Source of the DNA: Catajapyx aquilonaris
Lineage: Eukaryota
DNA length: 64,000 nt
Reading direction: 5' to 3'
Assembly (NCBI GenBank): GCA_000934665.2
Contig: JYFJ02001568.1
Span: 1 to 64,000, forward strand
Below are positions 1 to 64,000 of the stretch, one piece after another. The notes below the pieces were generated by a model. The model saw only the letters and a list, made by a program, of their open reading frames with translations, searched no databases and had not been told where the DNA came from. The position numbers were made by a program, and so were the translations under genes. Positions within the stretch are counted from its first letter, which is position 1. Every line of letters starts with the position of its first letter.

Positions 1-840
1 GGGGGGGCGCGAAATCTGAAATTACTTTCTAGGGGGGGCCGACGTGGCAAAGTTTGAGAAACGCGGCATTAAATGAAGGCGAGAACAAGTAGTTGTAGCT
101 GCAAAAATTACTTGGCCCACTCAATTTTAGCAAGATACTTCAAAAAAACGACTTGCGCAATAAGCTCACAAAGTGGTACAGGACATTAATAAAAAAGTAA
201 TGACCATATCAAATGCAGTATTAAATCACCACAATCCAGCCCAAAAAGCACAATATCTAAAAATTGGCCGGTATGCTCTCAAAATGATGACACACAAAAT
301 GCAAAACATGGACTAGAAGCAATGTCTTATAAGCAGTAGAACGTGAGAATTTCAACAAGAAAAACTTCACAGGATTGGTTTTCCCTTCCAGAATGTTGCA
401 GTTGGACTACTACACAACAATATGGAACACAGGAGAGGAGAGGGGAGTAATTCCTCTTCTACTGCAGCCAGTTGCTTCTTATTGCCACCAGTTGTGGTAC
501 TTTTGTAGACTTAAAACTAATAACTCGGCTGTCTTCATCCTTGAAAAACACTAGGTTGTCTGTACTTATAGTGAATCAAACACTTCTGTAAGAGCATTCT
601 TCCTGAATTCAGGCTGCAACTAACATGAGGTACAGTGCTGGAAAAAACTGCCTTATACCAAATGTGCATTAATCAAATCACGCTCTCATGTGCTTCCATC
701 CTTGCCCGGCTGTTTGAGCTCCTTTCTGATGTACAAGGCAGCATTTTCCATTATTGTACTTCCCTGGATTGCACCCTTAGCACTGGACCATCCTGCTTGT
801 ACCTTTGATCATCAATAAACATCGGCTGCAATATACTTAC

Positions 841-1350
841 GTAGATATAGTATCCTCCAAGAAGCCAGAGACTGAAGAACAGCATGAACAACATGACAAG
901 TCCCATACAAATAAACCATGGAATAAAGTAGCCCCTGCGTTCGTCACGAACTCCTCTGATCATCAGGTACGATGAGAAGATGAAGAAAAACAGGAAAAGG
1001 ATGACAAAGACGCCCACTGGAATCATGGCTGCCAAATAAAAAGAGCAATGTAAATACTGCTGTAAAACAGCTCGCATGCAGCTAACAGCCAACTTACTAG
1101 TCCGGATATCAGTTTCAAAATACGGGAGGTAAAACTGAGACGATTCTCCTCCTGCCACCACATATGCAGTGTATATAATGAGCAGTATGCTGAAACCCTG
1201 TTGACAAAATTACTCGTTATACAGGCACAAATTTAATGCGATGCTTGGTAGAGGCGTAATTACCCCTGTGTAGTAAGCAACGGCCTGGCTGGCTGTGCCC
1301 ACATTGTAGAACCAGTAGCACGGAGACCAGCATTGATCTAGCACAACCAT
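841..1350 (-). CDS. pasi1: Pasiflora-1-like tetraspan septate junction membrane protein (partial; last exon unresolved, probably left of the window)
   Basis: Exons 1350-1264, 1197-1098 and 1028-841 have GT-AG junctions and compatible phases. They translate to MVVLDQCWSPCYWFYNVGTASQAVAYYTG|GFSILLIIYTAYVVAGGESSQFYLPYFETDIRT|TMIPVGVFVILFLFFFIFSSYLMIRGVRDERRGYFIPWFICMGLVMLFMLFFSLWLLGGYYIY|gtaagt. The motifs AGGESSQ.Y.P.FETDIR, RG...PW and SLWL.GGYYIY match Drosophila Pasiflora 1 as I recall it. Confidence 0.75.
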
Positions 1351-3047
1351 GGTGGGCTGTCAGCACGGATCTGTAACAGTTCAATGCTTCATATGCCTTG
1401 TATGCTTCATAATACCAACAAGGAACTTAGGGGAAGCAAGCAGTAATGGTTTGTTTGGACTTGGAGTAAAAATAGAACACTGGTGCTGGCATGTTTGTGC
1501 CCAACCTGTTTTGACTCTTACTTGTTAGTACACAACTTAACACCTTGACCTGCATCATTACGTGGCATCCTGCGTTGTCCAGCACCGTACCAGTGTACCT
1601 CCAACACCAATCAATTGCATTAATTACACTAATTAAGCCTTAAAATGTACCGGGTTGTGTACCTGTCCACGCCCAAAGGAATATTTTTTCAGGGCGTCAA
1701 CTCCAGGCCTGCCAACAGGTGAGACACACCTGTCCTTGTATCGGATCAAAAACGTGCTTAATTTAAGCATATTTAGACCTGATTATGTTTAAAACTTACT
1801 AATTAAAAGAGCAAGATGTTTAAACTTAAACCGCGTTTAATTTTTAAACTGGAGCGGATTTTGAAGGTTTATAAGTTGGACCAGAGATGGCGGGAGTGTG
1901 CCTAATAAGGCAGTTTTCAAAGGCGGGCTTCACGATAGAATTGGCTTAGCCTGAGACTCTGTCTGTCCAAAGTATCACCTACGTATATGTAGTACTGTAC
2001 CACTACAACTGGGACGACCCTGAGAGTGGCAGTAGAGTGTCGAAATAGAGCGCCATCTATGTGCGGGTACGTCGGGGAAGGTGGGCTGGGCAGTGTTGCC
2101 AAGTTTGCTTCACTCTCGTATTTAATAACACCCTTTGGGACACACCCGGATGCTAAAAACTGCACATTATTTTGAGCGGGCCTGTACAACCACGAAGAGC
2201 AATTGACTCCTGCAAGCCCTATTGACCTCTTCCTAATTCGTCGTTCCTAAACCACCGTTACAATCAGCCAAAAAAATACCTCAGCCCACATGACACATAC
2301 ATTGTGCTTTACACGCGCACTGTTTGTAAGCAATGTACACAACAAGAGAGCGTCGCCAACAGTGAGGTTGGACTAATTGAACCGGAAGCCTACTTTTAAA
2401 AAAAATATAATGTTGGCACTCAAAAGAGGTTGTGACCATGACACCGATGGTAAGGAGGAGCTATGTGGCTGGGCCTCCACTTCGGGTAGTTCCTCTCCGA
2501 TATCAATAGAACGGAGCGTCCTCTACTATACTCTTTGGTACTGCCGGGTTTTGCGAAAAAATAATCTGGCAACTCCGCGTCGCCTAATTTTTTCGGACTC
2601 TTCTTTTTGCACAGAAACAGGAGCAGCACACAAGTGACCCACACACACTCGAGGGATGCTGGAGCTTCTGGCATAACTGGTTGGAGGGGACCATTATTGT
2701 TTTTTGTGTACATCTTTAGAAGAGTCTCGCCCACAGGTGTCAATGTCCGCTTGCGTATAAAGACATTTCAACAGGTGCCCCCGGGTGAGTTGCCTCTTCG
2801 GATTGCCGTTTATTAGTCTTACACAATAATTTTTATCTGAATATTGTAGCTCACAGTGGACACACCGCAAGGCCGTTGGCCGCGATGGTGGGTGGTAGAA
2901 GAGGGCATTGGATTGGCTGGAAGGACCCGGTTGTGGTGGTGGTTGTGGTGGGGATCCTCCTACCAGTCCAGGGGTTGTTGCCAACCTGCTTTGTAGGCAC
3001 TGTCTGGTTGTAATCCGGAATGCAGTGAAGGTGCAGCAGCAGCAGCC

Positions 3048-6000
3048 ATGGGTGATGTCAAGTGTCCGGATCGTGCATCGGTACCGGGCCACACACGGTA
3101 CGGATTCAGGTTCAACAGAAGCAGGGTTAACCTTGAGGATCCGCCGGGTGAGGTGGCCCAAAAGCAGACGAATTTGGTGTACGGCCCACGCCCATATGTG
3201 GGTCCAACCCCGAACCGGTACCGAGTGGAGACCTTCGTCCCTCTGAACTGCACCAAGCCCGGAACCCGCTGCGACTCCCCTTACCCTGAAGTGGATGGCA
3301 CCACCCAGCAGGAGACGACGTCGGCGTCGTGGCAACGGCGCCCTCATCACGACGCGCCTATCTTTAGGCACCCCAACGGAGACCCGTGCCAAGAATCGGG
3401 GTTGGGCAATAAGAGGCGAAGGAGGACTGCAGCTCAGCACTTGGCGTCTTCAAGAACCGACGCTTGCCAACAAGACGCTGGTGGCGCTGCGTCGACGTCT
3501 CAGAACGGCCGTGGAAAGGAACCGGTCTACTCCAAATTCAGGGCCTGTTTGGAACTGTTCGCCAAAGGGTTCAACAACGAGGTGTCGCCGCCGACGTCTC
3601 CATGCAGGAGGAACGTCGGAGGTGTCGGTCGACAGAACCCGTCGCAATGGAGCAACAATAGGACCAACGAGGTGCACACTTTCATCCCGACACCGACACA
3701 TAAACTCCCATTGAGCTCTCGGCTCAGATGGGAACCTAATTATAGAGCGGAGCAGCAGCAGCAGCAGCAGTCTTTTGGCGTGGCCGCATGTGATTCATCA
3801 TCGGTGCCCCCTTGCACCAACAAAAATACAGAAGACAAGGAGTGTTGCCAGAGTGCGGTACCGGACAGAAGCAGCTGGAGTGACCGGTCCAGCGACATCG
3901 CCGCGTCCAGTGTTAGCCTCAAGTGCGACAGTGACAGTGAAGTGTCCAGTGTGGTCAGTGAGGTGTCGGACGCTAGTAGTTCGCTGCTGCACGTGCCTGT
4001 CAGACATGTCAATGGCGGTAAGCAAGATGCGCCCAAGAATAGGTTCTTGCATTGTTCCTCGCACTCGTTGCATTGTGTCAAGCCGTTGTGTGGGATACCG
4101 GTCCTAGATGCTATCGGACGTCAGAATGCGGCTAGATTAGGGGACAGGAACCATGTGGGAAGTGGCGGGAATGACCTTTTGACCCCGGGAAGACGAAGGA
4201 TGAATCCGGACGGCGATTCTTCCCTGGCGTCATTCAAACCGGACAGACGAGGATCGACGAGCAAGAAAGCCACGACGTCGGGCAGCAGCTCTGATGGTCC
4301 GAGTGGTACCGGGTCCAAACCCAAACGGCGGGTCAGGCCCAAACCGGACATACCGGCCTACCTGAACCTGTGCCGGAACAAGTCTCCATCGCCGCCGTCG
4401 TCACCTCAACGGTCCGAACATGACGAGCGGGCCTGCATGTCCGACGGGGAGCGATGCGACGTCGAAAACTTGGAGAACCTGCTGTCGTCCCTGAATTTTG
4501 CCAAGTTCAGACTCGGCAAAGGCGGGGTCAAGGGCCCCAGGAAGGCCCTTCTCAGCAGCAAGGACAAGAAGGATGAACGCACCCGGTACCCAACCTTCGG
4601 TCGCAGCAAGGCTAGGAACGCCAAGGTGGACAAACTGCGACAACTGACCGAACGATTGAAGCCTCCAGCACCTGACACCACACCGAAAGAGGAGCCCATG
4701 TCCACTGACGACACACCCGAAGACACAGGTGCTTCTGGATATTCCCCGCCAGCACCAACCGACGACCCCAAAGTGTCGTTCATAATCGGCTGCGTTGATG
4801 ACGACAGCAACCAACCGGATTCTCCCACTGACGAACCAAAAGAGGACGACATCTTTGAAGAATCCAGGTTCAATCTAGGCAAGTTGAACTCGAGCATCAT
4901 CGTCGGTTCATACGCCCAGCGCACCATTCCTTTCCGGAGCGCCTCGTTCTCTCAAGTTGACGTCTCCTCTGACGGCAAGTACACTCGAAGCTCCAAAAGT
5001 CCAATAGCCCTGAAGCCAATGGCGTACAGCTTCAATCGGGAAGGTTCCACTTTGGTCGGTTCGGCCACGTTGCCCAGGAAGAAGTACGGTGACGTCAGAG
5101 ATGCAGCAGGCGATGGGGCAAATGTAAACTTACAGGAGCCAGAAGCATTTGAGGTATCGAGTAGGTCGGAGCAGGAAATGTCCACGGAGGAGCCAGACGT
5201 GGCTGTCGGAAGGAAGGGCTTGAAGAAGGAGGTGTCGTTTGACCAAGAGGAAGTGCTGGAGCTGCCCGAAGACAATGATGTGTCACCGGAGGAGGAACCG
5301 GACAATCAGGAAGAAAAGGCTGATTCGGACGATGATAAGTTCCCGAAGACGTTCGAGGCTTGTCCGGCGTCACCTCCGAACACGGACTCATCTTCGTCGC
5401 CGACAATGGACAGGCCGCAGCCTGAGTTTGCGGATGCGCCTCCAGCTGCTGGTGTGGTCATACCTGCTGTCCGGTTGTCCCTCAGCGACCGGGAATCGCG
5501 GACAAGCAGCCTGGACGATAGTGTACCGGACAGCGACGGTGGAGCTGGTACTCACACGGAGCTGTCAGACGACGTGACTGACGAGCCGGCCAAGACGGAA
5601 CCGGAGGTCGAGCCTATACCTGAAGCACCTCAGGATGACAACGACGACGATGAGGAGGACAAGGACGAGCCTACTCTGGACAGGACAGAAACCGGACCTG
5701 AGGACTGGACCACTGCTGTCGAACTGAAGGTAGATGACCACCCGAAAGGTGAGGAATGGCGTCAAACCAACAGTGACCCTATGGTGCAATCGGAGGACAC
5801 AGATACAAAAGAACCGCGCAAGTTACGAGCCAGCACCAGCCTGGAAGAGGAAGTGTCCGAAAAACACTCTTTATCAGTACGCCCTGTCCGCTGCCGCGCC
5901 CATACCATGACCAAGGAACGTCCTGCTGACCACCGAGAGCGTATATACTCCGGCGGATCCGAACTGTACCTGCTGAGTCCCCGTCGCAACGGAGACCAGC

Positions 6001-9000
6001 TGGAATCGGGCGACAGTCAACCTGACGTCCGATGTCGCACCCGGACAGTATCGCCATCCCCCATCAACTTCGATTCCGACTCGTCCATCAACAGCGACCG
6101 AGGCGTACCCAGAAGTCCGCATGGTCCACGCCGGTACTCCAAACGACCGCTTCGAGGACCATACGGCGAGATGCTGGAAGCCGAAATGAGCAAGTCGGAG
6201 TTGAACAAAGTGTTTTCCAAATCGCATCTAAGTGACGAACTGAACTTTCTACGAGACCTGACCAACATGCGCGACACAAAGTCCAGCTCCCCTAGATGTT
6301 CCAGCCCTGTGTCGCCCCAGGTGTGTCAAGGGGTCACGGCCGACCCTTGGCTCAGGTCCGCACCATTACACGCCAGTCACTCTCTGGACGACTCACAACT
6401 TAAGGTCAGCCCTGTAGTTTAAAAAATGGGATCTCAATATACAATCGTGGGGGTGCTTGAGTGTGCCGTCCGAAAATAACATAACCGCCATGTTGGCAAT
6501 GGTCCACCCGCATAACCAAACCGGCTTCCTTCCTTCCAGGTTGGTTATCACAGTTCATCCAGCAGTAGGGATGTTCCCAAGAGAAAGACCAGCGCCAACA
6601 TCCCTTACTTGCCCTCGGATTGCGAAATGGACTCAACCCCCATCAGCAGCCAGACCAACCTGACAGTTTCGCATCACCGGACAGCATCCAGCCCATCCCA
6701 ACTGCAGATCTTCACTGAAGGATTCACCTCCGAAGATGAACCGGAATTGGTCGAACTCATGCCTAAAGCCAGACTGTACGACTCGCTACCGTCCAATACG
6801 GACGCTAACAATGTGACCAGGTCCGCCTCGGTCAAGAGAAGAAGGGTGAGTGCATTGTTGTCGACTGGCGGCAAAAGAGCGAATTGAACAAATTCGCTCT
6901 TTTGCCACTATCCTGCCAACCCCACAACCCTGCAAGTGGTTGTCTACATCTCGGGCGTAAAATTTTGGCCAAAATGGTTCCGTTGACCCAATTCGCGATC
7001 CGGACTCAACATCCGTTGGCGATGCTCTATTTGCGGCGACCTCTCTACTGGCAAAGTTCCGTCTTGTTCCACCCACGTTTTGAACCACAATAGTAGGCCA
7101 GAGTTCTAGTGGCATTGTCTGCATAATAAAGATATTTGCATGGATGAAAACCATTGATCGCCATCAGGAGGTGGGTTGGGTGAGGGATAATGAAGTTGAG
7201 GGCTCGGGATCCTGATGTAATTACTGATGTGAAGCCAATTAAAGTGGTGCCTGCAGGTCAATCTCATCGCGGTTTCTATATACGGGGAGGGTTTGACACC
7301 CATGGCGAATATCGGATACAATTCTATACGGGGACTAAAAATGTCCAGGACAATCATTTCCTTGATAATGTGTTTCTTCGATTCGGTGTACCTCGTACCG
7401 TTAAAGTGGCCGATCTCTCAGGTGGAGTGTATTCTTGAGTCCAGAAGCACTTCAGAAGCCAGCAGTCTTACGTCACTCCAGCATCTTGCCTACGTCTTAA
7501 GCATTTCCTGCTGTGCCCACGTGAACCCACCTTCGCCCACCAAAACTCAACTGCTCTTTTATACATATACAGTATATATCCTACTTCAACCAATCGATTC
7601 AGATCCAGCAGAAAAACGATTTTAGAAAAGTAATTCGATGGGGTATTTTTCCCTTTTTAGCACCATACAGGGTGTATCAAAAATTCTGATCAACCTAATA
7701 TTACAACCAAAGCAGCTTGCAAATAAGCAGTTGGGTAAACAAGAGGCATGTTGGAGAATGCAAAAAAGTTATGGCGATGACCATGCGTTATGTACTGACG
7801 GGGGGACCGTGGATATTTTCAATTCTGGTGGGCTTGTTAACGTTTATTTTTATGCTGCCAGTGTGCGGGGGAAGTTGGCAGGAAATTATGTGTTGTTGCA
7901 GCACCGTTTTTGCAGAATAAGTAACAAGTGGAGGTACACATGACTGCATTGCTGCTGCGTAGGTCGATATATGCAGTGAACAAGGACTGTCCAAATTCTG
8001 GCAATACCGGTGTCATTTTAAATAATATAAATGATGCTACATACAGCATGGTTAATAGAAGCGCAATTATATTAGTGATATCAAGTTAGCGTGTAATGCA
8101 ATTGAAGCATTACATTGTCGGTGCAATAGCATGAAAATTGTATTAGAATTGTGGAGCGCTCCGTACGCGGGAAAGTGAACACATTATTGCTGCAAGGGGA
8201 ATAATGAAACGGTGAGACAAAAACATAGTCCCTTTTCTCGTTAAAACCGTGGGAATATTATGAGAAAAAGCATAATTAAACATGGGGAAGCACAGCTTAC
8301 ATTATTCTGTCATCCGTAATTTACTGACTGTACGTATTTTCTCGTTAAAAAGTAACGATGTTATACCAGGGATTTGTCATATAGCCGCATATTTTTGAAA
8401 GCAAATCCTAACTTCTAAAACGAATCCAAAATTAGACAAATTAAGTTCTCCAATCAACGTGCATAATTACGATCTAATACAGTACACCCGAGTTCTGCTT
8501 TTAGTAACCAACCAGATTTCCACTAATTTCTGGACATTTTGAATGGCCTCTTTCAGCCAAAATCATAAAGTCGACTCGAACCTTTTGCGTTTTGTTTCCA
8601 ACCGTTTTACAGGGTTAATATTAATTGCTGCTTTCCAGGAAAGTACACCCAGTTCGAGGAAGGAGATGTTTGTATTAAATAGGAAACAAGTTGTCATCGC
8701 CTTTGCGTTACTAAACATTTAAGCCGGATTTATTAGAAACTGAAAGTTCAAAGTGCAAAGAGAGCTTGCCTCAAAGCAAAAAAAAAACTTCTTTCAGTAC
8801 CTACTCGAACTTTTGATCAAAATCTCGTTTAACGCATTGTTGACAATCCCATTTCGCCATATCCAAGTGGGGGCATAATCGTTTGTATCGATTTCCTGCA
8901 GGGTCAGGCAACTGAGAGAAAAGGTAAAAGTCTGCAGAGAAAAAACCTCGTCTTGCTCGCACATTTCTGTGCTATAAAATACTGCAGGATGTATAGAGAA

Positions 9001-12000
9001 CAGCAAAACTGACACAAAATGAGCAAAATCCATATATTGATTTGGTTCATTGATCCTATTGTTGGCCGGATGATTTTAATTTGATGTGCACAGTGGCTCT
9101 GTGTGTTATGACAATGATCAGTCTGATAAAAACGATCAAGTATAAATCAATTTATAACTCATAATTTCAATTAAATGTTCGTAACAAATTACAGTGTGGA
9201 AGTATAAAAACTGATTTGTTATATTGATGATAATAATATTAAAGTAACTTTATTTAAACATTCAAGAACTTTATGTTGGACCCGTGTGAGTCTTCTGGGT
9301 GATCTACTCTGAACGCAATCACTTGAAATATATCCACATAATCTCTAGATCCGACATTTGATCGATATCCTACCTTCAGTACCTCGCCAGAACTTTCTTC
9401 CGCTGATTGTGATTGATAGAAAGTGTGGCTAGATAGGAATCAAGATTTAGTCCATGAGCTTCATCAAAATCCCTTTTTAACAGCTTTGGTAAGGTCGTAA
9501 GGATCAGTACCTTACAAAAAAAAAAAGGAAGCAGATATTGTCCAAAAAAAGTAATTTGAGGAATGAGCCTTTCTTGAAGATTGGCCCAGACAGCGTATTA
9601 CCACAATTGATTGAGTAACAATAGTATTAATAAATATGAACAATTGAAAATTTGGGAAAAAAATTGTATGCACGAATAATTTTTTAAATATTTTATGAGC
9701 AAAGGAATATCTAACATATATAACAGCTGAGGACATCAGGCATATCTGGGTTAATATCCAAATATTTGTAGAATGCACAGACAATCACATCATAATTTTT
9801 TTAGGGGATAATAATATTCGCTCCAAGTAATTGCGAACCCAAATATTTTTAGAGCGCACCCAACCCTGCATGTCGAAAATTCTGCCGCATTTCCCACGTA
9901 ATTCCATATAGCTGCAGCATGAAATTACTGAGAGCAAAGCCCGTCCGTCGCTCTAGTTACCTTGTAAGTGCACTTTGGCGACAATTGAATTACCCCTTGC
10001 CACCCCCATGGGCTTCCCTAGAGAGCAATAGAGTGTGGGCACATACAGATGAAGTACATGCTCAGAAGTCGCTCATTACCAAAGCCCAACCTGCAAAATG
10101 GATCCCCACCTCCGATAAGTGGATTCCTAAATCCTGTGCAGTTTTATTTTTTTGGCGGGTCCATTCTAGAGTTGGCTTAAAGCCACCCTCTAGAGTTAGT
10201 AATATCTGCACTTTCAAGGTTAACCCCCTCATGCCAACAGCAAATGTAAGAAAGTTTTTTTTGAAAAAATGCAGCAACTGAAAGGTTTCGATTCACAAAC
10301 GGGTCACTGTCTTTGCTATACACAGGCTCCCCAGCAGACCTATACGTAGAGCATGTCCCGAAATATACAAGTTCCACCCACCCTGCAAAAACCGCTCTTA
10401 GCTATTTATCGCAGGAAAGGCTGGGATTGGTCCGCTTGCAGTTTGCCATCGACATCTCCACACTTTCAACTTCATTTCCAGACAAGAGGCTCCCAAAATT
10501 TCTGCTGGATTCTCTGGCAGTAGTGCGCGAATAGTGCAGTGGTGTGCAGTGGTAGTGCGGTAATTCGGAGAGAACGGTACTTTGCTTACATATGCACCGA
10601 GTGTGTTATCCAATCAAACGCATTTATTGCCCAAATATTTTGAAACCTCAATTAGTCCTTAAAACCTGTGTTTGCATTAGGAACAACTGTACTTTCCGAA
10701 GAACTGTAAACAACTCTTTAACCTAATAGCTCATCCCCCGCATTATCATTTTGATAGGAAAATTCCAGCAGACAGTTGTAGATAGGACTTTTTAAAAAAT
10801 GGGGAGCTTAGTCGACGAAGCAATTTCTAGTTAATCTGCTGAAAATTGATGACTTTTTGGGGATGTAAAAAATAAGTTCAAGGGGGGTAAGGTAATGAAA
10901 TTGCCAACAAGGGAAAGGAAATTCCTTCGACTTGGGAAGGAGGAAGTGTAAGCTTGAACGGAATTCCAAATTCGCAGTATTCGCAAAGTGTAGCCTAATC
11001 CCAGACCGGAAATTAACGCCGTGGACGTGAGGTACTCCATATGTCGCTTAACCTTAGGTGGAACAACCGGGGTGCCAAAAAGGCAAAATGCCCACCACCT
11101 CACCACACACAAGCAAGCAGCAGCATCGATAAACGTTGCTTGTGCCAACACACATTGTGTGTATTTTTGTTGAAGGACATTGGACCTGATTATTATTGCA
11201 AATTATTTGTTGCATAGGTTGTCACATAATAAAATATTCCGTGAAAAATTAATTGCGAAAATATTTTATCAAATATTAGTATTAAAAGTCACTGTTGCGT
11301 ATCAACGTAATAGTGTTACGTTGTGTTGGGCATATTGGTAAAAATAGAGTAAGTGGGCGGATTGTCATGTGTCGTGCAGTGTCGCATGTTGATGAGGCGT
11401 ACCTGTCATTGCACTCGGAATTTATTCGATTATTTGCCTTTGACGGCGAGTCAGTCACAGTATGACATGCATTATTCCACCGTTATAAAGGAAGTAATTG
11501 CTTTGGAGTTTGGAATAATATTAAAGTAGATTTGCGATTTTGGTACAAGTCAAGTTTATGAGCAGGCGACGTTGACACCTACGTAGGGACGTAATGCATC
11601 CAAATGCACTTAACGTGTCGTGGGATGTCAGCATAAAAGGGGAGGTACACATGTAATTGAACTGTACATCACGATTCCATCATAATTACTTAGGACTTAC
11701 AGGCAGGAAAACATTCAGGCATTTACGTGTAAGTAATACGTATTATGAAGTTCATATTTTTGCAGTCAAAGTTCACTTATCTGACCCACATTAATATTCT
11801 GAGAAGCCAGCCGCTTTATTACCGTCCAAAGAGTTTATGAGCAGAACAAGTCCGATAAAAAAGCGAGGCCATTGTGAATTAACTCCTTCAGAAATACTGC
11901 AAATGCCTGAATATCATTTTGGATAATTACACATTAAAATTTTGAACTCCGTTTCCCTCAAAACACGTGCCGGTTAGCTAAACATTTAGGTCATACCCTC

Positions 12001-15000
12001 TTCATATATGCACTCGAAAAATTGAACATACGACCAGCAATGTTTATGACTGCAACTTCTCACAAAAAATTTCAACTCTTGCAAGATATGGCGCATATGT
12101 GCAAACACAGTTTCTCCTTATTTTCCTAAAGATGGGGCACCCCCCCAAATATACACGCGCATAAAGGTAGCTCTCGAGAAGAGCTCTCGAGAGGTGGGAG
12201 GGTTTGTAACCAAGCAACCTAGAGGTTGCCACATGAGCGATAAAAGCGCATGCCTGCTTCCAATGGATTGCCTCAAGCCTGCGCCAGGAATTTTTGGTGG
12301 AGGAAAAAAGGTTCCGGGCAGCACAGAGAGGAGCCAGAAGTGGTCGTGTCAAGTTGGGTCCTGAGTGGTCAGCTGCTACATCGATCTGACCTGGGGTAAA
12401 ACAAGGACAGCTGATCAGAGGGGGGGTTGACATTGCCGGATCGATTTGTGGTGTGGCCATGAGAGTGAGTGAAAGGATGTATGTCCGCAACATTTCTGGT
12501 GATGAGCGATGCTGCTGGAACCAATGAACTCGGGGATGGCCAGAACAGGCCTGCGCAAGAACGAACCGCGGATACGACGCAGTCGCAGTCCATCACTTCG
12601 GAACTCATGTTCGGACGGAAGCGAAGAAGATTTGACCAGTTCGGCATCAGAAATTTCTACCAGATCGGTAAGAAAAAAATTGGTTCAATTCCATCCATTT
12701 TTAAGAGAAAATATTAATGGTGTCATACTGGTGGCGCCACATCCGGCATTACAGTTGACCCGAAAGAAAAGACTTGACCGGCGGCACCTATATTTGCTTC
12801 GCTCCAAATAGGTGTACAGCACACACTCTCTGACGCACGTGGCACTAGGTGATTACCGACGCCAAAAGAGAGAAAGAAATTGATGACGCCATACCGTCTC
12901 CGTTGTCCAAATAACGGGTGCAAACATCTGTCGAGTTTGTCGTTGGTCATTATAGTCCCCAAGTCTGAGGGTCTATAAAAGGGTATATCTTGGACGAAAC
13001 TGCCGGCTTCTAGTTAATCATCTTGGGAACATTTAAATGTGGCACACACGCTTTAATGATGCCTTTGGGCAGATTAAGAAATCAATATCTGGCCTATAGG
13101 ATTTTTTTAAAAAGAGGGTTTCAAATATCGGTATCAGCAATTTTATGGTGCTGAGCAGCGACAAAAGAGCTTGGTCCGTAATAGAGAAAACGTTTTGGCA
13201 AAAGCCTATTGCCTTTTTACCCGACCTATTGCATTACCCGGGGCGGGAGATCCTGACTGGAATATTTTACGCCTGCTGAGTTGGAAAAGCGCTATATAGA
13301 CATTCTGAGAAACGAGGATTTATTTCTGAGGTTCAAGTCAACGCTCGCACTTTAGTCGAGTTATGGTCTTGGTTTTTTTAAAACCTGTTATAAATTCAGA
13401 GAATAATGCAGATTCTGTATTTATGCTGCTGATAAAACCATCATCTTCATTAACTCAAAGTTGAGTCCTAAATAAGTCCATTTCTATCGCGTCTTTCATA
13501 CTGAAATCTTGTAAAAATATTTCTTACATACAATGGATATCACCTTCACTTACAATTAAGCCCATTTTCTTTGTTAGAAAAGTAAGTTCTTGATTGAACC
13601 ATGCGTTGAAAGTATGGGCGCTCCACAGTTTTGAGTGAATGGCAACGCTGTTGGGCACACTCCCCAAACCAGCCAATCCCGTCGCTTGCCATCACGTGAC
13701 AGAGGGCTCTCAGATAGGCCTGTTCGAATAACAGGCCCAACAGCGCTGCCACGTCGCTGATTACTCCACTCTATATATAGCAGCATGAGAGCATAAATTC
13801 GCAATACAGGCCCCCGATTGGTCTCAATTCCTTGGTAATCAGCATCCGGGCAATTTCCAGGAACTACTCGAACCGCAGAACAGGTCCGCTCGGAAATTGT
13901 CCCGCTACTCCCAGTCTAATAAATAGGTTTGAAACTTCAATTCCCCCATCGCCTCGCCTAACAAAACGAAGCTAAGTGTGCAACTTGTGAATGGCGCACC
14001 AAGTTTTCCCTCCCCTCTGCTAAAAAAGCAGAGCTTGCAATTAGAAGTGGATTGTCCGGGTGCAAACTAAAGGGGAGGAGGGGAAAGGAGGGGGGGGGGG
14101 CGACTACAGAAATAGAACCTAGTGTGAATGGAGGATAGCTAGTCTAGCTGGCACGTGGGGTAATCTAAAGGGTGCCTTCCGCCCTGGTCATCAATCCAAG
14201 CCTTGGCAAACTGTGGTCTGTTGGCAACCCTCTCATGTGGCTGACCAGACAATGGGCGTAACTCAAATGAATGGTCCAGTAGAACAATAGTATGTAATGA
14301 CTATATGGAGTTGCGACTAGCCATATTAAATATAATTTTTTTAAACAATAACTAGAAACACTCTAGCTTCGCTCACTGGGTGCGGGAATGCGGAGGGATA
14401 TATGTATACCCTCCGGCCGACAGGGAACGAATGGATGGTTCCTCCTCCCACCCACCAGAGGCTCTGCCTCCACTCTCATTGCGCCTGCGCAGAACGGGGG
14501 CTAATCGGGTCGCGGTAACACTATGCGACGCACCAACCATACAACATGAATAGGATTTTAATATTATAGATATCAAATGAAATAAAATATACGAAAACTT
14601 AATATAGCCTGCATAACTAATATTTTGTCGCTCAGATGTTCTTAAAGATTTCCTAACTATTGCACTTGCGACCCTTGTTGTTCCATTGGTCCATGTGGTC
14701 TTATTGTTTGTTATAGGATACGAGGACACATGTGGTGGGCGAGTTGTACGACACGGAGCGATCCTATGTGGAATCTCTGAGAGTTCTAGTCACGGTAAGC
14801 TGCAGGGGGTGTCCTCCTCATATCGATCCGACCTGTGCTTATACTGTGGGTGTGCGGGGGTTGACTCTGCTTTCTATACTTTTTTCCCCCCTTTCCCTAG
14901 AAATACTTGCAGCCACTGAAAAGTCCGGAAAACTGTGGGTTGATAGATGCGGGGCTGGTGGACGAGATTTTCTATCAGGTGAGTTTGTTTTCTAATATAC

Positions 15001-18000
15001 TTTGATGCCCAAGCTTTCACTGGAATTGGGAAGGATGGATAGGATTGCATCTCATTTCGGTAGTGCTGTAGTGGACTTTGGACAAAATTGCATGCGCCAC
15101 TGGGCTGTCCCCAAAAAAACTTTGCTGCAGTCCGCAACATGATTGCGACTCAAGTATAGGCTACTGATGAAGGTAGTAATCACATTTAAAGAAAAACAGG
15201 CGCAAATTATATTCAATGTATAAAATTTTGCCATTATTTAAAATACCTGTCATATAGTGAACGGCATACGTAATGGCGTCGTGATCAATTAATTATTTAC
15301 GTACACTGAAGCGTATACTGTACCCCGCATGTGTACAGTGCCTTTTCCTAGGTCACGCATTGCAATAATTGCATCTGGCAATGTGTTGGACACCCGCTGT
15401 TTAACCTTGCAAGGTCGCCACAGCATTGCATCGTGCAGACAGTAACCATGCCAAACGCAATGTTCTCTAATAGGTTCCAGCAATCCTAGCTCATCACGAG
15501 GAGTTCCTAGAAGAGCTGCAAAAAAGACTAGAAAGCTGGAATACCAAGCAAAAAGTCGGCGACGTGTTTCTGGAAGCAGTAAGTATTTTTGTGTTATTTT
15601 TATTAATTTTTAACGAAATAAATGGTCGCATTTCAGTTCACGAAACAGCCGGTCATTGATACTTACACGGCCTTCGTCAACAACTGGAAGAACGCCAAAG
15701 AAGCGATCAAGGTGGCCTGCCAGGCAAAGCCCGCCTTCGCCCGCTTTCTGGAGGTAAGCTTTCTGAGGCTGGGATTCCTTCCAGAGAGTGGACAAATAAA
15801 TATCTCGCAAAACCTCCCAAGGAAAAAGGTTTACGCCGACACATGGCAGCGAGTAGAAAGACATTTCCTTTTTGCTCAAAAAAAAGGGCGGCTTCTATAG
15901 GAATTTCAAGTGCCCAGGTTCCAAATTTAGTAATTACTCTAGGAGTCTATAGGGTCATGAAAAACCAGTGAAGGATGACCTAAGCGAGGAAGAACTTGGC
16001 AGTTTTTTGATGGTAAAAAAAAACGAGAGCAGATCCTTTGTGCCATTAACCCATATTTTAGCTGACTCCGTTTCGATCCAAGCCAAATGTTTCCATCGCC
16101 TCAGAATAGCATAGCGCCTCCAGAAATGAAAACAGACTATCTCTGGCTTCTCAGACGAAGCTTGCTGATGTGATGATGCTTTCAAAGTATAAACGTTGGG
16201 TCTCACGATGTCAACATTTTTCCAGGCTAAATCAAGAGAACATACTGGAAAACTTGCCCTGGATTCGCTACTGATCATGCCTGTGCAGAGGATACCGCGG
16301 TATGAGCTTCTGATCAAGGTGAGTTGGTACACCCTGTAGTTGAGAAACATCCTGTATGGGTTCTGACCTTGCAAAATTTGGAATCGGTGAGTTTAAACCA
16401 CACAGGAGCCACTTGATGCAGTGAGTGGTAAACATGTTGTGATTATCTGAAACGAGTTTCCAGTGGCTTTTCGGCCGGTTCCAAAAATAAGGGGGGGTTA
16501 AAACAGATAATTGCGAGTTAGAAAATTTTCGGTTGGCAAAACAGGATAAGGGAAATCCGGTGTTCCATTGGGACTGAATGCGAGGTTGTTGAATCCTTTC
16601 CGTTCAACAAAAGCAAGGTCAGACACGTGGCCACCACCAGTACGTCTCATTTCATTCGGAAGCTGTGGGGATGCTGCAGTTAGTTTAGAAAATGAGTTCA
16701 TTATCTACAGACACTCACGCTATTACAACTTCTTTCCTGGCCGGCTGTGCACAGCTGGATTGGCTGCAGCCACGAATCGCCTGCTGCGATTGGCTGCAGG
16801 GCAAAGCTATACGAGACAATGCGGCTTATCCCCCTCCAAATATCGGACAGATTTGTAACTACTACAGTCTCTTTCTATCGATTTCAGGAGCTGTTGAAGC
16901 ACACGGAAAAGGAGCTTCCAGACCACGCATTGCTCCTGCAGGCTCAGAAACAGGTCCATGACCTGGCAGTCAAGATCAATTGCGTTGAGAGAGAAACCTT
17001 AGAGTCTGAGCAACAGCTTCAGGTATGGCACTCTCAAGGCTTTTCTAATAAAGTCGAGAAATTAATTGAATTATTAATTATGACAATATGAACACAGGTG
17101 CTGAAGGAGCTGGAGTCTTTAGTGGAAGGATTGGTGAACGTGGTGTCACCTGAGAGATCATTCCTTCGACATGACCTAGTGACAATGGCAGCAGGTCAGG
17201 GCACCAGGAAGGAACGCTGCCTTTTTCTATTCTCCGATCTCCTGGTCATTACCAGCATCAAAAGAAAGAGCGCCACAATCCGGAAGCCCTCTGCGTGAGT
17301 CAAAAGTTTCGGACATACATGTTTGTCTGAACCTTTTTTTTGTCATACTCTGTGTGTAGTACGTACGTAACCAAGTGCAGGAGGATTACCCATGCAAATT
17401 CCATCTCTATCCCCGCGCGGTGGGATCAAATTTGCAATGCAACTATGCTTCTTGGTAACCGGATTTAATCCATGAAAGGTACAAGCCCCCGGGTCATTAA
17501 ATCCTCATTTGAAATGCGGTGGGACGTAAATTTACTAGCAAACACGCTTGGTTGCAACATGTAGTTTTTTGGATGTCAGCACTTTATATGTGGTTAGCAT
17601 CAAGAGAGGGGACACTAATCAGCAAAGGTGAGGGTGACATGTTTGTCTTTTTACTTTGGGGGGAGTACAGGAGCTGTCAGGGAAGTTTGGCGAGTAGCCT
17701 GGAGGCCAACAAGTATAAACTGCTGATGAAGATTCCGCTCGACGACTTGGAAATCGCTAAGAGTGAGTTTGCGCAAAGTTGGGCTTAGGTTTGTATTGGC
17801 ATACTTGGGCTGATTAAAAACTATTAACGGACTGGGAAGTTCAGCGGGTTAAATTAATTACAGGTCTCTAGAGGAGGCTCTTCTAATTGCTTAGAGGAAC
17901 ATTGTTACCGTTTGTTTCGATCGTTTTTGTTACTGTCTCCAAGAATGCTCTAATATGAGAAGGTATGGGCTACAAAATTGAATTGAACTGACCTGATTGC

Positions 18001-19445
18001 CTATTATCCAGGCAAGGATGAGAACCTGAAGAGGCTTCTGAAGGAGGTGGCCCGATTGGAAGAGGACGTGTCAACTCTGACCCAAATCGTTGACCTGACC
18101 TCTGGCCTCCACTGCCCCCATGCCCAACTGGAGGAGGCTGCCAGGGACCTCTTGTCCGTTCTTCATCGCCAGCTGGGAGAGAGGCAGGCAGTTGACTCAC
18201 AACTCACATATCTGGAACTTGCCCTCACAACTCAGTGAGTACACATTTCATAAGTCTATACATGACCAATGTACTACTGTACTGAAAAATTGCATGTTGT
18301 GTCCTAATATAGGGATGGGATAGAAAGCATGTCGATTGTGTTCACATCGCCTGAGAAGAGGGCCAGCTGGGAAGATGCGTTCCATGAAGCCAAGCAGAAA
18401 TTAGGTAAGTCTTCCAATTGAAACAGGTGGACACCAAGCAAATTACCTGTCGTTTGTACAGTGCTTTCAGCCGATCGTCGGCCGCCTCCTGAGTTCCTCC
18501 ACCCTCTTCCAATACGCAAGACCAGGGCTGGCCTCCAGTTCACATGTGCAGCCCCGACCCTTGCCCTGAATGCTCATCAGCTGAGGGACGTCTGGGTTTG
18601 CAACAGCGATGGGTTTGTAGGTCAGGTATGTGTACTGAGCCTACAGCCGGAGCCCACAGTCACGTCCTGCAACGGTGTCTGCAACGCCAGGATTTTGGCC
18701 ATCGCATCCATTCCAGCTCCACCTAACAGGTTCGGTTGTAGCCTAACATAACCGCAGTTGGACATCTAGTTACTTTGTTTTGTTTGCAGCCTGGATATTG
18801 GAACCAATCAGAGACGATCTGCATTTAATGATGGAGGAAAGACGGCGATAAGTATATCAGTTGAAGACATAGATGAAGGTGGAACCAATATACAGCTGGA
18901 CAGGTACAGTGGCAATAATATTAAGAGCTAATTGTCACATTCACGGAAATGAGTAAGCAGCTTAAAGTCAAGTTATTGCTAATTGAAATAGACATAGTTT
19001 TGAACACTCGTAAACTGAACTATTTGCTGACAAAGATCCTGGATTTTACCATATTTATGGTAATGGCTCCATCAGGCCGGTAATTTAAAAGAGAGGGTTT
19101 TTTTTGCAGCTCGTCGAGCGACGAAGAAGATGACACAGGCGACGACGCAGACGACGGGAGCAAACGGGGATTAGAAGCCACAAATCCTAACGACTCCTTA
19201 TCAGAGACTTCCAGTATAGGTGACCTTGAGACTATGGCGACTATGTGGCTGGGAACCGAAGATGGAAACATACACGTCTACAACTGCGGCGACAATATTC
19301 GAATCAAGAAGAATAAGATACGGATGCAACATAACGCGCCAGTGCAGGGTATCATGTGTGTGTCGTTCCATTGTGCCGGAGTCACATGGGCGTCGTTTGT
19401 CTTTGTCGTTGTTTTTATGTGAGAAAAATTATTTCATTGTAATGA

Positions 19446-19517
<72 letters not shown>

Positions 19518-20664
19518 ACATGAATACGAAATATTAGGAATTACACAATGACAAGCATTCTCGTGTGAACCTCTCTATCGGTTTGGACTGAAGTACTGTG
19601 TTTCTCTCCAGATATTTAGACAACAAGGTGTTTGTGTCCCTGGCCAACGGGCAGGTCCTGGTGCATGCACGTGATTCGGGTGAGTGTTTTACCAGCTGAA
19701 GACTTGAGCTTGGCAATAAAGTCATTGTTGTGCAGCTGGCGTTTGGAACACAACCGATCCCCACGTGATTGTCATCAGCTCATCGTCACAGCCCGTGGCA
19801 AGAATGCTGGCTGTTGCTGGGAAGCTGTGGTGCAGCTATCAAAACACGATCAAGATCATCGACACCAATACGCTCGAAATTGAGGTAGAGTATATCCTAT
19901 ATGCCGTTTACACGAGGCCACTGCTAGCAAACCTTTCTTTCCAGCACACATTTTCGGCGCACCCTGACAGCCATAGGGTGGTGACCAGCCTAGTGTCATC
20001 AGGTCTAGGAGTCTGGTTGGCGACCCAAAATTCGGCATCGGTCCGGCTTTTCCACGCCACATCCTATGAGTTCCTAGGGGAGGTCAACGTTGCACCGGCG
20101 GTCACCAAAATGCTGGCTGGTATGTCACGTGACTGACCCTCCACGCAGTCAGATCTGATAGCATCGTGTTACAGGTTGTGACGACATAATCCGTCAGCAC
20201 AAGGCTGCGTGCCTACGAATCACGGCTCTTCTGGCTTGCAAGGACCTTCTTTGGGTGGGTACCAGTGCAGGTGTGGTACTCAATGTACCGGTGCCACACT
20301 TGACCCCAACAACCTCCAAGCTGACCAGCACTCCCAATGTTATGGGTATGTATAGTGAACACAGTATGGGTCACACCTAATGACCAAAATGTTCGTAGGT
20401 ATACCGCACGGTCACACGGGTCACGTCCGGTTCCTGACCTGCGTGGAGATGAGTCCAGCCGAACCCCGCAATGCTCGAACCAAATCGCTGACCCACAGGT
20501 ACTCGCTCAAGAACAAGGATATGTTGACCCACCAGAACGTGGCCTCAGCCAAGCTTATGGTCATCTCAGGAGGGGATGGGTACGAGGACTTCAGGAATTC
20601 GAGCATGTCAGAGGTGGCTGGCAGGGAGGACTCCACCAATCACCTGCTCTTGTGGCAGGTTTAA
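3048..20664 (+). CDS. ARHGEF17: Rho guanine nucleotide exchange factor 17 (TEM4)-like: long disordered N-terminus, DH domain, split PH-like domain, C-terminal beta-propeller
   Basis: Exons: 3048-6404, 6540-6845, 14717-14794, 14901-14978, 15474-15578, 15637-15753, 16226-16318, 16888-17022, 17098-17294, 17671-17762, 18012-18234, 18313-18404, 18462-18729, 18790-18903, 19110-19355, 19612-19679, 19736-19884, 19945-20119, 20175-20345, 20399-20664. All are GT-AG with consistent phase. DH motifs RTHVVGELYDTERSYVESL and LDSLLIMPVQRIPRYELLIKELLKHT are present, as are the ARHGEF17-type motifs PIRKTRAGLQFTCAA, DVWVCNSDGFVGQVC, MWLGTEDG, CDDIIRQHKAACLRITALLACKDLLWVGTSAGV and GREDSTNHLLLWQV*. Confidence 0.93.
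6950..7470 (-). pseudogene. Possible decayed ORF of viral/Polinton-like origin (DEDD-exonuclease-like), in ARHGEF17 intron 2
   Basis: The minus frame reads ...DSRIHST*EIGHFNGTRYTESKKHIIKEMIVLDIFSPRIELYPIFAMGVKPSPYIETAMRLTCRHHFNWLHISNY... It is intronless, has an in-frame stop, and appears to shift frame downstream. Resemblance to the F-I-V-K-E-L-A-V ... W-L-T-x-x-H-H-G-L-x-W pattern is from memory only. Confidence 0.3.
12509..12667 (+). CDS. ARHGEF17: Probable alternative first coding exon of ARHGEF17 (short isoform)
   Basis: An ATG-initiated 53-codon frame (MLLEPMNSGMARTGLRKNEPRIRRSRSPSLRNSCSDGSEEDLTSSASEISTRS) ends at a strong phase-0 donor, TCG|GTAAGA. This is compatible with the phase-0 acceptor at 14717 that opens the DH domain. 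Confidence 0.6.
19446..19515. repeat. (ATT)n microsatellite in an ARHGEF17 intron
   Basis: Perfect ATT trinucleotide run of about 70 nt, directly visible. Confidence 0.97.
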
Positions 20665-21464
20665 TCATGATGATCCTAAGTGATCCTATAGTGCGCCAAA
20701 TCAGAGAGAAGGAAACGTGTGATGCGCAGCGGTTGTGAATACTAGTTATTTCTTTATATTATTGAAACGATGAGTGAGTATATGAGTATGTATGTAACAA
20801 AAGTACCTTAATGAGTGCTGTGAATATACATTCAGTGTCTCTGTGATGTCAGTGAATTTTTAGTCATGCCAAAGATGAGGATTCGCACGGTTATTATTTC
20901 TGAAAGTGGTATGTGGGAGAAAATATGTATCAGAGCTGCTGTCTACTTATTGGGAGAGAAGAAAAAAAAATGCTTTACATCTCCGAGTAAACTAATCAAT
21001 GCAAATGAATTTTAATGGAGATACAAGACCAAACTTGTTTTAACAGTATTACTTATGAAAGTTGCATTGTGGCATTTGTTTCAATGAATAGGTTTTTTTT
21101 TTCAATGTCTCGACGAAGACAATAGCCACCCTTTCATTTTGTACATAGCTTCATGGTGTCAAAGTAACATTGTACATAAGGTGCACTATATAGCGAGACT
21201 TTTTTTAAGTGATTTTTTTTGGCGGAGATGTAGGGATATGTAGGAAATCCTGGGCGCATTACATGGACATGTGCTATGTGTCACATAGTCTATATGAGCA
21301 TTGTCATTTGTCAGGTTGCTAGGCAAGCGACCTGCACCTTCATGAAAAAAAGTGTATGTTAGGAATTATACTTTCTTGCATGCCTTTCTGCATGCAAATC
21401 ATCTATAGCTATTAAGTTAAATAGGAATAATATATTAAAAGTTGTTTCATGTGTAAGTTATTGG

Positions 21465-21470
21465 AATAAA
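21465..21470 (+). promoter_or_regulatory. Candidate polyadenylation signal of ARHGEF17
   Basis: AATAAA lies about 800 nt after the stop codon, following an AU/GU-rich 3' UTR-like stretch. Confidence 0.5.
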
Positions 21471-21566
21471 GTAAAGCGATTTTCTTAAAAAAAAACGTGT
21501 TTGTACCCTTTCAATCGTAACTATAGAAACGGACTTTCGGAGCGTTCATTATGCAAAACTTTGAAC

Positions 21567-24500
21567 ATGGATGACACTGACCTAAAACAACTCGTGGTCA
21601 AACCTGGAAAACTAGAGCCAAAATTTAAGTCAAATCAGTTGCAATACACTCTGATATTAGGAAGCGATGACAAGAGCTGCACTTTTACCTGCGACACCAG
21701 CAACCCATCGGCCAGCTATGATGTCAAAGTAAGTTTAGTACTTGAGCAATTTGGCTGTTTTGTCGGCATTGTCCCCTGCACCATTAGGCATCTGATGGTC
21801 AGCGCGGAAAAGTCATCAAAGTGGAAGAAGGGAAAAGCCTGGACATCAAAGTCTTGGTGATAGCCGAGGATGGTGACAGCACAAAGACTTACATAGTGAC
21901 AGCCAAACGCCAGTCAGCGTCTGATGCACGTCTCTTATCGCTCAAATTAAGCTTCGGAACTCTTCGCCCTGAGTTCAACCCAGAAGAGTTCGTCTACCAC
22001 GGTATATTGGGGGTTTTTCTGGGTCGTACACGGGTAACAGTACTTATACTAAGACAATGTGAGGGCTTTGTCACGTACAGCGGAGGTGCCTTGTAGCTCA
22101 GTGTTTATCGGAGTGAAATACCAAGGAGCAGACGATCGAAGCAAAATCATCCTGAAGGACGGCAGCAATCCTAATGAGATCCTGCTCAACCTAGGTCAAA
22201 CTCGCATTCAGGTTCAAGTGGCATCCCCTAATGAATCCACAACTCAGGTGGGTCACCGCACACATATGTAGCACCTTAGTACCAAAAGTGACCAATTTTT
22301 CCCATGCACCAGATTTACACGGTGTTCGTCACAAAGCGACAGATCCCATTCGCGCTACAGGCTTGCGAGCCGATCCAGTTCCAGCTGCTGGATCCGCTCA
22401 GCGGATGCTTTCTGCACAGGCCGGTCAAATTCCGCTTCCACAACAGGGCCCGGTACTTCTCCTTGGACCTGTACCGGCACCTGACATACAGCTCCGGATG
22501 CGACCCGCTGACTGGGGCCGAGCTGCCCAAAGGATGGGCTTTCGTAGACCAGAACACAGAGGCTGAGGTCTCAAACACTCTCGGGGTTTGCCCTTTCAGC
22601 TCATACGGTGAGACATCGTGTGACAAAGATATAGCATGACGCATATCTCAATAATTGCCAATTGAAACAGGTTGTTCGTACGTGGGTCCTTTAAGGGCAG
22701 TTGCGTCACACTTGAAGTCCTGCGAGAATATGCCAATGCCTGAGTACCAAGGTGCAAGTGAAGCCTGCTCGTCCTGCAAGAAGTTGGTGCCCAAATGCGA
22801 CGGGAATTTTCACAAGGTATATAACACCTCGTTCTTTCTGAATTCCTGAAGAATCACGGTTTTGTCTTTCAGAGTCTGTGTTTGTCGTCGAAAACTTTTC
22901 AACACGCCATCGAGAAGGACAGGCCGTGGGAAAAGAGGCTTCATCAGGTGGTTGCGGAAAAGAGCGTGGCAGCCAACCTTAAGAATGGCAACGACCGAAT
23001 AGCCAACTACTTGTCGGAACGATGCAAAGAGGGTACGACAAACTGCTGTAATCATGATTCCAATTATTTAATGTGAAAATTTCAGGCTTGAAGTCGTATC
23101 ACCCGACATTGCTGAGAGAAACTGCAGAGTTCGTGGCAGCAGCCTGTCGTGATGACCCCAAGACCTTCTCGAACCACAGGCTTTTGGGCACCGTACTGGA
23201 GGAGCTGGCCCGACTCAGCTATTACTACGGCATCCTTGACGACAAGATGAAGAAGGAAGGAAGGGACGAGAACGTGGAGGCGGAGGAGTCGTCCAAGGAG
23301 GACGAATCCATGGCCATCGCGGTGCTGCACGGATTCCCGAAGCACTGCACCCAGGAGACCGTGCTCAAGGCCCTGGAGAAGGAGTACCACCAGCTCATAG
23401 ACTCGGGACAAGGAGCCAAAGCCGAGCATGTCCAGGCCCTGCATGCCTGGAAGTCCAAGAAAGTCATGCTGGTCAGGGTCTTTTACATTCATGCTGAGTG
23501 TTGAATCGCCTCCAGAAAAATTCCGGCTGGAAAAGAGCTTGGCAACTTTTCCAGCTGGAAAGTGTTTCCTGGAGGCGGTGCAGGTACACCGAACTGACCA
23601 ATGCGATTTGAAACAGGAAGGTCACGGTGCTGTGGGCCACGTGCAGGACGACCTGGTGATGCAGAGTGTGACCAAGCTGAAGGATGCCCTCAGCCTGAAA
23701 ACGGATGACCTCGACCTGAACATGCAGACAGGCAGAATGATGATGATGGCCGGACAGTACTCTCAAGCACTAGAAAGGTCGTTTGATGCCCCCATATTGC
23801 TCCTAAAAAATCTAGTCTAATGTCGCGAAATGATTCAGATTCGCCCATGTGCTGAGCCTGAAGCCAACGTGTCCTGAAGCCCGATTGTACTACTCGGCCA
23901 GCCTGGCGCACTACGACCCGAAGAAGAACGTCGAGGCGTCCCACTACCTGAAGACCAGCCTTCCGTACCTCTTCCTAGAGCTCTTCAAGGAAGTGGAAGG
24001 CAACAAGGACACTCCACCTGCATCTGTACTCGGTGGTGTAATGTACGACTGCACCAACGTCCCGGTAAGTACAAGGTACATATTATACTCAGCCTGAATT
24101 TTATTGTCTGTTGTTTTGTGAAGTTGTTGACGGCGATGCTGCAGTTGGCACAAGACATGCCGCCCAAGTATGACCAAAGGGTGCCGGAGAAGTGGACGGC
24201 CCTTCGAGAAGTGACTTCTCTTTGCACCAATGCGATCGTTCGAGTCAGGTATGTTGGATAATGACATGATGCCCATGAGTTGTTATCATGAATGTCCTGA
24301 TGTTAGACCCAGGACAACAGGGTTCACCGAGCTGTACCAGTTGCTGCTGCGTATTCGATGGAACACTATGAGGTTTTATGCGGAAGGTAACAGGGTGGGA
24401 CACCTAGTCGTGTGCAGCACAGGGCATATACTGATGAATGTTATGAAGAACCACGACATTGGAGTGGTACCCGCGGTCCTCAACGCTCAAGTTGACGTAA

Positions 24501-26218
24501 GTAAATCTCAGGATTTAACAAAAATAAATACTGTGAGACGCACACCCGCAGGCATTGCAAGGTTTAGCGTGCCAGATGCCCAGGTCCCCAAACGCTCTGG
24601 CAATGCTCGGAGAAGCCACGTTCAGTCGGTTCCAAACTCTTGGAGACGAGGGCGACATAGCAGACTGCGAAATCCTGTTCACAGTGGCTATCGAGATGGA
24701 GAAGGACAACCAGGAAGGTCCTATCCCCAGCCAGCTATCCAGTAGGCACCTACTCACTTTTCCTATAATAATTCGTCATGCCACTAACTTGCTCAACTCC
24801 TCAGAAATGAAGTGGTGGAAGGAGAGGCAAAAGTTGATCAAGGATAACGCAACAATAGATTCGGACAAAGACGCGGGCGTGCCAACAGTACCAGCCACGA
24901 GCAACATTCAATCCCTCAAGTCTTCAGCTGTCGCACCATGTAACTACTTCAAAATACTAAAAGTCATTTAAGCCAAAGATACTTATTGATAAGGGTTGAG
25001 CCTGCGGTCTGTCAGGGGTGAATCATCATCTCTGGTCAGCTAGGTGCATGTAGTACCACTATCACTCACACGACCCTGAGTGTGGCAGTAATTTACGCAA
25101 TTTAAGTGAGGATATGGTACTACGTATAAATCCAGATTCTAAATTTCGCCACCAGCAACCAAACCAAGCACTGCAAAACCAGGGCCTGCAAAACCAGGAC
25201 CAGCAGCACCCCCAGCCAAAAAAGGGCCGGCCTCACCAACCCCAGCCCCGGCCAAGAAAGGGGCAGCGGTCAAGCCCGAAGCCGAGGTGGTGACCCTAGT
25301 ACCGGCTCAAAACCGAGCCGAATTCGTGGATTCCCTCAATAAAATGACGCCCGAAAAGCGCCAGTTCCTAATAGTCGCTGTATGTTACAACTGTCTTACC
25401 TTCCTGGTCCTATATTCACTGAACTAACATTGGTTTCAGGACACCGAAGTGTCCCATTCGACTCATTCAGTGGCGGTCGCTATTCCTCCTGAGGACTGGG
25501 AGTCCGAGACCAATCTGACTCCTAGCACACACTGCAACTCTCCCAGCGCAGTGGCTCACTTGGGGCTGGCTCGTGTCCTGGGTCACAATCGAAAAGACCC
25601 GGTCAAATCATTAGATCTGTACAAGCAGGTCATCTCATTCATGCCTAAGGTACGGCCTAGTACGGTACCCCAAGTGGGGGGCAATTCAACCATCAGCACA
25701 TTTCACATTTTACCTACACTAAAAAAAAAAGCCTTGAATTTCACCATGGTCACATGTGGGTCCAAGTGCTGCATTTTTTTTTTTTTTTTTTGCAGAACCA
25801 CGATGCTTACATCGAAATGGCGGATCTTCTGGAGAGGGAATCGCCTATGGAAGCAGCTGCAGTCCTTATGCGATATCCGTTTCCGCCACCGGAAGCACAA
25901 ACCACGGCTGATGGATACATTCATGGCGAAATAGTACGGATGATTTTCAAGGCGAAGGAATACGATGACCAGAGAGTGGAGAATCACATGGTGTCCTATG
26001 CCAAGATTATGGGAATCAGTCAGTCTATTTTTTTGTGCAAAAAAAATATTTTGCGAGTATTATACACAATTGGCGTTTCAGGTTGTCTGGACAAGTACGT
26101 GCGATTGTTAGAAGACAACTTGAAGATGAAGACTCTCAAGAAAGTCTTTGCGGCCATTAACGGCAAGCCGGTGGATGATCCGGAAATGAAACGCTTCTAT
26201 GACATCCGACATTGGTGA
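21567..26218 (+). CDS. Uncharacterised protein: two N-terminal cadherin-like beta-sandwich domains, degenerate U-box/RING-like and TRAF-type zinc-finger-like segment, TPR-like helical repeats, Pro/Ala/Lys-rich linker
   Basis: 17 exons: 21567-21728, 21788-22001, 22081-22247, 22313-22607, 22671-22816, 22873-23032, 23086-23471, 23617-23777, 23839-24064, 24124-24248, 24307-24496, 24552-24741, 24805-24939, 25156-25379, 25440-25649, 25796-26018, 26082-26218. All are GT-AG with consistent phases. Cadherin-like signature: GKLEPKF...YT...IKVLVIAEDGDSTKTYIVTAKR, repeated as GTLRPEFNPEEFVY...IQVQVASPNESTTQIYTVFVTK. Zinc-finger-like motif: CPFSSYGCSYVGPLRAVASHLKSC. TPR-like segments: AHLGLARVL...SLDLYKQVISFMPKNHDAYIEMADLL. 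Confidence 0.85.
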
Positions 26219-26255
26219 AGCTGTACCGTATGCATTTAAAAAAACTTTACACATC

Positions 26256-26261
26256 AATAAA
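26256..26261 (+). promoter_or_regulatory. Polyadenylation signal of the cadherin-like/TPR gene
   Basis: AATAAA lies 38 nt after the TGA stop. Confidence 0.6.
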
Positions 26262-26296
26262 AAATATTTGGCTGAAATTCATGAAAAATAATCACA

Positions 26297-26302
26297 TTTA
26301 TT
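26297..26302 (-). promoter_or_regulatory. Candidate polyadenylation signal of the FGF gene
   Basis: TTTATT on + (AATAAA on -) lies about 1 kb downstream of the FGF stop codon. Confidence 0.4.
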
Positions 26303-27291
26303 TCTCTACCAGGATTACAAGTGGGATTCTAAATAGGCTCAGACCAGAATATCCATTTCGGTTGTTTAGAGGCTCATGAAGTCGGTATGGGGGGGGGGGG
26401 GGGNGGGGGGGGGGCTACATCATTTTTACCACTAACACTTATGTACAAAAATGCCATAAAAAGCAGCCTTGACACGTCTATTAAGAGGTCGAGTACTAAA
26501 TGCACATCCGTTTAATACATAACTTGAATTGTGAAATTCAGTCGAGGTGAAAAACATGTGGACATTTGTACAGAGGCAACATTTCAGATCTATTTTTCTC
26601 CAGACTAGTAAAAAAGAGTGTACACAGATATATCCAGGTTATGTAAGAAACAGATGCGTCGCTAACTCTAAAACGCGTTCATCTACTGCATCTATCTCTA
26701 TTACGTTACATGTCTAAACTCCATGCTTAACCTTCTTCTTGACTAGCAACGAGTCCTGGAACGTTTGCTGCGTTTAGAGTGCATTACACCAGAATCAGTA
26801 TGGCTCGTAGTTAAAAAAGCTACTGTTTGAACTAATGACATTTTCCTAAGTATAAACTCTGCACAGATGAAGGAGAATTTTCGCAGGAAAAAGTTCAGGT
26901 CTAAAAACAGGTTTTGCATAAGGCAAAACCACTGATAATAAATACTAGCAATAAATAGGAATTTTTTTCAATATTGTCTGGATGACTTGGAAAGTAATGC
27001 CATACCTGCATATGATGTTGACTACAATATTACACAGACTTCAGAAAAAAAACAGTCAGCTGACCCTGGACACATTGTACATTTAAAACATGAGACATTT
27101 GAGTCAATTCTAGAGTCAACTAGATGTTTCAGTGCATTTTAAACGCTCCAGTGCGGCTAAGGCCTACCAGATAGAGAACCTGTGATATTAGTTCAGAACA
27201 GTGGCTCACTGTGGTAGCGTCCTTCAGCGTAGACAGCAAAAGGGGGGGAAATGTGACAATACTGTGCGTACAAGTGACCAACAAAAATGTT

Positions 27292-30200
27292 TCACTCCAG
27301 CTGAGCACTCCCCGGTTCCCCCTCGTGAGATTCGGTAGAGTAGTCTTCGGCCGAATGTACCTCACCGGAAGAAGCAGTCACCTCCATCGAATCCGGCATA
27401 TCAGTCGGTTCCAGCAACAGAGACTCGGCCATCAGCCTCTGGAGTTGCCCTTTCTTCTGCTTCCTCCTCCTGTTCCTCCTCCCGCCATCCTTTCTCCTCC
27501 CCTTGTTCCTCCTCTTGTCCTTCTTCCTCTTCTTGCCTTTACACTTCCTCCCACACTCTTCCTGCTCCTTATAGTCCGGGCTTCTCTCACACTTCCGATG
27601 CCGAGAATGCCGGACTCTGACCATCTCCTCCGGATCAGACCCTTCTCCTCCCAGGATCTGCCTGACAACCTCTTTGTCCACACTTCTGGTCAGGAAGAAG
27701 ATGCTGCTGACCTTCGGCTTCCTGAAGACCTGTCCGGTGTGGTCAGTCGCCGCCACACGCACCCTCCTGCTCTGACCTGTACCGGTCAATGCCAGATACG
27801 ACATCCGCAGACTCGTCGAATACTTCACAGACGAATATGTGTTGTAGCTATTCAGCTGCACATGCTCCTTGAACCTACACTCGTCCGTGAAGTGGTGCTG
27901 GAAAATAAGGCAAAAGGACATCAGTAATCAGGGTGCTGATGGACAACACGCAAAAATATATGCAGTCGGACGAAATTTGGGCGAAATTGTACTGATTTTT
28001 TTTTTGGGCGTACCGGTACAAAATTCGGACGAAACTAAACAGTGGACGAAACATATTTGGGCAGAATTATTCCAGATGGGGCCAACCCTGTGCATGAACA
28101 TGCAAGGCACGTGCTGCCACCTGCCTTGAAATATAGTGAATGAAAAAAGCGTGAAATATGAAAAGTCGGACAGAATGAAACGTCCTGGAGGGTGGTCTTC
28201 AGCTCATATGTTTTACAAAATGTGTTATGATTTTTCTTGCTGAATATTGTGTCTTTGATTCGCCCAGACGAGCCATACCGGTGCCTAAACCCTTCCCAAA
28301 CAGGCCGTAAATCTCAAGTCATGAGGAATTTCTTCGCAGCTCAACTTTCTTGGACACGGTTCAGAATCGAACCGAGGCCCACCCACATGGCCAAGGCACG
28401 CGACCAACTAGACATAAACTTATGCGCTTTTAAAAACTCTCAAAATTTATACGGCCAATTTAAAACTGCTGGTGACTTACAACACCTGGTGCACGAGAAG
28501 TCGTAAAACCGGCGGGGTTTGTGCATACAAATGTAGGTCAATGTGGAACATGCATCAACATATTATATGACGGTAATCTCTTTTCTTCATGTGCCAGACA
28601 TTCAATTTGGATTCCTTGTGCCCTCCGGTCCGATGTAAATTGGGTGGGGTCATGCTGAATCAAAAAGGTGACGTGGACACACCCCCATGTCTCCCCAACA
28701 AAACGAAGGGCACGGCAGGGATAAAATATTTAAGTTAATTGGTCACCAACTGACCTCAAAAATTCAGAATATTATATTAAGGAATGTAGCTCATACTTAA
28801 TATCCGCAGCTAATTTATTCGCTTATTTAGTGCACACCTTTGACACATTGTATTGTCCTGAACTCCTGAACAATACAAGTCAGGTAACGTCTGATCATGT
28901 GAAATCGCCTGAAGCCATCGGTCCATGGGAAAATATCCCAATTTTGGGTCATTAATTGCCCATTTCTGCCCCCACCATCCGCCTATAGGCATCCAATGAA
29001 TAGCCTGTCCAAATAGTTTGTCCACCGAAAAGACCGATCCCTCTCCTGCATCCATTGTGCAGGTGAGAGTGTGCTGAAAGGGACCTCAGCACATAAAAGA
29101 TATGGAAAAAAAAGGAGGCGGAACTTTTTGTGTGGTTCAAAACAGCCCCATTTGCAATTCAAGAAAAAATGCTGGGGGATGATCCCCTTTTTCTGGTGTG
29201 GGAACCACCAGTCAGGTGTTTTGAATTTTTGGAGGAGTTTCCTTCGCACCTTTTCTATTCCGTCCCTCTGTTGGTCAGGACGTGAGAAAGTCGACGATAT
29301 TCTCATGGACTTACCGCGGCATACACTGTACCTCTGCGGTTCATACAGAGGTACAGACAGCTGGCCAGTCCTTCAATCTTCACCTCTCCGTAGCTCACAG
29401 CCGTCCTCAGTAACACGGCTGCAAATACAACAAAAAAAGTGTTAAACACAAAAAAATAATTAAAAATTGTAATGAAGCTTAAATGAGGCTATGTCCACAT
29501 CGTTGGTCCGAAATAACGCGATTTTTGGCATCCTTTGTATCAACTATCGGGTGTCGCAAATGGGATTTTCATGCTCGACTTTTCCTGCATATTTGGATGG
29601 GTGTGGTCCCCTCCTTTTATTTTTTGTGTTTATATTCCACCACATTGACACTCTAGATATGCAGCCATTTAGGAGGTTGATCATTAGAGCCGCTAAAAAC
29701 CTTAAGTTATTGTGCCTTCACTGCTCAAACAGTGGCCGTATATCATTGGCAGGGATCTGAAACCCCCCCCTTCGAAAGCTGGGTAATGAGAATGGGAAGG
29801 TCCATATTTGGTGTGAACCACCAAAAGTATCGCGCCATCTAGGAGTCTCAAACGGACGTGGAAATGGCTGGAATTATACCCTTAACTTTCTCCGTGTGTT
29901 AAGACACAAATATACACACCAGTAAACTGGAGTGTATATTTGTGCTGAATTATGCCCGTAAATGGTGGGGCCATATGTTACGAACGACATTTACTGGTGC
30001 AAGATCCGGTTTTTTACCAATAGAGTCATAACGGTCATATTGCGAAATGAAACATGAATGTTACACGTTTTCGCACTTGGCCCGTACTTTCAAAAGAAGC
30101 TGCGAATTGATATCACAAAATTGGCGTCTCTTTGTCGCCTATATCTGGCTGACTGGATACACCCTTGTTGTGTCACTTTTTAAGGGCTTCATTGTTCCGG

Positions 30201-33200
30201 ATGTGCGATATTTCTGGTAGTAAAACTGTATAATAAAAGTTATGCCGAATCCGTCCGCTATCGTAAATCTTGGTAGTAAACAGCTTCGTGTATTTGTCAC
30301 TTCCTGCTATTACGCTGACCCAACAGCTATAATTCCACATTATCAGTCAGTGATGTCCAGAGGTCAGTACATTGTTTTCAACAACCAGTTCGAAGAAAAG
30401 ATAAGCAGCTTCTTCATATATAACCGGTTGCATCACATTTTCAATAATGGCATATTGTACTATTGCTACTACATGTGACATTTCATCGTAACACCTGATG
30501 GTGTAATCGGTTGCCCAGATCGAAACTGACATTGACTTTTCGACACGCCCATGACACATTTACGACTCAGAAAAAAAAAAGTCGGGCTTTCCCTACCCAA
30601 GAACAGTATTGTAAGCAGAATTTGATAGCATCGAAAATTTTTATAGTTCTCCAGTCCCCACAGAACCGTAATTCGAAATTGTGGGAAAGAGGTCAAGAAA
30701 TCAGCCAAGGAAGACGCAGATTCATTTCCGGCGGTTCCCTTTGTGTCTCGTATTACAATCGGAATATTTATGGGACCTAGCTGAAGTAAACAACATGGGC
30801 GCTCATATTTTATCGGTTCCATTTCAATGACAATGGGCGCACTTCCTGGTGATGAGATAGTGTCAAGAAGTGGATGTCTTCGGAGCATCTATACCTTTGC
30901 ATATAGGCGTAGATATATTTTTGGGTCTTGGAAAAAAAGTGGGTCGAAGGAGGCATGAACGTGACTTATTTTTCTAAGCGGGGTGTGAATGCCATATTTA
31001 ATATTTGGTCGGAGAGTCGTTAAGATCGGGCAGATACTTATGCTTGATTTATTGACAACCGCAATTGTGTTGGAATCATTGGTTCGTTCTGAAGTTAGAA
31101 GCCTGTAAATTTTTGGGGGGAGCCACAGTTACCATCTGCATAGGGGTCCATAAATATTTGGATTTTTTTTTTTTTCCTACTTACCCTGTATCTCCATGTC
31201 GCTCATAGTCACGCTAGGCCAGTTACTTTTCATCCTTGCATGATGCAACCCAAAATACTGGGTTCGCCCCAAACTTTTCTTGATATTTAGTTATTTTGTT
31301 TACACCTAAGGGCTGGTTCGTCTTCGGCAGAATTTTTGTACGTGCAGTACGTTACACATGATGAATAGCTTGTACGACTACCGCTATTTTCCTTGACAAC
31401 AATGTCATATCCGACACTAACCTAAGCCAGCAACTTGTGGCGTCGGTTATCCACAGATTAGAATCGGGTTCACCAGCAGACAAGAAAATAGTGGGTGAGA
31501 TTTCAGCCAAAGCAGTTTCCTTTGGGCCAAAAGACCAGACATTCATCTAACCTGTCAGACAGAAGGAGCAACAATCCCCCATTTAACAGCACGCTTCTAG
31601 ATATTTTTTTTTCATTCCTTCAGCTTCCCGCAGAGGTCTTCATGTGGAGATGTTTTAAATTTTTTTTATTTCAAAAAAAGGGCACGGCGACCTTCTTCGG
31701 ATGGCACTGACATATGCAACACACGCACTCTAAGGTGTAAAACAATATTTCCGGGGTCACGGGGTGTTACCTGTGATAAGTTGCGTATACTATTTTTAAC
31801 TACCCAGCTTGGAAAATATTGTTGCAGAGGAATTATGAGCCCGGTTGACAAGTCAAGGGAAGAGAAAAAAGTCTGACTTTTTTTTTTTTTTTTTACAATT
31901 TTCTCTGTAATTTTTCCAGAACGCGACCAGAATTTTTCTTAAAGAAGGAGCTTTTGTTCGCTGAATAGTCGGCTGAATAATTTTTTTTTGTAAATCACAT
32001 TTCGTGTAAAGTAATGCCGGAAAATACAAGGTGATTCAACACAGCAGGCTTCTCTTCACGTGAAGACCCGTTTGTATGCAGATTATATTCCCCTTGAAAA
32101 ACACGTGTCACCAAAATTTACCATCACACAATGCGCATGTTTGAAATTCATAACAATTGTCTTCAGAAGCCTATCCATAAAGATACTTTCCACGAAGATG
32201 AAATCACAATATCAGCAATTATTCCAATGGCTGCTGATTTACGGACAAAGCCTTAATTTCTGGGCATACTAATTACGGAGGTCACCCACGCAAATGAGGG
32301 TCTGTGGGCGTGGGTTGAGCTCAAAAAAATTATATGGTCAACACGAGGCAACGTTTCTTACGAAATGAGTCACATTCCTCCCTTAATTTTTGTCAACCCC
32401 TGTAAATTACTCCCCACTGTTACACCCTGAATACTTAATTATTTACAAATTAGCAATATTTACGCCCGTTTGCAATGAAGGTCACCTAATTGTGCTGATT
32501 GGTCACGAAGCACCGCTTCTAAGGGGGCGAGGTCACACTTCGAGTGGCACAACTTCCAGTAAAATAAACACTCCTTAGTTTGAAGATTTATTACAAGGGG
32601 TTGGGCAACGGAATATTTATGCAGTAGCTGACATTTAAAAAAAAAATTTCAACAAAAATATGTTGCGCCTCACATTTCTGCAACTTGTACGTCATTGCGA
32701 ATGGGTTAGTGGCCTATATTCAAGGATAAGAAGGTGTGACCTTGATCATGAAAAGTAGGTGCGACAATGTTTCAATATTAATGCTGGCTGTAGCAACCCG
32801 GAAAGATCTGGTATAGTTAGGCAATGGGTCATTGTTTCCCCCACCTTTACAGTCTTGGGTCTATGCCATAGCGACAGCATGGTTGACCCATGGTGCGAAA
32901 ATAGTCCCAGTGTGCCATTCTTAAACCGATACAGAATTAGCACCTTGCATTCCACTAAATAATCCCCTCATTTGTAGTTACATTACGACAAAAAGCATTA
33001 TTTGCCTACATTTCACGATTCTGAAAAAGAGAGAAAAGAAATCGGGATTTTTGAACCCAATATTTTCGCTTAGTGACGACGACACTTTTATGCAAACCGG
33101 GTGCAAATTTAATGACAGCCTGATACCCTTGATGTAAATTCAAGTCGAAAGTGAAGAAATGCCAGGTCGTCACATGAAGCCAAGCCAAGCATCCGAAAAA

Positions 33201-36200
33201 TAGTCTGGACCATTTCCAGCAGACGGCAGACGACAAGGTCTCGGGGAGTCACAGGACGAGACACTGTCCCGTTGTCATCACTATACCCATCCGAATTATT
33301 TCGTACAAAAATTCGTATCGTCTATTACAAAACCAGTTTAATCGTACTGAACATTAGTTACTGGCCCAACCAGATTTTTCCTGCAACTTTTTCAGTAACG
33401 CATGTCCTGCAAGTTGCATTCACTGACCTCGCAAATTGATATTCTGTTCATGTTGCATGACCATACATCTCTTTTTTATAGCCAAATGCATTTGTCTACA
33501 AAGTCATAACGCGGCGGTCAGATCGTAAAGGCAGTGACGCCTTCCCAGTAAATCATATTTAAGCTCAAAAATTGCCAGTTTTTTGACCGCCGCCATATTG
33601 ACATATTGATGGAGAGGCAATTTTGTACTATTTACTTTCCTAATTAATCTCGCCATGTAGTTTCAGCAGCCAACTGCTTCTCTCATCAGACCGCACGTCC
33701 ATTAGTGAAAGTTGGGGGGGAACTTGGAAACTTTTTCCAAAAACTTTTTTTTGGGGGGAGAAGCTCCCATCAACACTCACTCTAACTGATGGACATGACC
33801 TTTTTTGCCCTTTTTCCGAATGAACCAATGACTCTCTCAATGTCCGGAAGTCTAATAGGCAGGAACAGGCGTATCGAATGCCATTCCATGACATGTGTAA
33901 TCCATCCTGGGAATTGTCCCAAAAAACTGTCCTGGACATCACAACATTGCCAAAGTTTGGTGACAGCCCTCCTATTTTTTCTGATGTTTTTTTTTTCGGA
34001 AATTCCCAAGGGACTTCTCATGTACACCACATTAAACTGAGTGTCTCGATTCTTCCATTCGGATGCATCTGAAGTGTCTGGGGGCCATGTCTATCGCTAT
34101 AGCCAGCTGCTATAATTTGGAAAGAAAAAAATTTGGTTTCCGTTAAGTACCTCGTAGCATAAAAAAATTCCAAGCATTTGGGTACAAAATGAGATATTTC
34201 AAGAAGTGAGGCTAATGTCACGCCCGGTTGGTTTTCCAGGTAGGAACCCCTGACCATTGTTGGTCCGATCAAAAGCCTCGTTTGTGTCCATTCAACGTCT
34301 TTGGCCAGGCAAAGTTAGCGCCGGCCATGGCAGATGGGCAGGTTGGTCCTTTCTTTTGTGGGCCAGGACATTAAAGTTTTGGGAAGCAGCACCTTTCGGA
34401 GCCAAATAAATACGAAAAAATCATTGCCGCTAAAGGCTCCCTTTGTATACGTGCACAGTATGTGACTGAAAAATATTTGGTTTGTCAAAGCAATGACACA
34501 AGTCACGTACGCATCTCGTTACACACTGACTTACATATAACCTTCTCGAGGTCGGACATCAAGAGTTGAAAGGCCTCTTCATGATTTTGCCCGGCTGGCT
34601 TAGCACTGCGATGCGCTATCACGTGTTATGTCATTGCCCACCCTATATGTGCAGTCACGTTCGCGCAAAACATACCCGAGAAGACCATATATGCGAATGG
34701 TATAATAAATCGTGATCGTCTGGGCGGTCTGGAGGTGAAGGTCTTACATAACATCCTGGAACGACTAAGCACAATTTTCTCATTAAAATCGCATTAATAA
34801 TTCATTAAACATACCTGCTGCAGGCAATATTTGGCCAAAACATTAGCCACAATTTGCAGCAGGAATATCGTTCAACACATATGGTCAGATGGATTGTTTA
34901 TACTGTTTTTGTTGCGTGGACCGCAATTTTTTCAACGCAATTGATCCCAAACGCACTTTAATAAATAACGTATCGACGACTCAATTCAACTCAGACGTCA
35001 TTTGTCATCATAAAAGCGGACGTGCACTTGGCACCAGGATTTTCCGAGCAGTTTGTCCGACCAGTTACATCCATTTGTTTCCCGTTTCTTCGGCCGAGCA
35101 ATCCGCAAAATATTGCGGTCTATACGCAACGGTCTACGTCATATTCAATCGAATCCTACTGAAGGACATTTTTTGTCGAAAAAAAAAATGGCTGAGGAAG
35201 TCTCATAGGTCTAGCAATATGCCGAAAACAAGCCCATCAAACCCGCCCTGTAATTTTCGCCTCCGATTCGTAACGTGTCACATAAAAAAAAAATATGTGC
35301 GAAAGAGCCAAGGCCGGACCGGCAATTAAGTTAGGCCCCGACCTTTTTACATAATTGGCCGTGGCATTCGGGAGACCATGCTGGTTACATGTGAAGGCAT
35401 CCTAGGTGTCATCTGTTACGCCTAGTTTGCAGCAAAAATTTGAAAATATATTGGCAAATAAGTTGGGGGACTCAAAAAAAATGTCACCGCCACGTGCTGC
35501 CATTTTCCTCCAAAAATAGGTCCATTTCTGAAACTCTGAGCCCAAAAACCAAATTTATGTCCCCCCAAAAACCTACTCTCACCCTGACAAGATAAAAGTT
35601 TTCCAATGGGAACCATTTTTTCTTTCAAATCGCTCAGTACTTCAGCTAAGTGCTTCAAGTGAGATAACTCTATTGGTCACAATGTTAAGATTTCGATGGT
35701 TCGTTTGGGTTTCCCTAAGCACAGGTTATGAATGGGCAGGCAGGTGGTACTGACCGAGAAAGAATAGACTATATGGATCCCATCCAACTTTTTTTTTTTT
35801 TTTTGAGAAGCTACGTGCAGGAAATTCTCTCTCAATACTTGAGTACAGTACAGGCTTAATTTCATTGCTGGCCATTGAACTGCAATCGCACCCAGAAACA
35901 TGGCCATCCCAGGTTCAGTTTCTGGTCCGGATGCTACAGTTCTATGAATCTGACTTCCCCAAAAGGATATTGACCCCAATTAAATAGGATAGTTTTAACA
36001 AGTAGCTGTCGAGTGATAGCATGTACTATAGTGCCATTTCTGGTGGTCGAAATTTCGTTACACGTGCCCCCATGCTGACGTGGTGTCTGGAAAATAGACG
36101 CCGGGCGCCGAGAGCTGACCGCGACGGAAGGTTCCATTAACTTAATATGGAAACTGAGGGTTGACAGTTTTTCAGACTGGGATCGGAGTTATCATCCTTT

Positions 36201-38220
36201 TTCCCTGGCTGTCGCCAAAATTATTGCTGGCATTACTGCCAATTCTATTAAGACACCGGGGGGGACCAGTCTCGCAGTGGGGGATGGGCGCTATAAAAGG
36301 ACTTATCTACAAAGTGGGTCAGAATTACAACTTTTTTTAAGCATGGAAATGTCCTTTAAAGGAAATGTTCTAGTCAACTTGCTGCAACAGCTGTACTGTT
36401 TTTGTGTCCGGTGATAAATGCCAAACCGCCAGGTTTTTATCTCAATTCCAGAGAAAACCACGCACGGCAGAGGTGTCTAGTAAAAATTCTTGGAATGTGT
36501 ACACTTAATAAGCAAAAAATATATATTACAGTGACATCAGTCAAAAAACTGCCGGAAAATATCATCACCTAATATGGATGCCCCATAGATTTGATCCGAC
36601 CTGAACTGACCACAGTTAATCTTATCCTGGCATGTTCCATGAAATTCAACTGCACGCGATGTTAAAGCCACATGCTTTCGGTTTCTCACTTTAAAAAAAA
36701 TTTAAGGACCAATTACCGGTTTTACGATCCGGAAGTTCAGTCTCTGTTTCCCCCACCTTAGAACATATTTTTTGGAGGAAGTCCGCACCTTTCGGAAATC
36801 ACTAGTGACACCAGCGCAGTCTGGAAGCATTTTTTTTTTTGAAGAGGGACGTCCCACATGATTATGTCCCACTAAAAATGGCAGTGAAGTGAACCAGACG
36901 AGCATTTTTTTTCGACTAATGCATATTCTCAACGGCACCTGCCATCAACCTCAAAAAAGTCCCCCCTCTTCTCAATTTGAATGGCGGGGTCGTGATTCAC
37001 ACAGCAGGAGTCAGAACGAGCCTGTTCCGATATAAGAGTTATATTAAAAAAAACTATTTAAAAAAAAAGTTGGCGATGACATTTGTCATTTGTCTTCATC
37101 CGGTCGTGTCACTTTATGTCAATAATGTGCCGGGTATAAACACCACGGGGTTGCTTATCCAATAATAGCCACGCCGGGCTATCAAATAAAATTGTTTCGT
37201 AAAATATGACCAGTGAAATTTCGCTCGTTGAATATTTTAAAGGCAACAATTACTATGAAAAGCTGCATATTTGAGCGAAAACTATATTTCCACCGGAAAA
37301 TATCTTTGGACCAAAAAACATATCCCAAAACATTTTGGAATTTCAAAGCAACCCTTTCTGGACTGGTTTCCCTATCTCCTTAAATCATCAAGAGTGCTCC
37401 CCCCAAAATGATGTCGCAACAAATTAACACCTCCATCTGATTTGGTGGGGTCCACGAGAGAAAAGGGGATAAACATCCGGAGCCCCTCCCACGAGTATAT
37501 AAAAATTTTCTGAACGTGATTTATGTGACACCCTATATTCTTCAGGTTTGGCACTACCGTTTTGTTATGGTGCCTCCAGCCGCAATTTTTGGCTCATAGT
37601 GACGCAATAAAAAAATTATATTACCGCGCCCTCTCTGCTCTATGCAAATGTAAAATATTCGTCCAGACCTTCAGCAGCTTTTATGTACTATAAATTATGC
37701 TCAGCATGATGATGTTCATCATGTGGTTCGGTTAATTTATGGCGGAGACAATACACACGGGGGAACCACTGTTTTTGTTTATTTACTGTCTGGTTTGACC
37801 TCTGCAATACCGTCATACTGTATATGAACTATGATGGGAGAACTTACCATAAGTGCTGTTCCTGTCCGTGGTACCGTTGACGGTACCGTCCGGAAGTATC
37901 TGCAGATGATTTCCATGCTTCCCGAAGAGCATACAAGTCTTGCTGGATCCAACCTGCTGGGACAAGTTGGTTCCTCTGAAGGCCCTGTCACCAATCCCAG
38001 CTCTGTTTTCGGCCACCACATCGTCGAACTTTCCCTGTTGGTGCTGGATGGTCGTAGGTCGCCTTCCTTTGGTCAGCTTGGTCAGCATCCCATGACTCGA
38101 CATCTGGGTCAGGTCCGTTTTCAGCTCGAAGGCCATTGTCCCTCTTCCTCCGGACACTACCACCATTGTCGTCACAATCACTAAGAAGAGGAGCCCCCAA
38201 GGGCATAGGGCACAATGCAT
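27292..38220 (-). CDS. bnl: Fibroblast growth factor, Branchless-like, with signal peptide and basic C-terminal tail (about 360 aa)
   Basis: Three exons: 38220-37848 (phase 1), 29418-29315 (104 nt, the canonical FGF exon-2 size) and 27897-27292. Core: HLQILPDGTVNGTTDRNSTY|AVLLRTAVSYGEVKIEGLASCLYLCMNRRGTVYAA|HHFTDECRFKEHVQLNSYNTYSSVKYSTSLRMSYLALTGTGQSRRV. The N-terminus is hydrophobic (WGLLFLVIVTTMVVVSG). CLYLCM and YLAL.G.GQ.RR are Branchless-like. FGF identity is secure; the subfamily label is less so. Confidence 0.88.
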
Positions 38221-40649
38221 GACGGGTCGAGACTGTCCTCTCTACCGGCCCCCACCCAGACCCGGGGTCACTCCGGGCCTGGGTCACCACAGATTGCCAA
38301 GATCAATTTCTGACCCTTCCTTCTAGAGACATTGTCACAGGGTCACTCGCGCACTTGTACACTGAGCACACCATCACTGCTGAAACATTTTGGATGAAAC
38401 ATTAATATCACACAACATGACAATTCCGTTGTAATTATTGTTAACTTGGAAATTTTTTTGATAACAGTACTTACCTGATTGGAACATGTGGACAGCAGTA
38501 TTCTCCATGGCGAGGTCCATGAGGGGACTGATTCCTCTTTGCCAACTTGGTCCCACTGACTGTGCCGCCACCGCACAGCCGCGAGAGGACTCTGCCCGCA
38601 TTTTTTTTTTCTTCTTCTTCTTCTCTCTTCGTTTCAGCCCCTCCTGCCCCTTGCACCCTTCTCAAGGGCCAAATGGAAGCAGAGAGCCAGCGACCACTCG
38701 GCCAGGGGCGGGCAATCAAGGTGGATGGTTGCCCGCAAGGGAATCGCATTCTCCATGCTATCCTCCTAACAATGTTCACACTTTCGATGGGGAGGGTCAT
38801 TTCAGAAAGTGGTTTCGTATTATTTCGTGTCATAAAAATTTCGGGTTAAGTATATGCTATATGACAGTTAGCGGCTGGCAGTAAAGCGGCCGTTGTGCGA
38901 ATTTTTTCAAATAAAAAAAATAAATTAATAATAATAAAAAGTGGTCGACTTGGCTCAAACAACAAGACACTTGGTCACGGTTCACCCTTTTAAGAATGAT
39001 GTAACAGTAGCACGTGTGTGCAAAACATATCTGCAAGGACACTGACCTTCAGCACACAAATTGGGCCTGATCATTCTGCAGAAAATGGATTATGCAAATT
39101 CAAGCTGCAGCCGGTGGAGGTCCACGCCCAATTTGCGATGTGCATAATACATGAAGGCTGCAGCAGCAGGAGCGGTACATACTGAGAACGGCAATGTCTG
39201 GTGTCATCTGTTCCGGAGGAGTGGACCGTGACAATTGCGACATAAACCAGGGGAGAGCGCAGACAATGCGTGTTGACACCTGCTGTCTCGTATTATTTGC
39301 AAGCGATGCGTGACTTTTCAACGAATCACTGCTTGTAAATTGAGTTTCGGGATCGTCCCCCAGTATAAACATTGTCATCAAAATGTTGTGCTTTTTCTGC
39401 TAACCGAGCACCGCCTGCTGCTCCAGACTGTACCGCCTGGTCTCACCCGCGTAATGAACTAATTAAGTATTCGGTTAATGAATGTTCTCCCAGGGGAGAC
39501 AGCAAAAGTGCATTCCCTGATTACATCTCTCATAACTGCAGGGTAAGTGCACTGAGCTCCAGATGTCACTTCTCAAGAAATCCTCAACTATATCAGTCGT
39601 AACCTCTGCCAGGAAATGTGAATGTATTCTATGCTATATGTAGTGCGAAAACGACTCTAGAATAAAGCTTGAGGCAGGTCAACGACATAGATGCTAAAAA
39701 CTACTTGGGTGCAGTCCAGGTAAAGGAGTAGCAAAGATGGACCGCTAGACCTGTTGTCTCTAGGCGTCTAATTGTGCAAAAACACCGCACAAAAAGGGTA
39801 TTAGCCACCATGACACTCTAAGGACACTTAAGATGGTGCTTGCTATAAACAATAATAACTTCCGCACAATGCTTTTCCACGCTTTCGTTCCGCTATTGTA
39901 CCCAAACCAAGACCAAGTCACGTCAAGTACAAAGGTCTCAGAGCAGGGCAATCACATTTGCGATGGACATGGCGACCGGGGAAGATATTCGCATTTTATG
40001 GTCTAACAAGCGGCCTGTGAGTGACAGTTTACATGACAACTGGTTTTGAAAGCCAAAGCAGCCCCACTTCACCTGTATTCCCGTCCCTCACTTGGTCGAG
40101 TGTCTTTTTTCACAACAAACGATGAAAAGATTGCGCCAAAAAAAACCGGATTTGCAAAAGGCAATCCAGCAGATAAGGGTATTTAGACGACACGTTACAC
40201 GTTCAGACTAATGGTAACGGTGTGAAAAAAAAAGTGTGGTACGTGACTAGGGAAAATGTGAACCCCCAGGGCCAACCTTGCCCTCACTTGAGAAAGGCCC
40301 GCGGTTCGAAACTGAATTTATTCAAACCTATCCTCATTCTGTCCCGTAATAATATGTGTCCACATGAAACCGCGCAGGAAGAACCATACTGATGTGTCAC
40401 AACAGCCTGTGAGTTTGGTGAGGTTGGCATGTCCCTCACATTCGTTGGGTTGGGCCCGGTCCAGAGTAGGACCTAAGCCAGAAGTGTGACATTTTCTCTA
40501 TTACCCTTCCAGACAAAACGAGCTAAATATACTGCCAGTAGTTGTTGAGCTGAACGACAGACAACTCTTCCCAACTCCAAATTGAAACGTGCTAACAACC
40601 AGCGACCTTATCAGGGACGAACACTAGCCGCACTAACAGCAGCAACAAG

Positions 40650-40650
<1 letters not shown>

Positions 40651-40721
<71 letters not shown>

Positions 40722-40808
40722 TACTATTACTACTACTACTACTATTATTATTATTACTATTATTACTACTACTACTACTAGTACTACTACTACTACTACT
40801 GCTACTGC

Positions 40809-40872
<64 letters not shown>
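40651..40872. repeat. Compound (ATT)n/(ACT)n microsatellite upstream of MICU3
   Basis: ATT run, mixed ACT/ATT core, then a second ATT run, directly visible. Confidence 0.97.
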
Positions 40873-41075
40873 TGTAGTAGTGTACACTTTTTGAAACAAG
40901 AGTGACTGAACTACTCGTACTTGCTTATTGTGATTCATAACATAATTTATTGTTATTTTGAATATAGACCAGATTAGTCAAGAGTGTTTCAAACTTGGCG
41001 CGTGATACGGCTTCTCCCCAATCGAAATGGCTTCTCTCCGGCGAGCAGCCATTGGGATCAGCTGCTTTGTAAAAG

Positions 41076-43137
41076 ATGGCGGCCAAGAGACTGTTCCGAT
41101 TCCGGGTTCTTCTCGGGTCTTCTCCGGGGCCAAGGGCCTCGTGTCGGCCCCCGGGCAGGGCCATGTCCACATTCAGGAAGACGGCGGGTAGTGGGTACCC
41201 GTGGTGGCTCCTGGCTGGGGGAGGGGTCGCCTGCGCTATGGCTTACAGGGCTTACTCTGGAGGACAGAAGGTGCATGCGGCCAAGGCCAGAAACAGAAAG
41301 GTAAAAAATGTATACTGTCCGTTTTACTTGATAAGAAAAAATAAATTTTAAATAAATTGCATTAAAACTGGCAGTCAAACCCGTTTTTGTGAAATAAATA
41401 AATAACAAAAATGGACATTGCAAGTGGTGATGACAAAAAAAATTGGGATCCCCAACATTGCTACCGAGCGCCACAAATCTGTCTGTTTGGTATTCTGCAA
41501 TGGGCCGTTTTTCAGATACTGTGCATCATACGTGTTGTAATGTGGAAAAGTGTAAACCAGTTTCTTGTCCACTCAGAGTATATTGTAATCCAGTTTATTC
41601 CACTTTTCTCATCACCTTGTGAATACAAATTGCTCTCTTCATGAGTGAATTACTTTTTGAGTACACTAACCCAAAGTAGTGTGCATGTCACATAGTCTTC
41701 GTAATTGGCCTCTTTAGTCACACAATGAGATTCAACTACTAATTGTAAGTCCATGTGCACTGCAAATGGCTTGTGCCATACACCCTCATGTCATGATCAA
41801 TGCTTTTGACAGCCTTTAATTCTGCCACATTGACACAGAATATATTTGTTTGGCTCTACAAAGGATCTATAGCCTATAAATTGTACATGATGAGAGTTAG
41901 TCAGCCTGGAGTGCAGAGTGATATGTAGTCAGTCTGGTCCATGGCCAACTCATGTGGGGTTCAATATCTCCCCTCCCAAGGTGAATTTTTGCATGTGGGA
42001 GGAACTAATCCGCTTTTAAAATGCGACAGATACCTTCATTGTCCACGTCCAGCGGGCTTCAGGTATAGGTCTCCACCCCTCAACTCCCACTGATAGAGCA
42101 ATTACACCGCAACCTATTTGGACTGAGAAAATAATCTGCATATCATGCCTTGATGGTATCAGCCGAAGCAAAACTCTTTCACGGCCAGTAGAGGCCAACC
42201 CCTCTGGGGAAAAAGGGGGCACACAAGTTATATTTTAGTCTACATGTCAGCATGTAAATATGGACAAAAATGTTCCAACAAATCAAATGAATATATTTTT
42301 GAAGTGACATATGACATTTGTCATGCCTGTATTTTTAAGAGTAACGGTATCATTTGGATTGAAATAAGATGAAATCACATTTCATATTGAGATCACACGT
42401 GGTCTTTTGCTGTGATGTTATTTGTGAACATCCTGCTTTCTCTATAAAATTATTCATCTCCTGTTGATTTTTTTATTATTATTTAAAAAAAATTGAAATC
42501 GATAAGAAGCCGCGGATGGAAACGGGAGCCTCGAAATAAGCAAAAAAATGTCCGCCGGGTAAATCAAACAGGCCAAACACGTGTTCCCCATTTGGCCCGA
42601 GGTTCCGCCTAATTAGTACTGCTCCAAGATGGAATTTTTTTTTTGTGTTGTTCCTGTTTGTTGTGTTCAGCTTTTATTTTTTGAGCCAGGTCGAGGATGA
42701 AGGCAGGTCGGGTCTCTCCTTTTTACCAACCTTTACCTGCCAGCACCGTTTCTCACAATCCGCCTCTTTCCATCCAGACCACCGCAATTTCATCTTCAAA
42801 TATTTTTTTTGTTTGTTGGCAACCCAGCCTTGCCCACGAGCTGCTGGCATGTAATGTCGCAGGGTTGTCACATCCAGGATTTATTGAACAAGTGCCCAAT
42901 CCACCTGTAAGTCACCTATGACCACAAACAATTAGTCTGCGCATCTCCAGCAAACCGAAAGTGAATGCCGAATTTGGGTGGCCAAGGACACCCAGTGCTG
43001 GTCGACACCTGACAAATCACATTCTGGTCAATAGGTCATGAAGGTGGTCACTTGCATTTGGTACCTGCTGGGTAATTAATTAATTACGGCACTAGTGTTG
43101 CCACACGCTCTCAAATAACCCTTATGTAAAATAGTGC

Positions 43138-43194
<57 letters not shown>

Positions 43195-46100
43195 GTAATA
43201 ATAATAATAATAATATACCGTCTGGCGTCGCTATCGCTCCAGTGATACCAATCCCGAATTTAGTGCCAATGGATGGGGTTGCCAAGCGCCGAAGGCGCGC
43301 AATGGGGGAGAAGCCCAACAGCCCAGTGCTAATAGCCATATGCCTAATTTTAATAGCTACACTAAAAATTTGAAATGCGTATGAGCCTACACACTATGGT
43401 TACATTTTTAAGGCCTAATGTAATTTTGTTTATTTTAATAATTATGTCAAATTTTGTAGATACAAGTGGCAACCGGGTTAGGAATGCGTGGACCTTACAT
43501 GTTATGCCACCAACCCGCACGCTCCTAGCTTGCGCGATGCTCCGGGTACTTTATTACAAGGAAAGGCCGTAACCGCCTTGATTATAATAATTTTTTGGAG
43601 GGCCCCCACCTTCTCGATCTTGCCGATTTGGAAGGAATGTTTTTTTTTCTTTTCTTTTCTTTTCTTTTCTTCCTTGTTGGATTGCCGTCAAAGTGGGCCG
43701 AATTCCTTTGATTCCTCTCAGCATGCGAGTTATTTACAATGCGGCCGATTTCATGACAGATATACCAAAAAATAATCTTAAGATCGTGTGCTCGAAATTC
43801 TTGGGTAAGAGTGAGGGAAAAAAATGTTCATGGCCAGTAGGTCAAATTTAGTGATATTGCCACGAATTTTTTTTTTCCAATAATTATTCACATCACTGTG
43901 ACGCCTTATGAACTTCTAACGCTGGACGAAATTTTGAAATGACTGATGTGAACAAGTGTGGTATGCTAATGAGCTGTAAGTTAAAATAGACGCTATTGTA
44001 TCTATAGGAATTCCAGCTAAGGTGCACGACCCCATGTCTCCAATGAGCTCACCTGCCCGATATTGGGTTGCGACAGTCATAGAAATGGACAACAATGTGA
44101 CTGACTCCAGACGCAATATCTTAAGGGAAGAACTTTTGGCTCGACTTTCAACAGATTACAATCAGAGGATCGTAAAAGCATCCAGGAAAAGATGAATTCC
44201 CCTTTTGGGGATTGCTTCTCTGAAGCACCCTATTCTTTTTTTCTCTCTCTCGAATCGGAATCTTCTTCATCCAACCGACGAATAAAACCCGGATTCAAAC
44301 CCGGACCCCGGTTGAGATGTCTTATTTAGTTATTTTGTGAGTTCAAAGTCAGTCCCCCCCCCCTTTCTACCCCCCCCAAAAAAGTACCCTGGCTGAAGAA
44401 AGGAATGCGGCGGAATGATTGGGATCAGACCACCATGTAGAGAAAAAGAACCTTTAAAAAAAATGTTTCCAAAGGAGGTGTGCATCATCTTTTTGGGGGG
44501 GGGGCGCCGCCCCTGAGGGGGTTTTTTCCTTATTTTTTCTTATAACCTGGGCGGTTAGACGTCTTTAGAAAAAGGGGGAGAAAAAAAAAAAATCTATTTT
44601 TCAAATTAGGTTATTTGGGCCAGGCGGCTGTGGACGTCAAAGGTAACCAGTGCATTTTTTAAAGATATAGCTCAGAATTTTTTTTGAGGAACCAATGCAT
44701 AACTCTAGCTACAGGCACTCACGCGAAGGGACTGCCCAATTGACCTTTGAGGGGGGTTTTTGAAGTAAAGTGCCCTCAACGTGCAATTGACCTCCAAAAG
44801 TGGACACAAAAGCCAGTTTTTGGAATTTACAGACGGGGTGTCATGCTGTCAGCAACGGACAGTTTTCAGGGGGGGTTGTCTTCTCATAAAGTGTGTGCCG
44901 CTCTAGACCCCGATTTCACCACCACAATTTGTACGGTGAATTGTCCACACCAGCAACCCCAGTCCTTCCGTGGTGGTCTCCCCTTGCATTTCGGCGGCGC
45001 CTTTAGCAGTAAATTTATCCTCAGACGCCCTGCTTGGGGGGGCTTGACACCAAGTGATGAATGCTCCTTGTCCTTCCTCAGGAATCCATCTTTTACAGAA
45101 AAAAAAACTAGTAGGGGGGGGGAAAAGATGTTAACTCAATTTCTGTTGAAGGATATACGAGACACTGGCGCCACGTGACACTTTCGACCATTGAAATCGC
45201 CATATTTGACGCTGGAATTTTTCATTCTTTTCAAATTATTTAGGGTGGTCCTTTCCGTTCAAGGACGACCTTGTTTGTGGTCATGACGGACGCCATCTTT
45301 GATAGGTGACTTTCGACGCTTCACCTGGGGTTACACGCTTTTGTGATGTTTATTTCCCAGGGGCGGTTGGGTAGGCACCAAGCAGGAGGGGGGTTCTTCA
45401 GCTGCCTCCAGGTGCAGATGGCCCCCAGAAAAAGTTCCTTATTCAACCTTCCAGCCTAAATACCTACCCACCTACTGATTTACTAGAGACCCGCCGTTCT
45501 GTACAAAGGAGAGCGCGTGCTGGGGGTTTTCCGCCTTTATTGCACCGCTTTTATTGGCCAGATTTTCCCATCCAACCACGACGGGATAAACAAAAATTTG
45601 TCCACTAACTAGTTGGACCATATCTGGAAATCTGGCACGAAAAATGCGGAAAATATGGCCATGTAGCAGACCTGAAATTTTTTTCAGATCTGCTACCTTA
45701 CTCCAGTATATGAACTGTAATTGCCACGACCTGACACTAATAGGAATAACAGTTCACCTAAATCCGCTTGGACAACAAATAAAATCCGACAAAGGACAGG
45801 AAGGACCACCCTGGTGGAGGATTAGTCCATTGACGGATTTTGGGGACATATTTTCTGGAATCCGCTTTTCGTGTGAATGGATTGCTGACAACCACTGCCA
45901 TCCCTTTTTTTGAAACAGGATGACGATTTGATGAAGGCGGTGAAGTTGACGTCTCGTGAGCGACGGTTCATCAAGTTTGCGTCGGTGGAATATGACGGAC
46001 AGATATACATGACACCACAGGATTTTCTGGAGAGCGTCGTCGAAGCTGAACCTAGACGTATGTTCAAATTTTTTTTTAAAGTATATCCATAGTGTAAAGT

Positions 46101-49100
46101 GACACAACTGTTTATTACAACAGCGAGACTAAAGAGACGCCTGCTGAACGACGCAGATCTGGAAAAAATAAAGGACTACACGCCATCAATGCGACGTGGT
46201 ACACCACAAATGTTCCGCAACCTGAGAGACAGAGGTATGGCCATACTCTCTGAACACTATAACATGTTTTTTTTTTAAACATATATATTTTCAGGCATTA
46301 TTTCCTACACGGAATATCTCTTCCTCCTGTCCATTTTGACACGTAAGTACCTCAAGTTCTGGAAAGTCGTGACCGTATACATGTAAATCCCGTAATTTAT
46401 GGTTCAGGTCCCCAATCCGGATTTCGCATCGCGTTCAACATGTTCGACACCGATGGCAACGAAAGAGTGGACAAGAAGGAATTTCTTGTGGTAAGCCAAT
46501 CAATTTTAAGGGTGAATCGCGACCAGACGCCCCCATTTATGGACTTGTTATTCATCACTTGAGGAGGTCAACAAGCAAGCAAAACATAGCCTTTAAAATC
46601 GATTATGTGCAGTCGTCGAATTTCGCCCTTGAACTTGAATCCGCTATTTTGGGACGTCTTAAACAGCATGTTTTTAATTGCGCGAAACTTTTTTTGACAT
46701 GCAAATTACACGTTGCGGATTTGGCAGCATGTGGGCAGAGGTCCCCTCCCGATTTGCCGGTTGCCCTTTTTTGGAAGGGAGGGTCATTATTGCGAATACG
46801 TGATGGGAATGTTGGTGATCGCATTAACGGTGGTTTTTTGTTATCTGTGGGTAGATAGATCTTTGTTATTTATAGATTCGGCAGCTGATGGCCGGAGTTC
46901 TGAAGAAGATGATGGACGAGTCCCACGACCCACTCACGAGAAAGGCTGTGAGTTTTGAGTACTGGGTGTTTCGTAATTGGACGGCCGGAAGTGCGCCGAT
47001 TTTATGTTGGAAAATGTAAAATGACGATGAGGACACAATCGCACCTTTTAATAATTGCGGTAATGACTGTTAAAAAAACCCATGTCGTAAAGAAGTAACT
47101 GTGTGAATGAGTTTGTGGTACACCACATGTGAGAAAAGCGTGTGGTGCATTTTAAGTAAAATATACACAGCAGTATTTTGCGAAGAAATCTTCAAAATCA
47201 TTAAATTATAGCAGTACAGCGCAATGAAAAAAGGAGATGCTAAAGCTCACGTAAGAAAAAGAAGTGGTTGTGTGAATAGGCCTTTAAACATGGTATGTAA
47301 CAATGAATAACAATAATTACAAATTGCTTATTATGTAGCTACATGATAATTAAGATGCTTTTCACATATATGGTGGCCACATATCGTCACTCTACAGTCT
47401 TCATTTTTCCGGCACTTAGCCTTGTGGTCGTGCAATTATGAAACGCCTCTGTAAAAGAAGCCTGTGGCGTCCGAGTCCGATGTGCACCATTCATCGCAAT
47501 ACCTTGTGTGCATAACCGTCACTTGCTGTTAACCCAGTGATGTTTCAGGCCAGGGGGGTCCGACCTTGACTCAATCCGTGATTCCAGGCGGAAATTCCGC
47601 TTCAGGGTCGGACACCTCGGTTGCAGCAGCCCGACATGTTCAGTGTCTCCTGCTGACCACTTTCTCGTTGCAGAGTGTCCTAAATGTCTTTCTGTGTTTT
47701 AGCTGCGGCGCCTCATCAGAGTGTCCGAGTTGCAAAAGATCGGCAAGCAGAACAAGGTTGTTTTGGTTTTTGGTTACTAATTGAGATGCTGGCGTGACGT
47801 GCTTGGGTGTGCCATGTTACAAGTTTGTTATTTTTTTGGGCGGCTAACAGTTGTTTTGAAAGTGTGCGGAATGACACTGAAAAATGCTAATCCTGATTTT
47901 TATGGTGCCATCTCACGGGTGAGAACGCTATTCCAAGAACCTTCAAACATGGTTCCTTGCCCATAACTCCTGCTGGACACACGGAACGGGATGGACAAAA
48001 AGCTGCATTTTTCTGTGTTGGGAATGACCTTTAAAAAAAGGCTATGAAATCCCCCAGTTGATTGTTCCTTCCCATGCAAAGTACCGTTTCCCATTTTACA
48101 ACCATTTAAATCACTGAATCTATGTCATTAATTTTGTGGCTTTTGCTTACCTTTCAGACGCGTGTTCCATGATAGTCACCTAACGAAGCATGGCCGGGGA
48201 AATAATTGTGCCCCTATTTTCAGCTGGAGAAAATATTCAGCAATGCCTGGAAGGACAAAAGGGGCTTGGTGCCAAAACCAGATGGGAAGGATGGCGAAGA
48301 AGGTGATGATAAGCCAGGTGAGCCACCAGCAGAAGGGGAGGACAACACTCCAGAAGAAGAAGATTACGTGGATGATGAGCAAGGCTTGCAAAGACGTCAT
48401 GTCGTGGACACTACTCTGCTGGTCCACTTTTTTGGCAAGAGAGGCAGGCATGAACTGCGCTACGAAGATTTCCGGCGGTTCATGGAGAACCTGCAAACTG
48501 AGGTCCTGGAATTGGAATTTTTTGAGTTTTCAAAGGGACAGCCAACCATTTCGGAGATGGATTTTGCCAAGATCCTCCTCAGATACACATACCTGGATAT
48601 GGATGAGTATGCTGAGAATTTTTCTTATAGCACGTGAAGAGTAACGCTGCGCATGACTTTTGACCATCTCAGAGCATCCTGTATTAATACTACTTCTCTC
48701 AAGGTATGAAATGTATTTGGATCGACTGATGGATCGTATCAAGGAGGAAAAAGGAATCCACTTCCTGGAATTCAAGGCATTTTTCCAGTTTCTGAACAAT
48801 CTGGAGGACTTTTCGATTGCAATGAGAATGTACACTCTGACTGAGAGACCCATATCTCAAGGTAATAGTTCACTTTGTTACCTGCCATATTGCCGTCAAT
48901 GAGTGTTTAATTTATTTATTAAAATGAGGCTAATATCTTCTGAATTGAATTTTGTTCACAGAGGAATTTCAGCGGGCAGTCAAAATTTGCACTGGCACCA
49001 GTCTGAGTGCACATCTGGTCCGGACTGTTTTCCAAATCTTTGATGATGATGGTGATGGTCAGCTGAGCTACAGGGAGTTCATAGCAATCATGAAGGATCG

Positions 49101-49248
49101 ACTTCATCGTGGATTCAAGGTTAGTTTGTAACTTGCAATCAAAATTCAGCAGGAATTTCATCACCGACTTCTCTTTCAGTCGTATGCCAAAAACGAAGGC
49201 TGGGATGCCTTCAAATCATGCGTGAAGCAGGAAATGAAGAGTTTGTAA
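41076..49248 (+). CDS. MICU3: Mitochondrial calcium uptake protein 3 (MICU2/3 family, EF-hand)
   Basis: Exons: 41076-41300, 45919-46057, 46124-46234, 46295-46342, 46408-46490, [46876-46947], [47703-47756], 48224-48606, 48704-48861, 48962-49119, 49180-49248. The N-terminus is an Arg-rich mitochondrial presequence. Motifs: SRERRFIKFASVEYDGQIYMTPQDFLESV, GIISYTEYLFLLSILT, EF-hands FNMFDTDGNERVDKKEF and FQIFDDDGDGQLSYREFIAIMKDRLHRG, and C-terminal FKSCVKQEM. Confidence 0.93.
43139..43215. repeat. (AAT)n microsatellite in MICU3 intron 1
   Basis: AAT run with one AGT interruption. Confidence 0.95.
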
Positions 49249-49739
49249 CTCCATTACTAAAGTGCCAAGTGCTGTAGTGCCATTTCTTCCACTTCAATTG
49301 TTATCTCTATGCATTATCGTTGCAGGTTCATAACAGGTGCCAAATTATGGATGGGGTCAGGAGACATGGAGAGTTTATCGCCACTTTCTAGTCATTAACC
49401 AGCAATTAAGAAATTGCTTAAATCAGTTTGTACTTAATTGGGTCATTCATAAGTTACTTTGTGTGGCAGTTAATATTTCATACTATTCATAATCCACAAT
49501 CTAACATTATCATGCGCAATATACATGCACCATAATTCACCATATGCTTAGAGTAGTAAGTCACTAACCAGCATGTGTGGATAGAAGAGCTGACTTGTCT
49601 AAAAGGACGCACTGAAGTATGGATGAAGTTCTACACGTCACAACTACACTGCCATCATTTCGAAAACATTCCATCTGCACATAGCAGTAAAGTCGAGTTT
49701 CTAGGTGAGTTGCTTGGAAATTCAAACCTTACCACTATA

Positions 49740-50163
49740 CAGGGTGTATCTGAACTCAGTGCCCCGACGTATATGACTGCCTTCCTAGCCACCAGAGGAT
49801 CGATTTAAGTATAGGAGTCATATGTCTGGGCAGCCTCATTACTGAGATACACTCTTTAGCGATTTTTGCCTAATCGCTCCTTCCGACTTTTAAATATAAT
49901 TTTCTGGTGTAACTAGCCAAAGAGGCCTTACCACCTGTGGGCAACAAACCAACAAAGTCCAGCCCCCAGACCTTCCTGAGCCTTCCCACTGGGGGAGGGT
50001 TCGATGGGTGGCCTAACCGACAGGATATTTTGTACTACATGTTTGCGGCCAATTATCTCCGTAATGAGGCTGCCCAGACATATGACTCCTATACTTAAAT
50101 CGATCCTCTGGTGGCTAGGAAGGCAGTTATATACGTCGGGGCACTGAGTTCAGATACACCCTG
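49740..50163. mobile_element. Tc1/mariner-type MITE, 424 bp, about 110-bp terminal inverted repeats, TA target-site duplication
   Basis: The left end, TA|CAGGGTGTATCTGAACTCAGTGCCCCGACG...GCAGCCTCATTAC, is the reverse complement of the right end, GTAATGAGGCTGC...CTGAGTTCAGATACACCCTG|TA. I counted 2 mismatches over about 110 bp. There is no transposase ORF inside. Confidence 0.92.
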
Positions 50164-51410
50164 TATACAGATCTATGCTTCTCGAAATGATGGTAATATA
50201 TGTACAAGAAAAACAGTCCATTTTGGACCAATTTCAGCATCATCCTAATGGCAGACAAAAGCCATCCAACGGCTATTATTACAAAAAAAATATATGGGCC
50301 CATATTTATGTGATGTTTCACCAGAGGTGGGATGGATTTAATTTCTTTTCTTCACACAGGATTTGTGCAAGGGCAATATTCACTTGAGACCTGTTTCAAA
50401 CCTAAGTCGAAAGTAATCAACTGAGCCTAGGTGGGTTATTAACATTGCAACGAAGAAACCTTTAAGCCACAGCTGAGAGTACACAATGTAATTCACATCC
50501 ACTTCAGGCAGACTCGACCTGGAACCTGGCTCTTTTTGACTTTATTATTTTGCTGAAACTGTTCATCTTTGCACTGCTTCCAAGAAATGGCACATCCATT
50601 AGATATCCATCACAAAAGTATCCGTGTCACAATTTAAAAATCTAATCATTGTGCCTATTCTTTCCCAGAAAATGTATGACTGGATTTCCCAACAATTAAT
50701 AGCAATGACAACAGGATGTCAAGCAAAACGTGTGATGGTGCAGCCCAGCCTAAGTCATATCAAAATGGTCAAAGGCCCCAATTTTTGTTTGTGTGGTGCC
50801 CGAATTATTTGTAAGCCAGGTTAAGTCTCCCCATCTGTAACCTATGGAAGTTCCCTGCAAAAACATCCTCAAGTTTTTAGATTACGTTATAAACCGAAAG
50901 TTGGCAAGTAATGACGTAATGAGTAACGCAAAATACTGCTTTGCACGTAATAAATCTCTCTATCCCAATACACTAACTACCAAATGTAATGGTTGTGAAT
51001 GCATTCTAGTGATTATTTGTACTTGATTCATAATTTATGAATGCCCCCATGCCAACTTTATCATTGCTTGTACATGTTAAGAAATGAAAATCGCTATATA
51101 CACAACAGTGTTGTTATTACTAGGCTTAAATTACATATGTTGCTTGTCTATGTTCTAGGTACAACAAAAGTTAGTGGAACATATGAGCTCACAAAACTAT
51201 GCTGAAGAGAACACCTTCAACATGGAAAGCACAAGAGCCAGGTTTGTACTCTTGACGCGAAAGCTTTGCAATCTGCTCTAGAGCAAGAGTTTTGGGCTAC
51301 CCCGGGGGGGAGGGAAACAAAATTCCACACATACATTTAGACACAAAATACTGTGGGCCCAACATTTCAGTACGTAACGTGTAACAGCTGCAATTCTTGT
51401 CACAATGGTC

Positions 51411-54400
51411 TTAGCATGCCGGTAATGGGCTGCAGTGGGAAAAATCATTATTAATTTATGTTCCCATAGGAACTTAATACTATCATGTTTCTAAGTGGAA
51501 CTTACCTCTGGAAATTAGCTGTAGGTATCGCTACCTTGTGACGTACCATGAAACTTGCAACTACCTCTGCCACCCTCTCTGGTACATCCTCATGAACAGC
51601 ATGACCACATTGAGGTAACACCTGCATCTGGAATTTTCCTGTAAAATTGTCTGCACTCAATTCATCATTGCATAAATTACTCACATCAGTGCCTTTCAAT
51701 GCACGCAGTTCAAGTTAGAAACCATGACCATTAACAGCCTCCAACTGACCTTGCATCTGGCCAACAGTGAGCTCCTTATCCAAGCGGTCGACTCCAGCCA
51801 GCAGTAGCATTTTGGGAATAGGGCAATTGAGGAAGGTGGAGGACAAGCCCTGGAACCAACCGGTCCAGTACTTCTCCGTGCGGGACAGGTCGATTCGCCA
51901 TCCGTAGTTGGCCGCAGTGGCAGTAGGTGGTGCCTTAAATCCACCAGAGCCGTTGCCACCGTTGGCAGCAGCGTCCTCATCCTCCTCAGGAATAGCATCG
52001 CTGGCATGGACAATAGGAGGAGGTGCTGCAGCAGTGGGGGAAATAGTGGCATCTGTCGCATTCGCCCCAATGATTCCGCCATCTGGAGACACTTCACATG
52101 TTGCTGTCATGTCAGTCTCAAGGCTGTTTGTGGGAAATAAGATGATAATTATTAGGCTCTGAAATCAATGACAACATTCACTTTAGGGCACTTCTTTTAA
52201 ATTATCAAGGCTCAAGATTCAGCATCAACAATTATCACACTATATTTACTGTGTGTCAATCCAGACCAGCAAATTCATGAAATATGCATCTGAATCAAGA
52301 ATGATGTTATTACCAAGTCCTGCCAATGTGATAATGTTCTGTCCAACTGTCTTACTCAACTCTGCATCCAACATTCCCCAACTTACTTTTTAATCTGTCC
52401 TGGCATTGATACCCTAGCAGACTCCAGGTTGCGGACTTGACCACTGCGGACGCTGAAATGAGTAATTAAATGAATAAAGCAGCAATGAAGTGCAAATTAT
52501 GAGACACTAATAATAATAATATTATGCTCAAACCATTTTGTCTGAGTTGCGACCGGTTGAGCAGTAATTTTTATTTCAACTACCTGGCATCAAACAACAA
52601 TATCTGAAACTCCTTCACAAAAGCATGAATGGTAAGAGGTTCAGAAGCTCTCGCTAGACTCTAGAGGTAAAATGTTACGGTTTGATTTGGATAAGGACTC
52701 ATGTACTTTGGGAGTTCAATAACTGCAGTGAGGAGAACCAAACGTTGTCATTTTTCAACATATCGTAGTTTCTTTGACACTGACTGTGAGTGCACAGTTA
52801 TGTTCTCTCTCCCCATTTGAAATTGATGCACCCAGATCTTGATTGTGGTGTACAACGTAGCACCATCATCCAATGTCACTCGCATATCCTCAAGAATCTT
52901 TTTCCATGACATCCCCTTTGTGAGGAGGCATTTGTTGGCACCACTTTCACCATGGCAGCACTCACTTAACACCTTGTCTCACTCTTTGTCTTGCAGGACG
53001 AAAATGGAAAATGCAATCCCTGTCATATTTTGAAGTATCACTTACAAAGGATAGGAGTCCCAGTAAGGTGAAGCCAGGCAAAGCACATGAGCCCTTATCC
53101 CAGTGGTTTTAATTTATAAAAATAACCGCGGCCTCTCATGGCCCCCCTGGACCTGCTCCATGGCCCCCCTGGACCTGCTCCATGGCCCCCCTGGACCTGC
53201 TCCATGGCCCCCTTGGGGGGTTGCAACCCCAGGCTGGGAACCACTGCTTATCCAAATCAACCCTTCATATTACAGTATGCCTGTAGTTTTAAAACCTACG
53301 ATGAACGCATCATCATACAGACATAGCATAAATTACCTAATTAAGTTAATAAATTAATTTATATAGCAACTGCCTTTTCTAAATATCTCATCCAAGTTAT
53401 GAATAAATGCTACATAAATCAAAGGGTGAATATGTAATGGAATAAAATATTGCACATCAATTTTCACATTCAGTAAGGCAATTTTGCTTGGGTCATGGAC
53501 ACTGAACCTATTATTATTAGTCACTACAGCTGGTAGGCACAGTATTCCCAATCCAGACACACACAATTGACCATCTGAGTGTGTCAGCAAGAAGGAAATT
53601 TTCTGGACCAAACAAAAGAACACAAACCTGTAGTACCAAAATAATTCCTCCATTATCATATGTAATCAGACAGTCAGTGTATGTTGCTGGGATGGCAGTG
53701 TTGTGTCGACTAACCAATAGTGGCCCCAGTAAAATTCCTTAGCGCTGTGTAAATGCCTCCAATAAGTATGATCTCACCCATTCTTGCTCTTGCCTGAGCA
53801 AATGCAAGTGGGTATCCAAGTGGCAAGTGGCAAGCAAGTGGGCAACCAACAGTGAAAGGTAGACACTGGGTAGACATTCATTACATTCAGATCTTTCAAC
53901 TTCTGTAAAAGAGATTGGTCCCAGACTGTTGGTATATTCAATTGCTACAATGCCACATCAGGGTGCCAGCATTTGTAAAGAGTGACCAATGATGCTAGGC
54001 ACGGTTCTTTTGCATAAGCATGGTACTGTGATTATGGAATAAGTATAATACATCTTACTTATTGAAGCACTGTCACATGCATGAATGTAGAAGGGTACAA
54101 GAGAGCTAGTTAGACTGACCACCACTCAATTGCATGGGGAATGGAATGGAACTGCTTGGGCCTGCTCCTGAGGAAACTCTGCATACTCGCCAGGGCGTCC
54201 ATGGCAGTCCCCTCCACCACATCAATTACCGTCAGGCCAATGAGCGAGGGCATCAGGCCTTCACAAGCCACATGCACTGCTATGGCCCCACCCATGCTGT
54301 GCCCCACCAGGATTGTTGGGGGAGGTGACTCACCATACACCTCCGCCACCACTGATCCCACATCTCTGAAGATTTAAAAAGTGAACTCAGTTAGTACCTG

Positions 54401-56499
54401 CTCCTGTGGCTGCAGAGTGACAAAAGTACTGTAATTAAGACCCTTTAGGCATAATGAAGTCGCCTCCAGATATGAAACGTCAAGGACCACGGAAATTAGT
54501 ATCCTATAACGGAGGTTTACTGAATCCAAATGCACAGGCCATAATTATGTGAAGTATGCCGAGACCAGCCTTTTGAGTTAGATATGACCAAGGGTTACTT
54601 ATACTCAAGGCTCTTACAAGTTAGGTACACCTTAGATTGCAATGCAGTCTACTTGGTGATAATGTATTATTGAAACACTTTTTAATGCCCAAAAAATCTT
54701 GACATGCTGGACACAACCAGCTTCCCGAACTAACAACTGTGCTTGTACCATGATTAATTATTTTCACATGAGAGTGAGATTGCACCTCACCAACTTGTAC
54801 TGATACAACACCTCTAGAATTCAACTCTGCCACTTGCTATGCACCAACTGACTTGCCACAACAATTCTACTCTGAATGCATCAGGTTTCAAAATTTTTGT
54901 ATTCAATAGCTTGCCATTCACCTTGAGAGAACTTCCTCTGACATATCTTCCTCATCAACGCATCGAGTGTCGCCATGCCCCCTCAGGTCCATTGCCAAAA
55001 CCTGGCATTCCACCAGGCCAGTCACATGCTCCTGAAATTGAGGGTGAATTAGAAATACAATAAATTTAGCAATGGTGTTCACCAGTAACAACACAATTAT
55101 TAAAGCAGAAAAAAACAGGCAAAGGTCAGCAATAGGTCACATGTACTGTAGCCTACTACTCACAAAACACACTAAAGTAAATAAACAGTGCAACTGACTG
55201 TGAAGAGGGACCAGGTGAGTGCGTTGAATCCGCCTCCATGGAGCAAAACCAATGCTGGTCCTGCAGTTCCTTTCTGGTAGATTTTGAACGAATCGGGTCC
55301 TATAGTCACGTCACAACTCCGGTCATAGTACTTGCTCCAGTGAAGAGGTGTGTACTCGCGCCGTCTGCCAAAGCTTCCCCGCCGGCTCCCACTGTAAATT
55401 ACAGCACAATCATAAGGTCACCAAATTACGACAAGATCATAATTATTAACAGCAGACCTTCCATTACAAGTCACCTCAAATTTAATTTAGGTGAAGTATC
55501 GCACACATTTTTCATAAGCAATTACAATGATACACAATCTTCATAAGAAAAAAGATGACAGACCGCAACAATAGCATGCTTATAACTTCCATATGATCTT
55601 GTGACAGCATTGTATCCCCCTGTTACGTCCACATCAGTGTATCACCCTACCTACATGCACCGTGACACCCCCTACTTCCCATTGCTAAGAAACGCTGTGC
55701 TTTCATTGTTATCAATTCACATTGTTCCAGCTCCAACCCTGGAAAAGGGTAGCCAATACAGTTACATTATCAGCCCCAAAGTTTCACAATTGGACACTAA
55801 CTCCTCTGCGGCAGCTGCTGAGTTTAGCAAATCTCTCGTCGTCATTCAAGAATTTGTAACAATGAAAAATGTCGATCTGGACCACGATCTTATCGCTTTG
55901 TGCCACCTTCGAGACAGTTCAGGAAATTGTCCAATTGCCAGTTACTGCGATGCTAAGTTAGCAGTACCATTGCCAACATTGATACTTCTAAGTAAGCAGT
56001 ACCATTGCCGACACTGACACTGCTAAGTTAGCAGTAACTAGCAGTGGGACTAAAATTTCACCCAGTGGTTCTAACCTCAAAAGACAGTTTCCAAATGCAT
56101 TCAACTGGATCGAGAGTCAGTTGCATGCAGCTGTCATTGTCATACTACGGCAGAAGCGGCTACCACACGTAAAGGCAACGAGCGCTTACCACTACTGATA
56201 CGCATCAATTACAAGTACAGTCCTCCATCCTTACCACCAGCAACTGCCTTAGAGCACTCAAAAAAGGCCTTCCACTCATGTGTGACTTCCACTCAAGAGT
56301 GTCTCATTCCCTCAACATAAACCGCCCATTTGATCAGTGTGCCCCCTCAATGAAACCAAGCCTCGACCGTCTCCTCGACTCCCTGAGTATCCCAGGACCG
56401 TGCCGGTGCCCCATGAGGCCCTCACCCTGCAGGCGGCAGTCCCAAGGGTCCGACGGGAGGCAGCTTGGACTTGAGAAGATTCTTTTCCAAGGCGGACAT
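51411..56499 (-). CDS. PPME1: Protein phosphatase methylesterase 1 (PP2A demethylase, alpha/beta hydrolase)
   Basis: Exons: 56499-56426, 55391-55199, 55031-54922, 54365-54120, 52452-52387, 52123-51750, 51638-51506, 51429-51411. Motifs: MSALEKNLLKSKLPP, YTPLHWSKYY, LLHGGG, MDLRGHG, nucleophile elbow GHSMGG, IDVVEGTAMDAL, RNLESARVSMPGQ, LLLAGVDRLDKELTVGQMQGKFQMQVLPQCGHAVHED, C-terminal PAC*. Confidence 0.96.
52676..53269 (-). mobile_element. Internally deleted mariner-like element (degenerate TIRs, transposase N-terminal HTH relic) in a PPME1 intron
   Basis: The minus ORF 52972-52748 contains LLTKGMSWKKILEDMRVTLDDGATLYTTIKIWVHQFQMGRENI, a mariner/SETMAR-type N-terminal HTH pattern. Sequence 52676-52710 (TACGGTTTGATTTGGATAAGGACTCATGTACTTTG) is an inverted copy of CAAAGCACATGAGCCCTTATCC[insert]AAATCAACCCTTCATA at 53079-53269. 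Confidence 0.75.
53101..53246. mobile_element. hAT-type MITE (146 bp) with internal 22-bp tandem repeat, inserted in the mariner TIR
   Basis: Ends are CAGTGGTT...AACCACTG, flanked by the direct repeat CTTATCC (53094-53100 and 53247-53253). The internal unit CATGGCCCCCCTGGACCTGCTC occurs about 3.5 times (53137-53212). Confidence 0.8.
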
Positions 56500-57337
56500 C
56501 TTTGAACCGCGTTCGGACCCACGCTCATCAGAACCGACCTTTTTTTGATCACAACAGCGATACGAACGCACCAAAACAACAGTAACCAGGTAACAATACG
56601 AAATATTTTTTTAAACAAATCATCCGAAAATACAAGTAGAGTACGGCAGAGTGTACCGGATTTCCACAGATGCACAGGACAGCCAAGTAGTAACCGCGAT
56701 AAGGTGACAATGGTGGGGAGGACAAAGAATTAAGTGTGTCTTACCAGACCACGGTGATGGCATTGGACATGACTTTTGGCCACTTGGTTTGGGCAGAGCT
56801 TCCCGACAAACTACTGACATGCTACGATATATTGATTAACTTACGCCCATTAACCCTGCAGGGGATATGGCCTAAGGGCAATTGATGGACGCATGGCATA
56901 TGTATATTGGGAGGGGAAGGCTTAATTGCTACTGTAATTACTAACCGATTATTTTTGGAGTGAAGGTCAGTGGGCTGGGATGTCTAGTGTCATCCTGCAC
57001 TTCAGATGCTGTCCGCAAAGCTATAAAGTGACAACTAAAGGGGGTAATAACACTCTAATGCTAATTAATCTGATTTCAAACCTTCATAAATATTTATCCG
57101 CAAAGAAACAAGAGGCCAAAAATATTAATTAAAGTTTCGGGGATTTGTGACTATCTCTTCCCGAAGAAATATTGTTATGCAAAATCATTCATGTCATATT
57201 TTCAGTTTGAACTTTTCGTTCTTTTCAGCTTCAGTTTTCAATAATTGTACTTGGTACAGTACATTGCAACGTTTGAAGTCAGAGTGATTGAATAATTCGC
57301 AGAAACACCATTGCGATTTAATTTTTCAGGCTTCATC

Positions 57338-58849
57338 ATGAGTAGCACACGTGACTCTATCACTTCCACGGAGTCCACAAATTTGGGTCTATTGAACTGG
57401 CTGTTATCAGCATTGCATATCAGTATGTCACCACATTTTTGGCATCTTACAATAAGTAGATGTGTCATTATTGCATTGCTTCTTGCAGAAAGGTCCAAGC
57501 CGAAAGTGAGAAGAAATCTTCATGATTTTCTCGGTACTGGGTTATTGGGCGATGGTGGACTTGACATACCTGACAAGCTCTTTGAAAAGATTGTTGGACC
57601 AGGCGCCGCAACTGATCCGAGGAGGTCTGAGAGCGACTACAATAAATCCGAAGGAACCACACAAAGTTCCGTAGATATTTCCAGTCTTTCGGACATGAGC
57701 AGAAAGACAACCTTTTATATGCCAGTAGTCAAAAAGGTTATTGGTAACATTAGCATTGAAATCAACGTTAAAGCAGTTAATGACTCTTGGTTTTTACTCA
57801 CAGAATTTCACTATGGATTGGACAGGAAGGTACCGAAGTCCTGGGCCAGATTGCACGTCCTTTCAGCGGTACACTGAGATTATTCGTGCTAAAGACGAAA
57901 TAGAGGAGGAAGAGATGCACAAGTACGGCCTGACATTGGGATATGAATTATTATGCATTGATTTCCTGTAGAATTTATAGGAGTTCCATCACATTATTTA
58001 GTTCCTGCAAATGCCATTGACTCGCTGATTTTTTGTTTGTTTTTTAGACTGAAAGCTCGCTCTTTGATCCCGGCACCAGCTGAAGGATATTTTCAGGATT
58101 GGCTACCACAGCAACACGATGGAGAACCTGTAAGTCATTGTCTCCTTTTGCACTTCAGTTCGTATCCCGGCTTGGGAAATGGTCAAGTCAACAATCATCT
58201 GGCTATACTTACTATAGTAGTCCATTGCAACAATGCAACAAAGGAAGTAACCTATATTTCAGCTGAAGCGTCGTATGAGGCGATTCTCCGCGATCTATCG
58301 CGCAGCTGCAAAGAGGAAATCACGCCAGCACAAGACAAAAGGTGATAGCAAGGACCACGAAGAAGTGGAGGAGTACAGCGACTCTGACATCCCGCGACGC
58401 ACGTCGATCTTAGACGACGAACCCATCGAGAAGCTAATTGAAGATGTCACGCACCCAGCAATCTTTCGAGGAATTGGGATGTCCCAGGTGAGATTGAACA
58501 CGAAACTTAACCTAACCTAGACCGGGTCTTGAAAATAACCCCTGACATGACCTTTGACACAACCAGCTTCTTTTATTGACAGAATCACCACACTGACAAA
58601 CTGATCCACCTGAAGAAGGTAGCAGAAGACAAAGAACACTTTGCGTTCTTACGCGACTTCGACGTGGCCCTGTCTGAAGACGTGCCGATTCCAGCCATGA
58701 CACAGGTTTGCAAGGAATGCATACCAGTACTGGAGTCTGTTGTGTCGTACTACAAGAGAAACTTTGGCTCAGATCATCGTGTAACTCTCGAGGCGATGAC
58801 CCGCCTTGAGGTTATCCAGGAGGAACTGGATGATTTGAAATCGTGTTAA
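57338..58849 (+). CDS. Uncharacterised 329-aa protein with CatSper-zeta (TEX40)-like C-terminal helical motif
   Basis: Exons 57338-57386, 57489-57736, 57804-57922, 58048-58129, 58263-58487 and 58583-58849 have GT-AG junctions and consistent phases, totalling 990 nt. The first intron is 102 nt, stop-free and has a weak donor, so it may be retained. The protein ends SEDVPIPAMTQVCKECIPVLESVVSYYKRNFGSDHRVTLEAMTRLEVIQEELDDLKSC*. The gene model is well supported; the product label is tentative. Confidence 0.75.
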
Positions 58850-61477
58850 CATGCTGACTGTGATTTGAATTATATCATTAGACCATCACTGTTTGAACAC
58901 TGTCAAAATGACATTTTTTTGTAGTACATCCCAGATCATATCCTTGTGCCACAAGTGACTTACTTGTGTGCTATGTTACGGATAGCCCAAGGAGGAAATG
59001 GGTTTCCATTGACCAAGCACAAGTTCCGCTTATCGAGCGAGTTCAAGCTCCGGATGTGATATTTGGCCCCACAGTTACATTTCCTGCCAAATAAGCAGCA
59101 AGAGATGTGCAGTGTGTGTACAGATCGGCAAGTTGAATGAACATTTCAACGATAAATATTCATAAACTGTATAGCTAACTGTAGCTATAGGGTCGACGTT
59201 AAAAAAAACCATTCGATTCAATTTTCTCTGGAATCAACCTTGCTATCACACTGTTGTCTCCAGATAAGATCATCTCAACAATCTATCATTTCGCAGAAGT
59301 TATATCCCATGAATCAGATGAAGAAATGAACGCAATATAATGCATATCCATCTGTCGGTTTTATTCGCATAGTTAGACAACCGTAAGAACATCACATGAA
59401 TTGGACGTGTATTTTTTGCTCCTTTTTATGAAAGAAGTAGACTGCTGGGAGGGTGCAAGGTATCTTTTAGTTACGCCCCAGAGAGCGTGACTTATGTTGG
59501 GGGCTGTTGGGTGCCGGCGTCATTTCATGTTGGTTGATGCGGCGCCAACTTCTGCAGACTATTGCAAAAGGAACCTGAAACTACCAGACCATGTTTGATG
59601 GCCTCCTACCACGAAAAGGTACACGAGGCCTGAATGGTGGCCGATGTGAAAAATGGCGGCCAACTTCTGACAGATATAAGCTCTTCCTGTTTGCATAACC
59701 AGTTATCATTTTTGCGGTTTTCCTACCGCGGTTGACACAAGCTGGTTTTTTTTTTACAGAATGCTACCGTGGCCATTAGTCTGGTCCTGCTTAGTTACCT
59801 GCTAATGTACTGTTGACACACGAGTAGTTGCTGCCAGTAAAACTGCGCAGTGTACAACACACTTCATGTTGTTTTCAGTCAGTTTTAATTATTCACACTG
59901 AGAGTTTCATAGCTTTTTCTTTTTAGTAAAACTTCATGGTTGAACCGAACTAATGTTGCGGCGAAAAATGGCGAAAATAATATTACTGATCACAAATTGT
60001 GAATGTGCAGTACATTTGTGTGTATTTTCTCTGGACAATCAGTTGCGCACCATATATGAGTGGTCAAGAGGTCACTTGAGGTGAAGAGCATTAACACTGC
60101 TATGTGTAGCAAGGGATGCACGCTCTGGTGGCCTGAAGGCTTCCAGATAACGAGGAAGGTGTTAATGGGGGAACCCTATAGAACCGTCTATGGAACACTG
60201 GTCATGCTTCATCCTGGTAATTCAGGAAGAGATTTTTGGGGCCACCAACATAAAGCTATTTTAAAACCGCTTTTAAGAGAAAGTGTGTATGTACCACACA
60301 CACAGATAGGGCCACTCAGAGAAAGCCATGCCCCGAACCCTATTGGCACTCTAATCACGAACCAACATGACCATGTATGGTGGCGGCTTCACCACATACT
60401 AACATTACCTACCGAGATGGAATCGCAGGGTTTGTGGCCCCGTTTTCTACCCCTTTTCCCACCCTAGTTTGGCTCTATCAGAGGCGTAGGCGAAATATTC
60501 GCGCATCTGCGAAGGTGACATGCAGCAACCTCGTGTGACGTCATTTCAGAGGAATTCACGCACTGACCTTGGTGTACTTGCATCAACGACCGCACAATCG
60601 CACATTGGCACTGGTGCGTCTTAATAGTCATACAGGGTGGCAAATAACTGAATTCAAGCACCGGTTTGGCCCAGGGTGTGGACTATTAACGGGTAATTTT
60701 TTTTGGCGTGAAAACCTTCGTGCGAAACGTGTCTAATTTTTGCGAACACGACCTCATTTGACAGCAGGAAATTTGGCCAATGTACCACCCTGTCTGAAAT
60801 TTTTTTTTCTTCGGTCAATCTCATAACGATAATGGCCTGCCGTTTATGACCAACCATAACTTGACACCTGTTCTAAAAAGCGGCGATACGAGTCGATTGC
60901 GGTCGTTACGCAAAAGGTACTGGTAACTGTAGGTGTAAATAAATGACGTACCGGCGAATTATGATCAGCCCGCAGGCAATTGCCAATCATGCAAACTAAC
61001 GGCTTCGTTATTTTCGCGACAGCTACTTGGCATCCTTGACCCAAATGGCCGTGTTTGGGAGTCCCAGGTTTCGGGGACTTCAGGCTTTCACCGTTCATTT
61101 TATCCCGTCTTTTAGGAGCCTTCAGGACACCAGCCCTAACCCTACACCACATCTGGTTCCCAATTTAGCGAATCATGCCGGAAGGTATCAGATGGCAACT
61201 AAGGCAACATCTGTCTAACAGCACTTCCCCAGAAATTATTTGTGTACTTACAGGATGGTGACGATTGTAAAAAAAATGTCCCATACAAATCCTCTTCAAA
61301 AGGTACTATATTGACCACCTGCGGAGTTCCTCAGATTGTCTTTCTCAACCTCCAGTGGAGTGTTCCACATTCAGGGATGGACATGACTTTCTAGGAACAT
61401 TTATTATGACGACGTACGGCGCCTTCCCTATTGTCATAGCCAGACCCAAATGTGGCAAAAATTACATATTTTTGTTC

Positions 61478-61505
61478 NNNNNNNNCCCCCCCCCCCCCCC
61501 CCCCC
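61478..61505. other. Assembly ambiguity (N run adjoining poly-C); a similar poly-G with one N lies at about 26389-26414
   Basis: N characters are visible in the sequence. Confidence 0.95.
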
Positions 61506-64000
61506 ATCATGATAATCCGGCCATTGTTTTCACATTGTACTGTACTTGGACTCTGGCCAAAAAGGCAAAGCAGCGAGACCCAAGATAGCAGTATAAGGGA
61601 GATGACCGATTTGACATTGGTGCGTGTCATAGCCTCCATCATCTAAGTTTTCCCCCCATCAAAAATGTATATTCACTTACATCTCATCCCATTATCTGTA
61701 TGTTGTTGATCAACCTCAGGTAGCGAAAACATACTTTCACTTGCTGCCTGCTCCGAGGGAAATGTCGGTTCGGATTAGACTAACAAGATATCAAAGAGCT
61801 AAAATATGAGCAGGATTTAATTAAGGGAGAAGGTGGGTCGCACGTGACGTGATGTGTGAATCGACTAATCCGAACGGTACATAACTGGCACATGTCACGA
61901 GAGCGTCGTACCTTTTCACTTCGTATATGGACTAACAATTTGGCTATATGGAATAGTGCGCACCCACACTCGCGCAGCTCTATTGATAATGCCGATGCAC
62001 GTTTTTAAACAATCATTTCTAGCAAGATTAACACCTGGCTAGAGTGCTGATAATCCGCGTCAAAGGTGACTTTATACAGGAACAATTTTCTCTTTCTGTG
62101 CAACCTCAATGGGAACTACGACCGGTGTGCCCAATAAGGTCGCACGTTTTTATAGTCGGCGACTTTAGCAATGCGATTTTGTCACGTGTGAGTGTCCACC
62201 CCCTGCGGTGTGTACTTATTGACGCCGTTGCAACACAGCCCAATGACCTGTAAATGAGCATATCTACGCATGTAAAATTGCTAAATGTACGGTTAGATAA
62301 ACCTGAGTTGGCAGGTCGATAGTAGTACGTGCAATACCAGTTGTTATTGATATCGATTGTTTTCACATCAGATCCAATTGTGACTGCCAGTTGGACGCTG
62401 AGTTGTGCAGTCGGAGCCAATTCAAACGAGTCAAAGGCATGTTGGGAGATAGATAGAACCGGATCGCAGTGTTGCCATGTTTGATTCAGGAATTTTATTA
62501 TGAAGAGAGAGAAAAAAACTATGCACAATTTGGACGTCACATCGTTGACGCTCAGCCGGAATTTCGCATTGTTTTCTAGATGCCATTGTGTCAAACTTTC
62601 ACGCGCAGATTTTTTTTTGCATCCATATCGCGCAAAATATTGGCTTTCTCCCATTTCAGTACACGCGGAAAAAAAACTGGTCAGATCAAGTGACAAAATC
62701 TCACTTCCTGGTGCATGACAGCACAAAATGTAATACTGTCGCTGTTTACATTACACCGCGTGTGTGGTTGAATTAATTGGACATGTTCCAACACTTCTGA
62801 CTCATTATTTATAAATTGGACTCTCCATATTACAGTAGCTTCATCAACTATTTAAAAAAAAATTAATTTACAGGAAGTATTTTTTTTGACACAACGATAC
62901 AGTTTGTCCCATACATTTTTCAAAAAAAGTGCAGACCCTTGTGACTTTTTTGTGCAATTTTTTTGGGAGAGCCAGACACTTTTTTGTGACAAATTCCCAA
63001 GAGGGGCGTAATGAGACAGACGTGGGGTGGGGTAGGGTGGGATCGGATGTTTTTGTGAGTCAGAGGAAAAGCACCGTACATGATAGAAGGGGACTGGAGT
63101 TGGCGGGGGTGATACTGATTGCAAGAGGCAGACATCGATCCCCAGCGTTTCCAAATGGGCGCATGCATCCTCATTTGCTGTCCATATTGCTAAATGATGA
63201 ACTCTAAGCGGCTTTCAAAGGTTAAGGGTCTACTGACAGGTATAAAAATAATTAATCGCGTTTCAAGATAAGGCCACCTTATTGCCTATCAGTCATTAAT
63301 ATTGTTATCATTACTTGATAATGTGGATAAATACACTACCTATGGATTCGATGACACCAAATAGATCCATAGGGTTCAAGATTTATTATGCAGTGTAATT
63401 GGCGTGACTAACAATAGCGTGATAATTAATTAAGCAATGAGGCAGTGTTCAGTAGTGAGAGCCAAATATTTGGACTCATCATGCCAACATTGCTGCTCAC
63501 ATTCTGAATATGATGCCAGGATGTCCTTCTTTCCATGTTATTAATTTGCATCAAGATGTCACAGTTACTTGAACTCCAATTGGTCTGTTCCGTGTTATAT
63601 TCCTTGTGATTTTCTAATTGAAAAAAAAACAACCGATATGCTGAATTTTGTAACATCACTGTGCATAATTATTAGAGCTCATGTACTGCAGTACTACTAC
63701 GACATCAGGCAATGTATCACAGTACCGTAACACTACCGGGCTGCTAATTAGCATCTGATAACGTGCCACGATGCGAATTGGATAATACGTTATGAATATT
63801 TACCATCGCGCGTTTATTAACCGCAACACTCTGTAACCAACCCCAGGCAAACCCCCATATCAAAATATTCAAAACGTAAATAGTGCACACCATTTAAGCT
63901 GTACACTACACCTGCTCAGTTTGAGTGCAGGTCAGTGCTCATTATTACAATTTTCCCGATCCAAAATGTCACAAAATTGAAAATTGGACCAATCAGCTCC

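Follow-up and report, generated by a model that had tools for sequence, protein, structure and literature searches.

Is Branchless (Bnl), the insect ligand of the Breathless FGF receptor, a diverged FGF9/16/20, and can the neighbour of a Bnl-type gene help to decide this? The question is raised by a locus of Catajapyx aquilonaris in which an FGF gene lies beside a MICU gene; we call the whole 64,000-nt stretch of DNA analysed the window. We consider it rather probable that the window holds an arthropod-type copy of an old FGF-MICU pair inherited from the bilaterian ancestor, that Bnl is the arthropod (pro-)orthologue of FGF9/16/20, and that the pair has been kept together by a regulatory block.

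Gene models and arrangement

Splice-checked models place the FGF gene on the minus strand (27292-38220) and the MICU gene on the plus strand (41076-49248) in a divergent, head-to-head arrangement (Table 1). The original prediction of an FGF and a MICU2/3 gene pointing away from each other, with about 2.9 kb between start codons, agrees with the 2,855 nt (38221-41075) that separate the two ATGs, and the span it singled out, 27292 to 49248, runs from the stop codon of FGF to that of MICU. No third gene was detectable between them, in that neither of two scanned ORFs that reach 70 aa, 38465-38881(+) and 38474-38845(-), matched a Pfam family; a tandem-repeat search found an (ATT)74 microsatellite at 40651-40872 in this intergenic region. 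The two genes, their types and their arrangement are observed in the window itself.

Table 1. Features of the FGF-MICU locus, in window coordinates
Feature	Position	Strand	Remarks
FGF exon 3	CDS 27292-27897 incl. stop	-	AG acceptor 27898-27899, TGA 27292-27294
FGF intron 2	27898-29314	-	1,417 nt; GT/AG boundaries
FGF exon 2	29315-29418	-	104 nt; PF00167 profile 37-66, E 3e-7; CLYLCM motif
FGF intron 1	29419-37847	-	8,429 nt, non-coding; boundaries by splice sites
FGF exon 1	CDS 37848-38220	-	ATG at 38220; PF00167 profile 3-32
Shared 5' intergenic region	38221-41075	no strand	2,855 nt separating FGF and MICU ATGs
MICU3-like exon 1	41076-41300	+	75 codons; ATG and GT donor; presumed mitochondrial presequence
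MICU3-like intron 1	41301-45918	+	4,618 nt; carries (TAA)26 at 43139-43215
MICU3-like exons 2-5	45919-46057, 46124-46234, 46295-46342, 46408-46490	+	splice sites and open frame; first EF-hand in exon 5
MICU3-like intron 5	46491-48223	+	1,733 nt
MICU3-like exons 6-9	48224-48633, 48704-48861, 48962-49119, 49180-49248 (incl. TAA)	+	second EF-hand in exon 8

An FGF gene typically has three coding exons, the middle one of 104 nt, and the window's FGF shows this structure, with exon 2 (29315-29418) in the middle, GT/AG at every junction, intron phases of 1 and 0, and a 360-aa product. Matches to the Pfam FGF family (PF00167) are colinear across exons 1-3 (profile 3-32, 37-66 and 69-118, the last at E 3.3e-9); exons 2 and 3 exceed the 24-bit cut-off, and exon 1 scores 19 bits. 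Exon 1 encodes a hydrophobic N-terminus, the motif RGTNLS ahead of the core, and the initial strands of the core, which include LQILPDGTVNGT. Exon 3 supplies the second half of the core and continues through a post-core segment (FLTRSVDKEVVRQIL) and a His-rich stretch into a poly-basic tail flanked by Cys.

The MICU gene has nine coding exons and a product of 466 aa, running from the ATG at 41076 to 49248, with the exon 6 donor/exon 7 acceptor as its least certain junction. Its first exon presumably supplies a presequence for mitochondrial targeting. EF-hand matches fall in the ORFs 46347-46562 and 48949-49131, and the EF-hand pair has an E of 4.5e-9 (Pfam). Compared with human proteins in the PDB, exon 6 scores 91.7 bits with MICU3, 68.3 with MICU2 and about 21 with MICU1; to judge by this similarity, the gene is of the MICU2/3 branch and not a MICU1. 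The first introns had been described as long, 4.6 kb in MICU3 and 8.4 kb in FGF, and they measure 4,618 and 8,429 nt. All MICU introns besides 1 and 5 are 60-100 nt, with introns 2-4 at 60-66 nt.

Branchless-type sequence of the FGF

The FGF had been credited with Branchless-type motifs, and this is borne out, as SCLYLCMN in exon 2 and YLALTGTGQSRR in exon 3 fit the Bnl-like consensus ATCxYLCMDxCG and YLALNxRGQPRK. In an alignment of 12 Bnl-like proteins, the Cys pair of CxYLCM (C112, C116) is invariant and YLALxxxGQxRK/R is invariant or near-invariant; the window has SCLYLCM and YLALTGTGQSRR at these places. Exon 3, run with HMMER against 1.84 billion proteins, matched 50 of them at E<=1e-3. 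Among the roughly 40 of these 50 that were listed, all carry the Bnl pattern except P0039, a vertebrate FGF4/19-like fusion. The core is complete in 22 of the 50, and every one of these 22 belongs to a single clade that contains P0062, which its source names 'fibroblast growth factor branchless'; other source names given to insect Bnl-like proteins are FGF22, FGF3, FGF7, FGF10, FGF5 and FGF16.

In a tree and score comparison made with Bnl-like and FGF1 proteins, the best Bnl-like partner of the spliced FGF scores 137.6 bits, in an alignment of residues 76-324 that extends beyond the core; P0062 scores 100.7 bits, and none of 68 FGF1-named proteins scores above 84.7. At the nucleotide level, a 43-nt part of the exon 1 CDS (37866-37908) has matches of 86-91% in metagenomic Bnl loci of insects. 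Insect Bnl and the window's FGF have in common the pre-core R-S/G-A/T-N-L-S, LQILPDGTVNGT, the CxxxC motif CLYLCM and YLALxxxGQxRR, followed after the core by LTRxV...V..L, a His-rich stretch and the Cys-flanked poly-basic tail. The window's FGF differs in its length (360 aa vs 700-977 aa in many Bnl-like matches), in an exon 3 identity of only 32-49% to those matches, and in having no hydrophobic C-terminus, unlike Bnl; in the tree it falls outside the whole set of 54 Bnl-like proteins sampled, a weakly supported placement (SH-like 0.64). From its sequence we conclude that the window's FGF is of Bnl type.

A probable ancestral pair and its proposed regulatory setting

The vertebrate pairs FGF20-MICU3 (EFHA2) and FGF9-MICU2 (EFHA1) resemble the window in that an FGF adjoins a MICU2/3-branch gene in divergent orientation, which we take to hold for the human pairs, in pairing a developmental signal (the FGF) with a housekeeping or neuronal bystander (the MICU), and in the long non-coding stretches around the common upstream region. 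They differ in size, about 22 kb in the window against hundreds of kb in vertebrates, and in their FGF, which in the window is Bnl-type by sequence, unlike FGF9 and FGF20. The ZDHHC gene of the tetrapod block was not seen in up to 15 kb beyond the window's MICU, where a screen of 49.3-64 kb, covering 55 ORFs with 70 aa or more and a further 129 with 40-69 aa, gave no DHHC domain. A tblastn search with the window's MICU protein returned nothing at E<=1 from 17 metagenome contigs with Bnl exons, which are short and give low power; seven of the 17 contain exon 1 and reach 35 to 6,937 nt beyond it on the upstream side.

For the age of the pair we rely on the literature. The original prediction took the pair for an ancient bilaterian microsynteny; the pair and its orientation stand, and the inference is not new, as the part of Irimia 2012 on such pairs (PMC3514665) already shows fgf20a-efha2 among conserved ancestral microsyntenic pairs, meaning pairs linked in at least four major animal lineages. 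According to Forconi 2013 (PMC3636272), tetrapod FGF9 and FGF20 have EFHA and ZDHHC genes on their upstream side. By adjoining a MICU2/3 (EFHA) gene, the window's FGF sits in a position of FGF9/16/20 type, as these passages describe it for vertebrates (PMC3514665, PMC3636272). We found no published statement that places a Bnl-type FGF at a MICU3-linked position.

Irimia 2012, where it deals with Fgf-Efha (MICU2/3), treats the pair as a developmental gene with a bystander in a putative regulatory block and reports H3K27me3 on the fgf gene only at zebrafish fgf20a-efha2 (PMC3514665). For zebrafish, an enhancer/regulatory-block reading of the pair is the model in print. Among the traits of such blocks, the window has the divergent orientation and a MICU gene with unusually long introns. 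We infer that the bystander MICU gene and its surroundings may likewise contain developmental FGF enhancers here; a break between FGF and MICU would then cut FGF off from its control elements, because these would lie in or around MICU.

A less probable but still serious alternative is that the adjacency is ancestral and has been kept by slow genome rearrangement in the lineage, without shared cis-regulation, the long first introns being neutral. Slowly evolving genomes do retain 448-492 of 595 such pairs according to the figures in Irimia 2012 (PMC3514665). Searches of the long introns found no conserved element, RNA family or domain: FGF intron 1 has no Pfam family in 6 scanned ORFs of at least 70 aa, no Rfam family and no repeat common to the rest of the window, MICU3-like intron 1 has no Pfam family in its scanned ORFs of at least 70 aa, and the nucleotide matches to insect Bnl loci were confined to the 43 nt of FGF coding sequence. 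The long introns could be neutral sequence. Against this, the pair has outlasted over 500 My and two rounds of genome duplication in vertebrates, and both long introns flank the common upstream region, whereas MICU introns 2-4 span just 60-66 nt. The zebrafish pair, in the data given for it, also shows the chromatin pattern of a developmental gene plus bystander (PMC3514665).

Branchless and the FGF9/16/20 subfamily

In the survey of PMC3420111, as far as it covers these groups, arthropods have FGF1/2, FGF8 and Bnl, and FGF9/16/20 is placed in nematodes and Lottia. The idea that Bnl is possibly a derived FGF9/16/20 has been voiced on the basis of weak trees in passages of Chipman 2014 (PMC4244043) and Shalaeva 2021 (PMC8224027). 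The former reports a weak grouping of an FGF of the centipede Strigamia maritima with FGF9/16/20 and remarks that this gene 'might actually be an orthologue of insect branchless' (PMC4244043). This third Strigamia FGF is, by that description, like the window's FGF in its ambiguous FGF9/16/20-vs-Bnl profile, and the account given of it makes no mention of a MICU neighbour (PMC4244043).

We compared subfamilies with a profile built from 9 Bnl-like segments plus the window's exons, which scores human FGF20 at 124.2 bits, FGF9 at 121.8, FGF10 at 112.9, FGF1 at 103.3 at most, and FGF13 at 100.1. Human FGF9 and FGF20 (PDB 1IHK, 1G82, 5W59, 3F1R) are its best natural matches, flanks included, and the flanks align for these two only, before the core (Bnl NLSHITGxxRKIQxY vs FGF9 DLDHLKGILRRRQLY) and after it (VLTRxVxxERVExL vs FLPRPVDPERVPEL). 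Their lead of about 10 bits seems to derive from these flanks. An AF2 model of a Bnl-like segment has a predicted post-core helix at 151-162 (pLDDT 88.4); Foldseek with this model puts FGF9 on top by a small margin (E 5e-13, 151 columns), with about 31% identity to FGF9/FGF20 in the fold alignment, and in VIA only FGF9 and FGF20 align past model residue ~152.

Other comparisons point elsewhere. VIA Z-scores tie all FGFs at 20.6-22.0, FGF10 being nominally top at 22.0, and Atlas feature searches lead to FGF5, FGF12 and FGF1 clusters, not FGF9. Taken singly, the window's exons do not rank FGF9/20 first: exon 1 is closest to FGF1, exon 2 to FGF7, FGF18 and FGF9, and exon 3 to FGF10 (E 5e-6) and FGF2, with FGF9 at 0.05 and FGF20 at 0.19. 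FGF9 has GLYLGM, without the two Cys of the Bnl-type CLYLCM, and in FGF9/20, unlike the Bnl type, two inserted residues follow YNTYSS and the basic tail is absent. The proposal that Bnl is a diverged FGF9/16/20 orthologue is thus favoured by the profile with its flanks and by Foldseek, and not by the single exons, the VIA tie or Atlas. Sequence and fold lend the FGF9/16/20 affinity modest, mixed support that is inconsistent between comparisons; with some backing from profile and fold, the step from the gene pair to orthology is plausible.

The neighbour could be common to genes that are not orthologous if a MICU-linked FGF was duplicated early and different duplicates were kept per lineage, which would make Bnl a paralogue of FGF9/16/20. 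We think this unlikely. Tandem duplication is frequent in FGF genes, the FGF3/4/19 cluster being one discussed in PMC3420111, and in several comparisons the Bnl core is no nearer FGF9/20 than FGF10 or FGF1. Such a history calls for further duplications and for reciprocal losses, the likeness in the flanks is found with FGF9/20 only, and the surveys as presented in PMC3420111 have no arthropod with both Bnl and FGF9/16/20.

A more doubtful reading, to which we give little credence, assigns Bnl to FGF7/10/22 and makes its place beside MICU3 secondary. Exon 3 has its best natural PDB match in FGF10, which is also the runner-up family in the Bnl profile and the nominal leader in VIA, and several insect Bnl-like proteins bear the source names FGF22, FGF10, FGF7 or FGF3. 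Branching of trachea and lung is the classical functional parallel of Bnl and FGF7/10/22. Nevertheless, FGF20 and FGF9 outscore FGF10 in the profile with the flanks covered, relocation to exactly MICU3 is improbable, and the vertebrate MICU2/3 partner, where these papers treat it, is FGF9 or FGF20 (PMC3514665, PMC3636272).

That FGF and MICU3 came together separately in this lineage, through convergence or by chance, is very improbable: the invertebrate genome sequence inspected was that of the window, but we estimate the chance of an FGF adjoining one named gene at about 4 in 10,000 genomes (a prior of ~4e-4, assuming ~15,000 genes and ~3 FGF genes), the divergent orientation equals that of vertebrates, presumably including human, and the pair, as listed in PMC3514665, is linked in at least four major lineages.

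With an ancestral pair held by a regulatory block as the preferred reading, a probably secreted Bnl-type FGF ligand and MICU3, a neuronal regulator of mitochondrial calcium uptake, would be expressed divergently from a common 2.9-kb upstream region. Most likely this pair is the one known from vertebrates as FGF20-MICU3 and FGF9-MICU2; the Bnl-type gene would then occupy the ancestral FGF9/16/20 locus, and Bnl would therefore be the arthropod (pro-)orthologue of that subfamily. This interpretation is only partly new, with the pair and its putative regulatory block published and the link of Bnl to FGF9/16/20 floated on phylogenetic grounds. What the Bnl-MICU3 adjacency offers is positional evidence for the identity already proposed, and the pair is a real one, ordinary in kind and a useful datum.

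The FGF-MICU pair and its neighborhood

The FGF gene was modeled from stop-to-stop ORFs and junction sequences, and its spliced product is a protein of 360 aa encoded by three exons with GT/AG ends at every intron. These exons match the Pfam FGF model colinearly, with exon 1 covering profile positions 3-32, exon 2 positions 37-66, and exon 3 positions 69-118. Two ORFs of the neighboring gene have EF-hand matches in Pfam, and the bit scores of its large exon are 91.7 for human MICU3, 68.3 for MICU2, and about 21 for MICU1; because of this order of scores, the gene belongs to the MICU2/3 branch. The least certain junction of the MICU model is the exon 6 donor with the exon 7 acceptor (48600-48720); here the donor, GTGAAG, is a weak one, and some 11 residues (YEMYLDRLMDR) retained in the model have no counterpart in human MICU3 at that place. 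A more internal exon 7 acceptor gives a slightly better fit to the human MICU3 alignment, and alternative splicing may take place at this junction.

The FGF/MICU3 pair in the window is real and was correctly described in the original prediction, the coordinates and figures of which proved accurate. The FGF gene (minus strand) and the MICU gene (plus strand) are divergently transcribed with their ATGs 2,855 nt apart, and none of the ORFs scanned between the two ATGs matched a Pfam family. The long first introns that had been pointed out, of 8.4 kb in FGF and 4.6 kb in MICU, measure 8,429 nt and 4,618 nt, and MICU introns 2-4 are 60-66 nt.

Coordinates of the gene pair, the non-coding block, and neighboring features in the window
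Feature	Position	Strand	Remark
FGF exon 1	37848-38220	-	ATG at 38220
FGF exon 2	29315-29418	-	104 nt; ORF and junctions
FGF exon 3	27292-27897	-	TGA end
MICU gene	41076-49248	+	nine coding exons, open 466-aa frame
Non-coding block	29.4-45.9 kb		8.4 kb FGF intron, 2.9 kb shared upstream region, 4.6 kb MICU intron
(ATT)74 microsatellite	40651-40872		pure; in the shared upstream region, some 200 nt short of the MICU ATG
(TAA)26 microsatellite	43139-43215		pure; MICU intron 1
Large gene tail-to-tail with FGF 3' end	2997-~26000	+	RhoGEF, PH_19, WD40_2 matches
Open Ser/Asp/Glu-rich exon of tail-to-tail gene	2997-6419	+	1,141 aa; no Pfam family
RhoGEF exons of tail-to-tail gene	15474-15656, 16193-16336	+	Pfam
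PH_19 of tail-to-tail gene	17092-17295	+	Pfam
WD40_2 of tail-to-tail gene	19720-20661	+	Pfam
Abhydrolase_6 exon of neighboring gene past MICU	54113-54373	-	E 3.8e-7

The domain set of the large tail-to-tail gene is one that we take to be that of ARHGEF10/10L/17, and human ARHGEF10 presumably lies on 8p, the same arm as FGF20-MICU3. On the other side of the pair, past MICU, a single alpha/beta-hydrolase exon was seen, and neither the 55 ORFs of 70 aa or longer nor the 129 ORFs of 40-69 aa scanned there contain a DHHC domain, so within the window we do not see the vertebrate ZDHHC-EFHA-FGF trio (EFHA1 and EFHA2 being MICU2 and MICU3). A pair of 114-nt inverted repeats with 98% identity (49736-49849 and 50054-50167) lies some 500 nt beyond the MICU stop codon and is possibly a small foldback element or a hairpin in the 3' UTR. 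Near the start of the window, an ORF at 754-1209 (minus strand), part of another neighboring gene, has weak DUF4728/DUF7027 matches below the Pfam cut-offs.

The window FGF among Branchless-type proteins

With FGF exon 3 as the query, a full HMMER search gave 50 matches among 1.84 billion representative proteins (cut-off E<=1e-3), with a top score of 53.4 bits and identities of 29-49%. We inspected about 40 of these sequences, and all but one carry the Branchless (Bnl) pattern, which runs from the pre-core RSANLSHITG through LQILPDGTVNGT, ATCLYLCMDxCG, YNTYSS, and YLALNxxGQPRK to a C-terminal part made up of the post-core VLTxxVxxERVExL, a stretch rich in His, and a poly-basic run flanked by Cys. 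The exception, database protein P0039, is a vertebrate sequence in which an FGF4/6-like half domain is joined to an FGF19-like domain, and it is probably a gene-model fusion spanning a vertebrate FGF cluster. The same exon searched against a database of 5.8 billion sequences gave no match at either length range, the half domain being too weak as a query.

We also searched with A1, a profile built from nine Bnl-like segments and the exon pieces of the window FGF. The 120 matches listed of 463 are all Bnl-like or FGF1, with FGF9/16/20 absent among them, and this listing is no fair ranking because, in the PDB, A1 gives FGF1 a lower score than human FGF20 and FGF9. Among the matches listed, the source-named ones above 119 bits are all from insects, and one of them is named 'fibroblast growth factor branchless'. 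The public names of the insect Bnl-like proteins (database proteins P0060-P0087) are inconsistent and include branchless and the automatically assigned FGF22, FGF3, FGF7, FGF10, FGF5, and FGF16; thus, the core sequence says little about the subfamily.

The Branchless-type character that had been proposed for the window FGF is borne out by the spliced protein, which aligns with Bnl-like proteins at up to 137.6 bits over residues 76-324, well past the core. Its score is 100.7 bits for the protein named branchless, and for 68 proteins named FGF1 it is no higher than 84.7 bits. In a FastTree phylogeny of 63 cores (the window FGF, 54 Bnl-like proteins, and eight FGF1 proteins as outgroup), the window FGF comes out, with weak support (SH-like 0.64), as the sister of the whole Bnl-like set, and the Atlas clusters nearest to it are arthropod FGFs. 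On these sequence comparisons, our reading of the window FGF is that it is the Bnl orthologue of a lineage other than the insects sampled, probably a non-insect arthropod.

Branchless and the FGF9/16/20 subfamily

The origin of Bnl is described as unknown in the available text of Oulion et al. 2012, which sets out two scenarios, either loss outside arthropods or capture and return through baculoviruses (PMC3420111). In arthropods, their survey lists FGF1/2, FGF8, and Bnl; it has FGF9/16/20 in nematodes and, going by the best BLAST hit, also in Lottia (PMC3420111). Chipman et al. 2014 write of a centipede FGF with weak grouping to FGF9/16/20 that it 'might actually be an orthologue of insect branchless' (PMC4244043). 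The original prediction likewise proposed that Bnl would be a diverged FGF9/16/20 orthologue.

When A1 was searched against all PDB sequences, human FGF20 scored highest (124.2 bits, A1 positions 6-159), followed by FGF9 (121.8 bits, positions 7-161), FGF10 (112.9 bits, positions 10-130), FGF1 (up to 103.3 bits, positions about 20-126), and FGF13 (100.1 bits, positions about 19-125). In the printed A1 alignments, only FGF9 and FGF20 cover the flanks. In the pre-core flank, Bnl NLSHITGxxRKIQxY pairs with DLDHLKGILRRRQLY, with TNLSQQVGSSKTCMLF as the window counterpart, and in the post-core flank, Bnl VLTRxVxxERVExL pairs with FLPRPVDPERVPEL, with FLTRSVDKEVVRQIL as the window counterpart. When single exons of the window FGF were compared, exon 1 was nearest FGF1, exon 2 was nearest FGF7, FGF18, and FGF9, and exon 3 was nearest FGF10 and FGF2; the Atlas also points to FGF5, FGF12, and FGF1 clusters, away from FGF9/16/20.

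An AF2 model of a Bnl-like segment reached a pLDDT of 88.4 with 148 alignment rows (39.6 with 12 rows). It has a helix after the core, at 151-162, and another, of low confidence, at the N-terminus. Foldseek placed FGF9 at the top for this model (E 5e-13, 151 columns) and aligned FGF20 over 163 columns, with FGF10, FGF12, FGF2, and FGF1 next, all at most 10-fold behind FGF9. VIA-align tied all FGFs (Z 20.6-22.0, with FGF10 nominally top), and its alignments reach model residues 160-165 in FGF9 and FGF20 only.

The FGF core thus does not discriminate between subfamilies, and the flanks modestly favor FGF9/16/20 specifically. The alignment of the flanks with FGF9 and FGF20 speaks for the original prediction, the core is neutral, and the single exons and the Atlas point elsewhere. 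Because the FGF partner in the pair is clearly of Bnl type, the flanks resemble FGF9/20, and Bnl and FGF9/16/20 have complementary distributions in the surveys, the best reading, which we hold to be somewhat better than an even bet, is that Bnl would be the arthropod FGF9/16/20.

The non-coding block and the ancestry of the pair

Irimia et al. 2012 count two unrelated genes as a conserved ancestral microsyntenic pair when they are linked in 4 or more of 11 major animal lineages; 593 such pairs were inferred for the bilaterian ancestor, and Fgf is one of the developmental families named (PMC3514665). For the example pair fgf20a-efha2, H3K27me3 is reported on the developmental gene and is absent from its partner (PMC3514665). 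EFHA and ZDHHC genes are documented upstream of tetrapod FGF9 and FGF20 (Forconi 2013, PMC3636272), and Bnl as a possible derived FGF9/16/20 was also suggested from weak trees by Shalaeva 2021 (PMC8224027). The idea of an ancient pair and the idea of Bnl as FGF9/16/20 are thus both already published. Among Creative-Commons PMC papers and bioRxiv, we found neither a Bnl-MICU3 adjacency joining the two ideas nor a paper naming both Drosophila bnl (CG4608) and MICU3 (CG4662), and no map position for CG4662 was found in the available text of Tufi 2019. The closeness of these two CG numbers may be a lead. The window pair is a further instance of the published ancient gene pair, and what it adds is that its FGF partner is clearly of Bnl type.

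A scan of metagenome contigs gave 17 loci with Bnl exons, seven of which hold the LQILPDGTVNG exon together with 35 to 6,937 nt of DNA upstream of it. Nothing was found at E<=1 by tblastn of the window MICU protein against the 17 loci, and no Pfam family among 70 ORFs of the three longest exon-1 loci (L003-L005); contigs of this length say nothing for or against synteny.

Within the non-coding block, no protein domain (ORF scans), RNA family (Rfam), or tRNA was detected, the Rfam and tRNA scans having found none, and it has no repeat in common with the rest of the window. At the nucleotide level, the 29.4-45.9 kb stretch matches insect Bnl loci only over 43 nt, which are coding. The block is compatible with a putative regulatory landscape, and as the reason why the pair may be kept together we favor the published model of a developmental gene plus bystander, to which we give a little less than an even chance. 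The main alternative is that the pair has been kept simply by slow rearrangement.

The FGF domain is so short that its trees cannot decide where Bnl came from, and gene position is evidence independent of sequence trees. A Bnl-type gene in the MICU3-linked slot of vertebrate FGF9/FGF20 would fix the orthology of Bnl. We lean, if only slightly, toward the full proposal that Bnl would be neither arthropod-specific nor recaptured from a virus, and would instead be the direct orthologue of FGF9/16/20 in arthropods, kept next to MICU3 from the bilaterian ancestor onward by a regulatory landscape common to both genes. If this is true, the protostome FGF set would shrink to three ancient genes (FGF1/2, FGF8/17/18, and FGF9/16/20), and the window pair, at about 22 kb, would be a compact model for a regulatory block whose vertebrate form extends over hundreds of kb. 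If, in addition, chordate-only subfamilies such as FGF7/10/22 arose from the same ancestral gene, the parallel between Bnl and FGF10 in branching organs would be homology and not convergence.

Follow-up and report, generated by a model that had tools for sequence, protein, structure and literature searches.

The gene examined here lies on the forward strand at positions 57338-58849 of the window, by which we mean the whole 64,000-nucleotide stretch of DNA that was analysed. It consists of six exons, the last of which carries a conserved C-terminal domain and, within it, a CatSper-zeta-like motif:

57338..57422, forward strand: exon 1, 85 nt, with an ATG at 57338, an open frame after it and a GT donor at 57423
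57489..57736, forward strand: exon 2, 248 nt, with an AG acceptor and a GT donor, rich in Ser/Thr and in charged residues, without a Pfam match at E <= 10
57804..57922, forward strand: exon 3, 119 nt, with AG/GT edges and the frame preserved, without a Pfam match
58048..58129, forward strand: exon 4, 82 nt, with AG/GT edges and the frame preserved, without a Pfam match
58263..58487, forward strand: exon 5, 225 nt, with AG/GT edges, basic and then acidic
58583..58849, forward strand: exon 6, 88 codons plus TAA, an open frame encoding the conserved C-terminal domain
58682..58816, forward strand: zeta-like motif, 45 residues (exon-6 residues 34-78)

All five introns are of the GT-AG type and the spliced frame comprises 341 open codons followed by a stop, which bears out the clean six-exon gene that the earlier note had read from the sequence. 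Its description of a charged, Ser-rich product agrees with the residue counts of the spliced 341-residue protein (S 31, D 29, E 28, R 26 and K 26), and the C-terminal motif that it had quoted was present in the last exon, at 58682-58816, where it runs from a hydrophobic-P-hydrophobic-P start through a helix and a G-x-D-H turn to another helix. Intron 1 (66 nt) is likewise open and in frame. A tblastn search with the spliced model detected no second copy of the gene in the window, no tandem repeats were found between 56000 and 60000, and Rfam gave no match over the whole window.

The surroundings of the gene were surveyed with Pfam in two scans, one covering 137 of the 156 ORFs of at least 88 residues (14 that overlap the long ORF at 2997-6419 and 5 of the gene itself were omitted) and a second covering 150 of 273 shorter ORFs (40-87 residues). 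The following neighbours were recorded:

19720-20133 and 20359-20661, forward strand: ARHGEF10/17-type WD40, E 2.2e-20 and 3.1e-5
37816-38241 and 27295-27927, reverse strand: FGF exons, from the scan of ORFs of at least 88 residues
43585-43827, reverse strand: NAA35-like TPR exon, under the Pfam cut-off
46347-46559 and 48949-49128, forward strand: EF-hand exons, from the scan of 40-87-residue ORFs
54113-54373, reverse strand: alpha/beta-hydrolase exon, PPME1, E 7e-33 to human PME-1

The PPME1 and ARHGEF10/17-type neighbours, from which the earlier note had drawn a weak synteny argument, are indeed in the window. In human, CATSPERZ, PPME1 and ARHGEF17 map to 11q13, together with the FGF3/4/19 cluster; if these positions are correct, the FGF gene adds to that weak argument. 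The EF-hand gene, located 8-11 kb upstream, was considered as a candidate EFCAB9 and rejected, because its matches to MICU3 (E 2.1e-21 and 2.9e-13) mark it as MICU2/3-like.

Exon 6 was queried against 1.84 billion representative proteins, which yielded 207 matches at E <= 0.001, and the best 150 were analysed. Among these best 150 of 207, 146 carried at least three G-x-x-H-x-x-T motifs; the multi-repeat matches cover exon-6 residues ~44-86, with between 2 and 13 stretches per protein, and one exon-6 match, P0001, is a TPR_10/TPR_12 array according to Pfam. The four matches with few such motifs included an uncharacterised protein of 379 residues from the hemichordate Ptychodera flava (P0024), the hypothetical protein LSAT2_014690 of 235 residues from the annelid tubeworm Lamellibrachia satsuma (P0122), P0078 and P0110. 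P0078 was ruled out as a relative, being an internally repetitive and unrelated protein. The Ptychodera protein aligned through its residues 295-372 with query residues 5-82 (40% identity, E 2.9e-9, 1.8 billion proteins), and the Lamellibrachia protein through residues 157-230 of 235 with query residues 10-83 (E 8.7e-5). Both matched in one stretch that covers most of exon 6 and ends at their own C-terminus, their C-terminal domains being 37-40% (Ptychodera) and 27-32% (Lamellibrachia) identical to exon 6. Full-length alignment of the three proteins confined the conservation to the last ~95 residues, the upstream parts being unalignable, and the end of exon 5 was the start of the conserved region. 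The similarity to the relatives runs ungapped from exon 5 into exon 6; this favours the splice model and, together with the Ptychodera match, confirms that the gene is real and beyond chance.

The window protein and its two relatives can be considered securely homologous, because a profile of the window and annelid sequences, from which the Ptychodera protein had been left out, gives that protein 67.9 bits. Fourteen columns are invariant in the C-terminal alignment of the three sequences (A1). All three share one layout, in which the N-terminal part is disordered and the conserved domain closes the protein, at lengths of 379 (Ptychodera), 235 (Lamellibrachia) and 341 residues (window), and both relatives carry upstream of the domain an I-R-K-W motif that the window protein lacks. 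Neither relative has a functional annotation, and no TPR family was detected in either of them by Pfam at E <= 10. Shared-word homolog searches, which require common 5-residue words and have a short reach for this family, gave 74 candidates for exon 6 among longer proteins, none at E <= 0.01; the Ptychodera C-terminus retrieved itself only, and the A1 profile found only the two relatives among 1,595 candidates.

No exon reached a Pfam cut-off. The structural family nearest to exon 6 was TPR_12, with one unit at E 0.16, whose 12.7 bits fall short of the cut-off of 30.1. In the PDB, exon 6 alone matched 13 sequences at E <= 10; CatSper zeta was not one of them, and 11 were coiled-coil fragments of NEMO, with E 0.04-0.13. 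Exon 5 had no PDB match at E <= 10 and therefore gave no sign of zeta similarity reaching upstream. The ESM Atlas returned TPR_12-flavoured leads for exon 6, with scores of 0.77-0.83. For the neighbouring ORF of 1,141 residues, no Atlas score exceeded 0.85, and Arthropoda was the most frequent taxon in three of the six matches listed, a lead too weak to identify the organism.

In contrast to exon 6 alone, the A1 profile, built from the C-termini of the window, Ptychodera and Lamellibrachia proteins and run with hmmsearch against 177,635 distinct PDB sequences, showed significant similarity to known zeta. Its two best matches were the mouse CatSper zeta chains 9ubw_K (149 residues; E 1.2e-5, 28.6 bits, bias 0.0) and 7eeb_K (194 residues; E 1.5e-5, 28.2 bits, bias 0.0), and the next match stood at E 0.092. 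The alignment is ungapped and joins profile positions 31-87 to zeta residues 127-183, at the C-terminal end of zeta. Zeta also came first when the window sequence was left out (A3; 2.5e-5, 27.5 bits, next match 0.075), when the Ptychodera sequence was left out (A2; 0.0023, 21.2 bits, next match 0.2), and when the query was the Ptychodera protein alone (E 0.018, with 3 sequences in total at E <= 10) or the Lamellibrachia protein alone (E 0.11). Adding the window sequence raised the zeta score in both comparisons, from 15.1 bits for the Lamellibrachia protein alone to 21.2 with A2, and from 27.5 with A3 to 28.6 with A1. The CatSper-zeta-like motif proposed in the earlier note was thus recovered by the profile, with each leave-one-out version as well, and not by exon 6 alone at E <= 10.

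At the residue level, the motif aligns without gaps to residues 137-181 of mouse zeta 7eeb_K with 12 of 45 positions identical by hand count, a number equal to that given in the earlier note for the human protein, and the window protein and mouse zeta are identical at 13 of 57 positions over the whole aligned stretch (also counted by hand). Within the aligned range, mouse zeta has the same residue in 7 of the 10 columns that are invariant among the three non-mammalian sequences. The limits of this link are its length, ~57 aligned residues, and a profile built on three sequences. Mouse CatSper zeta (CATSPERZ, TEX40; chains 7eeb_K / 9lwo and 9ubw_K / 9ubx) and the window protein have in common the hydrophobic-P-hydrophobic-P start, two helices, a G-x-(D/N)-H turn and the C-terminal position, and all four proteins carry the matching part at their C-terminal end, with no known domain elsewhere. 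They differ in length, 341 residues against 194 in mouse zeta, and their N-terminal parts are unrelated. Passages of two papers (10.1101/459487; PMC5362262) describe zeta sequences as variable and without conserved domains, and the window protein is of the same kind, small, domain-less in Pfam and with a conserved helical C-terminus. Binding to EFCAB9/ARMH2 and membership of the channel are features of mouse zeta and are predicted for the window protein. On these comparisons, the C-terminal domain is very probably homologous to CatSper zeta, and at the profile level it groups with zeta and not with generic TPR repeats.

The AlphaFold2 model of exon 6, computed on the A1 alignment, contained predicted helices at residues 4-15, 17-29, 36-61 and 66-87, with a pLDDT of 87-91 over residues 41-80, below 50 for residues 1-20 and 72.6 on average. 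The last two predicted helices form a hairpin whose turn is at G-S-D-H. Such a two-helix hairpin is non-discriminating in structural searches: Foldseek gave no PDB match at E <= 0.001 (best E 0.44), and VIA-align against 48,161 chains returned generic helical matches with Z <= 8.6, zeta being absent from the best 50 listed.

The strongest of the other explanations, which we nonetheless consider unlikely, is that the gene encodes a stand-alone protein carrying a single kinesin-light-chain-type TPR unit, unrelated to CatSper and working as a generic helical adaptor, so that its likeness to zeta would be that of any helix, G-x-x-H turn and helix. Residues ~44-86 of exon 6 do resemble one unit of the TPR_12 / TPR_10 repeats, with the pattern F-G-x-(D/E)-H-x-x-T-L-x-A-M, and the same direction is indicated by the motif-rich proteins among the best 150 of 207 matches, by the TPR_10/TPR_12 protein P0001, by TPR_12 being the sole structural Pfam family near the notice threshold and by the ESM Atlas leads. 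The window protein, however, has a single unit and no array, with a score far under the Pfam cut-off (12.7 against 30.1 bits), and its two relatives matched no TPR family at all at E <= 10. Moreover, A1, A2 and A3 placed zeta first in the PDB with no TPR chain at E <= 10, each relative searched by itself listed none at that threshold either, and kinesin light chain TPR structures are present in the PDB library, as seen in the Foldseek results. We also scored single units directly against the profiles, using the 148 non-ortholog proteins, TPR-type and others, among the best 150 of 207 exon-6 matches. These had been chosen for their likeness to the window exon, a choice by which the comparison favours the TPR explanation; even so, the best single unit obtained 19.1 bits with A1 and 11.3 with A3, against 27.7 and 26.0 for the zeta domain. 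The zeta match, in addition, includes the proline motif and the first helix, which lie upstream of the TPR-like part. The earlier note had named a best profile match to generic TPR repeats as part of the outcome that would speak against its proposal; this part was seen with the single sequence, whose matches were mostly of the kinesin-light-chain type, and not with the profiles.

A second alternative accepts the homology and separates it from the channel: the protein would be a true zeta homolog working without CatSper, the channel having been lost, as in many arthropods, and the gene kept, for instance with another EF-hand partner. Daphnia, Tigriopus and Ixodes have empty CatSper rows in the table behind Fig. 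3 of PMC12638846, which favours this alternative, as does the length of the window protein, much greater than that of mouse zeta and with a lineage-specific N-terminal part. The same table lists CatSper genes in springtails (Folsomia, Orchesella) and in Limulus; since arthropods are mixed in this respect, an arthropod source would fit either reading. Both relatives, on the other hand, come from lineages reported to have CatSper genes: Table 1 of PMC13674862 gives CatSper1 for Lamellibrachia satsuma, and the source table of PMC12638846 gives CatSper2, CatSper3, EFCAB9 and the beta, epsilon and gamma subunits for the hemichordate Saccoglossus, a distribution that fits the zeta-ortholog reading. 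We hold a channel-free zeta to be improbable, more so than the TPR explanation.

The least tenable alternative is a UBAN-like ubiquitin-binding coiled coil of the NEMO/optineurin type, with a role in ubiquitin signalling. It derives from the top PDB matches of exon 6 alone, which aligned over exon-6 residues 38-86 with a common V-L ... Y-K-x-x-F stretch, and we regard it as extremely improbable, as none of the 11 matches was significant (best E 0.04) and all were fragments of a single protein, NEMO disappeared at E <= 10 from the searches with A1, A2, A3 and each relative, the AlphaFold2 model is a hairpin and not a long continuous coiled coil, and in the window protein Asn replaces the acidic residue that precedes the Phe, and Asp-His the Glu-Arg pair that follows it, residues that we take to matter for ubiquitin binding.

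The taxonomic distribution of zeta has been described in different ways. Papers from 2017 to 2023 treat it as mammal-only or as missing from Ciona: passages of PMC5362262 state that it is 'only present in mammals', those of 10.1101/459487 present it as a recent addition to mammals, and PMC10652287 reports that zeta was not found in Ciona. The adaptive account of zeta rests on this mammal-only view. One Methods sentence of a 2025 paper (PMC12638846) reports that non-mammalian zeta, missed by BLAST, was found by HMM search, and this paper was the only one that our full-text literature search on HMM-found non-mammalian zeta returned. In the orthology table of the same paper (Fig. 3), the zeta column is empty for the six animals that we looked up, namely amphioxus, acorn worm, sea urchin, springtail, Lingula and sea anemone. 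The mammal-specific status of zeta, taken as established in the earlier note, matches the 2017-2023 papers and, since the 2025 report, is no longer what the literature says. As far as that Methods sentence goes, the general idea of a non-mammalian zeta is already in print, briefly, and the novelty of the present finding is limited to that extent.

We return to the reading that we prefer, in which the gene is a non-mammalian zeta ortholog. Passages of 10.1101/459487 report that mouse zeta directly binds EFCAB9, an EF-hand protein, in a complex that is Ca2+-dependent and loosens from pH 6.0 to pH 8.5, and that the channel is deprived of most of its pH-dependent activation when EFCAB9-zeta is lost; in PMC12638846, zeta, EFCAB9 and ARMH2 are described as a ternary cytosolic subcomplex adjoining the channel subunits. 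In the mouse, this module under the CatSper pore tunes the opening of the channel and maintains unbroken channel rows. The gene of the window probably encodes an ortholog of this zeta, whose C-terminal hairpin would dock the Ca2+/pH sensor EFCAB9 in the CatSper channel of the animal. The protein combines a conserved C-terminal part of ~60-95 residues, ending in the predicted two-helix hairpin, with an N-terminal part of ~250 residues that is rich in Ser and charged residues and poorly conserved. We infer that the hairpin is the docking element because it is the sole part of zeta common to the three non-mammalian proteins, and it may dock EFCAB9 in the sperm flagella of the source animal as zeta does in the mouse, while the variable N-terminus may serve as a lineage-specific linker or regulatory tail. 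In this proposal, EFCAB9/ARMH2 binding, expression in sperm and the presence of CatSper in the source animal are inferences.

With slightly less confidence, we favour the view that zeta did not originate in mammals and is an ancient bilaterian subunit. It would be a protein that evolves fast outside its conserved C-terminal hairpin and is shared by a hemichordate, an annelid and the animal of the window. If this is true, the zeta-EFCAB9(-ARMH2) module for Ca2+/pH gating would be older than internal fertilisation, and it would be necessary to revise the interpretation that zeta arose in adaptation to the female tract of mammals. If the source animal is an arthropod and the reading is true, the gene would also mark an arthropod lineage that retains CatSper. 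A zeta recognisable in a hemichordate, an annelid and the genome to which the window belongs would give names to proteins now labelled 'hypothetical', and its diverse sequences could indicate which residues of the hairpin matter. Sea urchin CatSper is also opened by alkalinisation, and a recognisable zeta would open the pH/Ca2+ switch of EFCAB9-zeta to study in animals with external fertilisation, sea urchins among them.

Because an EF-hand gene close to the CatSper zeta-like gene (six exons, 57338-58849, + strand) could be EFCAB9, the EF-hand partner of CatSper zeta in mouse, we examined two EF-hand exons located upstream of it:

46347-46559, + strand, EF-hand exon of a MICU2/MICU3-like gene (E 2.9e-13 to human MICU3)
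48949-49128, + strand, EF-hand exon of the same gene (E 2.1e-21 to human MICU3)

As both exons matched MICU3, EFCAB9 was rejected as the identity of the gene carrying them, which, judged by sequence similarity, is a MICU2/MICU3-like mitochondrial calcium-uptake gene. Nearer to the zeta-like gene, about 3 kb upstream and on the opposite strand, lay one further exon:

54113-54373, - strand, exon of PPME1, protein phosphatase methylesterase 1 (E 7e-33 to human PME-1)

Other features of the window were the following:

2997-6419, + strand, one uninterrupted open frame, 1,141 codons long
19720-20133, + strand, exon similar to the ARHGEF10/17 WD40 domain (PF19056, Pfam E 2.2e-20)
20359-20661, + strand, exon similar to the same domain (PF19056, Pfam E 3.1e-5)
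27295-27927, - strand, FGF-family exon (Pfam E 8.4e-10)
37816-38241, - strand, FGF-family exon (Pfam E 5.7e-5)
754-1209, - strand, ORF near threshold for DUF4728 (25.7 bits against a Pfam cut-off of 26.7) and for a second family, DUF7027 (24.6 against 27)
43585-43827, - strand, ORF with sub-threshold similarity to NAA35-like TPR repeats (22.9 bits against a Pfam cut-off of 27)

The 1,141-codon frame, which fell where the GC content of the window was highest (0.53-0.57) and presented no Pfam matches at E <= 1e-4, was located upstream of the WD40 exons and may be a long disordered N-terminal exon of the ARHGEF10/17-type gene. The two FGF-family exons, assigned to one gene, were about 10 kb apart, the middle exon not being located.

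Two relatives of the zeta-like protein, from Ptychodera flava (P0024) and Lamellibrachia satsuma (P0122), carried an I-R-K-W motif at residues ~284-287 and ~143-146, respectively, around 40 residues N-terminal to the proline motif that opens the zeta-like C-terminal motif. Unlike both of them, the window protein lacked I-R-K-W. HMMER aligned the motif of the relatives to an I-R-K-Y of mouse zeta located much farther upstream, with a negative score, and this correspondence is probably due to chance.

Within the zeta-like gene itself, intron 1 was short and free of stops, and it kept the frame:

57423-57488, + strand, intron 1 of the zeta-like gene (66 nt)

If this intron were retained in the transcript, the protein would gain 22 residues and would not be truncated.
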